From: Lophium mytilinum
Taxonomy: Eukaryota
Assembly: GCA_010093605.1 (NCBI GenBank)
Contig: MU004182.1
Location: 715,032-779,031 of the forward strand
DNA: 64,000 nucleotides
Direction of reading: 5' to 3'
In this document: piece after piece, positions 1 to 64,000 of the stretch
Layout: every line of letters begins with the position of its first letter
How positions within the stretch are numbered: position 1 is the stretch's first letter
The notes under the pieces: model-generated
Seen by the model: only the letters and a program-made list of their open reading frames with translations
Database searches by the model: none
What the model was told of the DNA's origin: nothing
Position numbers and translations under genes: made by a program

Positions 1-56
1 ACCTTAGCTGCCATACTTAGTAGCATTAACCGCAGACTCGCATCCACTCGTCCACC

Positions 57-1514
57 ATGCCGCCCAAACGCAACTCCCGATCTCAAGCCAAATCCAATTC
101 AACCCACAACACTTCCCAAGACGAAGCATCCAGCAACCCAAACCCCATACAAATAAAACCGCCATCTAGGCCAATTCCCACAAAACCAAATTTCACTGCA
201 ACGCCAACCCGATCCACAATCCCCAACCCCATACAAATAAAACCGCCATCTAGGCCAATTCCCACAAAACCAAATTTCACTGCAACGCCAACCCGATCCA
301 CAATCCCCAACCCCATACAAATAAAACCGCCATCTAGGCCAATTCCCACAAAACCAAATTTCACTGCAACGCCAACCCGATCCACAATCCCCAACCCCAT
401 ACAAATAAAACCGCCATCTAGGCCAATTCCCACAAAACCAAATTTCACTGCAACGCCAACCCGATCCACAATCCCCAACCCCATAAAAATAAAACCGCCA
501 TCTAGGCCAATTCCCACAAAACCAAATTTCACTGCAACGCCAACCCGATCCACAATTCCCAACCCTTTCAAACCAACCGCCAAACCAATCCCTTGTCTCC
601 GCCACTGCCCTTCCAATGTCAGCCCATCTCTCATCTTTACCCACGGCGCCGGCGGTGACCTCTCCGCCCCCGCCGTCGTCGACTTCTCAACCGGCTTCAC
701 AGCAATATCCCCGCTGCTCTGCTTCGAAGGGAGCAGTAACCTCGCATCCCGCGCCTCCGCATTCGCCGCTGTTATCGCGAAAGAAGAGTCATCTACCCAT
801 GGCTTCGCAGGCGCGTTAGGTGGCCGCAGTCTAGGCGCCCGCGCGGCGGTGGTTGCGGCCACTGAGCTGTTCAAAGAGGGCAGAAGGGCGCCGTGGCTTG
901 TGCTGGTGAGCTATCCGCTGAATGGGCCCAAGGGGGACGTAAGAGATGAAATCCTGCTAGCGTTGCCGAAAGAGGCGGAGGTGCTCTTTATTAGCGGGAG
1001 CAGGGATGGGATGTGTGATCTCGCGCAGTTGAATGAGGTGAGAGCGAAGATGGAAGCGAAGAGTCAGCTGGTTGTAGTGAGAGGAGCGGACCATGGGATG
1101 CATGTTACGCCTAAGAAAGCTACGAGTGCCGTTGGAGAGGAGACGGGGATGGTGGCGGCGGAATGGTTAAGTGAAGAGCTGTCATTTTTGACGGATATCG
1201 AGATTTGGTGGGATCAGGAGGAGGGGAACGTCACTAGGGAGCTGTATGGCACGGAGGATGAGGTGCCGGCATCAAATGGCAAGGTTAAAGAGAAGGTGGT
1301 GACAAAGAAGGAGGCGGCATCATCTGCACGAGCAAGGAAGTCGACAGCGACGCCATCTAAATACCCCAAAGTGTCGACAGAGCAGCTGGATAAGGATGAG
1401 AAATCGACTAGAAAGCGGAAGAGCGCTGCTACTGGTCCGGAAACCTCAAAGTTTGCTTCAAATCCTTCAGGAAATACGAGATCTTCGAAACGGAAGAAGA
1501 GCGCCACGAAATGA
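57..1514 (+). CDS. KANL3/Tex30-like alpha/beta hydrolase with N-terminal tandem repeats and a basic C-terminal tail
   Basis: 485-aa ORF. FTHGAGG oxyanion motif, GGRSLG nucleophile elbow, SYPL, GSRD and ADHGM (putative Ser-Asp-His triad); K/R-rich NLS-like tail. Confidence 0.8.
   Translation: MPPKRNSRSQAKSNSTHNTSQDEASSNPNPIQIKPPSRPIPTKPNFTATPTRSTIPNPIQIKPPSRPIPTKPNFTATPTRSTIPNPIQIKPPSRPIPTKPNFTATPTRSTIPNPIQIKPPSRPIPTKPNFTATPTRSTIPNPIKIKPPSRPIPTKPNFTATPTRSTIPNPFKPTAKPIPCLRHCPSNVSPSLIFTHGAGGDLSAPAVVDFSTGFTAISPLLCFEGSSNLASRASAFAAVIAKEESSTHGFAGALGGRSLGARAAVVAATELFKEGRRAPWLVLVSYPLNGPKGDVRDEILLALPKEAEVLFISGSRDGMCDLAQLNEVRAKMEAKSQLVVVRGADHGMHVTPKKATSAVGEETGMVAAEWLSEELSFLTDIEIWWDQEEGNVTRELYGTEDEVPASNGKVKEKVVTKKEAASSARARKSTATPSKYPKVSTEQLDKDEKSTRKRKSAATGPETSKFASNPSGNTRSSKRKKSATK
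138..565 (+). repeat. Coding tandem repeat, 5 x 84 bp (28 aa PNPIQIKPPSRPIPTKPNFTATPTRSTI)
   Basis: Unit starts (aacccc) at 141, 225, 309, 393, 477, then a partial unit at 561. Copies are nearly identical (copy 5 has IKIK for IQIK). Confidence 0.97.
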
Positions 1515-1728
1515 ATGCTTCTAGTCAGAGACTAGTCGTGTCTGGATTAGAATCGTACATTCTTCCTATCAATTGAACATCCGGGTAGCGTTTCATTTGA
1601 TTTTCCAGGCGTCTGAACCAGCAGCGGCGAAATGCTGAACGTTCGCAAGAACAGTAATATATTTGCATATGACCCCTTTACGTTGCAATTCATCGTGGCG
1701 TGCTTACAACCACTATCAATACCCACAT

Positions 1729-3527
1729 TCACGTAGAGTACCTGAACAACGGACTCTCATCGCCCATCTCCGCCAACTGCTCATCCGTATACTTCTCTCT
1801 GACCTCTTCAACCGGAAGAGCAGCTCTCTTAGCATTGATCCGTTTCAGGATGAAATAATAAAAGACGGGCCAGACGATTCCAAATACAAAAAGCATGGAG
1901 ATACTGACCCCAAACCCGACCGGATACCTTGGACTCTCATTCGCAAGATAGATATTGCTTCCGACGATGCCTCCCAGCTGCGAGAAGCTGATCATGAGCG
2001 CGATGCCTACAGCTCGCTTCATCGTTCCAGACATGTTCAGGGCAGTCCACGCCGTCACTGCGGGCGAGATAGGATACAGCCCGCCGATGGCGAGGAAGAT
2101 ACCGAAGAGCGTCACGCCTGGCAGCTCCTTGTACCGGACACTGACGATGACGATTATAAAGCCGAACATGGCCATTGCGTTAGGTATCAGGACCGAGAGC
2201 ATGCGTTGTTGGTAGCGGTCGGCGGCCCAGCCAGAGAAGATGGTGCAGATGCAGGCGAAGATGTATGGAGGGACGGTCATTGCTTGGGCATTGGCGTTGG
2301 AGTAGCCCAGGTTTTTGATGCTGAGAAAGAGCTGTTAGGATGGTGTGGTTTCGAGATAGGAGGGCTGGCCAACTCACATTGTAGGAAGGACGAATGAGAC
2401 GCCATAGACTACGGTGCAGAGAGTGAACTCCATTGCGACGACTGCATAGATGTGGAATGACTTTGAAGGGATGCGGTTAGCGGATATAAAAAAAACCGCG
2501 CCATTCAAGTCGTCCCTACCTTGAACGCATCCTTGACCGCGCCCCACTGGAATTCTTCCCTTTCTGCAATCCCCGTCTCTCCACCAGCAGCGTATCTCTG
2601 TCTGAGTATCAAGAAGCGCTTTTCCTCCGGAGTGAGCCAGGATCCGACCTTCGCCGGTGTATCATATATTACGAAGAATGCGGCGATAGATAGTAATGCG
2701 GAAAATGTGCCTAGATTGGAGGTCAGAATCCGAAGCAACCTAGTGCGGACGATACACATACCCTCAATGCAATAGATCCAACGCCATCCTCTGTAGCCCC
2801 AAGTCCCGTCAAGCTGACCGATGGCAAAAGCTAGCAGGCCAGAGAAGCCACCGGCAGCAGAAGCACCAGAGTAGAAAATGGTCATTCTGGTATGGAGCTC
2901 TTTGGGGGAATACCAAGTGGTCAAGACAAAAGAACAGCCGGGGAAAACGCCAGCCTCGAATAGGCCGAGCAGGACGCGGAAAGCCGCCCAGCCTCCAAAC
3001 CCATTCTGAAGCGAAGAGAAGACGAGGATAAGGGATACGGCGAGCATCATGCATGGAAGCCAGATTCGGGGACCGAGCCGTTTGAGAGCGATGTTTGCCG
3101 GGACGCCACCGAAGGCGTAGGTGACGAAGAAGATGGAGAGAGCTGTGTTCCACTGTTGGCCAGACATGTTCAGGTCCTTCAGGGCACCGAAAAGCTTCGC
3201 ATTACCTGAACGTAGTCAGTACACCTCAGAATTGCAATAGGTGTGGTCCACGGCACTAACCCACGTTGGTACGGTCCACGTAAGACATGAGGTATAAGAT
3301 GATTAGTTGGGGTAGCACGCGAAGACTGTTCGCACGAGGTCAGCGTGATTTCACAGAATATGTAGATCATCAACCTACTCGACCTTGCGGATAAGCTGCT
3401 TTAGGCGGTCGCCAGACATGGTTTCGCAAAGACCGAGATACTCATCATACTCGCTGACGACCGCAAACGACGTGCTTGTATCGACCTTAGTTCGGGTAGA
3501 AGACGTCGCTTTCTCTACTTCCAACAT
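1729..3527 (-). CDS. MFS transporter, anion:cation symporter (allantoate/nicotinate permease-like) family, multi-exon
   Basis: ATG at 3527 (MLEVEK...). Exons contain RVLLGLFEAGVFPG, WYSPKELHTRMTIFY, GWRWIYCIEG, WLTPEEK and a C-terminal GDESPLFRY, all typical of the family. Confidence 0.88.
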
Positions 3528-3858
3528 GTTGGTATGTGAGTGTCGAGGGTAGCAAGGACGAGCTAGTAGGGACGGAAAGTTGTAGAGTTGAGTAGTAACA
3601 AGGGCGAGACTCAATGCCACCAGAACTTTAAAGCGATCTGATGCCGTTTTATACATACGCGGTGACGAAGCCTCCAAGACTGGAACCCATCCTAAACGTT
3701 CTTATCTTCAAGAATAGGGACGGCTAAGACTATCAGCATGAACGCCACGAAGCTCCAACTGAGAGTCAGATAAGCCTTTCATTCCGTTGTAGATACTACG
3801 GATTGGTAGATATGGCTGCTTGCATAGAGCTGCGGCGTCTCTTGCAGCTTGCCGAACA

Positions 3859-3993
3859 CACCGGGTAGTGTAGCAAATTTGCCTGTCTAGGAAAATCGGA
3901 TTTATGCGAGCGCCCGCCTCGTTTTAGCGTTCTTTCGGCGTCACTTCCGGTGGAATAGGGTTAGTGGTGGGCACCGGGTAGCTGCCAGAATTT
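3859..3993. promoter_or_regulatory. Duplicated CACCGGGTAG-N7-AATTT motif in the divergent MFS/DAO promoter
   Basis: Copies at 3859-3880 and 3972-3993 with a CCGG core typical of Zn2Cys6 targets. HGATAR-type sites lie nearby (about 3702, 3730, 3768). Confidence 0.45.
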
Positions 3994-4272
3994 CCTATTT
4001 GGGTAATGTTCTCTGGCCGAAAAGACGCCGCGTATCAGCACATTCATTAACAGCGTAGAGTTGAAAGTGGGTCCGTATCTGATATCCATGGTGTTGTTTC
4101 GAAGGATGAATGATGGCTACTCTGGCTCTCCGCTCGCTTTTCTGGCATGACCTGGCATAAACGAGCCCACAGGACTATAAGTATGCTTGGTTCCAATCTC
4201 TCTTTAGACGTTTTACGCCGTCTCCCATAAACTTCTAAGAAATCCTCGTTGATCGAGACCGGCCTTGAAAAC

Positions 4273-5448
4273 ATGGCTAGAATCACCATAGTCGGCGCAG
4301 GGTATATTTGGTTATTCCTAGCTCGAAGGGCCTGAAAGAGCTGATTTCCGAGTAGCATCACTGGCATGGCCATAGCGAGTTTACTTTCGAGGAACCACGA
4401 AGTGACGATTATTGCCAAGAATCTACCGGGCGACGAACTGGACATCAGCTGGGCTAGTCCTTGGGCAGGCGCTGTGTTCCTCGGGCTGGACGGCTCGAAT
4501 CTCGCCGAGCAGAAGATGCAGCTGGACTCTTTCGCCGTATTATGGAGACTCGCGGTCACTAATCCCGAGTCCAGCGTCAGGCGCATTGAGATACACGATT
4601 TCCAAGATGAGCGTTCCATAGAAGATGTTTGGTATAATGGGAAGCTACCAGAGTTCCGCATTATGGAGCCAAATGAACTTCCTAAAGGCTGTATTCTGGG
4701 AATGAGCTGTACGTACTTCCATATAGCCCGTCCGATTACCCGAGTGGGAATTAACCAACCGCTACAGACAAGACAGTCGTGATAACACCAAAGGTCTTCC
4801 TGCCATGGCTCAGGAAGCGTCTTGAAGATGGTGGCGTAAAGTTCAAGAGGATGAGTCTAGACTCCCTCTCCGACGCAAGATCACAGGGCCACGACATTCT
4901 CGTGAATGCTAGTGGCTCTGGCCCCAGGTTCTTGATGGACATACAAGATCAGAAGGTGCAGTACGTCCGAGGACAAACTATACACGTCAAGACCAGCTAC
5001 GACAAGATATTCATGCGGCACGGGAAGGAATACACCTACGTTATTCCTCGCCTCGACGGAACTGCTGTCCTCGGAGGTATCAAACAAGTAGGGAAATCTG
5101 ATCCGTCAGTTGATATAGACATCCAAAAAGACATCGCGAGGCGTGTGCATGAAGACTTGCCAAACGACTTCCCACTGGAGCTGACGGACTACGATATTGT
5201 TGGCCATAATGTTGGCTTACGACCGTACAGAGAGACGGGTGTGCGCATCGAGAAGGAGATTCTTAATGGAGAGAAGGTTGTTCATGCTTATGGTGAGTTT
5301 TCAGCTTCAAATAAGGAGCTTGCAAGTGGCTAACGTGAATTTCGCAGGGGTTTCTGGTGGTGGTTATGTGTTCTCTTTCGGTATAGCTAGGGCTGCAAGG
5401 GATTTGGTGGATGAGTTCGTATATCAATCGCCTGTAGCAAAGCTGTGA
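4273..5448 (+). CDS. D-amino acid oxidase (FAD-dependent), peroxisomal (C-terminal AKL)
   Basis: Spliced MARITIVGAG-ITG Rossmann start; WASPWAGA, VNASG, VRGQT, YTYVIPR, GLRPYR and VHAYG-VSGGGY; ends SPVAKL* (PTS1). Confidence 0.92.
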
Positions 5449-5907
5449 GATAAGTCCTGCGGAGTTTGAAGCCTTCGGGTGCAAATATTGAGCACCCCCA
5501 GACCATGACGCTCGGTGATCTATTTGTCATGACGTATCGAAGCTTCATCTTTTAAGGCATGGAATACTGAGGTGAACCGGAGTATGTCGACAGACGATCT
5601 GGTCAAAAGCTCTCATCGTGATTTCAGTGCTAGAATAAGAAGGTCGCGTCGACAGAAATGTGCACTCGGCATCGATCACGCTCTGAAAATCCAAGCTAGG
5701 CCATCAAGTAGAATCCGTGCAAGCTCTAAAGCATTGAGTCTGTCGAGCATTCTGATCAGTGATAAAACAAGCTATTCTGAGTGGTCTTGAGATGAGTGCA
5801 AAGATGAGGCTAAGGCAATTGACAGAAGGAGTTCCATTGCGGATGCTGACTCATCAAGACGAGCTTATCTCCGACCTGTTGGGACAACCCAACATCATCT
5901 CTCCACC

Positions 5908-8266
5908 ATGCATAAAGCCGCTCCACCTGGGCAACTGAAAGTCAAGGAATATATCCCCAAAAGCGCCTGTGATGGATCCTCCGACTTCAATGCTCCCAGG
6001 AAGCGGGCACGGGCACGTGTGCCAATCGAAGAGCGAAAAAGGGCGAAGCAGGCGTATGTATCGTCGAAGCAGAGCTTCCATTCGATAGATAATGACTGAC
6101 CATCTCCCTCATTTAAGCTGTGAGAACTGCCGGCAAAAGAAAGAGAAATGTTCGGGCGGCATGCCGTGCGAGAGGTGCTTCAAGGAGGACCGACTGTGCG
6201 AATTAGGTCAGGACTCACATTTCGCCACTGCGAAGGTAGACGGTAATCGCGTTCGATTGACCAAGTCTCAAAGATCGAACTGTATGGAAAGAGTCTTGAC
6301 CCGAATTCTCGGTGTTTCATCTGTCTCCGATGACGAGCTAGTGGCTATGGCATCGCATCAAAATCTAGCTAGCATTGCGCTTAATAGCGGGAGTTCTGGT
6401 GGGAAACAAGTCATGATGAGTGTCGAGGACGGATCGTTACAGAAGTTCTCCATGAGCCTAGAGAATAAATTGTCTCGTGGCTCCACAGACGAAGCGATAG
6501 TGGTCAAGGAGCCGCGGACGGTCAACACTCCGGGGTCTACGCCAAAAGATCGATCGATATCTCGACAATCGCCATCAAGACGGTCATTCTCTATTCAGTC
6601 GTCGCTGTCCGTACTTCCTAGTCGAGAGATGGCAGATCGTCTAGTCCACATTTTCGTCAATTACGTGCAATGCAATAACTTTTTTGTACAGGAAAGTTGG
6701 TTGCACGGAAAACTTGACTTATTATATTCTAGGTCCTTTATCCTGACATCGAAGGACATCCCAGTTATTGCTACTGTTCTCATGATTCTTGCCATGGGAA
6801 CTCAGTTCTACAACATGCAGTCGTTTCCCACTGAACCGCCTGACGCCACCGAAGAAGTTGCTATCGAGATACTTGGGAACAGCCTCTATCAGGAGACTGC
6901 CAGCCTCCTAGGGAAAGTCGTACAGGTAGGAACTTTCGAGAGCGTACAAGCTTGCATGATGCTCGCGGTCTATTACTTCCCTATAGATATGCCCGGCTTG
7001 GCGTTTACCCACCTCGGGCTTGCACTGCATCTTGCGATCAAGAACGGAATGCACAGAAAAGACTATGGCCTCGCTTTAGGACAAGTGGAACGCGAGGTGC
7101 ACGTGCGAGTGTGGTGGAGTCTCTGGTCTTTCTATCAGAGAGCGCGATGCTATCATGGCCATCCCAAAGCTCTTTCCCACGCCGACGTCGATGTGCAGAG
7201 ACCTCGCATGCTGCAGCCCTTGGACGCTATCAACAATACCTCGAAATTCCACAACCAATTGGTGCTAATCGATATCACTCTATTGCTGGAAAGCTCGGCG
7301 AATGAAATGTTAGTCCAAGATCATACTTTGTCCAACAGTGCTAATATATGGTGAAGCATACAGTTAAGGCGAAGCCAAAGTGCCACACATTTGGTCAACC
7401 TACTGGCGCTGAGACATAGACTGGTCGCGCTGAGAGAATCTCTACCAAAATTGCCCGACATCGAACAGCAGGGTATTCAAGTCGATCTTCTACGGCTCGA
7501 CATCCACGTCCATCTACACTACTGGCACTCCCGCGTGTTTCTAGGTCGGCCTTTCATCCTCGGGAACGACGCCATTTCGGACCGCCCAGATAACAGTGAT
7601 CGCCAGCCCCGAAAAATGTCGGCGAGCGACAATGCTGTCTCAGGCCTTGCCTTACTTTCCCAAGACTCCATCTCTGCGGCCATCCACATCATCCGGCTCT
7701 GCCAGCTTATACACAGCAAAATCGGCCTTGCACGAGCGTCTTACGCCACCGAGTTCACGTGTTGTCGCGCTGCAATGCTCGTTCTGATTGCGAGCAGCCT
7801 CAACCCTAACCGGCCCGATCTGAGTAGCGAACTAAACCTTGGTCTGGAACTCATAAAGCTAATGTCCAGCGGTCATGGCCAGGCCAGCTCTGAAGCGAGC
7901 GTCATCGTGGTCCTGCAAAGGGCGATCCGAAGGCTTCGAAAATCAGAGCGAGATGAGAGGAGTAAAGTCGCAGCGCCTACGATGGCGGAAGCAACAGAAA
8001 GAGATCAGTACGAGCAATGGGCTTCGCTTTGGAACCAATCCGGCACTTCGCCCACGGATACGACGACTTCGACCGCACCTATAGAGATGGCGGCCACTTC
8101 ACCCAACTTTGAGTACATGTCTGGCCAAAATATATCCGGCCAGGATGTCGACCTTTCTATGAATTTTGACTTTTCTGTTGATGCTGAGATGTCTATATGG
8201 GACGACCCATTTGGATTCCCACTCGAGTTGACGGAGTTCAGCACTTTTCCAGATCTGGAATTCTGA
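5908..8266 (+). CDS. Zn2Cys6 transcription factor with fungal-specific TF (middle homology) domain
   Basis: Spliced A-CENCRQKKEKCSGGMPCERCFKEDRLC zinc cluster; LAIKNGMHR...EREVHVRVWW MHR motif; acidic C-terminus. Confidence 0.9.
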
Positions 8267-8844
8267 GGTTATCGATCTAGATGTACCACTGAATATAGCC
8301 TGGTCACGCCGTTTTCTGAAATCTAAGCATTTATCAACTGTAGTACTCTACTACGCCACTGACATTGTCGAGTAGAATCAACATGTATTTAGTCAATTCT
8401 AGAAGAACTGAACGAAATCGTATCGCCAGTTATGGTCCGCGAATATTGATTATTTTACGCAGGGGGGTATATAGTGATAGGTACAAGTAATATATGGAGA
8501 CTAGTCAGTTATGCTGGTCAATCAACTAAAATGGAGTTTTGCAAAAGCTACGCCGAGTAATAAAGTACTATAATTACACCCTACTATCTTTACTAGGATA
8601 TCCTAAGCTCTTGAGTGCCATATCGCACCTGCAATCCAAGGTGTGGTACATCAAGCATGAGCCAATCAGCAAGTGTGAAAGCGCCGTCTTACAATGCAGG
8701 CGCAACGTCATCTCGGAAACAACGAATAACAACCACCATCCGTCAAACACCGTTGTCCACATATATCCAGAGGTTTACTTCGAACATCCACGCCTGTTCG
8801 CAAAATGAAGTTCGCATCGCCAGACATGAGTAAGATCTACCAAA

Positions 8845-10084
8845 ATGCCGAAAGAGGTACCTATACTGCAAAATCCCATTTCAAGTTGCATCAAATCTAA
8901 CAAGCGCGCAGATGACATAGACCTTAGGTCTCTTCATTTCTTGGATGAAGCACTTGTATCGATCAAAGAGCTTTCCAACCCGGCCGTCCGCAACCAAGAT
9001 CTCCCGGACTTCTCCCACTGCACCCGCATCGACACGCACACGCATCCCGTGCCCGACTGGTACCGCAAGCTTTCACCACTTGCCGCTGGCCGCGATACGC
9101 CTTCGTGGTCCCCGTCTGCTCATTTGAAATTCATGCATGAGAATGACATTACTCGCAGCATCATCTGCATCTCCACGCCCCAGGCAAATCTATTCCCGGA
9201 CGATGAGACGAGGACAGTTGCACTAGCCCGACTGCTCAACGAATTCTGCTTTGAAGTAGTACGATGCTATCCAGACCGGTTCTCCTTCCTGGCTGTGGTT
9301 CCTCTCCCGTATACAGATCGGGCTGTGAAAGAGGCGAAGTATGCGCTTGAGGAGTTGGGAGCAGTTGGTGTAGGAGTCATGACGAATCACGACGGGCTTT
9401 ACCCTGGAGACCAAAGGTTTGCGGGGTTCTGGAGCTATCTTGGGAGAAGAGACCCTATCGATGGTTGTCAGAAGAGGGAGATTGTGTTCGTACACCCGAC
9501 AGACCCCGTGATTAGGGTAGATGGGGCTCAGAAGATACCGATATCTTCGAGTGGAGGGAAACTGGTGTCATCAAACCCGGGTAAGCGCTTGCCTTTCCAT
9601 CTGTTTTCAGATATGAATGTATGCTAATATGGTCGAAGCACCCTTCCGCTCTGGCCTTGGCGAGTTCTACTTCGAGACTGCACGCGCGATATCGAGCCTG
9701 ACAGCGTCTACCACCATCCATGACAATCCATCCCTACATTTCCGCATCTCCCACGGTGCGGGAGCTTTCCCGTGCATAGCGGATCGCTTTCTACTTGGGT
9801 TTCCAGAGCTTGAGAAAAACGCACGGAAGATGTATTCCGAGAGGTTCTGGTACGACAGCGCTGGGCCTGTCTATCCTCACCAAATCAAGGGGCTTCTGGC
9901 TTACGACATCGGTGTGGGTCAGATGGTGTTCGGAACGGACTATCCATACGGTATAGGCTTCTGGGACGTGAAAGCTAATATCAATGGGCTGGCTAATGCC
10001 GACTTTCTGAATAATGAAGAGAAGGAAGCTGTGTTTCACGAGAATGCAGAGGCGTTGTGGAAGGGTAAGATTGAGAGGTTCTAA
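8845..10084 (+). CDS. Amidohydrolase_2 family metal-dependent hydrolase/decarboxylase
   Basis: IDTHTH (HxH), VFVHP, SHGAG and FGTDYPY motifs; one intron near 9581-9640. Confidence 0.88.
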
Positions 10085-10394
10085 GGCGTTGAATGATCGA
10101 AGCTAGGAATGAAATGGACAGCTTGTATGATTAGGACTTTATGACTAATGAATGAAGAACCATATCATAGGAGCGAGTGTACTTGAAAGTACACTCTAAC
10201 TCAGTAAGAAGGGCAAAAGAAGTGGGAGCGATTATTTCGTATAGTAGTTGTTATGGTTAGCGCTACTTAGTCATCAGCGTTACTAGCGCGAAACCTCATT
10301 CACATTTCCAAAACTTTCGAACCTCTCGCCAACTCCAGACCGATGCCAATGGTATTCCAACCATCCAATTGATCTCACCCATCATCCATTTACC

Positions 10395-11135
10395 ATGGAC
10401 TCCCCCCTCCTCCTGCGCCAGCTCCTCCGAGCACCCTCATCCCCATTAGCCCTCTTTACCACCCCCTCCCTCCCGCGCTCCCGAAATATCCTCCTCCTCC
10501 TACAACAACAACCAGCCACCCCAGCCCGCCTTCTCTCCACCCTTCCCCGCGTCGCCCAACCCAGTTTCTGGACTTCTGTCATCCCGAAGTTCCTGCGCCC
10601 TTCCACATCCACCTCCACATCGCCGAAACCACCGAAATCGAAAGAATGGAACCCGGCCACGCCATACATAATACTCGGGCTGCTAATCGGGTCGCAAGCT
10701 ATCCAAACAATCGCGCTGCGGAATGAGGTGGTTACCTTTACGCGACGCGCGGATGCGAAGATTGGGCTGCTGCGGGAGGTGGTGGAGAGAGTGAAGAGGG
10801 GCGAGGACGTGGATGTGGAGAGGGTGCTAGGAACCGGCGATGAGGCGAAGGAGAGGGAGTGGGAGGAGGGTGAGTGATACAGTTTCATATTTGGATTCTG
10901 GGCGGTTGAAGCTGGAGGTTTCGCGGGCCGGGTTGTACGTCAGGTTGATCAATTGCTGACTTTCTTGGCAGTGCTGAAGGAGATTGAAGAGGAAGAGGCG
11001 CTGTTTCAGTCGAAAAAGCGGAGGAAAGCGCTGAAGGATGCGGCGGCGGAGGAAGAGCTAGAGGCTGCGAAGAAGGAGGCGGAGTTGGAGAATACGATTA
11101 AAGCTCAGGCGGTGGGGAAACAAAGGTTCTACTGA
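10395..11135 (+). CDS. Conserved fungal mitochondrial membrane protein (DUF5321-like)
   Basis: Arg/Leu/Ser-rich presequence; WNPATPYIILGLLIGSQAIQ TM segment; DVDVERVLGTGDEAKEREWEE; one intron (about 10869-10971). Confidence 0.75.
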
Positions 11136-11666
11136 GGCTAGGATCGACGTGTAAGTGAGGATGTATAACAACGTATAATAGCACTCATTTGCTTTAAGAT
11201 ATCGCATGTAAACTGGGTATGTGATAAGCAGTCTACCAGCTGTTCAGCGACGAGCATAACTCCTAGATGAACCCACTCAAATCCCACCTCCTAGGCTCAC
11301 TATACACGACTCGATCTTCCCGAAACCAGCAAGAGATATATACAGTATCTCACGACTTTCGCGTGACTTTGGTAAAATCGCGATCTCGGTCTTGATCAAA
11401 GTCCGCACCCCGATCGGCCCGGCTCCGGATTTCACTATATCTAGCGGCCGCCCGTCACGAGCATTTTGATTGGTCCGCAGGAGCTTGAACCATCCTCGCT
11501 TCGGTCTTACGGCCTTACGGCCGCCCTTGTTTCAGCTTGCTATCAACACCTCTTAAAGCTCCCCCACCCCTCGCAACACCTGAACCATACACCATACTAC
11601 TCCTATAAACAACCTTCAATCGCCTCACCCCACACTCAGCTTGTCAATTGCAACACCCAAAACACA

Positions 11667-12155
11667 ATGACTGCCTCCAGCAGTGCTCTAGTCCCCTACC
11701 GCCCCAGCCCAACCACCACCCTCACAACCCGCCCTACCTCCCTCGGCCTCACCCGCGTCTTCAACACCCAAACAGGCACCGCCATCGCCACCGAACTCCT
11801 CTACCGCCTCCTCTGGGACATCCTGCAGCGCGTCCTCTCCTCCCTCCAAGGTTTCGCCAGCAAGCGCCTCGACGCGTTCTCCGAGTACCTCGATAAGCGG
11901 GGCCAGGAGCGGGAAGCGCTGCGGTTAGGGAAGATAGGGGAGGAGTTGGCGAAGAAGAACGAGGGGCTAGGGATTGTAGATGCGGTGGAGAAGTTGGAAA
12001 GTGGGAAGAGATGGCAGGGAGCTATGGGGCAAGGGCCAGTGTGTCCGATGACGGGGGAGGCGGTTAGGGGGCCGCCGGGACCGCCGTGGTGGGTGAAGAG
12101 TGCGGCGAAGGGGTGGACGGAGGCGGAGTGGAGGGTGCAGGCGATGGTGGATTGA
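11667..12155 (+). CDS. Hypothetical protein
   Basis: ATG in good context (acaATG); open 162-aa frame with the same C-rich to G-rich gradient as neighbouring real genes. Confidence 0.5.
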   Translation: MTASSSALVPYRPSPTTTLTTRPTSLGLTRVFNTQTGTAIATELLYRLLWDILQRVLSSLQGFASKRLDAFSEYLDKRGQEREALRLGKIGEELAKKNEGLGIVDAVEKLESGKRWQGAMGQGPVCPMTGEAVRGPPGPPWWVKSAAKGWTEAEWRVQAMVD

Positions 12156-13378
12156 GAAGGGGGAAGATGCTGGATGAGATAATTATTGGTGCTGGAAACG
12201 GAACGGCATGTGGACGCTGGAATGGAGGGAAAAGTTGACTACGGAGATGGGACACCGACTTCCTACTTGATCCCTCGATATCGGAAATGGACTCGGACAA
12301 TAACCGAAGCATCCGATTCCAAGCCTTGGATCTTGGACAGTCGAGCTACTCTATGGCAGCCCACGATTTGGACTCCGGCTCCCCCGAGGCTGCAATTTTC
12401 AATAGTGTAGTCGCCACGATGCCCGCAATTTGAACTCAAGGTCAAAAGCACATCCGACAGGGCTTAAGTTCCGAAGATGGATGCAGCATGTCACAGACCC
12501 TATCGAAGGCCCTCTGAAGTCTGTGGCCACGCCGTTGAACTCGAAGATCCGAAAGCCTGATACCGAGCCCGGCGGCTGAGCGGTGGAGAGCTATACGTCA
12601 AATCGAGCTCTGATCCAGACCATAGCCAAGGATTGTATCGCAACGATGGAGTCGCATTCAAGCCTCCTCTGGATTTAACAACTCTCCATACTTTACCAAG
12701 AATTGCACGAGGACCTTGAGGACTGCCCTGTCACAGAGGCATCCCGCATGAATTTAAAAGTCACTCATAAGATACCCCGCAGATCACAGGTGTTCATTCA
12801 CCAGGGTAATATGATGCCAGGCAGTCGATCAAATAGTATTCTTCACTATCAAGGTGACCGGGAACAATACCATAGTTCTTTCTGATTGCTAGTTCAGATA
12901 GACAGAATCACATGAAGGCTTTAAACGAGCGCTTAGACTCTTACTCATATGTGTGCTTTCCATTCCATTTACTGAAATTCTGAGAGATATGTCTACATCG
13001 CAGGTGCACCGCTGTCACGAACTCAAAGCCGCCGCATCTCAACTCACATCTTTACCACGGTGTACATAGATTGCGATCACGAGCGCATCCGAGGCACGAT
13101 ATGTATGGGAAAGAAACTTCGCCGATTTGTGGGCGAGGTGGGAGGCGAAAGGTGAGCGAATCGATAGCTTGAAATATCTCTTAGGATCTAAAAGGCTTTT
13201 TTTTGGTATTGAGCGTCTTGAAAAGCAATGTGCTAGTCGTGATGCTGCGAAAAAAAAATTAACAATACCGCCGGGACTAGTATACACTATGAAGAAAGAG
13301 TGCATCATCGAACCATCCTCCATCAAGGGAACGACCGATTCCCATCTCACTCTCCTTCTAAGAGTCTTTCCTTCAGTA

Positions 13379-15895
13379 TCAGCCGGTGTTCATACCAGTC
13401 ATCTTTGCAAGCGCGTCTCGGTCAATCACTTCTTCTAGACACGTCCAATACACATCTCTCTTCCCCTGCTCCAAGTCCTTCATTTTGTCGAAGTCTGTCT
13501 TCCAAGCCGTACAAAACACTTTCAGCTCTTTGCAAGCTACGTCTCCATACTTTGCCAGGTACTCTTCCATTGCGTCCGTAACATTAAGGAGCATTAGCTC
13601 AATAGGAAGACTCGTTAGATAGTCGTCGTCATAAATGTCATCAGTCGGAGTATCGGCTCTGTCACAAGCGGATTTGCGCGCAAAGTGAAGAATTCGCTCA
13701 ACCATAAAGCCGATTTGGGTGTCGTCCACATCTCCATGGTCAGCCAGCGGTACGAACATTAGCTTCTCCCTACCCCTAATCAAGCGCATCATCTCGATGC
13801 AGCGTCGGTGCATACCAAAATAGTCGAAAGTTAGGCGGTACTCTTCCCAAAACATAGACTCCTTGATGGCTTTCAGTAGCTGCAATCTCCCGATATCGTG
13901 GGAACGTTGCCACGCTTCCCATTGAAGCCATCCGCATGCCTTTGAGACGTCGTGGCTCATTGCCAACCTGTATTGAGCAGCCTCAGAGAGGATTGCGTCG
14001 ATGTTTGGGACGCCCATTTCGCCTGGGTCGGACGCTAAACACCGACGTAGTAATAGGTATGCCACAGCGACGGATGGAATCAAGACCGCCTCAAACCTTT
14101 GTTTGGATTTCGTTGCGGTTATGAAGCTTTCCGATGACTGTAAGACGTTGATAGGTCTCTCGTCCACAAATATGCGTTTTTCCCCATGGATCCCAACGAA
14201 GGTGTTCATATCGGCCCATGATGGATAGTCCTTCGTGGTATGCTGAACCAGATTGTAAAGATGGGCCAGCGGTAAGACGGTCGAGCACCTGCTGATATAA
14301 TCCGAGCTAATTAAAGCCATCCGTATATTGATCGTAAACATCATCAGGCCGCAGAGCACGGGGTTCAGTTTGAAGTGTTCATGCTTCTCGAAGGTAGGCC
14401 AGTATCGCTCCTGGAATCTTTCTTGCTTCTCCTCCAACACATAATCGTCAATGATAAGCCTCAGCACGATGTTATGAATGCGCTCGATAAGCTCGTCTGC
14501 AGATTTCGGCCAGAATGAATGATCTGGGAAAGACTTGGAAAACTTCTGATGCTCTTCAATGATCTTCTTAACACGAAGAGCAGAAACCTTGAGATCGTTG
14601 AACGGCTTCGACTTTTTGTGCCGCACCGTATGGTTAACATCAAGGAATGTCTGAGCCACGAACGCGAACCATAAGGATGGCTTTCTATGCTCCAGGCACT
14701 GCGCAAGACTTTTGGTGATTTCGTCTGTGATAGGGAATGGTTGCTGAGTTTCTAGCAGAAAGCTGAAAACTTCCAAGCCTTGAAATAGAATAGCTCGATC
14801 TTCATTGAAGCGGCCAAGGGGTGACATGAACTCTCGTTGATTTCCTGCCTCGTGGTTTCTGCCGAGATTGTTCTTAAAACTTTGGAGAAAACGTTTGGAA
14901 AGTTCTGGGCTGTCGGCTGGCACATTGTCCACGTACTTTAACAACATGAGTTGAGCCGGGAGATGACACCAGGTTGCGAGATCTTGCAACTCGAGGTTGT
15001 ATGGCATACCAGAATCTACTGTACCCTTCGTGTTTTCCCCGCGAATTCTCCCAAGCAATCTGAAGAGGCGAAGAAGTTCCGTCTCCGCTGCCAGCTTGCA
15101 TTCGATATTAAACTCTGTTATCAAGCCTTTCGCGAGACCTAGAGCAATGTTCGTGATAACGGCGGCATTCATAAGATCGATCTCGCCCTTGAGGTACTCT
15201 GACCAGCTCTCACGCAAGAAGACCCTCATACTCTGCAAGTCATCGAAAAGGCAGAACATATGGAAAGTTCTGGGAGCCAGGAGTGAACCAAGGTCAGGGT
15301 CTGGTGCTCCTTGATTGTCCATGTCCTTGAAGTCATCATCCTCTTCAAGCTCATACTGTGCAGAGTCGTGCTCTTCCGGCTGTACGTTAAGCATGGGCTG
15401 AGTATCTTCAATCCCTAGAGCGGCATATTGTTGGCGTATCCAAGCGATAATGCTTTCGTCATCGTCGTCTTGGAGCTCATATGGCGGTGGATCCGCAGCC
15501 TCTTTAGTCGGTATGGCTCCCTTGCGCTCCAATATCATGCAGACCTCTTCCAAAACTGTAATAGGATGGGGATGACGACAGGCCCCGATGGCGTGCTCGT
15601 ATTTCTCTAGGCCCAGATACCAAATCCCGCAGCGCTTCCGCAGTGCTATCGCTCGTTTCATCTTTCCAAGGATCACGGGAGGAACGTCGATTTGATGGAG
15701 TACGATCACTTCGGCAATGGACTGGAGGGTGAAGTCTCTGAGCGTGATCCGGACTGTGCTTATCTCATTCGGTTTCGTCGGTATAATGTTATTGTATATC
15801 TCCGCTGTCTTGACTAGCCACCGGATGGAGCAATGAATGTCGGAAGTATAGCGCTTGTAGCTGCCGACCAGATTGGCAACTTCGGTGAGCGTCAT
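13379..15895 (-). CDS. DUF6604-like fungal protein, intronless
   Basis: 838-aa ORF. N-terminal SYKRY...WLVKTA...KRAIALRKRCGIWY...H and CLFDDLQSMR...W...IDLMNAAVITN resemble DUF6604 proteins (from recall). Confidence 0.7.
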   Translation of the reverse strand: MTLTEVANLVGSYKRYTSDIHCSIRWLVKTAEIYNNIIPTKPNEISTVRITLRDFTLQSIAEVIVLHQIDVPPVILGKMKRAIALRKRCGIWYLGLEKYEHAIGACRHPHPITVLEEVCMILERKGAIPTKEAADPPPYELQDDDDESIIAWIRQQYAALGIEDTQPMLNVQPEEHDSAQYELEEDDDFKDMDNQGAPDPDLGSLLAPRTFHMFCLFDDLQSMRVFLRESWSEYLKGEIDLMNAAVITNIALGLAKGLITEFNIECKLAAETELLRLFRLLGRIRGENTKGTVDSGMPYNLELQDLATWCHLPAQLMLLKYVDNVPADSPELSKRFLQSFKNNLGRNHEAGNQREFMSPLGRFNEDRAILFQGLEVFSFLLETQQPFPITDEITKSLAQCLEHRKPSLWFAFVAQTFLDVNHTVRHKKSKPFNDLKVSALRVKKIIEEHQKFSKSFPDHSFWPKSADELIERIHNIVLRLIIDDYVLEEKQERFQERYWPTFEKHEHFKLNPVLCGLMMFTINIRMALISSDYISRCSTVLPLAHLYNLVQHTTKDYPSWADMNTFVGIHGEKRIFVDERPINVLQSSESFITATKSKQRFEAVLIPSVAVAYLLLRRCLASDPGEMGVPNIDAILSEAAQYRLAMSHDVSKACGWLQWEAWQRSHDIGRLQLLKAIKESMFWEEYRLTFDYFGMHRRCIEMMRLIRGREKLMFVPLADHGDVDDTQIGFMVERILHFARKSACDRADTPTDDIYDDDYLTSLPIELMLLNVTDAMEEYLAKYGDVACKELKVFCTAWKTDFDKMKDLEQGKRDVYWTCLEEVIDRDALAKMTGMNTG

Positions 15896-16066
15896 GCCTG
15901 CGGAGTTGCTCGAGGGAAAAATGACTGGGGTTGGGGTGTTGAGAAGACATGGTGAGAAGGCTCTTCAGATAGAAGATGGAAGTTGTGAGCTCGAGGAAGT
16001 TGCAATGGCGGTGTTTTGTTTTGTTTGTGGTCTGTTGGAAACCACAATCGCCAGCAGGTAAGGCTT

Positions 16067-16354
16067 GAGAGGTAGAATCAGGTTAGCTAAACCTAGCTAA
16101 ACGGTCCTGTGTTAAACGGTCTAGCGCTGATGAGTCATCTAGCGGCTTGGCGGATCTCGACTTCTTCAATGCACATACATATTTCTGACATATTAGCTTT
16201 GGCAAGCCTAACAGCTCCCCGGGCCACCTTGCGCAGTGTTGATTGAGTGGGCCACTTCTTTTCTGCCTAGCGAGAGTGGTCAGGTCAGCTAGGCCTGGAT
16301 AAACGGTCTTATGTTAAACGGTCTAGCGCTGATGAGTCATCTAGCGGCTTGGCG
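16067..16354. repeat. Dispersed direct repeat (about 55-bp core, about 85 bp with flanks, 202-bp period) containing a GATGAGTCATC palindrome
   Basis: Cores at 16098-16152 and 16300-16354 differ at only 2 positions; upstream flanks differ mostly by transitions. Confidence 0.9.
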
Positions 16355-17187
16355 AGTTTCTACTACTTTCGCTCGCTCGTCCTCTGCACCTTCCTAAAAA
16401 TTATACTTACCTTGTTGGGATGGCCGAGCTCAAGAATCCGGTCCATCTGGCAGACTGTCCTGCATTGCACCACGCGGCGACGGCTGTCATGAATCTCCTT
16501 CGGGGGCTTCACCGGCGTAATTTTTGCTGGTCCGCTCTCTGAGCAACAAACACTTTTCATTGACTGTCCCTGCCTTGTGCAGGACGTTGAAGAAGAGTTT
16601 CACTAAGACCCTGGCTGTTGTCAGCATTTTACTTGTCGAGAAATGTCGAGGCTGAGCCGGAAGCTAAATCCACACAGCCTCGGGAGCTGATGGATATGGG
16701 TATCTAAATGCCCGCGTGGATCATAACCTTACCAAGATTGCGAAATTCCAAGAATCACCCGGGAGAGTTCTGCGGAGGTTCTTGTAACCTCAGTCATGCT
16801 GCGGACTAGTTTTCTTACCAAACAGTACGTTTCTTCGGGGAAAGTTTAGACTACCCCTGTGCCCCTCAAGCTATTTTGAACATGCTGAGGCTCTTTCCGA
16901 ATCAGGCATACCATAATTAATCGCTCGACTATGAAAGCGTAGCTTAAGAAGAGTGGACGAGAGCACGTCAAGTCATGTATTCGAGAACATATGATTTCAA
17001 TGTTTACGTAGATTAGGTATTATGACTCTGCAGCTTTTACATTCCACTTTCCATCAAAGCCTTGGAAAGAGAAGGCATGACAGCGAGCGAAGATATTATA
17101 TACAAAGAAAGAAAACTGGTGTGTAACATCGTGGATGCCCCGACCCATGAACAAAACGGAAACGAAACACCGATGCAGCACGCTACC

Positions 17188-18228
17188 TTACTTCGCGAAA
17201 GGAGAACCGGACGAACCGGTGATCTCCACGATCGCCGGGCCAGCCTTGACAGTGTCGTCCGAGACAGAGGAGTTACAGCCAGTGATGACCACGTACGACT
17301 GTCCGTGGAAGCCGGCGGGAACGGTAGTCTCGATGATGCCACCGCTCTTGATATATGCCTTGGTAAATGTGGGGCCGGTAACGGCAATCCAAGCAGCGTA
17401 GACGAAGTTGTTGCCCTTGTCAGGCTGGATGGAGCCCTTGGTGGTGAACTGAATGGTCTTGCCTGTGGTCACAGGTGCGGAGGAGGCGGCGAGAGCGAGG
17501 GCGGGGAACGCCTTCAGGGGAAGCGCCACATTGGTGCTCGGGCAGCTGACGATGAAGGGAGAGGCGAGGGTGTAGACCTCGTCGAAGTCTAGAGGGACGT
17601 CGAAGGGTTGAGCGAAGGGCGACTCTTTGAGAGAAGCGCGGAGGTAAGAGGAGTGGCGCGACTCAACCGTGAGGATGGATCCGGCGGCCGTAAGGTAGTC
17701 CTTGTTCATGATGGAGGCAGCAGCGCCAAGGTAGGCGGTGACGCCCACGCCTTCTAGGATAGAAGCGGTTGCGACGAAGGTAGCGACGGATGTGACGCCG
17801 AAAGCGTATGTACACTCGGCTACGGGCTTCGCACCGGCAGCTGAGAGCATGTTAGTGATTGTGTGAGAGGGTAAGTAAGGGAGAGTGTCTTTACCTGTTA
17901 AGGCTTTAGTTAGGAAGGAAACGTGTGTAGTCTCATCGTAAGAAACCTCCTTCAGGTTCTTGTAGAAGGTTGCGTCGTATCCGGCGTCTGCGAATTGCTG
18001 CTGGGTGAAGTTGGCTAGACCTTCACGGTAGAACTTGTCCTCTGAGACTCTGGTTAGCATGCTTCAAACGCCGTTCGACTTTTTAAACTGAGGCTTACCA
18101 AGATGCTCGAGTGTAAGAGCATAGTTCAAGATATCAGCATCAGTGAGAGCCCTCTTTGCAACAGTGGGACGGGCAATGGTCGATCCTGCCGTAGCGAGGA
18201 TGACGGCTGCGGTGGCTGCGAATTTCAT
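17188..18228 (-). CDS. Secreted ferritin-like domain protein (Rds1-like)
   Basis: Signal peptide MKFAATAAVILA...; ILNYALTLEHLE-DKFY, DETTHVSFL, LEGVGVTAYLGAA and VESRHSS ferritin-like motifs; two introns. Confidence 0.88.
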
Positions 18229-20408
18229 ATTGAAGAGTGATGGTGATGTAGATTGACTTTGGAAGAATGAATTGCAGTGATGGATGGCGAGTGAGAACTG
18301 AGGGCCAAAAGAATCATACTTGTAGTAAAGCAATTCATATTTCGGAGTTGCTTCCACTGCTGAATGCAACTCATTTGTCACAGCAATGTCGACAAACACG
18401 CCGGATGGCCCCTATCCGCGAACGTGACGAGATGTTGGCGAACATCCCAGCGAATGGCGCAACAAAGGATTTCACGATGAGTTCCCCATGCAGCATGTCA
18501 AGGCCAAAAAGAGACAAGTTGCGGGGGTTAGCATGCGCTGTAACTCCATACAGTGTGCTAACGGAGGATCAAGACGCCAGGGCCGGAGCCATGGTTTCCC
18601 GGGCGTGAGCGAAGACTGCTCGAGGCCACCGAAGAGATGAATGCGGGAGGCCAAGCTTTGTTGGCGTAGAGACTGACCAACCGGAGGAGACGCTACTGGC
18701 CGCTAAATATCAAGCTTAAATAGACCCGCAAACATCCCAGGGTCTGTCAGACAGGGTCTAGGCTGATCACTACGGCATACTAGACATGAGCGCATGGGAG
18801 AGCTTGAACAAGTGAGAGCTACTGGGAACGACCACGCTCGATTTGACCGAATAGGAGCGTACATCAGAGTTGGAGATGTTAAGAAGAGCTTTGTAATGGG
18901 GTACGACTCATGATTAGCTGACAAGCTAGAACCGTATTGCGAGGACTGTGAAAGTGCTCTCTGAACCAGCTGCGCTCACTGACGCACCTGAAACCCAAAC
19001 ATAGTTCAAGAGATGTGATAACTAACCTATGGAAAGCCCTTGTTCATCTGATTGATATTCAAAGGGATGAAGCCGTAACACTAGCAGCATTAGTAGCTCA
19101 ACGTATTAGTGTCGCTGCTCGCTCCCTTTGTGGGTTTCTGGTAAGTTGGTGGTTCAAGCGGTCGATTCAATTGCGTGGGCTTACAGTATGCCGTAGATTT
19201 AGCTTAGCTCCACCCACGTCATGTCTAACGCGGGAAGTTGGCCTTCCGAACTCAAAATCCAACCCGCAACTGCGCCCCTTTCGCCTTGTCCCACATAATA
19301 CTAATATGGCGAGAAACCCAAGACAGAGTCATATTTTTCTTCCTTGGCCGGGTTTCTCGGGCAGAGAGCATGCTCACCGTCATCAGGTTATTCCTGGCAT
19401 AGCGTCAGCGAAAGAATCTTCCTCTGCTCAACCGCATCGAGGGCGAAAGTCACTTTCTAACATCACCTCTAATGCGACTAATAGGTTGGCCGACGAAAAT
19501 CCCCAAAGCTCATAAGCCAATGATGTTTCGCATGTTGTCCCCGTGATTGACCTTGCGATGGATGTTGGAGAGCGTGGTGATTCTTAGTGCTGGCCAGCCC
19601 TAATTTCTTTCTAGTGCGTGGAGGCGCATTGGCTCCCGAATTCGCCATATCTAGTTTCTGACGGACCCGTTACTAGTTAATGAGGTTTGGCTTTGGTGTA
19701 GTCTAGCAGAATTGGGTCAAGTAATCTGTAGTTGCGGAATGGAAGGAAATTGGACGAAGTTTAGAAAGGGGCATTACCCCTCTAGTTACCGAGGCAGACG
19801 CTGATGGACCTTTTTCGAAAAAGTAATTGTCAATATGTTGCCTTCGCTGTTCGCAAGACAGGCTCGAATCGCCTCGTGAGTCCTACGTCATTAATGATTG
19901 TCGAAGAATGCGCAATCTCGCGCTTTTGGCACTTCACTGACTGGCTGTAATTGAAGCCTCTCGCTTTTCTAAATAACAAAACAAACAGTGATTGCTACCT
20001 ACCTCGCACCGATCATGCAGATGTGTCAGTCACGTGGCATGCACCTGACGTGGCGACTGTTCTCTTTGCCGAACCCCAGCGCCGGAGCTGGCTGCACCGC
20101 AGGCTTTGTCTAAACTTTACAATATCATCACTCCCTACAGCTTCACATGGGTTTGTAAAATTCCGGGCCTTTGACCCCAGGGACAGATCGTAGGGGTAAG
20201 GCATTGAACCAGATTCGAGGAAGCCATGGCCCCGGATTAGAAATGCCAATCCCTTTCTCTCACGATTAGACATCAGAACGCCATTCACGACACTAGGACT
20301 CTCTTTGATTCAGCTTGTTGTTTACAGCAACCTTCAGCAATCATGGTCTGTGCTCTTGTAGGAGACAGGATATGCCAGGATTACCCCACTACCCCAAGTT
20401 TCACCGTT

Positions 20409-20438
20409 CCGCAAAGCACCCCGCAAAGCGGATCCGCA
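20409..20438. promoter_or_regulatory. AlcR-type sites upstream of the esterase: CCGCA-N7-CCGCA plus AGCGG-AT-CCGCA
   Basis: CCGCA at 20409-13 and 20421-25; AGCGG at 20427-31 with CCGCA at 20434-38. Matches the WGCGG direct (7-bp) and inverted (2-bp) arrangements of A. nidulans AlcR targets. Confidence 0.65.
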
Positions 20439-20619
20439 GAGCCCCACGTTTTGAGCAACCTCCGAATCCAGTCAATGTATTTTCGATTGCCGCCATGTTG
20501 GTCAGCCTTCGCCCAAAGTGGGTCTCATGACCCCGTCGCTCTACCTCCGCCTCCGCAATATGGATGAACAAACCAATCAACTGCCAAACCAGTTGGTCTG
20601 ATAACCCCTAAAGTGGACC

Positions 20620-20795
20620 CAGCAGCCTAAGACGCAGGCCTGACAACCTCGGAGGTAGGCCTAACAAGATACGAGGTATGCCTTAGAAGATACGAGGTAG
20701 GCCTAATGCTACGAGGTCCGCCTAACAGCCCACGAGACAAGCCTTACTACCTCTAAGCCGGGTCTACCACCTCCAAGCCCGGGTCTAACGAAACA
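20620..20795. repeat. Degenerate minisatellite of about 19-21 bp
   Basis: Units ggaggtaggcctaacaagata / cgaggtatgccttagaagata / cgaggtaggcctaatgcta / cgaggtccgcctaacagccca / cgagacaagccttactacctc / taagccgggtctaccacctc / caagcccgggtctaacgaaac. Confidence 0.75.
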
Positions 20796-20981
20796 GCTCC
20801 CCCCGCTTCTGGACGGAGGAATGGACAGCCCTGAACCCCGCTCGCTCGGTGACGCCACCAAAGCACCAAAGCAGTAGCTACCTCTACGAAGCAACCGCGA
20901 TATATCACTCCTACGTTTCTTGTTCTGCCTTGATACCTGAAACTGCAGATATCTCTGACTACTGAAGTCTCAACCGAAATC

Positions 20982-22338
20982 ATGGGTAAACTCTCTCCGG
21001 AATCTCTCCAAACTCTCAAGCAGATAACCGAGGACGCGTGCGCCGATCCAGAGACCGGTCTTCCGGGTACAACTGTTGTCGTCGTTGGTAAAGATGGCAA
21101 AGAGCTCTTCGCGCATGCGGCAGGGAAGCGCGGGTATGGGAGTAGCGAGCCCATGACGCTGGATAGCATCTACTGGATTGCATCATGTACGAAGATGATC
21201 ACGGGTGTTGCTTGCATGCAGCTCGTTGAGCAAGGGACGCTAAAGCTAGATGATGCGGCACAGGTAGAGAAGTTGTGTCCTGAGCTCAAGGCTGTGAAGG
21301 TTCTTCAGAAAGATGGGAGTTTGGTCGATAAGAAAAGGGGGATCACTCTGAGAATGCTTCTTAGCCATACAGGTAAATTATTTAGACAGAACTGTTTCAT
21401 CATTCGCAGTGACAGCACAGCTAATCGTCATTGCAGCTGGATTTGGATACGCTTTCTTCAACAACGAACTGAGAGACTACAACAAACCACTCGGTTACGA
21501 CGAGTTCTCCGGGCATTTGAAAGATATAATACAGCCCCTCGTCCACCAGCCTGGAGAAGGATGGGAATACGGAGTAAGCTTCCATCCAAGCCCCCTTATC
21601 TTTACATACTTCGGAAACATACTATAGCTCAACTAGGTCAACATCGACTGGGCGGGCATCGTCCTCGAGCGCGCCACAGGCACCTCCCTAAACAACTACA
21701 TGCAAAAGCACATCCTCGCCCCCCTCGGCCTGCAGAACATGAACATGTTCCCGACCGCCTCCATGAAGCAGAACCTCGCCTACATGAACAGCCGCAACCC
21801 GGAAGGCAAGCTAGCACGCTACGACCACATCAACCGCCGCCCCCTCGTCGTCGAAGGAAACGACGTCGACACCTGCCTCAACAGCGGCGGCGCAGGCATG
21901 TTCGCGAAACCCCAAGAGTACTGTCAGATCCTAGCCACGCTGCTGAACGACGGCACGTCGCCTACCACCGGCGCGAAGATTCTGAGCAAAGCGACGGTCG
22001 ATGAGATGTTCAAGAACCAGATCCCGGACTTCCCGAACTTTGCTCGTCAGGGGGTTCCCGCTGCGAAGCCGTGGCTGACGAATGCCATCCCGGAGCTTTA
22101 TCCGATCCCTGGGGATAAGCCGCAGGGCTGGGGTCTTACGTTCATGCTTACCGAGGGTGCTACTGGGCGATCCAAGGGCACTGCGCAATGGGCTGGGCTG
22201 CCGAATCTGTGGTGGTGGTGCGACCGTGAAAAGGGGGTTGCTGGGATCATTTGCAATCAGATTCTGCCGTTCGTTGATATGAAGACGCTGGGTTTGTGGG
22301 GCGCGATTGAGACGACTGTTTATAAAGCTTTAGCGTAG
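20982..22338 (+). CDS. Beta-lactamase-fold serine esterase (family VIII / LovD-EstB-like)
   Basis: WIASCTK (SxxK), LLSHTAG, PGEGWEYG-VNIDWAG, SGGAG and WAGLPNLWWW motifs; two introns; no signal peptide. Confidence 0.92.
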
Positions 22339-22647
22339 TGGAATGGTGGTGATTTCCAGTGCCTTGATTTGATGATTGAATGGCAATATATAGCAAATAT
22401 ATCCTGCTACTACGACTTTCCCATTAGTTCAGGTGATAACTTGGAATCGCTCACTGCTTGTGTCCAGCAACAACCACTCAATTGCCAGTATAGATACTTA
22501 ATCCCCACAAAACGCCAGACTATTAGTTCCCTCTCAGGCCACCAATCACCCTGCGCCGACCCAATGAAAGAAACGATTGCTACGCCTTTTACCAGAAACA
22601 AAAACATCGGAGGATATCAGACACAAGCCGGACCAAAGGATATCACC

Positions 22648-25600
22648 TCACTGGTACGACGCAACCCCCGAAAACACAAACGGAAACGCCTCCCTGCCCG
22701 CCTCATCCGGCACCGAGCTACTGCACTGCCGAATCGCCTCCATGTCCGGACTAGGATGCTTCGCCCCCCACGCCCTCCCCGCCATCTCCTCCGTCACGTC
22801 CTTCACCGCCGTCGACAGCGCCGTCGCCGCCAAGAACGCCATATCGCTCTTCTTCCCCAGATTCCACAACGCCCGGATGCACGAACTGCAGCGCTGCTGA
22901 CATTGTGCGATCTCTGATTCCCGGGGAATCTCACCTCTCTCGTATCCTGAGAGCTTGGAGTAAGCGATGCGGTCGAGGAGGATATAGCCCGCCTTGCTGA
23001 ACGCGCGGATGAGCACGACGGTCCACGGCTCGGTGAGCAGCGCGCCCTCGCTGACCGCGAAGTGGAACTCGCGGGCTTGGGGGAAGGAGAGGTTGTAGCC
23101 CGGGCAGGAGCAGCGGCCGAGATCCGCGAGGACGTTTGCATTCTGCTCGCGGAGCTTCGCGACGAGGCGGGAGGAGCCGCGGACGGCGCGCTGCGACTCG
23201 AGCCCCATCTGCCCGTCGTCGATGAGCTCGATGATGTCGGCGAGCAGCAGCGCGGCGAGGTGCCAGTGGCCCGCGAGCACGACGTACCAGGACTGGATGC
23301 GCGGGGGCAGGGCGTCGTGCGCGGCGATGCAGGAGAGGATGAAGGGGTTGTAGCTGTCGTTCCAGTGCTGGTAGACTTGCAGCGCGTCGAGGATGGGTTG
23401 CTCGAGTTTTTCGTACATGGCGCACCGCGAGAGGAGGGTTTGGAGGTGGGTTACTTTGCGGAAGAGGAGGACTTTGATGGGCGCGGCGTCGCAGAGGGTG
23501 GAGGCGGCTTGTTCGTAGGAGCAGGGCCAGCGTGCTGCTTTGTGGCAGAAGCGGAGGTGTTTTTGCCGGAGGAGGAAGTCGCCCCATAGTTTTGAGTCGC
23601 CTTCTCGTGCGAGCATGGAGCGGTAAGTTGGAGAGGGGCTGCTGATGATGTCGTCTGGGGATATGTAGTGCCCTGGGAGATTGCCGTCCCGGATGTCGCT
23701 GTCTTCGTCTGAGACGACCAGGGGGCGTTTGTTCATGGCGGCGGAGAGAGTGTCGAACATGATGGCGAGCCAGAACAGGAGATCGAAAGTCTTACGGTCT
23801 TTAGTGCTGAGTATGTCGGGGTTATCTGCAGTCTCGGGAGAGGCTCTCTTCTTCTTTGCGATTGTCCGCTGTCTTTCTATACTTTCTAATTTGCATCGAT
23901 ATGTGAAGATTTGCCGTAGAGCAGTTTCTAAGAAGATCGGAGGACCTTCGAGCTCAGTCACTTCGTCTAGGCCGGCTATATCGGAGTCCGAAGTCTTGGA
24001 TACTACGGGTGTTGTTTGGAACGTTGAGGCGCCACGCGCAGTGGCAGAACAGTGTACTGATCGGGCCGATTCAGAACATGGAGGTGAAAGGCCAGGCCAG
24101 GGACCGTCGTTGAATTGCTTTGCAGAGCTTCGTCGTCGTCGCCCTTTGATAGCTCGAACGTGTTCCGCGATGTTTAGTGGGCGCTGAGTCAAAGAGAAGA
24201 TGATGTGTGCGAAGATGACACGGAAGGACTCGATTTCTGCAGAATCTTGTAATGCTCTTCGAGCCTGGTACCAGAATGACTCTTGAATGGATCGGTCAAA
24301 ATCAGTGTTCGGAGGTGACGAGCCATCTCCTCGAGTTGATTCAGCCCCATCATCGATTACTACGTCGTCTTTTGCATCGAACGACGAGAACTTAGCGGTA
24401 CTACGATTACTCGACTGAGCCCATTGAGTTGCAAAAGACACGATTGCCAGGTGGAGTGCCTTGGATGCTAATTTCTCTTCCGATTGAGTCAACGTACGTC
24501 CTCGAACGACTGATGAAGCGCGGTCAAGGTGGCAGACTCGGGCGAAAATCCGGTTTGACCAATTTGAACCCCATTCCTCTGACATTGACTCGTGCGGGTT
24601 GGAGCTCTTGAGTGATGCTGGTGAAGGAATGGTAATTCCATAAGGGCATGTCTTTTCTGTTAACCAGCAAGACAATGCGTTTTCCATGCTGTCGTGATAG
24701 ATGCGCAGTAGGCCGTTGGTCATAAGTGTCTGATTAGCGGACAATGTCAACTGCTGCTGTATGTGGTCGAATGGAGGCTCTATATATCCATCAAATGCTT
24801 GCGAGAAAGAAGGAGTACGTCTGTTGGAGTTCCGAGATCGGGTAGGGGCATATGAGGATGGTAATGAAGCAGTTGTCCAACTGCCGGATGTATGAGGTGG
24901 AAGCTCTTCTTCATTACCGACCTGATCACGATGCTGATCTAGAAGCGCAATCGGTGCTTGCGATAACCCCTGTGGAAGTGCCGCTGGGTCCCGCGTACTC
25001 TGGATCCGGGCTGGAGTAGGTTGGAAAGGCATGAAGTCTATGTTAGCACAGCCCTCTTTGTTCGGAGCCCATGACTGCGTCGAGATAGGTTCCGACGCTT
25101 CGAATAGATAGTCCCCCAGCTTTTCGTACTCGGTGAGATCAGATCCATCGTTCGAGGATAGAGGATGTGGAGGGAACTGCGAGCTTGGAAACGGTTGAAG
25201 GATTTGATATTCCAAGAATGAAGATAGATCAATCGGGGCAGTATCCGAGTTCGACGAAGTTTGGACATTGGAAGAAAAGCCCGGAGTGTGAGAGGTGGCG
25301 GTCGAAGCTTGCCGTTTTCTGGTGGTATTCTTCCTCTTTGATCCGGTTGCTTCCGCGATACTTCGTTTGCTGCGCTGCAAGATTACGCCATGTACAGACT
25401 TCAGCCATTCTAGCGTGCATCTCTTGCCGGTCTTCGCGCAATTCGAACATGGGCCCGTGGACGTTAGAACGGGATCTGACTGCTCATCTGCACTACTGTT
25501 AAGATTGAATCCTTCCATCTGGCATCAATATGCTAATACGCACGGTTTTCTAGGTATCCATTCAGGGTCCAGCCCAGGCCTGGTTCTGCCGTTGAAGTTT

Positions 25601-25817
25601 GGCGGAAAGTGGGGGAGGCGGACTCGTCTCCATTCGAGACTGGGTAGTTCACCAAAGTTACGTCGCAAGCACGCTTGCCTTTCCGGCATTGGTCGCAACT
25701 GCGGTGTTGTCGTCGGCCTCTTCCGGTAAATGGTGTCTCTTGATGGTGATGCGCGATCTGGTGAGGTCTGTTGGGAGAGTTCCATAGCTGTACTGGGCTT
25801 ACTGGAGAAAGCTGCAT
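22648..25817 (-). CDS. alcR: AlcR-like Zn2Cys6 transcription factor
   Basis: RRQHRSCDQCRKGKRACD...CSNCAKTGKRCTLEWL parallels A. nidulans AlcR (RRQNHSCDPCRKGKRRCD...CSNC...CTFNWL). Also LLRIYHDSMENALSCWLTE, LFWLAIMFDTLSAAMNKRPLVVSDEDS and LLTEPW blocks. Confidence 0.85.
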
Positions 25818-25923
25818 ATTCAGAGTAGTATATGGACTGAGTGTGGATAGAGTGAAGCAGTGGGGTGACCGCCGAGGGAGTAGGGGAGTAAGGGCGCGCA
25901 GATCAGACGGATCCCAGGGGTCA

Positions 25924-25942
25924 TGCGGGAAACGTTGCGGGG
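25924..25942. promoter_or_regulatory. AlcR-type direct repeat TGCGG-N7-TGCGG overlapping a CreA-type GCGGGG site
   Basis: TGCGG at 25924-28 and 25936-40, about 110 bp upstream of the alcR-like ATG; SYGGRG at 25937-42. Confidence 0.6.
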
Positions 25943-26485
25943 AACCCTGAAAACTATGGGTACTTCGCTGCATCAGGACTCGTATTGGCCTCTCAGCTGG
26001 AGGTGATCATCGCTTCGAGAGAAGGGCAACGTGTCTGATATTGCTCCGTCCGGGTTTCCGTCCATGTACGGCTTCACCAGGTATTCTCCAGATTTTGGGA
26101 TATGTTCCCAAATAACCGATCCATCCACAGTTGATTCAACTCCCAGCGAGATGGAGTGGGTTTATGGAGTACCCCGGATTTCGGGCGGTCCCCACATATT
26201 ACACGGCATGCATCAGGGTTCGACGTTTACAAATCCATTCACTCAAGTGCCCCAGGTTCGAGAATTGCTTGACACGGAATCCAAAGCCTCTCCCTGGAGC
26301 GGAATTCATTTATCTGATACATAGGCTACGGCTCGATACATCTCAGTGGTGGTCTCAACGAACTTTAAATCAACATTACGGGGTTTGACATTCCTACAAA
26401 TTTAGAACCATCGCGTGAGGCCGTGAAAGGCATTTGAATATCGAAGTTATGTTCCTGACCAATATCAAAAAGCCCGAGAGATAAT

Positions 26486-28209
26486 CTATTTCACGGTCCT
26501 GAACCCCTTCCACCCCGGCAACGCCGCCCGGATTTCCTTCGCATATTCGGGAATCCCACCAGCGTAATTGACCTGCTCAAACGCCTTTCCAGGCAAACTG
26601 CCACCCATGTAGGTTGACTTGGTCGTCGGGAAGAGCGAGATATCGGATAGAGCATTGATACGTGCCTTCCACTCCTTAGTCGCCTCCGGGGTAGGATCAA
26701 TAAATTTCAGCCCTTCGCGCTCGATCTTCTTGATCGTGTCAACGATCCAGCGGCCCTGGACCTCAACGGTCGAAGGACCGTTGCTCAGGAGAGTTGGGCC
26801 ATGGGGGCCGTAGAGATGGAACTGGGACAGTCAGTAACAGAATTCTACATGGAAGAGGGAAACACAGGAAGAAAGAGTATGCTTACCATATTTGGGTATC
26901 CGCTAACCGTCGTCCCAAGATACGTATTGGCCGCGGCCTTCCACTCCTCATTCAGCGTCGTGCCATGCACACTCTTCAACCCCATATGTGTCATACCGCC
27001 CGTGGTGATATCAAAACCGGTAGCAACAGCAATGACATCGAACTCATGCAGTGTTCCGTCCGCCGTCAGAATGCCCTTAGGCTGGAACTCGACAATAGGG
27101 TTCGTCTTGATGTCGAACACATCCACATTCTCCCGGTTGAACTGCTCGTAGTAGTTGTTCTCGAGGCACGGCCGCTTCACGCCAAACGGATGCGGTGGTT
27201 CCAAAGGAGCGAGGAGTTCGCGCTTCTTTGGATCTCCAATGCGCGGGCGCACGTTGCGTGCCCAGAAGTCGTATGCCGCGCGGTTAGCTTTCGGGTCAAA
27301 AAGCATATCTTTGTAGGTCCCAAGCCAGAAGTCGAAGCCACCGTGGTCCCAAAGGGAGTGGAAGAAGGCGTCTTGCTCCTCTGCATTATCGTCAAACGTA
27401 TCCTTCTCAGAGAAGCTGAAGAGGAAGCCACCGAAGCACTTCTCGCGAAGTTCAAAGAGGCGAGGATACCACCTCTTCGCGGCGTTCTGCTCCTCAGCAG
27501 TGAGTTTGTGCTTGCCCATGGGCACAGCGAGGTTGGGCGTGCGCTGGAAGACAGTCACGGCGCCAGCTTCGGGGCCCCAAGCTTGGGTAATTTGGACACC
27601 AGAGGCACCGGTGCCAATGACGGCGCAGCGCTTGCCTTTGACGTCGATGCCTTCTTCGGGCCAGAAAGCGGAGTGGTGGATTATACCCTCGAAGGAGTCA
27701 ATGCCCTTGTAGTCAGGGATATAACGCTTAGCGGCGAAGCCTGCGGCGACGACGAAGTATTTGCTTTTGGCGGTGCGGCCGTCTTCGGTCTTGACGTGCC
27801 ATTTGCCTTCTCCTTCTTGGAATTGGGCATCGACGACAACGCTCTCGAACGAGCAGTCTTTCTTGATGTCGAGGACTTTGTCTACATGGTCAAAGTAGGC
27901 ACGCAGCTCCTTGTAGTCTGGGTAGTTGGTGCTCCAGGTCCAGTCTTTCCAGACTTCGGGTATGGAGTATTCGTACTCTGGAACCTCCGAGTCCACGTTG
28001 GCACCAGGGTACCTATTCCAGCGCCATGTTCCGCCGAGATCTGTGCCGGCTTCGAAGATCACAGCCTTGAGGCCAAGCTGTCGAAGTTTGTGTAGGATGA
28101 AAACACCGCCGAAGCCTGCGCCGACGATGATGGCATCGATGTCGAGGTCATCTGCGTACGGACCGGTGGTAGCCCTTCGGCGGGCGTATTCTCTGAGTTC
28201 TGATTTCAT
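26486..28209 (-). CDS. Type I Baeyer-Villiger monooxygenase (cyclopentanone monooxygenase-like)
   Basis: GAGFGG, GGTWRWNRYPG, fingerprint FEGIIHHSAFWP (FxGxxxHxxxWP), GTGASG, ATGFD. One intron near 26825-26887; last exon ends WKGFRTVK*. Confidence 0.93.
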
Positions 28210-28428
28210 ATTGGTGAGATGAGCTAGGAATCAAAGAAGGGACAAAGAGATCCTCAACACTGAGAGAGTTGGAGTTGATAGGATTGAATTGAAAGTTATT
28301 GAATATGGACAAAACCGCTCACTTATCTATCACAGATTCATACGCGTCCGCAAGATCGATTTCGAATATTGCTAGGCAGCTACGTGACTTCGCGATAATC
28401 ACATGGTTCCCCACACTTGGTTCAAGGA

Positions 28429-28468
28429 TGCGGATGTAATGCGGAGCCGCAGGGTGAGGGGGCTGCGG
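28429..28468. promoter_or_regulatory. AlcR-type sites upstream of the BVMO including the palindrome TGCGG-AG-CCGCA
   Basis: TGCGG at 28429, 28440 and 28464; CCGCA at 28447; further CCGCA near 28348, 28543 and 28563. Confidence 0.65.
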
Positions 28469-28830
28469 AATTCTCAGAAGCGCAAAAGTCTCGACCAATA
28501 CATCGCGGGAGCCGGTATGCCCTCCCCTGCATTTTCTGCCCTCCGCATGCGTCGTTGCTTACCCGCAATCCAGGAACCCCTCATCTAGTCCGTAGGGTCG
28601 GTTCCGACTCCAAGTTACGCTATTGTCTAGGCGCGTGAGTGTTTCGGATATCTCAAAGCGTTGTATTGTGAGAGTCGAACTTGGGAAGTCGACCGGATGT
28701 AGACCACACATTTCGACGTTATTGCCTAGATCATCAAGGATCAAATATCAAAGAGTTTAGTGCAGATGAGCTGCTGCGTAGGATTGAGGGGATTTGATTC
28801 TACCGAGTACGGCTCAACCTTGCACCGTCA

Positions 28831-29303
28831 TCAAGCTTCTAAGACCTCTTCATCCCTCCGCTTATGTCGGGTCAGAGATACCCGAGTCGTCATCAGCTCA
28901 TCCACATTCGAAGCCCAGAAGCTGAAAAGTGTGCCCAAGCCCGAAAATGCGATGGTAACCAGCATTACTGTGTGGTATTCTTGATTAATTGCCAGCTTAT
29001 AGGCAGCGATACCTGCAACCTCGATTGTATCTGTCAAGTCATCAACCGCAGCAAAAGCCGGAGGTGTACCCACGGTGGTGGCAGACAAGAAACTCGGCAC
29101 TTATGGCGCTGGAAGTCTGCCTTTTCCATAGCCAGCAGTACGATAGCCGGAATGGTCATTTCAAGACGGTTTTTCAACACCACGGCGTAGATTTTTGATG
29201 CTACAGCGGATACAGCGGAGCGGATTAAGCCGGCTATGCCGACTGCTGTTCCGATCTCGTTCTGGTCATCGACGACGGTGCCAACCATTGCGCGGCCACG
29301 CAT
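28831..29303 (-). pseudogene. 3' remnant of a TRI12-like (fungal trichothecene efflux pump family) MFS transporter
   Basis: QNEIGTAVGIAGLIRSAVSAVASKIY...NRL and, in another frame, AGIAAYK...TVMLVTIAFSGLGTLFSFW...NVDELMT match the TRI12 C-terminus. Frameshifted, and the N-terminal majority is missing. Confidence 0.7.
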
Positions 29304-30221
29304 GTGTTGACGAAATGAACAGGAAGGCGTGAATGCGGCTACGTATACTAATAGCGAGACTGGTGTTCTTCGATTCTGAGCTGGACGACGACGACTTCGA
29401 TTTGCATAGAGACTCGCGAACGTTTGTGCTATGAGAGAAACCGCCTTTGATGACGAGAGTTACCCCTAGAGCTGTGTAGATAGCTTCTAGCCGTGAGTGA
29501 CGTTTGTATTGCCACAGCGTTGGGGTGCATCCATATTCATGACTTCGTTGATGATACTATCCATCCACACATGCTACGATAACTTGGAACAGCTTGCTGT
29601 GATGGCTGCATATTTGCGTCCTTGTTCTGGCTTGAGCCTCGCGTGTTCGACGTGGTGTCCAGGAGATGGTGATGGTAGGAAGTCCGAGGGTTAACGGGCG
29701 ACCTAGACATCAGGAATACGCTAGACTACATCAAGTACGATAGATTCACGTGACCCAGGATTCGAAGATATGAAAGTAGGCCCATAAACCCTCAATAGAG
29801 TACACAAGGTCTCTGGCTCTGACAGTCGGAGTCTCCTCATCCCTCTTCCGTCGTCTATATTGATGGTAGGAGGTGGTATCGAGTCATCACGTGCATATAC
29901 TAGCAGACGGCGTCAAAACGCGATGAAGCCATGCTGGGCCAGCAGCGAGAGTGCTGTACAATTTAATGGTTTTGTTGTATCCGTCTACACCGGAATTAGC
30001 TTGAAGCACTCTCATTAAGGCTAGCATCGGTAAGTCTTACCCCTTCCAGACCGTTAGCGAACACAGCTTTGGTGTTGTAAAGGGTAGCTATTAAGTCGGA
30101 AGTTAACTCCGCACAACCATTCTTTGTTCCCTATCTCCTGGCACAAGCCACCATCTGCGCAGTTCCCGCGATCAACGCTAGGATAAACACTCGGGGATAG
30201 CCATGGTTAAGAGCTCATCAT

Positions 30222-30254
30222 CCTCGGTGCTAAGATGAACCGAACCGACCTCGG
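30222..30254. promoter_or_regulatory. Two CCTCGG (FarA/FarB-type) sites upstream of the PEX5-like gene
   Basis: CCTCGG at 30222-27 and 30249-54, within 175 bp of the ATG. Confidence 0.5.
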
Positions 30255-30394
30255 AGCTCGAAAACTTCACGGGTGTCACATGCCAATATCACACGCGTCA
30301 AAGTTATGAGATCACGAACCACGAGCTTTTAACACTTTTTCCCAGCTTTACCTTTTCATTTCAAGGGTTTCAAAAAGGAGTCTGAGAGTTGTTG

Positions 30395-32283
30395 ATGGCC
30401 TTTTTTGCGAGTTCTGACTGCGCCACTGGTCCGGTGAAGCAGCTTTCGAGATTCGTGCAGAGGGATCCCGGAGTGCTTCGGGATAGGGTCAGGAGTGGCC
30501 AGGGTAAAAGACAGCTTGCGGGCTTTCGATGTCAGAGTTCGAGAGGGGATAATGTAAGTGGATTTGGGCTTCTCGCTCTCGTACAGCACTTGTCAGAACT
30601 CAGAAGGAAATTTCTGACATTTTTTAGTCTGCGAATACGCTTGCGGACTTTTGGTCCTCAAAGGTGCTAGATCTGCCACAAGAATCTCTGGATTATCTCT
30701 GGTGGCAGAAGAACGTCCTCCGAGCTTCTGAACATGCGGTTGAGGACTTTGCGAATCCGGTCCTTCCGGAGACTTGGGCAGCGAGCTTTCTAGAAGAGAG
30801 AAGAGATGTCAACAGCAGGCCATCGCCGCGTTATCCAAGGCAAACGTACTCCACGGCTACAGTACCTCAAAAAGCCCATCAGAGTGAGGAGGTTGTCAAG
30901 ACCGTCTCGGATCCAAGCCCGTTCACGGCCTTGCGAAGCTCATTCGCAAGGTCGTCTTACCAACTTAATCCGCATCTGCATTATTCATCCCACCTCGCCG
31001 ATAGCTCTTGGATTGGACAAGAACATGCGTCAACTAAAGACTACGAACTGAAGGCATCCCCGAATACATGTGGTCAATCTGCAGAATGGGATTCCATGTT
31101 TACAGAAGTAGAACGACAGACTAGCCCACACCAGGAAATCGACCATGAAGAGACTATTGCACAGGCCCCTCTCAATACGCTCGAATCGAATACCGGAGCA
31201 ATATCCAGAGAAGAAGCATGCGTATCAGGAGCTCTCCAAGACCTTCCTCAACATTATAGATACGACTTCCAACCCGACAACCCTTTCACAGGGAGCTGGC
31301 GAGCCTTCGAAGAAGGCATGGCTATTCTCGAGAAAGAAGAAAACTTAGCGTATGCTACACTCGCCTTCGAGGCTGCATGCCAGAAAGACCCGCTGAACGT
31401 GGAAGCATGGAAGATGCTCGGCTCGACACAAGCCGAGAACGAGAACGACGCAGCGGCCATGAAAGCTTTCGAAGATGCCTTAGAGCTCGACCCTACCAAC
31501 GGCGATGCGCTTCTCGGTCTTGCGATCTCCTACATCAACGGAGGTGAGTACTAGGGGCGCGGTGCGCGCCTCATTTCTCTTTTATCTATTTTTGCTGACA
31601 CCAAACCAGGCCAGCAGCAAAAGGCCTACACAGTCCTCGAGAGCTGGCTAACCTCCAAATACCCCCAAGTTACTTCCCCCTCCAGCTCCTCCTCCGATGA
31701 CCCTCATACCCGTTTGATTTCCCTCTATCTCTCCGCAGCCCTCCTCCATCCCACCGGACCCCAACTCGACCCAGGCGTCCAGGTCGGCCTCGGCATGCTC
31801 TTCTTCAGCACATCACACTATGCCGAGTCTCTCGACTGCTTCTCTACCGCCCTCTCCCTGACCCTCACCTCTCCTAACTGCACTGTTACGCGCTCCCAGA
31901 GCTCAAACGCCCAGTGCCAACCACATCTTCTCTACAACCGCATCGGCGCTTCTTTAGCGAAGTTGAGGCGATACGACGACGCGGTAGAGGCTTATGAGAT
32001 GGCGCTAGTGGCAAGGCCGAATTATGTGAGGGCGAGATATAATATGGCGGTGGTGGCGTTCGCGAAAGGGGAGTATGAGGAGTGTGCAAGGCAGGCGGTT
32101 AGGGCGTTGGGGGAGAGGGGGGCGGGGAGGATCAGCAGTGGAGGAGGGGGAAGGGAGGGATTGGAGGATGATTTGATGAGTGCATTGAAGAAAGCGTTGT
32201 CGAATATGGGGAAGTGGGATCTTGGTGAGGGAGTGAGACCTGGGATATATCTGGGGGATTTGAGGCGGGCTTTAAATGTTTGA
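30395..32283 (+). CDS. Divergent PEX5-like PTS1 receptor (TPR protein), 3 exons
   Basis: N-terminal MAFFASSDCATGPVKQL with the conserved Cys; WxxxF motifs WAASF and WDSMF; YDFQPDNPF; TPRs with AWKMLGSTQAENE, DPGVQVGLGMLF, LYNRIGASLA and PNYVRARYN. Confidence 0.82.
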
Positions 32284-32988
32284 GAGGAGAGACGGGTGGG
32301 GGTGTTGTATTAGTAGGTGTGTATGACAAGGCTTGTTATTATCTATCTAGAGGACTTTCAAGTTCTATTCTACTTTGTCTCTTGGTCACGCTGCGTCACT
32401 GTCATCCACCTTCCGAAATGATTCCGTGGAGGGTGGGTGGCAATATCAGAGCCTGAACTGCGACCATGTTGCTGATTTGCTCATCTTTTTCGAAGCTAGC
32501 TTGGGGTTATTTTCTCTGTGACTCGTTGGGGCTTGGAGCGCTTGGTGGTGGATTTTCCTACCATCTTCTAGGCTGAATCCGAAATGTCTGCCCAGGTGAT
32601 AGTGTCGCTCCAACGCCGCGAAGATCCGCTCTCCGCATACCGAACGTCCTAGATATCTCAGATGCGAAGAAGATTATCTACTTCGCTGAGTATGATGTTT
32701 GCAGAAACCTTAGAAGATTATAGAGTTTGCCATCAGTACAGTTCAACCCTCCATAGTGTTCCTTGCGGTCATAACAAAAGACGCTTTCGTTCCTCGCTCA
32801 ACTAGAACCGTCCACCAGCAATGGCTTCCTCAAATCGAATTAACTTGATCAACTCAGATAGTTCTTGCATGTTTGTAACCAGCCAAAGCAATCTACATAA
32901 GACGTACGCCAGCCGGACTCTCTGCTCGCATTCAAATCTCTCCATCTTCCTCGGCTGGCAATCCTTCCTAGACGAACCCAACACCAAG

Positions 32989-33300
32989 ATGGCTAAGAAG
33001 CGCAACGGGCGTAAGAAGAAGGCCGGAAAATCAGGGTACACATACACACCTGCTTCCCCCGATTCAAGGTGTCCAGTCAAAGAGTGCATCTTCTGGACCA
33101 ATCGCAACGAAAGTATCAGTAAACAGTCGTGCGACAATGGAGACTACGAATTCTGTCCGGTCTCCAATCACGTGTGGTGTCCGCCACCGCATCAGGAACC
33201 TACTCGAGGCCCAGAGTCAGAGCAGATCCCATGGTCAAGGGATATTTGGGATCACTTTGAGGAAACTGGTGAGGGGATTCACCCTGACCTCGAGCAATGA
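32989..33300 (+). CDS. Small Cys-containing orphan protein
   Basis: aagATG start; basic N-terminus (MAKKRNGRKKK) and five Cys; no recognisable family. Confidence 0.35.
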   Translation: MAKKRNGRKKKAGKSGYTYTPASPDSRCPVKECIFWTNRNESISKQSCDNGDYEFCPVSNHVWCPPPHQEPTRGPESEQIPWSRDIWDHFEETGEGIHPDLEQ

Positions 33301-33899
33301 TGGAATGGGCTCTTTCTTGCCAAGCTGGAGAAACCAGATGACATGGGCAGGTCCTCACGGAGCCGGATGATGACATTACTTTTCGATCTTTTGATGATGG
33401 ACGAGCGTGCACCAATTACGAATGTGGTTCAAGCTATGCACCTGCGGTACCGAAAATCAATAGTCAAGTTCCTTTTTCATACTTTCAGTCGCTGTTGGGG
33501 ATTTAGGGGGGATTGAGACTGAGCAGGCAGATCAGGGCAGGGGTTTCTCATGGGGCATAGGTTTCGATGTTTGCAAACTTTCTGGAACAATCGAGAAGGA
33601 ACGTTCGTGATTTGAATCGAGGCGCAATGAAATGGGCATAGTTACCTTGAATAAGCGGAATGAAAACACAGAAGCCTCCTACAAACAATCTGCACATTCT
33701 CAACGATCTCTTTAGCGCCCTCATACCTTACTTTCCATCTCATCAAGCAATGCACCATCAGACCCTTTCCCATATTCCTCCACTGGGTTGACTCATCTCA
33801 TGTTCCGCCCCCGACTCCCATCGAACGGTTCAGGCCAAAAGCCTTTTAGTGCCTCGTCCTAGACCAACCCCCTCCCTCCCAGTCCGAAACACACAGCAC

Positions 33900-34121
33900 C
33901 TAGTTCCACGTCGGTGAAGGAAGTTCGCCATAGAGCTCATAGTTGTTGTAGATTCGCCAATGTGCGGGAACATCTGTGGGAGGCTGCTGGAGCTTGCCCT
34001 TCAGTATCCAGGGCCAACTCGAAGTCTGGCAGAACTTCTTGCGGTGGTTGTGACAGTCTTCTATAACATCGAGGCTGTCTCTTCGGTCTTTGCCCTTCCC
34101 AGAACCGCTCATCTTGCACAT
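33900..34121 (-). CDS. Small orphan ORF
   Basis: 73-aa ORF with a plausible start and coding-like composition; no recognisable family. Confidence 0.25.
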   Translation of the reverse strand: MCKMSGSGKGKDRRDSLDVIEDCHNHRKKFCQTSSWPWILKGKLQQPPTDVPAHWRIYNNYELYGELPSPTWN

Positions 34122-34726
34122 CGTTAGGAGCGAAGCAAAGGGTTGGTGAGACAGGTCGGTGAGTCTGGATTAGGAGTGTTTGGTGGATTTTGTGCTGGGA
34201 TATTCGGGCGATTGATGTGGATGGTAGTGATTTGTTGGTAACACGTTGATCTGGAGTAAGAAGCGGAGACAGGGCGTAGCCATTTTATATGCGGTGAGTA
34301 TATCGAAAACAAAGCTGCCAGCTGAGTGCAAGAAACTCGAGACACACAAAGAGCGGTTTGGTATGGCATCGAAAGCATTGCCCGTACGAGGCAGATTCTC
34401 AAAGAACGTAAGAATGTCTGAGGTTGCAACAAGAGCTCCCTTTTATGTCCAGGTGTGGGAAACAACGATCAACCCCCGATGAACAACGACAGTCCTCGAG
34501 ACAGACAAAATGCAGTCCACGATTTAAAAGTCAAGAGTACAAGCACCTCTCTTTCGAAGAAACGTGCTCCGCCGCGCCCCTGTGGGGCGGAGAAGATTCG
34601 GAGGAGGTAGGTGGAGTAAGCAAGGAATACTTTGGGCTCAACAAGTCAAGTGTAATAATGCGGAGGCACTTCGAGTGGGACTTGAATACAGAATAATATA
34701 CAACCCACAGTATTTTGATGTACAAA

Positions 34727-35662
34727 TCAGATCTTTCCGCCCGTCAAGTCCTCCGCAATCTTTTTCAATCTGTCGTTCATGACATCGTATGTGCCCTTCC
34801 CCTTCTGCCCAGCTTGCACATCGTCCAAAAGCCCTTGTCTGTTCAGCATGTCCCGCACTGTGGGAGGAGCCTCGCTTGCCCAGGGACTTGAGTCCCTGAA
34901 GGTTAACCCGAAAGTCACAGGATTCTCTGGTGTTCCGAAAACCTTGTCAATCGCCTCGTCGAGCTGTTTCTCTGTGGTGATGAAATCCCTCGCCTGCATG
35001 TATAGCGTGTGTAGCGCGTCTAACCTCGCGGCCTCCTTCTTCTGCTGCATTTTTTGGAATCTGGTCCGCCGAATCTCAATATCTTGCTCAATCCATTTCA
35101 GGGGTGGTCGAGCGTCGAGTTTGCCACTCATGTAGTCCATAATATCCTTGCTGACGCTGGGGTTCGTCAGACGTTCGTCGTCGCGCTCGGGCTGGTTGAC
35201 CAGAGCCAAATGCTCCTCTTGCTTCCTAGTAGAAATAGCATCCATCTGTCGATGCGACTCGACCTCGCGTTCGTGTAGCTCCTTTACCGACTGCTTCAAG
35301 TTTCTCCGTCGCGTCTCTGCCAATCGCAACTTATAGTCCTGGTACGCTACATCTTTTCCCTTGTGTTCCCGTATTGTTGATGGCTCCTTCGTTGCAGCGT
35401 TGAGAAACTCGTCCGAAGCCTTTTTCTTATCGCCCCGAGTCCTGAAGATGTTTCGTGGAACTGGGAGGACACCTTTAAGGCGAGGCTTTAGTGGGAAGGT
35501 GGGTTGTACGGGTTTCGGGACTTCGACGTAATTAGGGGATTGAGGACCGAGGGCGAGGACGGCGGGTGCAGATGTGAAGGAGCGCCGTGCAACCGAAGAG
35601 TGCGCATTCAATTGGCATGTTGATGATCGCGAAAGCAGCCCGCGGGCCGTTGATGGAGGCAT
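34727..35662 (-). CDS. Mitochondrial protein, probable small-subunit mitoribosomal mS26
   Basis: Presequence-like N-terminus; GPQSPNYVEVP, KGVLPVPRNIF and LHTLYMQARDFITTE blocks recalled from fungal mS26-like proteins. Confidence 0.6.
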   Translation of the reverse strand: MPPSTARGLLSRSSTCQLNAHSSVARRSFTSAPAVLALGPQSPNYVEVPKPVQPTFPLKPRLKGVLPVPRNIFRTRGDKKKASDEFLNAATKEPSTIREHKGKDVAYQDYKLRLAETRRRNLKQSVKELHEREVESHRQMDAISTRKQEEHLALVNQPERDDERLTNPSVSKDIMDYMSGKLDARPPLKWIEQDIEIRRTRFQKMQQKKEAARLDALHTLYMQARDFITTEKQLDEAIDKVFGTPENPVTFGLTFRDSSPWASEAPPTVRDMLNRQGLLDDVQAGQKGKGTYDVMNDRLKKIAEDLTGGKI

Positions 35663-35842
35663 CGTGACGCTGTGAAAAAGGTTTGGCGGCTGGAAACGCG
35701 GAGGACGGCATGGTGTTGAAGTATTTCGCCAAGGCGCTAGTCGGTCGCCTCGATATTTTTTCGACCTGCAACTTATTCATTCCCCACCACCGACGCTCCT
35801 CTCCACATCTGTCTCGTCGCCGGCGGACAGCACAATTTCAAG

Positions 35843-38187
35843 ATGGGCCAACACAAGAAGGAAGCCAGCCGCAAGGAGCGGCAGGGGAAGGTTGGCGATG
35901 GCATGGCAAATGTCAAGACGAAGGGAGAGAATTTCTACAGGTATGGCAATCGCTGCGTGCCATTGAAGGGGCTTTGCTAAGCATAGAGTAGGACGGCAAA
36001 GCAGGCGAAGACGCTGAACATGTTCACGGGAGGAAAGGCACAGAAGAACGCCAACGGCAAGGTCACCAAAGCAGCCGCATTTCAGAGTCGTGAAACGCCT
36101 GTAGCACGAGTCGAACCGAATCGCAAGTGGTTCAACGCAACCCGAGTAATCTCTCAAGACGCCCTCGAAGCCTTCCGTGGTGCTGTTGCGGCCCAAGCCT
36201 CCGACCCTACCACTTTCCTCTTGAAGCAAAACAAGCTACCTATGAGCTTGATCCGAGATGCGCCACAGTTGAAGGACGGTCTCAAGCAGCATGGAGCCAA
36301 AATCGCAATTGAGTCTGCACCCTTCAAGGATACGTTTGGGCCGAAAATGCAAAGGAAGAGGGTAAAACTTGATGTCAGCTCGTTGGAGGACCTCGCAAAC
36401 AAGTCGGTGGAGATGCACGGCACTTATCTAGAGAGACTGGAACAGGCAAAGCTCCTCAGCGGCACCTCTGGGGAAGTAGAAGAGGGAGGAGAAGGCGACG
36501 ACTTTGGTGACGGCACTCTTAGCCGAGCACGAGAGTCTATCTTCAGCAAAGGACAGTCGAAGAGAATTTGGGTATGCCTCATTTGATCGTTCGTGAATTT
36601 TGCCCTGCTGACATATTGCAGAACGAACTTTACAAGGTCATCGATTCTAGCGATGTGATCCTCCATGTACTGGATGCACGGGACCCTCTAGGTACTCGGT
36701 GTCGTTCCGTCGAAAAGTAAGCAAACTCCCCGGATCAGTTGCCGGGTCAACTTGCTGACACAAATCACAGGTATCTTAGAGAGGAAGCTCCTCATAAGCA
36801 TCTCGTCTTCGTTCTGAACAAAGTCGACTTGGTACCATCTCGCGTCGCAGTGAGTGCTTCCAAGTTTTGTTCCAATCCCCCCTTCCCGCCGATTCGTTCC
36901 CATCGTTAAGTCAAGGCTCCAACCTGCACTCGTTGCAAACATCTATGGATGGAATCTGTTACAACTTTGGGAGATTGATCTTGGCCCGCCGCTCAGAGCC
37001 GTCATGGTAATGGGCTGATTTGGTCACCGTTTTGGTGGTCGGTCGAAAGGGTTGAGAATGATTCGTTCAGAGTTGAGATTCGTCTCTGCCCTCGAGCAGC
37101 TTCATGGCGATTCTCTTAGTAACGTTTCATACATTTCGAAAACACTCTTGTCTCTTCGTTTGCGCCTATTGCTCTACAAAGCTCGAGCTGACATGCGCAA
37201 TAGGCTGCCTGGGTCCGCGCGCTCTCCAAAGAGTTTCCAACGCTCGCCTTCCACGCATCTATGAACAACTCCTTTGGCAAAGGTAGTCTCATTCAAGTCC
37301 TGCGCCAATTCTCCTCCCTCCATTCCGATCGCAAGCAAATTTCCGTCGGTCTCATCGGCTACCCGAACACCGGCAAATCGTCAATCATCAACACTCTGAA
37401 GAAGAAGAAGGTCTGCGTGGTTGCTCCGATTGCGGGCGAAACCAAAGTCTGGCAATATGTCACCCTCATGAAGCGCATTTACATGATCGACTGCCCAGGA
37501 ATCGTGCCTCCCAACAAATCAGACAGTGACGAAGAGCTCCTCCTCCGTGGTGTCGTCCGCATTGAAAACGTCGAACACCCTGCGCAGTACATTGATGCTA
37601 TCCTCTCCCGCTGCCAGCCCCGCCACATCCACCGCACATATAACCTCGAGGGCTATTCCAGCTCGACAGACTTCCTAGAACAGCTGGCGCGGAAGGGCGG
37701 TCGGCTACTGAAAGGTGGTGAGATTGATGAGGATGGTTGCGCGAAGATGGTCATCAATGACTTTTTGAGGGGAAAAATACCGTGGTTCACGCCACCGCCC
37801 ATGCTTGAGGGCGCAGACTCAACGGCACATGGTATCGAGGGTCGTGATGGCAAGCTAGGTGAAATGGGCAAGAAGCGGAAGAGGGACGAGGCAACATCTA
37901 CTATTGCCGATGACGATACCACCGTTCAAGACTCCGAGCTGCGCGACGTTGACGCCTCAGAGGACGACGACGAGTTCGAAGGCTTTGACGATGCTAATGG
38001 CGGTGTCACCGTGGATGGGGATGCCGAGTCCGACGTTGAATCAGATGAGGTGGATGCCGATGAGGCAACCAGCCTGGTGCTGGGTGCCGACGCTGTGTCG
38101 GCTGAGGACGATGCGGAGGTGGAGGAAGAGGTTCAGGTTATCACACAAGCGTTGGCCAACGCACGGAAGCGCAGGCGGAAGGAGTAG
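35843..38187 (+). CDS. NOG2: Nucleolar GTP-binding protein 2 (pre-60S GTPase)
   Basis: [62 protein letters not shown] (G1); DCPG (G3); circularly permuted GTPase order. Confidence 0.96.
36897..37136 (+). ncRNA. snR191: Intronic box H/ACA snoRNA, snR191 homologue (LSU rRNA helix 69 pseudouridine guide)
   Basis: Inside the 354-bp NOG2 intron (36850-37203). Hairpin 1 pocket AGTCA (36909) / GTTAC (36958) and hairpin 2 pocket AGAGT (37069) / TAGT (37117) complement GUAACUAUGACUCU. ACA at 37131 lies 14 nt from the pocket and is followed by TTT. Confidence 0.88.
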
Positions 38188-38399
38188 CAACGTCGTCACG
38201 TATATAGATGAGCAAATGCAACATGATACCCTTTCAACCCAACTTCATATTAGAGACGCCACTCAGTCTTTTTCTGCATTTTTAGACCCAGATCATTTCG
38301 ACGCACAGTACATTAGAATTGTAAGGACCAGCCGTCTCTATAATTCGCCCGTTTAATCCGTAACTAAAATCCATTTGATTAAGCTACTAGCACCACCCG

Positions 38400-39110
38400 A
38401 ATAAACGTCCAAGCCGGAAGCCCCCCAGGCGTAAGGCTGTAAAAGTGTTAAATGCTTACGCATCTAGATACTACACCCAGGTCTCTAAGCACCACCTTGG
38501 TATTCGCGTATAATACTATAGTATAGAAGTGTATATGATAGCTTCTAAGTTCTAGGTCTCTATAAGAGCCTAGGCGAAAGACAGTCTAATCGGCTTGTAG
38601 CATCTAGCGCCCTGTTCCCGTTATCTTTTGGTCGGGAGGTGGATTACACGTTAGGTTTTCTTTTTTTGCAATCTCCTCATTTTAGGCCGGTGGGTAGGGC
38701 TTAGGGTAAGTTCTATTTTTATTTATCTCTTCTTCCTATCGGCAGGCGAGGTAGCTACGCTCTGCTCTTTTCCTATATTAGGGAAGGGGGCAGTAGTATA
38801 GATGTGCCCCCTTATATCTCCCCTCTTCTACATCGTGGCTCTTGACTAGGCTGGGCAGGTGCCGAGATATAAGCTGGTCGAGAAGTAACTTAAGTCCTAG
38901 CTGAACGCCTTGCTTCTATTCTGCTAGATGATAAGCGCGAGAGGTTATGCCGTTGGAGAGGACTCGCGCAGTGTGGATCGCGATTAGAGTATAGTGGGTG
39001 CATGGTGAAGGACCTGTTAAGGAGATAGAGGGAGAAAGTCGTAGAGGAGCGAGGTGTGGGGGCGAGGTGTAGGAGCGAGGGGGGACCGGCTCTTATATAG
39101 CAGAATTATT
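38400..39110. mobile_element. TpA-rich, probably RIP-degraded repeat or transposon relic
   Basis: Dense TpA (e.g. gtataatactatagtatagaag) and no long ORFs; element class not identifiable. Confidence 0.35.
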
Positions 39111-39727
39111 CTGACGCCAAGGCAATAGTAGTTGGCGTGGAAAGTCGTGGAAGACTTTGATGCGTTTCCAAGGCAAAGTGGGACATTTCAATGGTGTCGG
39201 GAGGAAGTGAGACGGCTTAATGGAGTCGCGGATAGACGCGGGCAGGTCCAACGTCTTCACGCGAGAGTCGGATGCGACGCCTAGGGAGGGCAATGGGATG
39301 CCTCATCGCAAGTGTTATAGACATGTAATATACTATATACTAGAATAAGCATGGGGTAGAGGTAAGAGGAGCGGGCGGAGGAGCAGGGGGTAAGAACTGC
39401 GGCGTTCGCAGTTCCATAACCTGTCATATATTACCTCCCTCGCTCGCAATAAGAAATTGGCAAAATCCGGCCGTCGCAGCATATATCTCATAATCAATGA
39501 GCGAAGTGACCTACACGATAGCCAAGACGGGTATGATGGGCACGATGGGCACGATGGCGCCAAAACAAAAAGACTGCCGCAAACGCAGTCTGGCGCTTTG
39601 GCTAACAATCTGAAATGCGCATATATCAAGGCTGCGAGGTCTACGCTGGCTACTTTACTCTCGCATCTCACTCCAGCATCATTCTCTTAATCTTGCAAAC
39701 ACGGCTTAAGTTCCTATACTCATAAAG

Positions 39728-41704
39728 ATGCATTCCTTAAGATTGGGCTTACTACCGCTCCTCCAAACATTCTTCCACATCTCCTCAATCCTCTGCTCTA
39801 CCCAAGGCCATCACACAACCTGCAAAGCGACACCAAACGACGCATCCTGGCCCAGTATCTCCCAATGGACCTCCCTCAACCGAACACTCTCCGGGCGCTT
39901 GTTGAATGTTCTCCCACCTGCATCCGCCTGCCACACCTCCTACCCAGGCTCCAATGACACCTGCACCATGATTGCGGCTTCATGGTCTACTTTCGCCTTC
40001 CACCAGGACAACCCAGTCAGCACAGCGTGGAACAATATGAACAGCGATTCCTGTCTCCCAGACCCATCTGCGCCGTGCAGTGGGCTAGGATACCCGGTCT
40101 ATGTAGTCAATGCGTCGTCGGCGAATGATGTCCAACTCACGATAAACTTCGCGCGGGAGAACAATGTGAGATTGAATATCAAGGCGTCAGGGCATGATTA
40201 CCTAAAACGGTAAGTTGATCCACCTCGGTGATTCGAAATCGAGTTTTTGGGGGTAAGGGAAATCTGATTTGAGAAATAGCACTTCGGCACCGTACTCGCT
40301 CTCAGTCTGGACGAGATACATGGTCGGTGGATACGAATATCACGACGAGTTCCAGCCAAAGGGTTGCGAGACCACTATCAACACTACGGCCGTGACAGCC
40401 GGTGCGGCGTCGTACGTCAGTGATATATACTACCACCTTAACTTGCGTAACCAGACAGTCGTCGATGGGATGGGGCCGGAAGTCACTATGGGCGGGTATC
40501 TTACTGGCGGTGGCCACAGTCCGATCTCGAACATCTACGGACTGGGTTCTGATCAGGTATATGAGGTTGAGATGGTGACACCCGCAGGCGAAATCATCAC
40601 AGCGAACGAGTGTCAGAACACAGACCTATTTTGGGCTGTTCGAGGAGTGTGTGCCGATTTCCCTATGAAGTTTTGGAGGGGAGGCTGACCATTTCAGGGC
40701 GGGGGAGGCACATTCGGAGTCCTGACGAAAGTCACTGTCCGGACAATCCCATCTACCCCAATCGGGGTATACAGCTTCAAGCTCCAAACAGAGCCAAACT
40801 CAACGGTTTACTGGGACATTGTGGCATACCTTCTAGCTCAATTTCCCACCCTTTCTGCCGCTAACGTCTCGGCGTATACATATATCTACCCCAACGTTAG
40901 CGCCGACGAGCTTGGAAAGCATGTGGCATCGTTTGAAGGAGTCTTCGCCTTGCTCGAGCCTACGTCGCCCACTGCGTTGGAGGATATATGGGCACCTTTC
41001 TGGGCTCATGTCAACGAGACGTATCCTAATCAAACAGTTACTCGAACGACATCGGCCGTCTTCCCGAACCTCTACAGCATGTTTCTCGTGTATGCCGATG
41101 ATGGCGGAGCAGGAGTCGACAAGGTGGTTGGATCGCGGCTACTGCCCCCAGAAATTTTGACAGATGATGCTTTCAGCGATGCTCTGATAAGGTTTCTCGG
41201 AGATTCTGGGGGGAGGTTATATATGGTGTCTGGTAATGGTGTCTGGGACGCGGAACCAAGAGGTGGTAGTGATGCGGTCAACCCGGCCTGGAGGAAGGCA
41301 TTAATCCATGCTGGTAAGTCAAGCTGGTCTGTTTTTGCGTCGGGAACCAATGATTCTGATACCTTACAGTGACTACCCAGAGCTGGGCACCTCACAATGA
41401 AGCCCAGCAAGCAATTGTTGAGCATGACATTGATAAGGTCCAAACCGAAGCTTTCCGGCAATTGGTTCCTGACTCGGGAGCTTATCTCAATGAGGTATGC
41501 CATTTCAGCCTGTCTGTGGAGCAATAACTAACGGATTAGGCCTATTGGAACGAACCCAACTTTCAGCAAGCATTCTGGGGATCTAATTACGAAAGACTGC
41601 TGCAGATCAAGAAGGTTGTTGATCCCGATGATGTATTTTGGTGTCATGTTTGTGTTGGGAGTGAGGGGTGGGCTGAGGTTGGACATTCTCTGTGTCGAGT
41701 TTAA
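39728..41704 (+). CDS. Secreted FAD-linked oxidoreductase (BBE-like/VAO family)
   Basis: Signal peptide; KASGHDY (covalent-FAD His), GGYLTGGGHSP, DLFWAVRG-GGGGTFG, GAYLNEA and AFWGSNYERLLQIKKVVDP BBE motif; about 4 introns. Confidence 0.92.
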
Positions 41705-42437
41705 TCAGGGAGGGAAAGGCGCCAATCTCCCGTTTTCTGTTGCACAGTAAATTCTCGATGAGGCTCCCTATGGTGCTAGAAGGTTGCCGCGGGAGGAATA
41801 GGTAACGGGTCGAACCTAGCTGTCCTGGGTGAATCTGTCAAATAGAAAGAAATGAAGTTGACATACTGTGTCTCCCAAAGTCCATCCCGCCACACCCCAC
41901 GAAGGGTACATCCTTCATCTTCAACGAGCCTAACTGTCTCTTCACCATGACTACCTCATCGCTAACAGAAGTAGCGCCTATCTCGTCATGGATATTGGTT
42001 GAAGTGTGGTACGGAACGGAGGCGAGGGGAACCGTGTGATCTCCGATGTGGTACCAGATGTGGAGAGGATATAGGCCAAGCTTCAATTAAGTGGAATACA
42101 AAGGATTGATAGTGAATACGGGAGTTTTGAAGAAAGTGCTTGGGTGGCCGAGGTAGCATGCGGCCGTCTCTGCGGCCGATGGCTTCAACATAATAAATCC
42201 ACATGTAAATACCTTTCTCATGTTTCTTAGCATCCCAAAATGCATTAAACTACCATGTGATTATTATCCAAAGCCACTCCGTTAGCTCCTTCGACCTCAT
42301 TCTTCATGATGCCTCGTGAGAGTAAAGTATCGTGATGTCGTAATAGTCGTGTTCAAGGACCGAAAGCGCCAAAAAGAATACCTACTCCAAACCGGAACTC
42401 CCAGATCACCATCATTAGTCATGGGTTCGTACGACCA

Positions 42438-44004
42438 TCAGGTTTGGAAGAACTCCGGGTCATCGTTCATCTTCTTCTCGAGGTCCTCGAGCGTACCCTT
42501 CAGCTGGTCTTTTCCAAATATATGTTCGGATTCGCGGCCTTTGCAGTATCGTTCGAAGATGTCTTGGCTGAATAGCGGGAGTCAGCTTGGCCACTGCTAG
42601 ATAGTACATGGTATCCCAAAGATTCGGATTCGATCGGAAAGGCCTTACGTATGCTGATACCAAGTCTTCTCAAACTTCTTTCCCGCTCTGTAACTCTCCG
42701 CCTCGATGGGCCTTCCCTCATTCTCAAACCTCACTTGACCAACACTCCCAAACGAAGTGGCCAGGCCTTTTGCAACCGCTGACACATCTCTCTTGATCAT
42801 ACGGTCCACCTTGATGGTCAAGACAGCAAGATTGAGCTCGCGCATGCAATCTTGAAGCGTAAGACGCCAGAAGTGCTGTAGAGGCAGCATTGGCGGTTCG
42901 AACAGTTCGAAGACCTGGTTCGGTGTATAGAAGCGTGCGACATGAATCATGGAGTATCGGCCAAACGAGACAGAGAGCTTGCGAAGCTCGCTGCGGTTGA
43001 TCGGCCCAAGTTGAAGCAGGAATGTGGTTAGGTGCTGCGTTGCGAAGTGGAAGGTCGTCGTGCGGAAGAACCATGGGGTGACGTGGCAGTTGATGGAACG
43101 GGAGAGGGTCAGGAGTTTGGCGACAGAGACTGTACAGCGGATTAGTCGTATTACGATGCCGGCTACGGAGAGAAAGAAAGCGAGGTTAGCATGAACGGTA
43201 AATGTGTCGTAGTAATTGAAATAGCAAGGGAAAACTCAGCAAAGATTCGTGTCATGGTAATAGTACACAGGGAAAGTAAATCTGAAAACGTGTGTTGTGA
43301 CCGCAGATTGACCCCACACGGAGGAATAGCTTACCATTCTCTACCATCGGGCGTTGTACCTCTTTCATTTGACGAGAAAGGTGTGGCCTCACCCCATCCA
43401 CATTTCCCATCGCAAACTCAAATATCCACTGTTGCAACTCGATAGGAAGCAATGTGAACTTATTGAACAGTGGGCGCACAGTGACAGGGAATCCATCGGA
43501 TGCAAGGCTGCGTGGGCTGCTTGTAACGGGACCATGGCGATTCTGCTTCTTAGCTCGCGCCTGATACTTCCGATGCTGTCGTAGAAACCAAGATCGCTCA
43601 TCCTCCCACCCAGCCCCGCAGCGGATTATCATGCGGTACTTGAATTGATTAGGTAGAGCGAAGAGTCGTACCACTATAGTGACGGCCGTTGTCTCGCCAT
43701 GAGGGAGGAGCTCGCATATTACCGCTTCTCCCAAGGCGTAGGGCTTCTTGGAGTGGTAATCTGGCTCTCTTGGTGATATCTTCCCGGAGAAGCTGCAGTT
43801 TGCGCGCCGATATAAGGACCAGCTTTCCAAGTGCTCGATGAAGTTTCGGCGGGCTTGGTTGATAGATATCGGGGTCTCTGACTTCCTAGGGGACCTGGAC
43901 TTGGGCGACACTGTTGTGCTCCCTGGAGATCGTGACTTGCTCTTAGGAGTTACTGGGAACCCTCGGCGTGAGACCGGGGTGCTTGGTGTAGTTGAGGCCC
44001 CCAT
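42438..44004 (-). CDS. Fungal hypothetical protein with an F-box-like (2EXR-type) motif
   Basis: FNKFTLLPIELQQWIFEFA motif. Downstream exons read LLTLSRSIN...FRTTTFHF...FLLQLGPINRSELRKL; last exon spliced in frame to TGA at 42438. Confidence 0.6.
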
Positions 44005-45041
44005 GATGACACGTGTGTCGGAGCTCTCGGGATCAATGATGAAGACAGGCCAGGTGAGGATGAGGCTCGAAATTTAAAGCCGGGTGAAGTCAGGTTACGA
44101 GAACTGAAGGTGGATCGTCGTTCCCGAGCGAACTTGTAAAGTTCGCGAACGCAGGAGCAGCGTTAAAGTAGCTGCTACCTAATGGTACTGGGCGCTCACT
44201 CCTCATGGAGCGCTTTGAAGTCCGCAATATGACGGAGAGCTATACTTCTGACAAGTGAGCCAGAAATGAGGTTGATGGCGAACGTCGCGAACTGCTGTGA
44301 ACCGCTCGTCGTCATGCGTCCATCAAACTTTGAGTCGCCAGCTGGGCGAAGCTGATGGTCGTTCAGACAAGAAGAAGGTGCAGCAGCTATCAGTTTTCTG
44401 AATAGAGAGGAGGGCTCTTACTCTTTGTAAAGCTCCTAGTTGCAGCTGAAGGGTGTAGGGTTTAGTAGGCAGCGCTGCGCTGCCTTAGAGTGGCCAGTGC
44501 GGGACCGCGCTTAAAGTTGCGCTAGTCTCTATTGGGTCGATGTACCAATAATATCACCTTCATTCACTATTCTACGAATCCAAATCAAACTAACAGGCTC
44601 TTGTACAGTGCTCCAAATCTCACTAGAAGGCTGTTCTAGGTGATTGCTGTTCTAGGTAGCTCTTGGGCTTCTTCTAGTGAGGAGCTGCAATTGATTCAAT
44701 AAGCCCTCAATATATGCACTTGCCGCTACTCAGACTGCTTCAATTAGATTTTGAACAAAGTGCATAAGGGGCAGTGCCTTTTGAGTATTATGGCACTTGG
44801 TTAAGACAGTCTATGAGAAGCGCAGCCGATGGCTCTTTAGATAGAATAACAGCTACCATATTCGACCTCCAATTCCTCAAAAACGGCGCAAGCCTGCTCT
44901 TTCTCGCTATATACCAAGCACGCTATTTAATGGGTTGGAAATATGTCGCAAATAACATTGAATCACCATGGTTCATGTCACTGTACCCGATGTCTCATCT
45001 CCCAAGTGAGGGGTTGTTGCGTTCAAATGCCTTGAGGTGGC

Positions 45042-46707
45042 TTAAAGCTTCCCCCATGTATGGGCTGGTACCTTTGATCTCTCAAACGGCCCGTCATATA
45101 TCTGGGACTCTAAAGCCTTCGTATTTACCTATACAGTCGTTAGCTAGGAGTTGATAGGCAGTCGTAGTGATGAGTGACTTACATGAGCCACACCCAGATC
45201 ATGGACCTTCTCGACACCTAGCAACCTCATCGCCGTCTCAGTCTCTTCCGTGAGGACTACGAACGCATCAGCAAATCGGTACCAGTCCCGTCATTCTTGA
45301 AATGCTTACTTTGAAGTGTCCTTTCCACCCCCCCTTGACCTCCAGCGCCCAAGCCCCAGAGCGCCGCTCTTCCTACGCCCACGCCCTTAGCACCCAAAGC
45401 GAGGGCTTTCACAACGTCAGTTCCTCGCTTCACACCGCCGTCGACGAGAACATCCAGCTTCGCGAACACTTCCGGACAGTGTTTCCGGATCTCAAGTAGC
45501 GTATGTACAGCTGGCGGCGCTGTGTCAAGCGCTCTACCGCCATGGTTCGAAAGCAGGATCCCCCGCACCCGCGGCGCAAAAGTCGACGCAATAAATGCGT
45601 CCTCATGCGTCTGAATGCCTTTGAGCACAATCGGCAAGTGAGTCTGACGCGCCAGCCATTCCAACGTCTTCTTCCAAGTAAGCATAGAGCTAGTACCCCA
45701 ATACTGCTCCTGCTTGACACCATTGACCACGGGCGCTTCCTGATACTTGAACCGCTCGTCGATCTCGCGTTTGCCAGGGAACGGTGCGTCAAGAGTCAAG
45801 ACAATGAACTTAATAGCCTTGAGTTTACTGACACGGGCGATATTAGCCTCATTCTTCGCGTTGTCTTTCTCCACATAGAGCTGCCAGCCGAAGACTTGAT
45901 CTTGTGGCGCATCGCGGACGATGTCGTCAGGGGTGAGCGACGCATTTTGAGAGATGATATATAAGGCTCCGAATTTCGCGCATGCAGCAGCGATTCCTCT
46001 CTCGCCAGATGGGTGGGCGAGACGCGCTGCAGCTGCTGGTGAGACGAATACAGGAACTTTGAGGCGGTTGCCGAGGATTTGCGTGCTCATATCGCATCTT
46101 GAGCAGTCTACGAACACCCTGGGGCGCAGTAAGATGGAGCGGTAAGCTTGAGTGTTGAGTGCTTTGGTGAGCTGGTCATCGCTTGCTCCATAGTAGTACG
46201 CCCATGACTTTGGTTTAATGTTCTTCGTAGCGAGTTCTTCGATTTCATCCAGGTTCAGTAAAGAGTCTAGAGAAGGTGAGGCATTCTCCTCTGGCGAAAC
46301 GGATAGTGTCTCTTTGGTGATCTCTTTTGCTTCAATGATGATTGGCCCCAGCAAGGCTTCAGGCTTGAGGCTGTTCAGAGTCCCAGGGGGGTGAATCGGA
46401 TCGTAATCTTCCGTAGCGTCTCGGCCGGCAAGCCTTAGAATCGCTTGGGAGCCTCCTGGATGGGTTGGTAGAAGCCCCGTTACCTATGTAAGGTTAGAAT
46501 AGTACTGTATTGAGTTTGCGAAAGGCGAAATCAAATTGAAGCAGGTGTCGTACGTCGTACACATTGCCATAGAGGGTAACCCAACAGCTTTCTGGGGTAT
46601 TGTGCTTCCTAACTGTTTGAATATCAGCGACTGCAAAAATCCGAGGAGACATTCTTACCTTCCGCTGGAGCGATTGGCTTCAGCTCCACCCGCTCAGACC
46701 CGGCCAT
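45042..46707 (-). CDS. Flavocytochrome b2-like FMN-dependent alpha-hydroxy acid dehydrogenase with cytochrome b5 domain
   Basis: HNTPESCWV and HPGGSQ (b5 haem motif); [26 protein letters not shown] and GVGRA motifs; ends HTWGKL*. Confidence 0.92.
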
Positions 46708-47650
46708 AATTAAAAGTACGAATCGATCCGATAGCTCATAACGATGGAAAGAGTTATCACGCCAGATGAAGTCGTTAAGTAAGGTTCACGTTCACCGGCT
46801 CACTATGCCAATCACAGTGCCGCGGCGTTTGAGTCGGCCTTTGAGCGCGGCAGCAGTTGCGGACCGGTTGAGAATGCGGAGTACCCCAGAATAGTCCTTG
46901 CCGAGAGGCACTAGGACGGAATGACTCGTGATGGTGCGCGGAAACAGACCAAAAGTAACATGTCGAATCGTGAATTGCCTCGGCGTTAACCGTTTTTTCG
47001 ACGGTCACGCTGCTCACAGTTCGGGAATCTTCCGGCAAAGCCTTTAAGTAGATCCGAGGAGTCTAATTTTGTACATCTAGACCAAGGCGTGACTGATACT
47101 CTCGCAGACTTTGACCGCTACACGCGGTCTCCATGTTTTTAGCAGCTGCAATGCCCCTGCGTATAGCCACTCTGTTGAGTATCTATGATAGAGGTTGGCG
47201 TTGTATCGACCCATACAAAGTAGCTCGATTGCCAATCAGAAGGCGAAAACGAAGGATGTATTTGAAAAGCGCGAAGAAAACTTCACGCTGCGCCTAGCAA
47301 TACGTTAATGGCCTAGATATGTTGCGTCCCAAGTTGCCGGTATACAGACCGGGAATCCGGATATCAGATTGACACGATCAGGCCAATTCTTGCAAAGCCC
47401 GACCATCAGTCCGGAACGTACCCAGCAACCTGGGAAGAAATGGTCCTGAATCGTGTTATAGCGCGCCTGCTCGTAGTTTCCCCGGCTTCGCTCGGGCCCT
47501 CTGCAATGGCGGCGTTTGACTTTTGCATCACAAGATCGATCGGCATTTGACGGCGATTGGGTTCCCCAGGTTCAAAAGCTGCATGGAGACCACTATAAAT
47601 GATGAGCGATCATTCTGTCCTGTCAATTGACTACCTTTCCCCAGATTATC

Positions 47651-49501
47651 ATGGCGTCCAATACAGCAGAGGTGCCGCCAAAAGGTGGCGCTGCTACACC
47701 AGAGAACGAGTATCGCGAGACGGCTCTAAAGCAAGACGTGATGCTCGAAACGGACGAAAAACACGTGTCTCCTTTGCAGCGCACCTTTGCAGAGATCATC
47801 GGCGATAACAAGCCCAATCCGCGGGGCCCCGGATATCTCAAGCTTTATGCTTTCTGTTCTTTGATCTTCTTGTGCTCCACGATGAATGGTAGGTTGTTTC
47901 TTCGTATTTCAGAACAAAACACTGACTGGGTTTAGGATTCGATACATCCCTAATGGGCTCAATCAATGCCTTACCGAACTACACAAAATACTACAACCTT
48001 CCTACCAAGGGCAACGCAAGCACGGGCATAGTCTTTGCCATTTTCCAAGTCGGTCAGATGGCCGGTGCTCTTTTCATCTGGATGACAGATTGGCGCGGCC
48101 GCCGCCAGCATATATTCTTGGGTGTCTGGGTGTAGTTGTTGGTACTATCATAACGGCTACTGCGAAGACCTTGTCAGTCTTCATCGCCGGGAGGTTTCTG
48201 TTGTCGTTCTTCGCAACTTGGGCCCATACAGCGTCGCCGTTGTACCTGGTTGAGATGTCTCCTCCCCAGTATAGAGGTTCTGTCGCTGGAATGTACAACA
48301 CTCTCTATTATTTCGTAAGTCGAGATCTGCCTTTGTGGTCGCAATTTCTCACCTTCGACTTCAGGGATCTATAATCGCCACCTCTGCAGTGTACGGCGCA
48401 CATTTGCACCTCAAGAACCATGGCAACCTAGACTGGCGTCTTCCATTATGGCTTCAAATGGTCTGCCCCGCACTGGTCTGCCTCGGAGTCTGGTTCCTCC
48501 CCGAATCGCCTCGCTGGTTGATTGCCAAAGATAGGATCGAGCAAGCGAGAGCCATCATTGTCAAGTATCATGCCAATGGCGATGCCAGCCATCCCATCGT
48601 TGACCTAGAGATGTACGAAATGACCGAATCGCTGCGCAACGAAGGCATTACCCACTGGCGCAACTTCTTTGACCTCAGCGTACTCACAAAGACACGCTCT
48701 CGAAGGTACAGACTGATGTTGAATGTTGCCTTCAGTTGGTTTGGCCAGTTCTCTGGAAACAACGTTATAAGCTATTATCTGCCTACTATGCTTACGAATG
48801 TCGGCATCAAGGACACAAACATGAAGCTGCTACTCAACATCATCTACGCTCTGACGGGGTGGATTGCGGCAACCCTTGGATCCCGATTCCATGACATTGT
48901 CGGCCGTCGAAAAATGTTCCTGGGATCCACGGCCGGGTTGGTGATTTGCTTGTCCATCATGGCTGGTACTTCATCGAGTTTCGTCAATACCAAGAACCAA
49001 ACAAGCGCGTCGGCTAGCATTGCATTCATCTTCATTTTTGGCGTAATCTTCGCGTTTGCCTTCACTAGGTAAGTCTTCGGAAACAAGTCCACTGAGTCCT
49101 TCGTATCAAGGCTAATCTTTTTTGAAAGCATGCAACCGATCTATCCGGCGGAAGTCATGAGCAACGACATGCGCGCTAAGGGTATGGGCGTGTTCAAGCT
49201 GACCGCGGGAACTGCTGGATTCGTCAACACCTTTGCGGCTCCTGTAGCATTGAGCAACGTAAGCCCTTTTCCCGATAGCAAATCGACAAGAGAGAAGTGC
49301 TAATGCCATTATCAGATCGGATACTGGTTCTACGTTTTCTTCGCGGGCTGGGACGTCCTAGAATTCGCCTTCATTTACTTCTTCTTCGTTGAAACAAAGG
49401 GAAGGACATTAGAAGAGCTAGATGCCGTTTTTGAAGCAAAGAACCCACGGAAAGCTAGCACCCAGACTGCGGCTTTGCGATTCGAGGAGGATGCTAATTA
49501 A
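47651..49501 (+). CDS. Sugar porter family MFS transporter (lactose permease/cellodextrin transporter-like), with an apparent 1-bp frameshift near 48120
   Basis: [48 protein letters not shown] and [10 protein letters not shown] sugar-porter motifs. Confidence 0.88.
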
Positions 49502-50161
49502 ACGGCGCCGGAACGAGTGAACGCAGATAAACGCGAGATTTAAGGGGAAAGCTAAATACTTGGGAGCCTTTCAATCCACTCAGGATGATCGCAGGATCTA
49601 ATACGCATTTACGCAGTAAATGTTTGCCAAGATATTATCCTACCTACGTGAACGGGACGGTGGTATCGTAGCGGTCCTAGTAAATGCTAATTGACTGATT
49701 TGTTTTATTGGCGAACTGCGAGCGCAGAGGATGGGATGATTGGCTGCAAATACTTGCATCGTTGAATGTCATAAGCGATTTCCTCGTGGGCAGAAATCAG
49801 ACGCGCCGTCTGGGTCAAATTTTAGTCAATTTACGTGATCTTCCAAAGAACATACGAGCCATTCCTGGTGATCACTTTACCGTAAAGAGCATCGAAAGGA
49901 TGATGGCTATTTTGGCGGATGTTGCGAGAGCGGCTGGAGTTAGAGCGGGAGGATTAGAGTCGAAATCCTTACGCGGTAGACCATTTACCCGTATACTTTC
50001 TTAACAAGCCTTCTACTTCCTACCCTCAAGCCAGCCACGAGGATCACAGCCCAACCCCATCCATCCAGAACCCTAGTATATCCCAAAGAGCCTAAACCCC
50101 TGCCCTATTCTATACACACGCACATCCCTTCCCACCTCCCCTCTCAGTTCTTAATCCTCCC

Positions 50162-50685
50162 TTACTCCTCCAACGCCGCCTCCTCCATCGCCTCCACCGC
50201 CCTCTCCAACTCCGTAATCCTCCCCCCAACCCTCCTCCTCACCTCCTCCGCCACCCCTCGATCCTTCCCCTCAACCACCACCTTGAACGCCTGCCGCAGC
50301 TTCTCCAGCTCCTCGCGCGCCGCCGCCCGGTCGTCCTCCGCATACACCGTCTTCTTCACCGTCTCCTCGGCCGCGATCTCGAACTCGTCGCGCGCGGTGC
50401 CGTAGCTGCGTCACATTAGTGGCGGGATATGGAAGGGTAAAGGGATCGGGAGAGAAGGGCCTAGTACAGGTCTGTGATTTCTTGCATTTTTTCCTCGACG
50501 AGCGCAGCGTCGAAGGCGGCGCGGGGTGTTGGGGTGGTGGCGAAGAGGCGCCTGGGGGAGGGGTGCGGTATGCGCGTGGAGGGTTGGAGGGAGCTTGGAG
50601 GTCGGGATGGGAGGGTTTGGGTGCGGAGGGTTCGGAGGTGCTGGGCGGAGGAGAGGCAGCGGCGGGGGAGGGTGCGGGAGAGCAT
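50162..50685 (-). CDS. Conserved fungal hypothetical mitochondrial protein
   Basis: Presequence MLSRTLPRRCL...; spliced QEITDL-YGTARDEFEIAAEETVKKTVYAEDDRAAAREEL helical domain. Confidence 0.65.
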
Positions 50686-51315
50686 TGCGGGGTTGTGGGA
50701 GGTAGCGTGGACTTAATTGAGTTGGGTATGAATCAGAAAGATGCTGAAAGAGGATTTGATGGTTGTGAGTTGCAGTAAAGCGGGTCGTCTTGACGATGTC
50801 ATGGAGCTTAGTGAAGGCGGAGAGAGGCGGCAGTATGCCTTCCTGGCCAATCGGGGATAACCATCTCAGAGGATTTAAGCATGAAGTCACTGGCACAACG
50901 AAGCTTATATAAAAGTCAATCCATTTCTATTATTCGTCGTCATGCTATCGTATCCATGCCAACCCAAAAGCGTAACAAAGGTGCGGGGAGATTAACCAAA
51001 CCCTCTCAACCCAGCGAAAGCCCTAAAAAACCCTAGATGAAATATCCCAAACCCGGAGATGTGAAGACCCATTACAAAATGAAATGAATGAAATAAAATC
51101 CGGAGACGCGCCGTGGCTGTGTGCCATGTATCTATATCCATACGCCATAAAGGTGCCCGACCCAGGCAAGATGTACGAGCAAGGGTAGTCAGTGCAGATT
51201 TCTGTCACTGACTCCTCCCTGCCCAACATCATGCCGAAAACAGAGAGTCGTTCCAAATTGTATCGTCAAATTATCGTAACATCCGAACGGTGTAAAGCGC
51301 GGCGGCGAAATTCCT

Positions 51316-51609
51316 CTACTGGTAGTATCCGGAGTTGCTAGCGGAGGAGCTGGTTGTGGAGTCACTGGTCTGTCCACCTCCATTGTGGACGACTACAGAA
51401 GTGGGCTTGCTCCCATAGCCACGGTTCGACCGTGACGAAGTAGCAGAGTTGGCGTATATTGAGTTCGATGTAGACGAGTAGGCTACAGTAGATCTCCCGT
51501 TAGTATGAGCTATCTTGGGCGTCGAGGCAGCGCGTGGTGGTGGCTTACAGGTCGAGCGAGGTGCGTAGGCAGATGCCTTTGGCTTGGAGTAGGAGTAGTT
51601 GGAAGACAT
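51316..51609 (-). CDS. Small Ser-rich protein
   Basis: gcaATG start; 97 aa MSSNYSYSKPK...VVVHNGGG...SGYYQ. Confidence 0.5.
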   Translation of the reverse strand: MSSNYSYSKPKASAYAPRSTCKPPPRAASTPKIAHTNGRSTVAYSSTSNSIYANSATSSRSNRGYGSKPTSVVVHNGGGQTSDSTTSSSASNSGYYQ

Positions 51610-53090
51610 TGCGTCTGCGGCTGAGATCTCGAGGTGGTTGCGGCGTTTGAAGGCGCAGGAAGGCTGTAGATTCGGCGCTTTGATTTGTTGCGTTTGAGAG
51701 GCTTGAGCGGCGAAGTATAGGCTTCTGAGTATTTGGTATAGCACGGGACGAATAGTGGTCAGGTTGAAGTGCAAGATGTGAATAGATAGCTGGATAGATC
51801 AATGACTCTTGACAGTATGATTCAGTGAAGGAAGAAAGAATGACGGCCATAGCCATTGTGATCTTTATACTCTAGGCAGATTCCTGAGGCCGCTCGCCCA
51901 GGCGTTGACTGTTCGGCCAACTCCTATGGGAAATGTAGATGCCTGAGCGTGTGACTGCTTGGAGTCATTGAGGCGGTGCCGGCGGCCCCAGGCCGGTGAA
52001 GCTCTGAGGCAGGCAGAATCCATAGCTACCGGCCGTGAACGCGCAAGCGCGTGCGCGGGTAGAGTCATCAGGTAGAAACAAGACGTAGCAGCGACAGAAA
52101 GAGAAGCGTCGCGCGTTCGAGAAGCGGCGACAGGTTTCCAGGAAGAGAGAGTCTGACAAAATGACAATGCGAATGACTGGGACCTGCTGCAAGGCACACA
52201 GAGCGGGCCAGTGAGCAGCAGGCAATTGAAAGCTTGTCTACACTGGCGCAGGCTGTAGCAATCGGACAGTCACTGGACGGCTAGGGGGAAGAGTGAGCCA
52301 GCCTCCCAGATCAGGCAGAGTGTGGGGGCTGAGTAGGTTGGCGCCTGGTGCCTCGCGCGGTCACTGCAAAGAGGCCACCGGCCCTGCGGTCAGTGGGTTA
52401 CACGCTGCAAACAGTGGAGAGGGCGGGCAGATGATGAAACAGAGGGGAGAAAGAGTTGCGTGGCCGTGATGTGAACAGAAGTGGGCGAGGAGGTTGGGAA
52501 GGGCGGAGGAGTGAGGGGTGCGTCCGAGAGCTCGGGATGGAGCTCCAACCCTTGGCTTTCCAGGCCAGGCCAGGCAGAAGGCAGGACATCCAGGCATCTC
52601 CAAATCCCCATTTCATCATTGAGGCCATCCGCAGCAGCGAATTTGCCACTCACTGAGCAATCTTCGCTGTCATCATATACATAGTCCAGGAGTCTCATCG
52701 TGACCGGTGAAGGCTGCTGTGAGTGTTGGCGTAGCCAGATGCCCTTAATTGGGCATACACGTGACGAGCATACCTAATTGCAGCTCCAGGGAGCAAATGG
52801 ATGGAATTGAAGGACCAGAGAGCGGGAAATTATTCTTGTGCAGCTGTCGTGGAAAAGGAATTAAGGTTAAGGGGTTCGCGGGAAGGTGCAGACATAACCC
52901 CTCCTCGCATATAGCACGTGGTATCTCAATGAGGGCAAGCACTCTGTCAGGTACGATGCAAGGCTGGTGAAATGCAAGGATTGATTTGGCCTTTTCGGCA
53001 TTGCAATTCATTCTTTCAGAGCTAATGCTGTAGGATAATCTGATGCTTCCTAATCCAATACGCCGACCACAAGGAAGAGGCAGACCAAGC

Positions 53091-54636
53091 TCAAGGAGTC
53101 GCCTTCTCCTGGTCCATCTCCTCTCTGAGGATCTTGACCTGCTTCTTAATCTCCTTCCAAAGCACCAGATCGTCCAACCCAGGGTCATCCCTCACAAGCG
53201 TATAGCTTGACATCCTCGAGGTCAACGCACTCATACCTTCCGGTCCAGCATACTTCTCGATATCAGGCGCACCCTGCGACACCGCAATAGCTAGCAGCGC
53301 CGCTACAAAAGCCTCTTGCATGTACGCGAAACTAAACTTGTCCGTGATCTTAGCAATCGCGGTGCACAGCTTGTCCGGGAAATCAATGTCATCGTTGTCA
53401 GAGAGCTTCCCCTGCCAGTAGTGGCAGTACGCAACGCGCTCCTCCATGCTTGGGTCTGGGAAGTAGTACTTGCGGTCGAAGCGACTAGGGCGCTTTGAGA
53501 TTCCGGGGTCCAGACGGTCAAGGTGATTGGTGCTGCCGACCATCAGAATACCATCGTTGCTTCGCAGGCCGTCCACTTCGTTCAGGAAGTAGGAGCGCAC
53601 GCTGTCGGAGACGATGCTGTCGAGGTCCTCGAAAACGAGGTAGCAGGGCGCTTGCTGGCGGGCTTTGTTGAAGATTTGGCCTAGAGAGTACTCCGGGCCA
53701 GCGAACTGTCTCATATTAGCGGCTGGATTAGGAGGATTTTCTTGAATACTAAGACTTACGCTGCTAAGCGTCCGAACATACAAAGTCGGCACAGCTTCCT
53801 TCCGCTGATACAGAGCATGCATCATCGCCTTGATCGAAATCGTCTTGCCGTTCCCAGGCGGCCCATAATAGATTATGCCCCTCTTCCACGGCACCTTCAA
53901 CCTCTTGTACGTCTCCCTCGAATCAAAGAAGTTCTCCACATCATCAATTATCGCCTTCTTCATACCTTGCTCTAGAATCACATCCTCCCACTTCGAATGT
54001 TGCACGCTCTGCCACAGCTCCCCGCTCTTCTGCCAATACCCCCGATCAAACACCCACACCTCGTTATGTAGCTCTTGCCCGTACTTTGTCGCCGCGACAA
54101 TCACCTCGTCTGCCAACCTCTCCTCTTTCGTGAGGATATAGTTGTTTGTGATTTGTGGGTATGCGCTAGACCCGTCACGCCCATTTGCGACGTAGAGCAG
54201 AAACTCATGGTCTTTGTATTTGTAGAGGTATTTGCCGAAGAGGACGAGGTCGGCTAGAATGCCGGATCCGTGGTCTAGGCGGCGTGCTGGGGGAATGTAT
54301 TGGCGCCATTTTATGGGTGCGTAGACGGGGTCGGCGGTCTCTTCAAGAGGGATGGCACTGGCATGGCCAGCGCCCGCAAAGGCGAGGAGATTGCAGCTGC
54401 CTTGTGGGGAGACAACGACATGGAGCTCGGGGTACTGCTCACGAGGTGTTTGTTAGTACTTGTTGATGACCGAGAATGGACCCCGAGAGGCAGAGCTGCA
54501 AGACGCGTACCTGCTTCCGCAGAGCTTCCACAACGACAGTATCAGTGCTGACACGCTGACCGCTGGAATGGTGGAAGTATTCCCGTCCCGTCTCGTCGTG
54601 GGCGGGCCGGATTGCGATGCTCTGGGATCCGGTCAT
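53091..54636 (-). CDS. Stand-alone AAA+ ATPase
   Basis: Walker A GPPGNGKT, Walker B LVFEDLD, sensor and arginine finger STNHLDRLDPGISKRPSRFDRK; introns present. Confidence 0.9.
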
Positions 54637-57600
54637 AGTGAGCTTGAACGGGTGTGATTGACGGGGGTTTCAGGCGTGCAATGCAAGATGTTCGCTGGAG
54701 ACTGATGCAGAGGCTAATGCAGAGAGTTTCAGAGGTTTCGTAGTACTTGGGAGAGACCTTGAATGTTGAAGGTAAGCTCGTGTTGACCCGTGCTCGAGCT
54801 TGAGGGAGCTCCAAGATCGTCATCACGGTGGCGGAGCAGTCGGGGGTGGGGCGGAGGATTCGCTGGTGTCAGGTTTCAATTAAATGTCGATCACAAACTT
54901 GCAAGTCGACAACATCTTGCTCCATCACAGAGGTCTATTGCGAAAAATCAGAGCACATGAAGCTGTACAGCATCTGAACAAAGAGCCTCTTGTTTCCACG
55001 TAAGGTAGGGCCCTCAAGAACTCCTCCGCCAAACCCCTGCCGCAGGTCAATACGAAGAAGGGAAGCCCATGCGTGCCCTCTCCGCTGTGGGGAAGCGCCA
55101 CGTTCTCCCACGACTCCCAAAACGCCAAAAACATCCTGCGGACGAGTGGATAAGAATATATCATGCCATTCTGGACCCCCTCGTGGCCGTATGCAACACC
55201 CACATGACAGCCGCGTGCTAGTTCGCAGTGGCTTGCATAACCTGAGAACCGTACGATTGACCCTTCTCGACGTCGCTCCGCGGCCGCTGCAAGACATCAC
55301 TCCCGCAGCTGTGTTCAGCACCGTGGTTCGCCGACAATCTGTTGATTTGGTATGGTGTTTTGTTTTTGCTTCAGCCGCCCGCCCTGTATCCGCGTCCGAG
55401 GGTGTTGGCAGTTTCTCCGTGCATCCGGAGTCTCCTCATCACTGCAGGATGAGGCTGTTCTTGTCTTCTTGGCGAATGCATGCAGCGTAGCTAAGACTAG
55501 AAGGTGAGAATTGGTGTCGGTGTAACCGGTTGTACCTTTTCGTACCTTTTCATGCTATTCGTACCTAGGTATCTGTCGTCAGTAGAAGGCGGCTTGGCAA
55601 TACGTTAGTCGTCGTAACCTATTGAAAAGTGCGGTATCTCGAGTTATACTCTCGGTTGCAGGAGCAGCGTAAGTTGATCTTAGTCACCAGGCGTTTATTA
55701 TCGAGTTACTTTTAGCCACTTCTCCAACGATGATCCCTCGACTGTAACAGCTAGCGATGCAGCATCTGGCATACTGAGCCGAATCGATTCCCAAGTATAA
55801 GAACAGTCTAGAAAACTACTTTCGGTTGCAGCTCTCGCTTTTGCGGTGCTGATACTCCGTGGGTGTTAGATCATATCTATTTGGCAGAGATGAAAGCTTA
55901 GAGTTGTGCTAAACCAACCCGGGCTGAACGACACTTCGCTATCTTGAGCGGTACGCAGTATTGCTAGAGTAAGACCTAAGATGGAAGCACGCATCCCATT
56001 GGTACGGGAGCTGCAAGTATAAATATTGTAAGACTGAGCCGTCGGAGGGAGACGGCCCGTACCGAATCTAGGGTTAGCCCAAACACCTCGATGAAGAATC
56101 ATCTCGTCTACCAGCCGACCGAGATATGGAGCTCTCTTCCTCAAGGATGCCACTGGGTGATCCTAGTAGTAGCTGTTATCCTAGAATCACCTCCCGTCTC
56201 TGGTGAAGATAATAGTCGTGATACGATGATGAGCAAGTGACGAAAATCTCCATAAATACATAGAGCTTGAACGTATTGCCTGCACAGTTGAAAGGTTTTT
56301 TAAGCCACTTTAAACAAGTACGGATGAACCAGCAGCTAGAGTCAATCGCACGACTTAGCGTTGCGTACTCGTGTGTAACAGAAGAGTACTACGTCTACCA
56401 CTCGTGCGCTTCTAGAAGGTAGAGATATGTGACCATATTGATCCTTCGTGTGACTACATTGCAGGCGCATTGAACAGGGCCCTGACAGGCCGACCGTTTA
56501 AACCTCTTGGGAATACAAGGGGCTGCCACGCTGCGTGCCGCAATAAGCTGGCTAAATTGTCCCACCATTGAGAGACTGGGTAGGGCATCGGGGATTGGCA
56601 TGGTTCCGTATGTGGAAGCGAGGATGGACTACAGCATGAAGACCCAGATTGGCGGGCTCTCAACCTTGGAAGGTGTAACCGTCTTACAGCTCCTTCCCCT
56701 AATTCCAGGTACAAGAAAATACTTCCACGCGGCCGCGTCGGAGACACTGCCAATTCCCTTTACCAATACGGCTCCATGTTATTATCACGACAAAAATCAG
56801 AATGTCTACTGCGCGAGGATGATTTCGGGAACCTGGGGCTCTTGGCGTCCTTGGTTGACCTCCACACCGCGTGCAGGTGGTGTGTCGGATGCCAAGAAAT
56901 GATTTCACATCTCAGGCAGTGGCATCGATGCGGCTTTGTCGGTCCCCGCTGGACCGAATCGACCAGATACGCGGGAGTCAGATCTCAGGTGATATGTGGA
57001 GAGCTCGCGACACACCCGGTCTCGAAGGCGTCAAATGGTGGGTTTTGCTCGAGCCGCGATGTGATCCTACGCTGCTCAGCGACTGCGGATCGGCCTCTTC
57101 CTCCTCCCTACTATCATAGAAATACCATTGGGATCAAATGCCATCTTTTCATCAGCACGATGAAAATGTCTTCAATTCATTTAAAAAGAAAAGATCCAAA
57201 GCCAGTTCGTGGTGTCACGATGCCGCCACTGGGAGCTACCCAGCCATCGCATCGAACCAAGCTTCAGCCGTCTCGGCGATGATGCCACAAGGATGCCCGG
57301 TCCCGGGCAAATGAAAAATTTACGACGCCGAGGATTTCTGGACAGGCCATCGTGGCTGACCACGGCAGGGGCTGGACGCCTGCGGTCCGGGCGCGGCATC
57401 GAGTGCGCAGGATGGCCAGAGGTTGGTGCTTCGAGAAGTTTACGGCACGCGAGGAGACGGCGTCTTCTATTTGAAATCCCACAGAACACCAGCACACCGG
57501 GCTCTCCCTGCGTCACGACCCGGCGATGTATCCGGGAAGCACGGCTTTCTACATAGTACATTGATAGGCCGTGTGGGCCTTGGGCCCAAAGCGGAACCAG

Positions 57601-58293
57601 AGCGCAGCAGAGGAGCTGACACTCGCTGATGCACTTTGCATCTCCACCGCAGCGCTCACGGGACCGGCGGGCGGCAGTTGGCCACGATGCCACGACTCGG
57701 GCGCTCCCCGCTCGTCCTGTTTGGCGATGACGAACATGGGGTGACGGCACAGCGATCGGGTCTCTCGCCCGTTGGAGGGCTGCTGCAGCGCCTCTGCTGG
57801 AGACTCGCTTTGTGCCGACGTGCAGTGGTGGTCCCACGCCTCGGCAGCCATGGCATGCAGGCCTCTTAGTGGCTGATCATCCCAGAGACGGCTTCGATGC
57901 TACGGCCGGGGGCGTCTTTGTTGACGCCTCTATTGCCGGAACCTGCGGAGAGGATGGACATCTTGCTGGCCATGGCGGGCACGGAGGGTCTAATTACCAG
58001 CCCTTGGCCGCATCGCCAGACCCATGATGTTCTCCACGGGGCTTGCCTTCTAGACGAACATTGCTGATCCGACAGTGGAGCTCCCGGACCGGCCAAGGAC
58101 AGGTATATTTGACCCCATCCCCATCTCCCCATATTGCCCGGACCGCTTTCAGTTCACCCCAGATTCTGATTTCAAACAGAAGTGGAGACCTCCGCTCGTG
58201 ACCCTCTTCTTTGACCGCTCCACGATAACCGTCTCTCTCACCTTCAGTTCACTTCATACTTTCCATCCATTTCACAACAGACATTGAACAGCA

Positions 58294-59561
58294 ATGGCGA
58301 CCGCACAGGAGCACCAGGTATGTTACCGTCTTTCGCTCGCCAATTTTCGTCCGTCGCGGTTACATTCGGGCTGACGCGTGATAGAATGCCGCTGCGGTAG
58401 GTGGAGAGACACCATATAGTAAGGAGACCAACGGGACCAGCGCCATTGACCACGGCGCTACAACTGCCACAAAACAGAGAGCTCCCTACGATTATGGTAT
58501 GCCTTCCTCGAGCTTCAATTTTTCGATAAACGTCGACTTTTTCTATCGTACTCATGCTCATGCCAACAGGTGGCAACCCACTCGCACACGTTCGCACGAA
58601 CGATTCTCAACTTCGCATGCCAGCCTTTGGTGGTGAATTCCAGCCCGGTCTTTACAGGTAGGACGACTGTGAATGTCGAAGTGAACCGATTCACTAACTT
58701 TCTCGTAGGCCACCAAACAGGAAGTTTGGTAACCCAGCCCCATTGGGTCTCTCAGCTTTCGCCTTGACCACCTTCGTGCTCGCGCTCATTAATATGGGTA
58801 CGCTCAACATCAACGAGCCCAACATCGTTGTTGCGCTCGCCTTCGGCTATGGTGGTCTTGTGCAATTGCTCGCTGGCATGTGGTAAGTTTCAATGCGCCA
58901 GCTCCCGAACCACCACAAACTCACACGAACCCAGGGAAATGGCTGTCGGGAACACCTTCGGTGCCACCGCGCTCTCTTCCTACGGAGGATTCTGGCTCTC
59001 CTTCGCCATCATCCTGACCCCTGGCGGCTTCGAAATTGCGTCGACTCTCGAAGCCAAGGGCCCAGCACCCTTCCTCAACTCCTTCGGCCTCTACCTTATG
59101 GGCTGGTTCATCTTCACCTTCATGCTGCTCATCTGCACCTTGAGGTCCACGGTTGCCTTCTTCACTCTATTCTTCACGCTCGACATGGCCTTCCTCCTGC
59201 TCGGCATTGGGTACCTCCAGCACGGCGCTACTGGCCCCAACACCGGCTGCATCAAGGCCGGAGGCGTCTTCGCCGTCCTCGCCGCCTTCCTTGCGTGGTA
59301 CAACGCGCTTGCCGGTATCGCGGACAGCTCCAACAGGTACGTTCGGCGCACCGCTCTGACCCACTTCCGTTCATATATTTTCATGCATATATTTTCATGC
59401 ATGCACGCACAATGCATCATAGATTAAAGTCCTCAACAACTAACATCCCATGCAGCTTCTTCGTCATCCCCGTCGCCCACTTCCCGTGGAGCGACACCGG
59501 CCGCGAGCGCCGCAACAAAGTCGACAACTCGGATGCGCGCGACGCCGCCCATGTCGCATGA
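58294..59561 (+). CDS. acpA: Gpr1/Fun34/YaaH acetate transporter (AcpA-type)
   Basis: AFGGEFQPGLY, NPAPLGLSAF signature, YGGLVQLLAGMWE, GNTFGATALSSYGGFW; multiple short introns. Confidence 0.88.
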
Positions 59562-62083
59562 ATCTAGCTCTCCCATCTTCCTACACCTGCTATCCAATTC
59601 CTAAAAAATACCCCATGATCTATTTTTCCTAAATCACTTCTTCGTGCTGGTTGCAGGTGGGCTGCGAGCCGGGAGCAGCTGTTGTAATTGGATAACCTTA
59701 CCTACTCAGTGCAGGTGGAGTTCCCGCGCGATCGGCGGGTGGCTTTCGGGCGCCCCCTCCCAATGCAGAATCTCGAATTGCGGGGAAGGGTTGTCGCGGT
59801 TCCACCAATCAGAGTAGCGGGTTGCGGATTTCTAATAATCGAGATTCTTGTTACGAGATGACGGGTGTTTTTACGTGCCGCCTTTGTTCGTGTGCGCAGT
59901 GATTTTGCTTGCGTCATGCATGGGTATCAAGTGATCGCATCTTTTGCATGCGGATCGAGGTAGCGCTCGCGCGCTCACTACTCTCTCCGAGGAGCGCACC
60001 CGCTCGGCATTGAAGTGATGTGCCACAGCGCGGAACTAGTGAATTGCCGATGACGCAGCTAGTCGCTAACTCGACTGCGGGTTAATTTCTGAGCGATGCG
60101 GTTTGCGCATGCGGTCGCGATCGTGATGGAGGAGAGGTCTAAGCATCATGCGGGGAGGCCAAATGCGGAGTGTGCGGAGGCTTGATTGTGGAGGCGGGAG
60201 CTGGATCAAGTAAGGGACTGGTACGCTATCCTAGCGCATACTCGACGAGAAGATGGGTTTCCGAGGAAGATCTGTGAGAAGAGGTCACGAGGGCTTGCGG
60301 CATCTACGTTTGGGAGTTGACGTCAGAGAGGCGGGTACAGGCAAATCTCGGGACACTCGGGGTTGTTAGAAGCTTTGGGGATGGGAGGCTTAAGGGGGGC
60401 TCCAAAATTGACGAGCGTTGATAGGATAGACTACTGTGAGTGTAGAGAAGCACTTTATTCGCGTATCTAACGAGGTGGTTTCAGCGCCACACGTCCAACG
60501 TTATGGGCAGCCTGAGCCATGGCAGTGGTTTTGTGCGGTTGATGGTGTGACTTTGAGGTTTCCGGGGACGTGGTGTTGGGGCTTGGTGGTCAGATTTTTC
60601 CTGTGGAGCTAGCTTCTGGTGGAAAGCTTATGGGCGTTAAGGTGCTTCTTTGCAGTGGTACACGGTTTGCCACGGTTATGCTTCGCAGGGGGGTTGTAGA
60701 GGCCCGAGAGTCCTTCAGGGCGCTGGGGTGAGGCACGTGATGTCACATGCTTGCCGATTTGATTCCTGAAAGCTGTTTTACGGAGCATTTGTAAAAGGAA
60801 CGCGGATCGAGATCTGATACACAAGTCTTATCTGCTTGCTTCTTTAAGGCTGAGAAGTGCGCAAAGGTAAGGAACCTCTATTTCCTCTGCTGTGGGTTTA
60901 ATGCACTCGCTCGGGAGTCGTTCGTTTCCATCACTCAGTGGATGAAAAGAATAAGGTAGGACAACCCATGTGGCGTCCAAGCAGTGTTCTTGCGTAGACT
61001 TCCAAGGTTCCACGTATCGAGTTTACATTGCAGGAAAAGCGTTGAAAATGACCAAAACATACTTCCCACTCTCCTCCAAATCGAACCCGCGGATTTACAG
61101 TGCCAAAATGGAAGCAAAAAGGAAAGAGTCAGGAAAACCTGACAAGTGCTCGTTGAAGCAACGTATGGTATTTAGCCACTTTCCTGAAGTACTGCAGAAA
61201 ATAAAAGAGTATACTTAGCTGAAGGGTATGTGTCTGATACTGATGAATAGCGTACCTTTCCGGCTTGGCGGTTTGAGCACGCGGGATCGTGCAGTGGTGT
61301 AACTCCAAGGCCGACTGTCTTTCTCTCTTCTCACAAACATCTCTTTCATCTCGTCATGACCGTCAGTAAGATTTAGTTTCAAAAGAAGCTCATTTCCTCG
61401 AAGAAATCGCCAACTAGAGCATGAAAAGCTCGTTTCAATCCATCAGGACTTCGACTTCTGACTTAGCCCACACCTCAAACGGGAAACATGCAAGATACCT
61501 TTCAACCCTATAATCCGAATACCTCACCCTCTGGAAACACCACCTCAGCCAAAAACTTCCTAAATCATTACCTCTTCTTATTGCTCTCCTTTATCTTTCC
61601 ATTCTTATGGCATGCGGAATCGGTTGCATGCTGCGCCAACCAGACTCTTGTAAGTCACATAGGCCATGGTGGGCTGCTGATAGTGCCGGGATCCATGAGT
61701 AGAATCAATCTGCTCAATGGAGGTCAGTGCGATGTCTTCGTCAGGACAAAAGTGGAGAGGTAGGATTGATTCGTCATCGGGGTTTATCGTATACCGGAGT
61801 AACGGCATGCTACACGGCAAATGCGCGCACTTTGACCTCCGACTTCGGCCAGAGCTCCGTGATCTCAAGCTCCCTCACCCGACATAAATTCACCATGTAG
61901 ACTCTTCCTCGCTAACGATCGTATATTGACAGTGCGGCAAAGCTCTAGAGGCGCATATAAAGGAGGTATGTATCACTCTTCCCACGATTAGAGCTTATTC
62001 ATCACTATTTACTAACTACATCGCTAGTTAGTTGTCCCTCCAAAGCATATATGCAGAAGACTCCCAGGCAATACACAGCCATC

Positions 62084-62896
62084 ATGCCCAACGAACCCTC
62101 TTATGTCCATGGCCATCATTCCTCCGTCCTACGCTCCCACTCCTGGCGAACTGTAGAGAACTCCTGCCCACACCTACTGCCTCACATGCGACCGGATGCG
62201 AAGATACTCGACGTAGGATGTGGGCCTGGCACCATCACCTGTGACCTCGCACAACGCGTCCCACAGGGCAGCGTCATCGGAGTCGACATGTCCGTCGATG
62301 TGCTCAAAGGTGCCGAGAAGCTTGCTACAGAGCAAAATCTCAAAAATCTGAGCTTCACGACTGGCAACATCTACAGTCTGGACTATCCAGACGCCAGTTT
62401 CGATATCGTCCACGTGCACCAGGTGCTCCAGCATATCGATGACCCAGTACGTGGGATGCGTGAGCTACGTAGGGTCACAAAGCCTGGAGGGCTGGTGGCG
62501 TGTCGTGATGTCGACTATGCCGCTACTCTGTGGTACCCAGAGACACTTGGCTTGAAGAAGTGGTGCGAGCTGTATCAGACTGTTGCCAAGAGCACAGGAG
62601 GCGATCCGAACATCGGACGTCGACTTCACGCCGTTGCTCGTGAGGCAGGCTTCCAGCGGGACCAGATCGATTCTACTGTTGGAACATGGTGTTTCAGCAC
62701 ACAAGAAGAGCTAGATTTCTGGTGCAACATGTGGGCGGACCGGATGCTGAATAGCGAGTTTAAGGTAAAGGCTAAGCAGGGTGGGTTTGCAACCGACGAC
62801 AAGTTGGAGCGGTTCGCCCAAATATGGAGATCATTCGCCCAGGAAAAGGACGGCTGGTGTACACTTATCCATGGGCAGCTCATCTGCCGAGTCTAG
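62084..62896 (+). CDS. Class I SAM-dependent methyltransferase (UbiE-like)
   Basis: YVHGHHSSVLRSHSWRT, ILDVGCGPGTIT (motif I), FDIVHVHQVLQH, KPGG. Confidence 0.92.
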   Translation: MPNEPSYVHGHHSSVLRSHSWRTVENSCPHLLPHMRPDAKILDVGCGPGTITCDLAQRVPQGSVIGVDMSVDVLKGAEKLATEQNLKNLSFTTGNIYSLDYPDASFDIVHVHQVLQHIDDPVRGMRELRRVTKPGGLVACRDVDYAATLWYPETLGLKKWCELYQTVAKSTGGDPNIGRRLHAVAREAGFQRDQIDSTVGTWCFSTQEELDFWCNMWADRMLNSEFKVKAKQGGFATDDKLERFAQIWRSFAQEKDGWCTLIHGQLICRV

Positions 62897-62920
62897 GTAA
62901 GTGTGAAATAGTACCTAATA

Positions 62921-64000
62921 TTACAATGCAAGCTTGTAAATCAGTTTCTTTCCGCTCACTTTCCCTTCCTTCATCTCCATTATTCCTCCGAATACACCCT
63001 CCAGCCCTCCCTCCCTCACATCCATCCTGTGAATCTTGATCTTCCCATCTGCGATGAGCCTTTCGGCTACTTTGCACCACATTTTCATAAACTCGAAATC
63101 CTCCTCAATGGCCTCGAAGGTCTCTCCCGCAATCTCAAACTCCCGGCCTAGTCCTGTGTATCCGAGATTGAAGCTCACCTCCACATCATTTCTGGGAGAG
63201 AAAGTATCAGTGGTGATCGAACCATACCAAAGTTTGCTCCCATCTGGCTTGGCAGAGTCCGAGAATGCTTCTGCGCAGATCTTTGCTACTTCGTCTCCAC
63301 CAATGGTATCCCAAATGTCGTAAAGCTGGTTATGCGTATACGCTCGAATCTCTGCGCCACACCCCGGCGCCCTGTAGTCAAAAGCCGCCAACGCACCGAG
63401 TTCCTTGACATACTCAAAATTCCTCGGATGGCACGTAGTAATCACCTCAAAGCCAGACCTCACCCCAAAGTCAGTAAACCTCTCCAACAAAAACTCTCCT
63501 AACGGCGCAAACTCACATCTTCGCAAACTGAATCCCATACGCCCCCATCCCCGAACTACCTCCATAAACCAGCATCCACGGCTTCTTCTTCTTCTTCTCC
63601 CCACCCTCCCCTTCCCCCTTCTCCCCCAACCCCACCAACGACAACCCCTTCTTCTGATAAAACGCCTGCCCCACCGTCAACATCGCCACCCCGAGCCCCG
63701 CCCCCTCCTCCCAGCTCATCGCCGCCGGCAGCCTCATCACCAGCCCGTCGCGCGCAACCACGTACTCGGCGAACGCGCCGCTGGTGGGATCCGTGCTGTT
63801 CGCGCCGTGCACGACGCCGAACACGCGGTCGCCGATTTGGGCGGCGTCGACGCCTGCGCCGACGGCGGTGATGATGCCGGCGTAGTCGCAGCCGATCGTG
63901 CTGCCTATGGGGCCGAGGCCGAGGGCGGGGTTGTCGATGTGCTGGTTCCAGTCGGTGGGGTTGAGGGCGACGGTGTGGGTGCGGATGAGGAGGTGGCCTG
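62921..64000 (-). CDS. MDR-family enoyl reductase-like oxidoreductase (ToxD/LovC-like), 5' end outside the window
   Basis: VALNPTDW, GCDYAG, GAFAEY, LVYGGSSGMG...IQFAK and GKVSGKKLIY motifs; one intron near 63460-63516. Confidence 0.88.

Follow-up and report, generated by a model that had tools for sequence, protein, structure and literature searches.

A conserved gene trio of an AlcR-family factor, a Baeyer-Villiger monooxygenase and an esterase in Lophium mytilinum: a candidate ketone-catabolic regulon

Introduction

The activator AlcR of Aspergillus nidulans is induced by acetaldehyde and 2-butanone and recognizes paired WGCGG half-sites, including the inverted form TGCGG-N2-CCGCA, and is able to use direct repeats as well. 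Type I Baeyer-Villiger monooxygenases (BVMOs) employ FAD, NADPH and O2 to insert an oxygen beside the carbonyl of a ketone and are marked by two fingerprints, FxGxxxHxxxW(P/D) and (A/G)GxWxxxx(F/Y)P(G/M)xxxD. The bacterial ketone operons mekRAB of Pseudomonas veronii MEK700, acmAB of Gordonia, cpnBC and chnBC have esterases that are alpha/beta-hydrolases. MekA is active on ketones (PMC4966971), 2-butanone induces AlcR strongly and ketones have been called non-physiological inducers of this factor (PMC5371717), and the physiological substrates of BVMOs such as the one considered here are largely unassigned (PMC4498894). Why, then, should AlcR respond to ketones at all?

A preliminary description of a 64-kb stretch of L. 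mytilinum DNA (hereafter the window) placed an AlcR-like factor between a type I BVMO and an esterase, and gene order, reading frames and motifs all agree with this placement. We consider it likely that the trio forms a carbonyl-inducible catabolic regulon, leading from a ketone through an ester or lactone to an alcohol and an acid. Linkage of the three genes was not found in the open-licence literature; subscription papers of the Felenbok/Flipphi group, reportedly including a 2009 comparative Aspergillus survey, may already mention a linkage of alcR to cpmA.

The three genes and their products

All three genes have intact frames after splicing (Table 1), with an inferred start codon in the case of the factor. 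They are transcribed: of the four introns in the gene models, three (the first of the esterase and those of the factor and the BVMO) were matched in RNA-derived contigs, whose depths are unsuitable for ranking the trio by expression; esterase intron 2 was absent among the RNA-contig introns listed.

Table 1. Features of the locus (positions within the window)
Feature	Position	Strand	Details
AlcR-type site cluster, esterase promoter	20409-20438	.	CCGCA-N7-CCGCA overlapping AGCGG-AT-CCGCA (20427-20438); ~550 bp upstream of ATG
Serine esterase, beta-lactamase fold (PF00144), LovD/PcEST-like	20982-22338	+	exons 20982-21372, 21437-21573, 21637-22338; 409 aa
AlcR-family Zn2Cys6 transcription factor	22648-25817	-	exon 1 25817-25544, intron 25543-25488 (inside 53-aa Cys3-Cys4 loop), exon 2 25487-22648; 1037 aa
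TGCGG-N7-TGCGG direct repeat, regulator promoter	25924-25940	.	~110 bp upstream of ATG; function doubtful
Type I BVMO	26486-28209	-	exons 28209-26887, 26821-26486; 552 aa; related at orthologue level to AFL210 / 'CpmA'
AlcR-type site cluster, BVMO promoter	28429-28468	.	four half-sites including TGCGG-AG-CCGCA (28440-28451); ~235 bp upstream of ATG
C-terminal remnant, TRI12-type MFS transporter	28846-29276	-	two frames, break between 29151 and 29091

The BVMO contains two GxGxxG Rossmann motifs (GAGFGG at 30 and GTGASG at 199), the first and second fingerprints defined above (FEGIIHHSAFWP at 173 and GGTWRWNRYPGANVD at 59, respectively) and a catalytic arginine within FGVKRP at 342, and its best PDB matches are all BVMOs. 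It is 69% identical over 552 aa to AFL210 of Aspergillus flavus (PDB 6Y48), with which it shares the fingerprints and whose control-loop Thr513 corresponds to Thr511 here; a threonine occupies this position in 117 of 120 BVMO matches. Given this degree of identity, the L. mytilinum enzyme would be expected to carry out NADPH- and O2-dependent ketone oxidation. AFL210, named 'steroid monooxygenase CpmA' in Eurotiales, is a known biocatalyst to which the searchable literature assigns neither a physiological role nor a regulator, and AFL838 (5J7X), a more distant relative but the next-closest with a solved structure, oxidizes 2-alkanones with a Km of ~0.01 mM (PMC4966971).

The esterase displays S68-C-T-K71 (SxxK), Y175 (within W173EYG) and W361-A-G (WxG), and its exons 1 and 3 score above the PF00144 cut-off; by fold and motifs it is classed as a family VIII, beta-lactamase-fold serine esterase. 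The same SxxK, Tyr and WxG motifs occur in the transesterase LovD and the lovastatin hydrolase PcEST, the best PDB matches when the full-length A. lentulus orthologue served as query (E ~1e-43 and 1e-38). These nearest characterized relatives, one transferase and one hydrolase, are only distant ones, and no polyketide cluster was recognized beside the esterase here. Both relatives act on statin esters rather than on simple acetates or lactones, which speaks against the explanation that we prefer.

The zinc cluster of the factor spans C41-C115, and the position of the intron within its Cys3-Cys4 loop is backed by an RNA contig joint. A. nidulans AlcR (1F4S) was the only PDB match of this zinc finger. 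The basic N-terminal arm and first zinc-finger half are nearly identical to those of AlcR (DNA-binding domain PDB 1F4S/1F5E), the DNA-contact segment is conserved (RRQHRSCDQCRKGKRAC versus RRQNHSCDPCRKGKRRC) and the RKGKR recognition segment is present. A long Cys3-Cys4 loop is likewise common to both proteins, but it measures 16 aa in AlcR versus 53 aa here, the range among AlcR-family homologues being 11-58 aa. The C-terminal region, which has no Pfam match, has 645 homologues at E<=1e-20, several of them named alcR; a fold search of the PDB with its all-helical AlphaFold model (mean pLDDT 69.9) came up empty at E<=0.001, so that the model is uninformative on an inducer pocket. No other close AlcR-like gene was found in the genome, the second match being 31% identical and flanked by housekeeping genes.

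Where does A. nidulans AlcR itself belong? Placed by its zinc finger only (the full-length protein was not among the matches listed), it scores 82.8 bits with a short-loop Eurotiales clade versus 53.8 and 58.0 bits with two BVMO-linked Eurotiales forms, and the C-terminal region of the factor here shares 43-47% identity with short-loop proteins from Aspergillus and Penicillium that fall in the clade best matching 1F4S. The gene tree suggests a duplication of the AlcR family within Eurotiales, and, on these sequence comparisons, the ethanol-type AlcR of A. nidulans seems to fall in a clade of Eurotiales paralogues that sits within the BVMO-linked forms. The L. mytilinum factor is best placed in the widespread and probably ancestral BVMO-linked form of the family, the ethanol-type AlcR then probably being a derived Eurotiales paralogue. 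The outgroup does not settle the root of the tree, because an AU test (22 rows, 2000 replicates) did not reject a placement of the long-branch C5 paralogue beside the short-loop clade (deltaL 18.8, p-AU 0.12).

Linkage and neighbourhood

In a hand-picked set of 17 named species, covering four filamentous classes and one Lipomycetes yeast, the accession or locus numbers of the factor and BVMO genes differ by one to three. In A. fumigatus, three consecutive numbers correspond to factor, esterase and BVMO, and the L. mytilinum esterase is 68-70% identical to the proteins of A. fumigatus and A. lentulus whose numbers fall between those of alcR-like and BVMO genes. For A. fumigatus AFUA_5G07510, only a listing as a C6 factor was obtained, and it is not used as evidence here. 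Among 32 related metagenome loci, several of which stem from near-identical species and are not independent, the esterase is found in 12, the BVMO in six, both in four and one or both in 14; order and orientation of the trio vary, and the flanking genes differ from locus to locus. The synteny that the preliminary description had proposed to look for is thus present in related genomes. The trio is not obligatory, since several Pleosporales-like loci have only the esterase and the factor within the DNA fetched, and in Sarea resinae and Cryomyces minteri the factor and BVMO matches are far apart.

AlcR neighbours alcA, alcM, alcS, alcP and alcU, whereas the factor here neighbours the BVMO and esterase genes instead; neighbours of the alcA, alcM, alcS or alcP type were found neither in the window nor in the related loci inspected. 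As described earlier, no alcohol (ADH) or aldehyde dehydrogenase (ALDH) gene borders the trio: the window has a single ADH_N match, at its far end ~35 kb off, and none of 15 ALDH matches falls within the window (11 of 61 ALDH candidates were scored). A GPR1/FUN34/YaaH gene lies ~30 kb from the trio, a match to it being absent from all 32 related loci. The decayed transporter that had been counted as part of the module does exist as a fragment, 43-60% identical to its PF06609 paralogues (L038/L039) and covered by a spliced RNA contig that is gapless at the frame break, the N-terminal part not being found in the window. It has no match in any of the 32 related loci, and we reject it as a module member and regard it as an incidental neighbour.

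AlcR-type sites in the promoters

The palindrome WGCGG-N2-CCGCW occurs exactly twice in the window, at 20427 in the esterase promoter and at 28440 in the BVMO promoter. The site TGCGG-N2-CCGCA is common to AlcR and the trio enzyme promoters; an AlcR site described elsewhere contains TGCGG-AA-CCGCA (PMC13606033). Besides the esterase-promoter cluster, a single other spot in the window has at least four half-sites in 60 bp. Within the window alone, the palindromes are only suggestive (chance mean 0.41; a count of two was reached in six of 100 shuffles), but their conservation in orthologous promoters turns them into strong evidence. Sixteen enzyme promoters contain nine exact palindromes, distributed over seven of them, versus a Markov expectation of 0.03; no exact palindrome with a spacer of 0-1 or 3-10 bp was found in the same set. 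Allowing up to one mismatch raises the count to 21 in 12 of the 16 (expectation 1.0), half-sites number 104 versus 41 expected, and leaving out the two promoters of the window still leaves seven exact palindromes in five of 14. Four of the 16 enzyme promoters (L005, L009, L010 and L018) have none even with one mismatch. In 14 regulator promoters, by comparison, half-sites stand at 37 versus 41 expected and exact palindromes at zero. With 143 occurrences genome-wide versus 166 in the control, the palindrome is informative only through its position and conservation; on that basis, those in the enzyme promoters qualify as putative AlcR-family target sites.

The preliminary description had seen WGCGG repeats in AlcR geometry in all three promoters. 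Its genes, their order, the two enzyme-promoter sites and the notion of a module stand, whereas a meaningful site before the regulator gene, and with it autoregulation through the third promoter, found no support: that promoter offers a single direct repeat of a common type, which is not conserved in the 13 other regulator promoters. We give no weight to direct repeats with a 7-bp spacer, five of the seven in the window lying outside the module promoters. CreA-like SYGGRG motifs number 7, 8 and 3 in the three trio promoters versus ~3 expected, a weak signal that was left aside.

The proposed regulon and its alternatives

In the regulon that we favour, a ketone or aldehyde would activate the AlcR-family factor, which would bind WGCGG-N2-CCGCW before the BVMO and esterase genes and co-induce both. 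The BVMO, with FAD, NADPH and O2, would convert a methyl ketone to an alkyl acetate or a cyclic ketone to a lactone, and the SxxK esterase would cleave this product to alcohol and acid, or to a hydroxy acid, to be taken on by general alcohol and aldehyde dehydrogenases and by acetate or beta-oxidation routes encoded elsewhere in the genome. Binding by the factor, the inducer, the substrate and the action of the esterase on the BVMO product are here deductions. The inferred logic, from ketone through ester or lactone to alcohol and acid under a dedicated activator, is that of the bacterial ketone operons, from which the trio differs in being eukaryotic, intron-bearing and separately promoted and in using a Zn2Cys6 activator and a beta-lactamase-fold esterase. 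In favour of this regulon, AN5421 ('steroid monooxygenase') of A. nidulans adjoins AN5422 ('beta-lactamase'), and both are NapA-dependent together with alcR, alcA, aldA, alcP, alcM and alcS (PMC5371717). The two are putative trio counterparts by name. Against giving them much weight, they represent 2 of ~200 NapA-dependent genes; in a suberin microarray, the flanking AN5423 matches the sign of alcR as well as AN5421 and AN5422 do, in six of six contrasts.

Could the same regulon serve to detoxify or remodel larger carbonyls, such as terpenoid or steroid ketones, or aldehydes on their way to formate esters, rather than to supply carbon? This seems rather unlikely, even though AFL838 makes formate esters from aldehydes, BVMO orthologues are automatically named 'steroid monooxygenase (CpmA)' or 'cyclopentanone 1,2-monooxygenase', the nearest relatives of the esterase have bulky statin esters as substrates, and in three loci (L020, L022 and L026) an ABC transporter gene next to the factor has a palindrome on each flank. 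Most loci lack a conserved transporter, AFL838 prefers aliphatic and aryl ketones (PMC4966971), and it is 2-butanone that strongly induces AlcR (PMC5371717).

That the factor is instead a general AlcR, driving ethanol oxidation genes in trans with the trio as no more than the clustered portion of a broader alc regulon, would fit the conserved DNA-contact segment, the lack of a second close AlcR-like gene in the genome, the ability of AlcR to use direct repeats and the co-variation of the A. nidulans monooxygenase/beta-lactamase pair with alc genes, and it can coexist with the trio regulon. We nevertheless hold it to be improbable, given that the ADH1-like gene L110 (2.1 kb upstream) and the aldA-like gene L123 (3 kb upstream), both picked by sequence signatures, lack the palindrome even when one mismatch is allowed, and that six strict TGCGG-WW-CCGCA sites elsewhere in the genome have, on inspection, no obvious catabolic neighbour. 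No exact palindrome was found in 59 fetched ADH regions or 11 ALDH loci of the genome, where direct-repeat or single sites may still occur, nor at nine other BVMO-like genes and four esterase paralogue loci.

Tailoring of a secondary metabolite by the BVMO and an acyltransferase of the LovD type, in a pathway controlled by the factor, is very unlikely. LovD transesterases are indeed the best structural relatives of the esterase, and EstA provides an esterase step in aflatoxin biosynthesis. The same pathway uses a BVMO step, MoxY. Yet inspection of the window ORFs of at least 170 aa, and of the related-locus matches listed beside the trio, brought up no recognizable PKS, NRPS or terpene synthase (20 window ORFs were Pfam-scanned), and across five classes only the trio is retained. 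Least credible of all is the idea that the genes are neighbours by descent, an old microsynteny without coupling whose WGCGG repeats arose by chance, as the borderline window count and the chance-level genome-wide total might suggest, since the partners stay together despite reshuffled order and orientation, and the palindrome tracks the enzyme promoters through these rearrangements with its exact 2-bp spacer, which largely refutes it.

Implications

What might the carbonyl-inducible trio regulon reveal about the origin of AlcR? It is conceivable that control of the BVMO-esterase ketone pair was the ancestral job of AlcR in ascomycetes, and that A. nidulans AlcR arose by a late duplication in Eurotiales and captured alcA and aldA while keeping its DNA site and carbonyl sensor, possibly still controlling AN5421 and AN5422 in trans; we find the balance for and against this scenario about even. 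AlcR serves as a model among fungal activators and is in wide use as an inducible switch, and a conserved AlcR-BVMO-esterase unit offers a handle on the reason for its ketone sensing. The trio provides a possible natural role for a structurally solved family of BVMO biocatalysts and candidate genes for the breakdown of methyl ketones or cycloalkanones in fungi, and its factors represent natural AlcR variants whose inducer ranges may differ.

Gene set and protein identities

The three genes of the module, part of contig C2 of a fungal assembly of 43.4 Mb, encode a beta-lactamase-fold serine esterase, an AlcR-family Zn2Cys6 factor and a Baeyer-Villiger monooxygenase (BVMO), each of which is a member of a known family, and their identities and intact frames are established directly. 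Since contigs of run X1 have joints at their introns (25488-25543 in the factor, 26822-26886 in the BVMO, and esterase intron 1), all three genes appear to be transcribed; esterase intron 2 is not among the joints listed, run X1 is taken as RNA by a guess, though its contigs skip GT-AG introns, and their depth carries no information on expression level. At the BVMO 5' end, a low-depth RNA contig lacks a 123-base GT-AG intron (28200-28322) and with it the BVMO start codon; going upstream from the joint, a stop comes before any in-frame ATG, and this form therefore looks like a minor, non-productive isoform.

Features of the module and its surroundings in the window
Feature	Position	Strand	Remarks
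Alpha/beta-hydrolase-like ORF	30-1514	+	
DUF6604 gene	13379-15964	-	upstream of esterase
Ferritin-like (PF13668) gene	17030-18319	-	spliced; upstream of esterase
Esterase	20982-22338	+	409 aa, open frame after splicing
AlcR-like factor	25817-22648	-	1037 aa, open frame after splicing
BVMO	28209-26486	-	552 aa, open frame after splicing
MFS remnant	28846-29276	-	frameshifted C-terminal part, TRI12-type MFS
TPR-repeat gene	30628-32283	+	
GPR1/FUN34/YaaH (AlcS/Ady2-family) gene	58768-59427	+	about 30 kb from module

The BVMO is 100% identical to a database protein labelled Lophium mytilinum, followed by one of Mytilinidion resinicola (98%), and retains the two fingerprints and the two Rossmann motifs as well as the catalytic Arg. 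Judging by its existing 'CpmA' annotation, curators seem to have looked at this BVMO before. Its top PDB match, 6Y48 (E 3.6e-220), is identified as BVMO AFL210 of A. flavus in the accessible text of PMC12015234, and identity to the A. flavus protein matching the aligned part of 6Y48 is 69% over 552 aa; the second PDB match is AFL838, for which a preference for aliphatic and aryl ketones is given in the portion available of PMC4966971. Both large exons of the esterase match PF00144, with the motifs S68-x-x-K71, Y175 and W361-A-G.

With exon 1 of the factor as query, A. nidulans AlcR was the sole PDB match of the zinc finger (E 0.005). Of 7999 candidates scored against the C-terminal region, which matched no Pfam family and no fold, 645 are homologues, several bearing the name alcR. 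The Cys3-Cys4 loop comprises 53 aa, compared with 56-58 aa in Cirrosporium, Claussenomyces and Sarea. A second AlcR-like gene (L002, G000:C5:1294553-1296448) is very divergent (31% identical), long-branched and surrounded by housekeeping genes; no BVMO, esterase or ADH was recognised within about 10 kb to each side.

Linkage across fungi

The linkage that the preliminary description had proposed to seek in other genomes is conserved there. Among 32 metagenome loci taken for encoding an AlcR-like factor, many of them short, 14 have a tblastn match to at least one enzyme (esterase 12, BVMO 6, the two together 4), several of the enzyme-positive loci coming from near-identical Pleosporales-like species and hence not being independent. 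Where at least 2.4 kb was available upstream of the zinc finger, an enzyme was present in 12 of 16 loci; the enzyme-free ones are L027 and three near-identical Thermoascus-like assemblies (L020, L022, L026), and the BVMO P0156 may lie beyond the flank of L022. A distance of 1-3 locus or accession numbers separates factor and BVMO in 17 named species, hand-picked pairs (some for cluster interest) that give a count and not a rate: Cirrosporium novae-zelandiae, Claussenomyces sp., Thermoascus crustaceus, Dipodascopsis uninucleata, Paecilomyces variotii (two copies), P. lecythidis, A. fumigatus, A. lentulus, A. fischeri, A. udagawae, Lineolata, Rhizodiscina, Zopfia, Phlyctema, Penicillium citrinum, P. 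hetheringtonii and P. chermesinum. Factor, esterase and BVMO follow in that order in A. fumigatus (KAH1980851/52/53), GFF64627/29/31 of A. lentulus are annotated alcR, LovD and BVMO, respectively, and the esterases numbered between factor and BVMO in these two species are 68-70% identical to that of the window. Counter-cases are Sarea resinae, with numbers far apart (001704 vs 000490), and Cryomyces minteri (07453 vs 07723, on short contigs). Because layouts vary (esterase-factor-BVMO, BVMO divergent from esterase, BVMO divergent from factor) and the genes flanking the module differ between the loci inspected, the linkage points to selection keeping the partners together and not to passive synteny.

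In the Lipomycetes yeast Dipodascopsis uninucleata, the factor and BVMO genes (P0024/P0150) adjoin, and its BVMO is 75% identical to that of the window, above the Aspergillus orthologues (69%); horizontal transfer is possible. Three A. fumigatus records inside the AlcR-like cluster (P0524, P0526, P0528) measure 1306-1335 aa, and P0524 is an esterase-factor read-through model, probably an annotation merge of two adjoining genes.

Palindromes in the enzyme promoters

The AlcR site as printed in a figure legend includes TGCGG-AA-CCGCA (PMC13606033). The exact palindrome WGCGG-N2-CCGCW has two matches in the window, at 20427 in the esterase promoter and 28440 in the BVMO promoter (chance mean 0.41; two reached in 6 of 100 shuffles), the only places in the window with four half-sites (WGCGG) within 60 bp; across the whole genome it stays at chance level (143 vs 166 in the control). 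Sixteen enzyme promoters, 2 from the window and 14 from the loci (11.1 kb in total), hold 9 exact palindromes in 7 promoters against 0.03 expected, and 21 sites in 12 promoters against 1.0 when one mismatch is allowed; four lack the palindrome even then, and no exact inverted repeat with any other spacer of 0-10 occurs in the set. WGCGG repeats had been described at all three promoters, and for the two enzymes this stands. The regulator promoter has a 7-bp direct repeat at 25924, a pattern found 7 times in the window, and the claim is not backed there, because 14 regulator promoters (10.1 kb) show no conservation of such a site, with 0 exact palindromes and 37 half-sites vs 41 expected. The palindrome is both conserved and restricted to the enzyme promoters.

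L020, L022 and L026 carry an ABC transporter gene beside the factor, with exact palindromes on both sides (183, 6663), and this transporter may have joined the regulon. CreA-like SYGGRG sites (20419, 25937, 28441) overlap WGCGG sites in all three promoters of the window, as CreA sites overlap AlcR sites in the alcA promoter; SYGGRG counts exceed background just modestly, and the motifs have letters in common.

Neighbouring genes

The decayed transporter, previously counted as a module member, finds a match in 0 of the 32 related loci and is set aside; nor was the GPR1/FUN34/YaaH gene matched among them. A spliced contig (28584-32768, depth 297) covers the MFS remnant and the TPR-repeat gene, which presumably resembles the C-terminal half of a PEX5-type receptor. 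Because this one contig has introns on both strands (minus, 29985-30040; plus, 30554-30627 and near 31542-31607), it suggests a transcribed minus-strand MFS pseudogene whose end lies about 130 bp from the BVMO palindrome and whose transcript the assembly fused to that of the TPR gene. At the start of the alpha/beta-hydrolase-like ORF, a 32-residue Pro/Thr-rich unit is repeated in tandem about five times (99-686).

Relation to ethanol-type AlcR

In a tree of 77 rows (factor C-terminal region, IQ-TREE quick search, SH-aLRT support), built without full-length A. nidulans AlcR, which was not among the matches listed, the window factor joins those of Mytilinidion, Glonium and Lepidopterella; members linked to a BVMO or esterase are scattered throughout. 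A 24-row clade (support 100), mostly short-loop proteins of Aspergillus, Penicillium and Talaromyces, sits inside linked Eurotiales forms via several branches of support 95-99. All four clade members checked (P. manginii, P. waksmanii, P. cosmopolitanum and P. chermesinum P0493) lie far from their own genome's CpmA gene. With a short-loop member, the A. nidulans zinc finger reaches 82.8 bits, vs 53.8 and 58.0 with two linked forms. Since the short-loop clade is confined to Eurotiales among the sampled sequences, the BVMO-linked form would be ancestral and the ethanol-type form derived, a direction based on taxonomic spread and not on an outgroup; an AU test with the C5 paralogue, whose branch is very long, did not reject a root at the short-loop clade (p 0.12). 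The Lineolata factor falls with Eurotiales and not with Dothideomycetes.

A putative ketone pathway and its alternatives

What would such a trio do? BVMOs insert oxygen, SxxK enzymes hydrolyse esters, and AlcR is induced by acetaldehyde and 2-butanone. It is likely that a carbonyl compound would activate the factor, which would co-induce both enzymes, the BVMO making an ester or lactone from a ketone, and the esterase cleaving this into alcohol and acid. Detoxification of larger carbonyls is a rather unlikely purpose. In the available text of PMC5371717, 2-butanone is described as a non-physiological inducer. The same text lists as NapA-dependent the A. nidulans 'steroid monooxygenase' AN5421 (2.5) and the adjacent 'beta-lactamase' AN5422 (3.8), as well as alcA (2.8), alcS, alcM, alcP, aldA and alcR, and draws there no tie of AN5421/AN5422 to AlcR (PMC5371717). 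In the accessible part of a suberin microarray study, the sign of alcR is matched by AN5421 in 6 of 6 contrasts, by AN5422 in 5 of 6 and, more weakly, by the neighbour AN5423 (6 of 6); for alcA, no rise is seen at the last time point (PMC4117967). By names and adjacency alone, AN5421/AN5422 are putative orthologues of the BVMO/esterase pair, and their expression is a lead that carries little weight. A wider regulon including ethanol genes, which would be compatible with the ketone pathway, is similarly doubtful. In this genome, the exact palindrome is absent from 59 regions fetched around at least 91 ADH_N matches, from 11 ALDH loci (11 of 61 candidates scored), and at 9 other BVMO-like genes and 4 esterase paralogue loci, where loci from genome profile searches extend just 1.5 kb past the match. 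This palindrome-free set includes L110, L092 and L123, which by their sequence signatures we take to be the ADH1-like gene (L110) and the aldA-like gene (L092, L123). Tailoring of a secondary metabolite, with an esterase whose closest solved relatives are LovD and PcEST, is very improbable, and chance still more so.

Linkage of an AlcR-family factor with BVMO and esterase was not found in the openly available literature; a comparative Aspergillus paper may mention an alcR-BVMO linkage. A logic of BVMO, esterase and regulator is known in bacteria (mekRAB and others), and the fungal version described here shares it but uses an AlcR-family factor.
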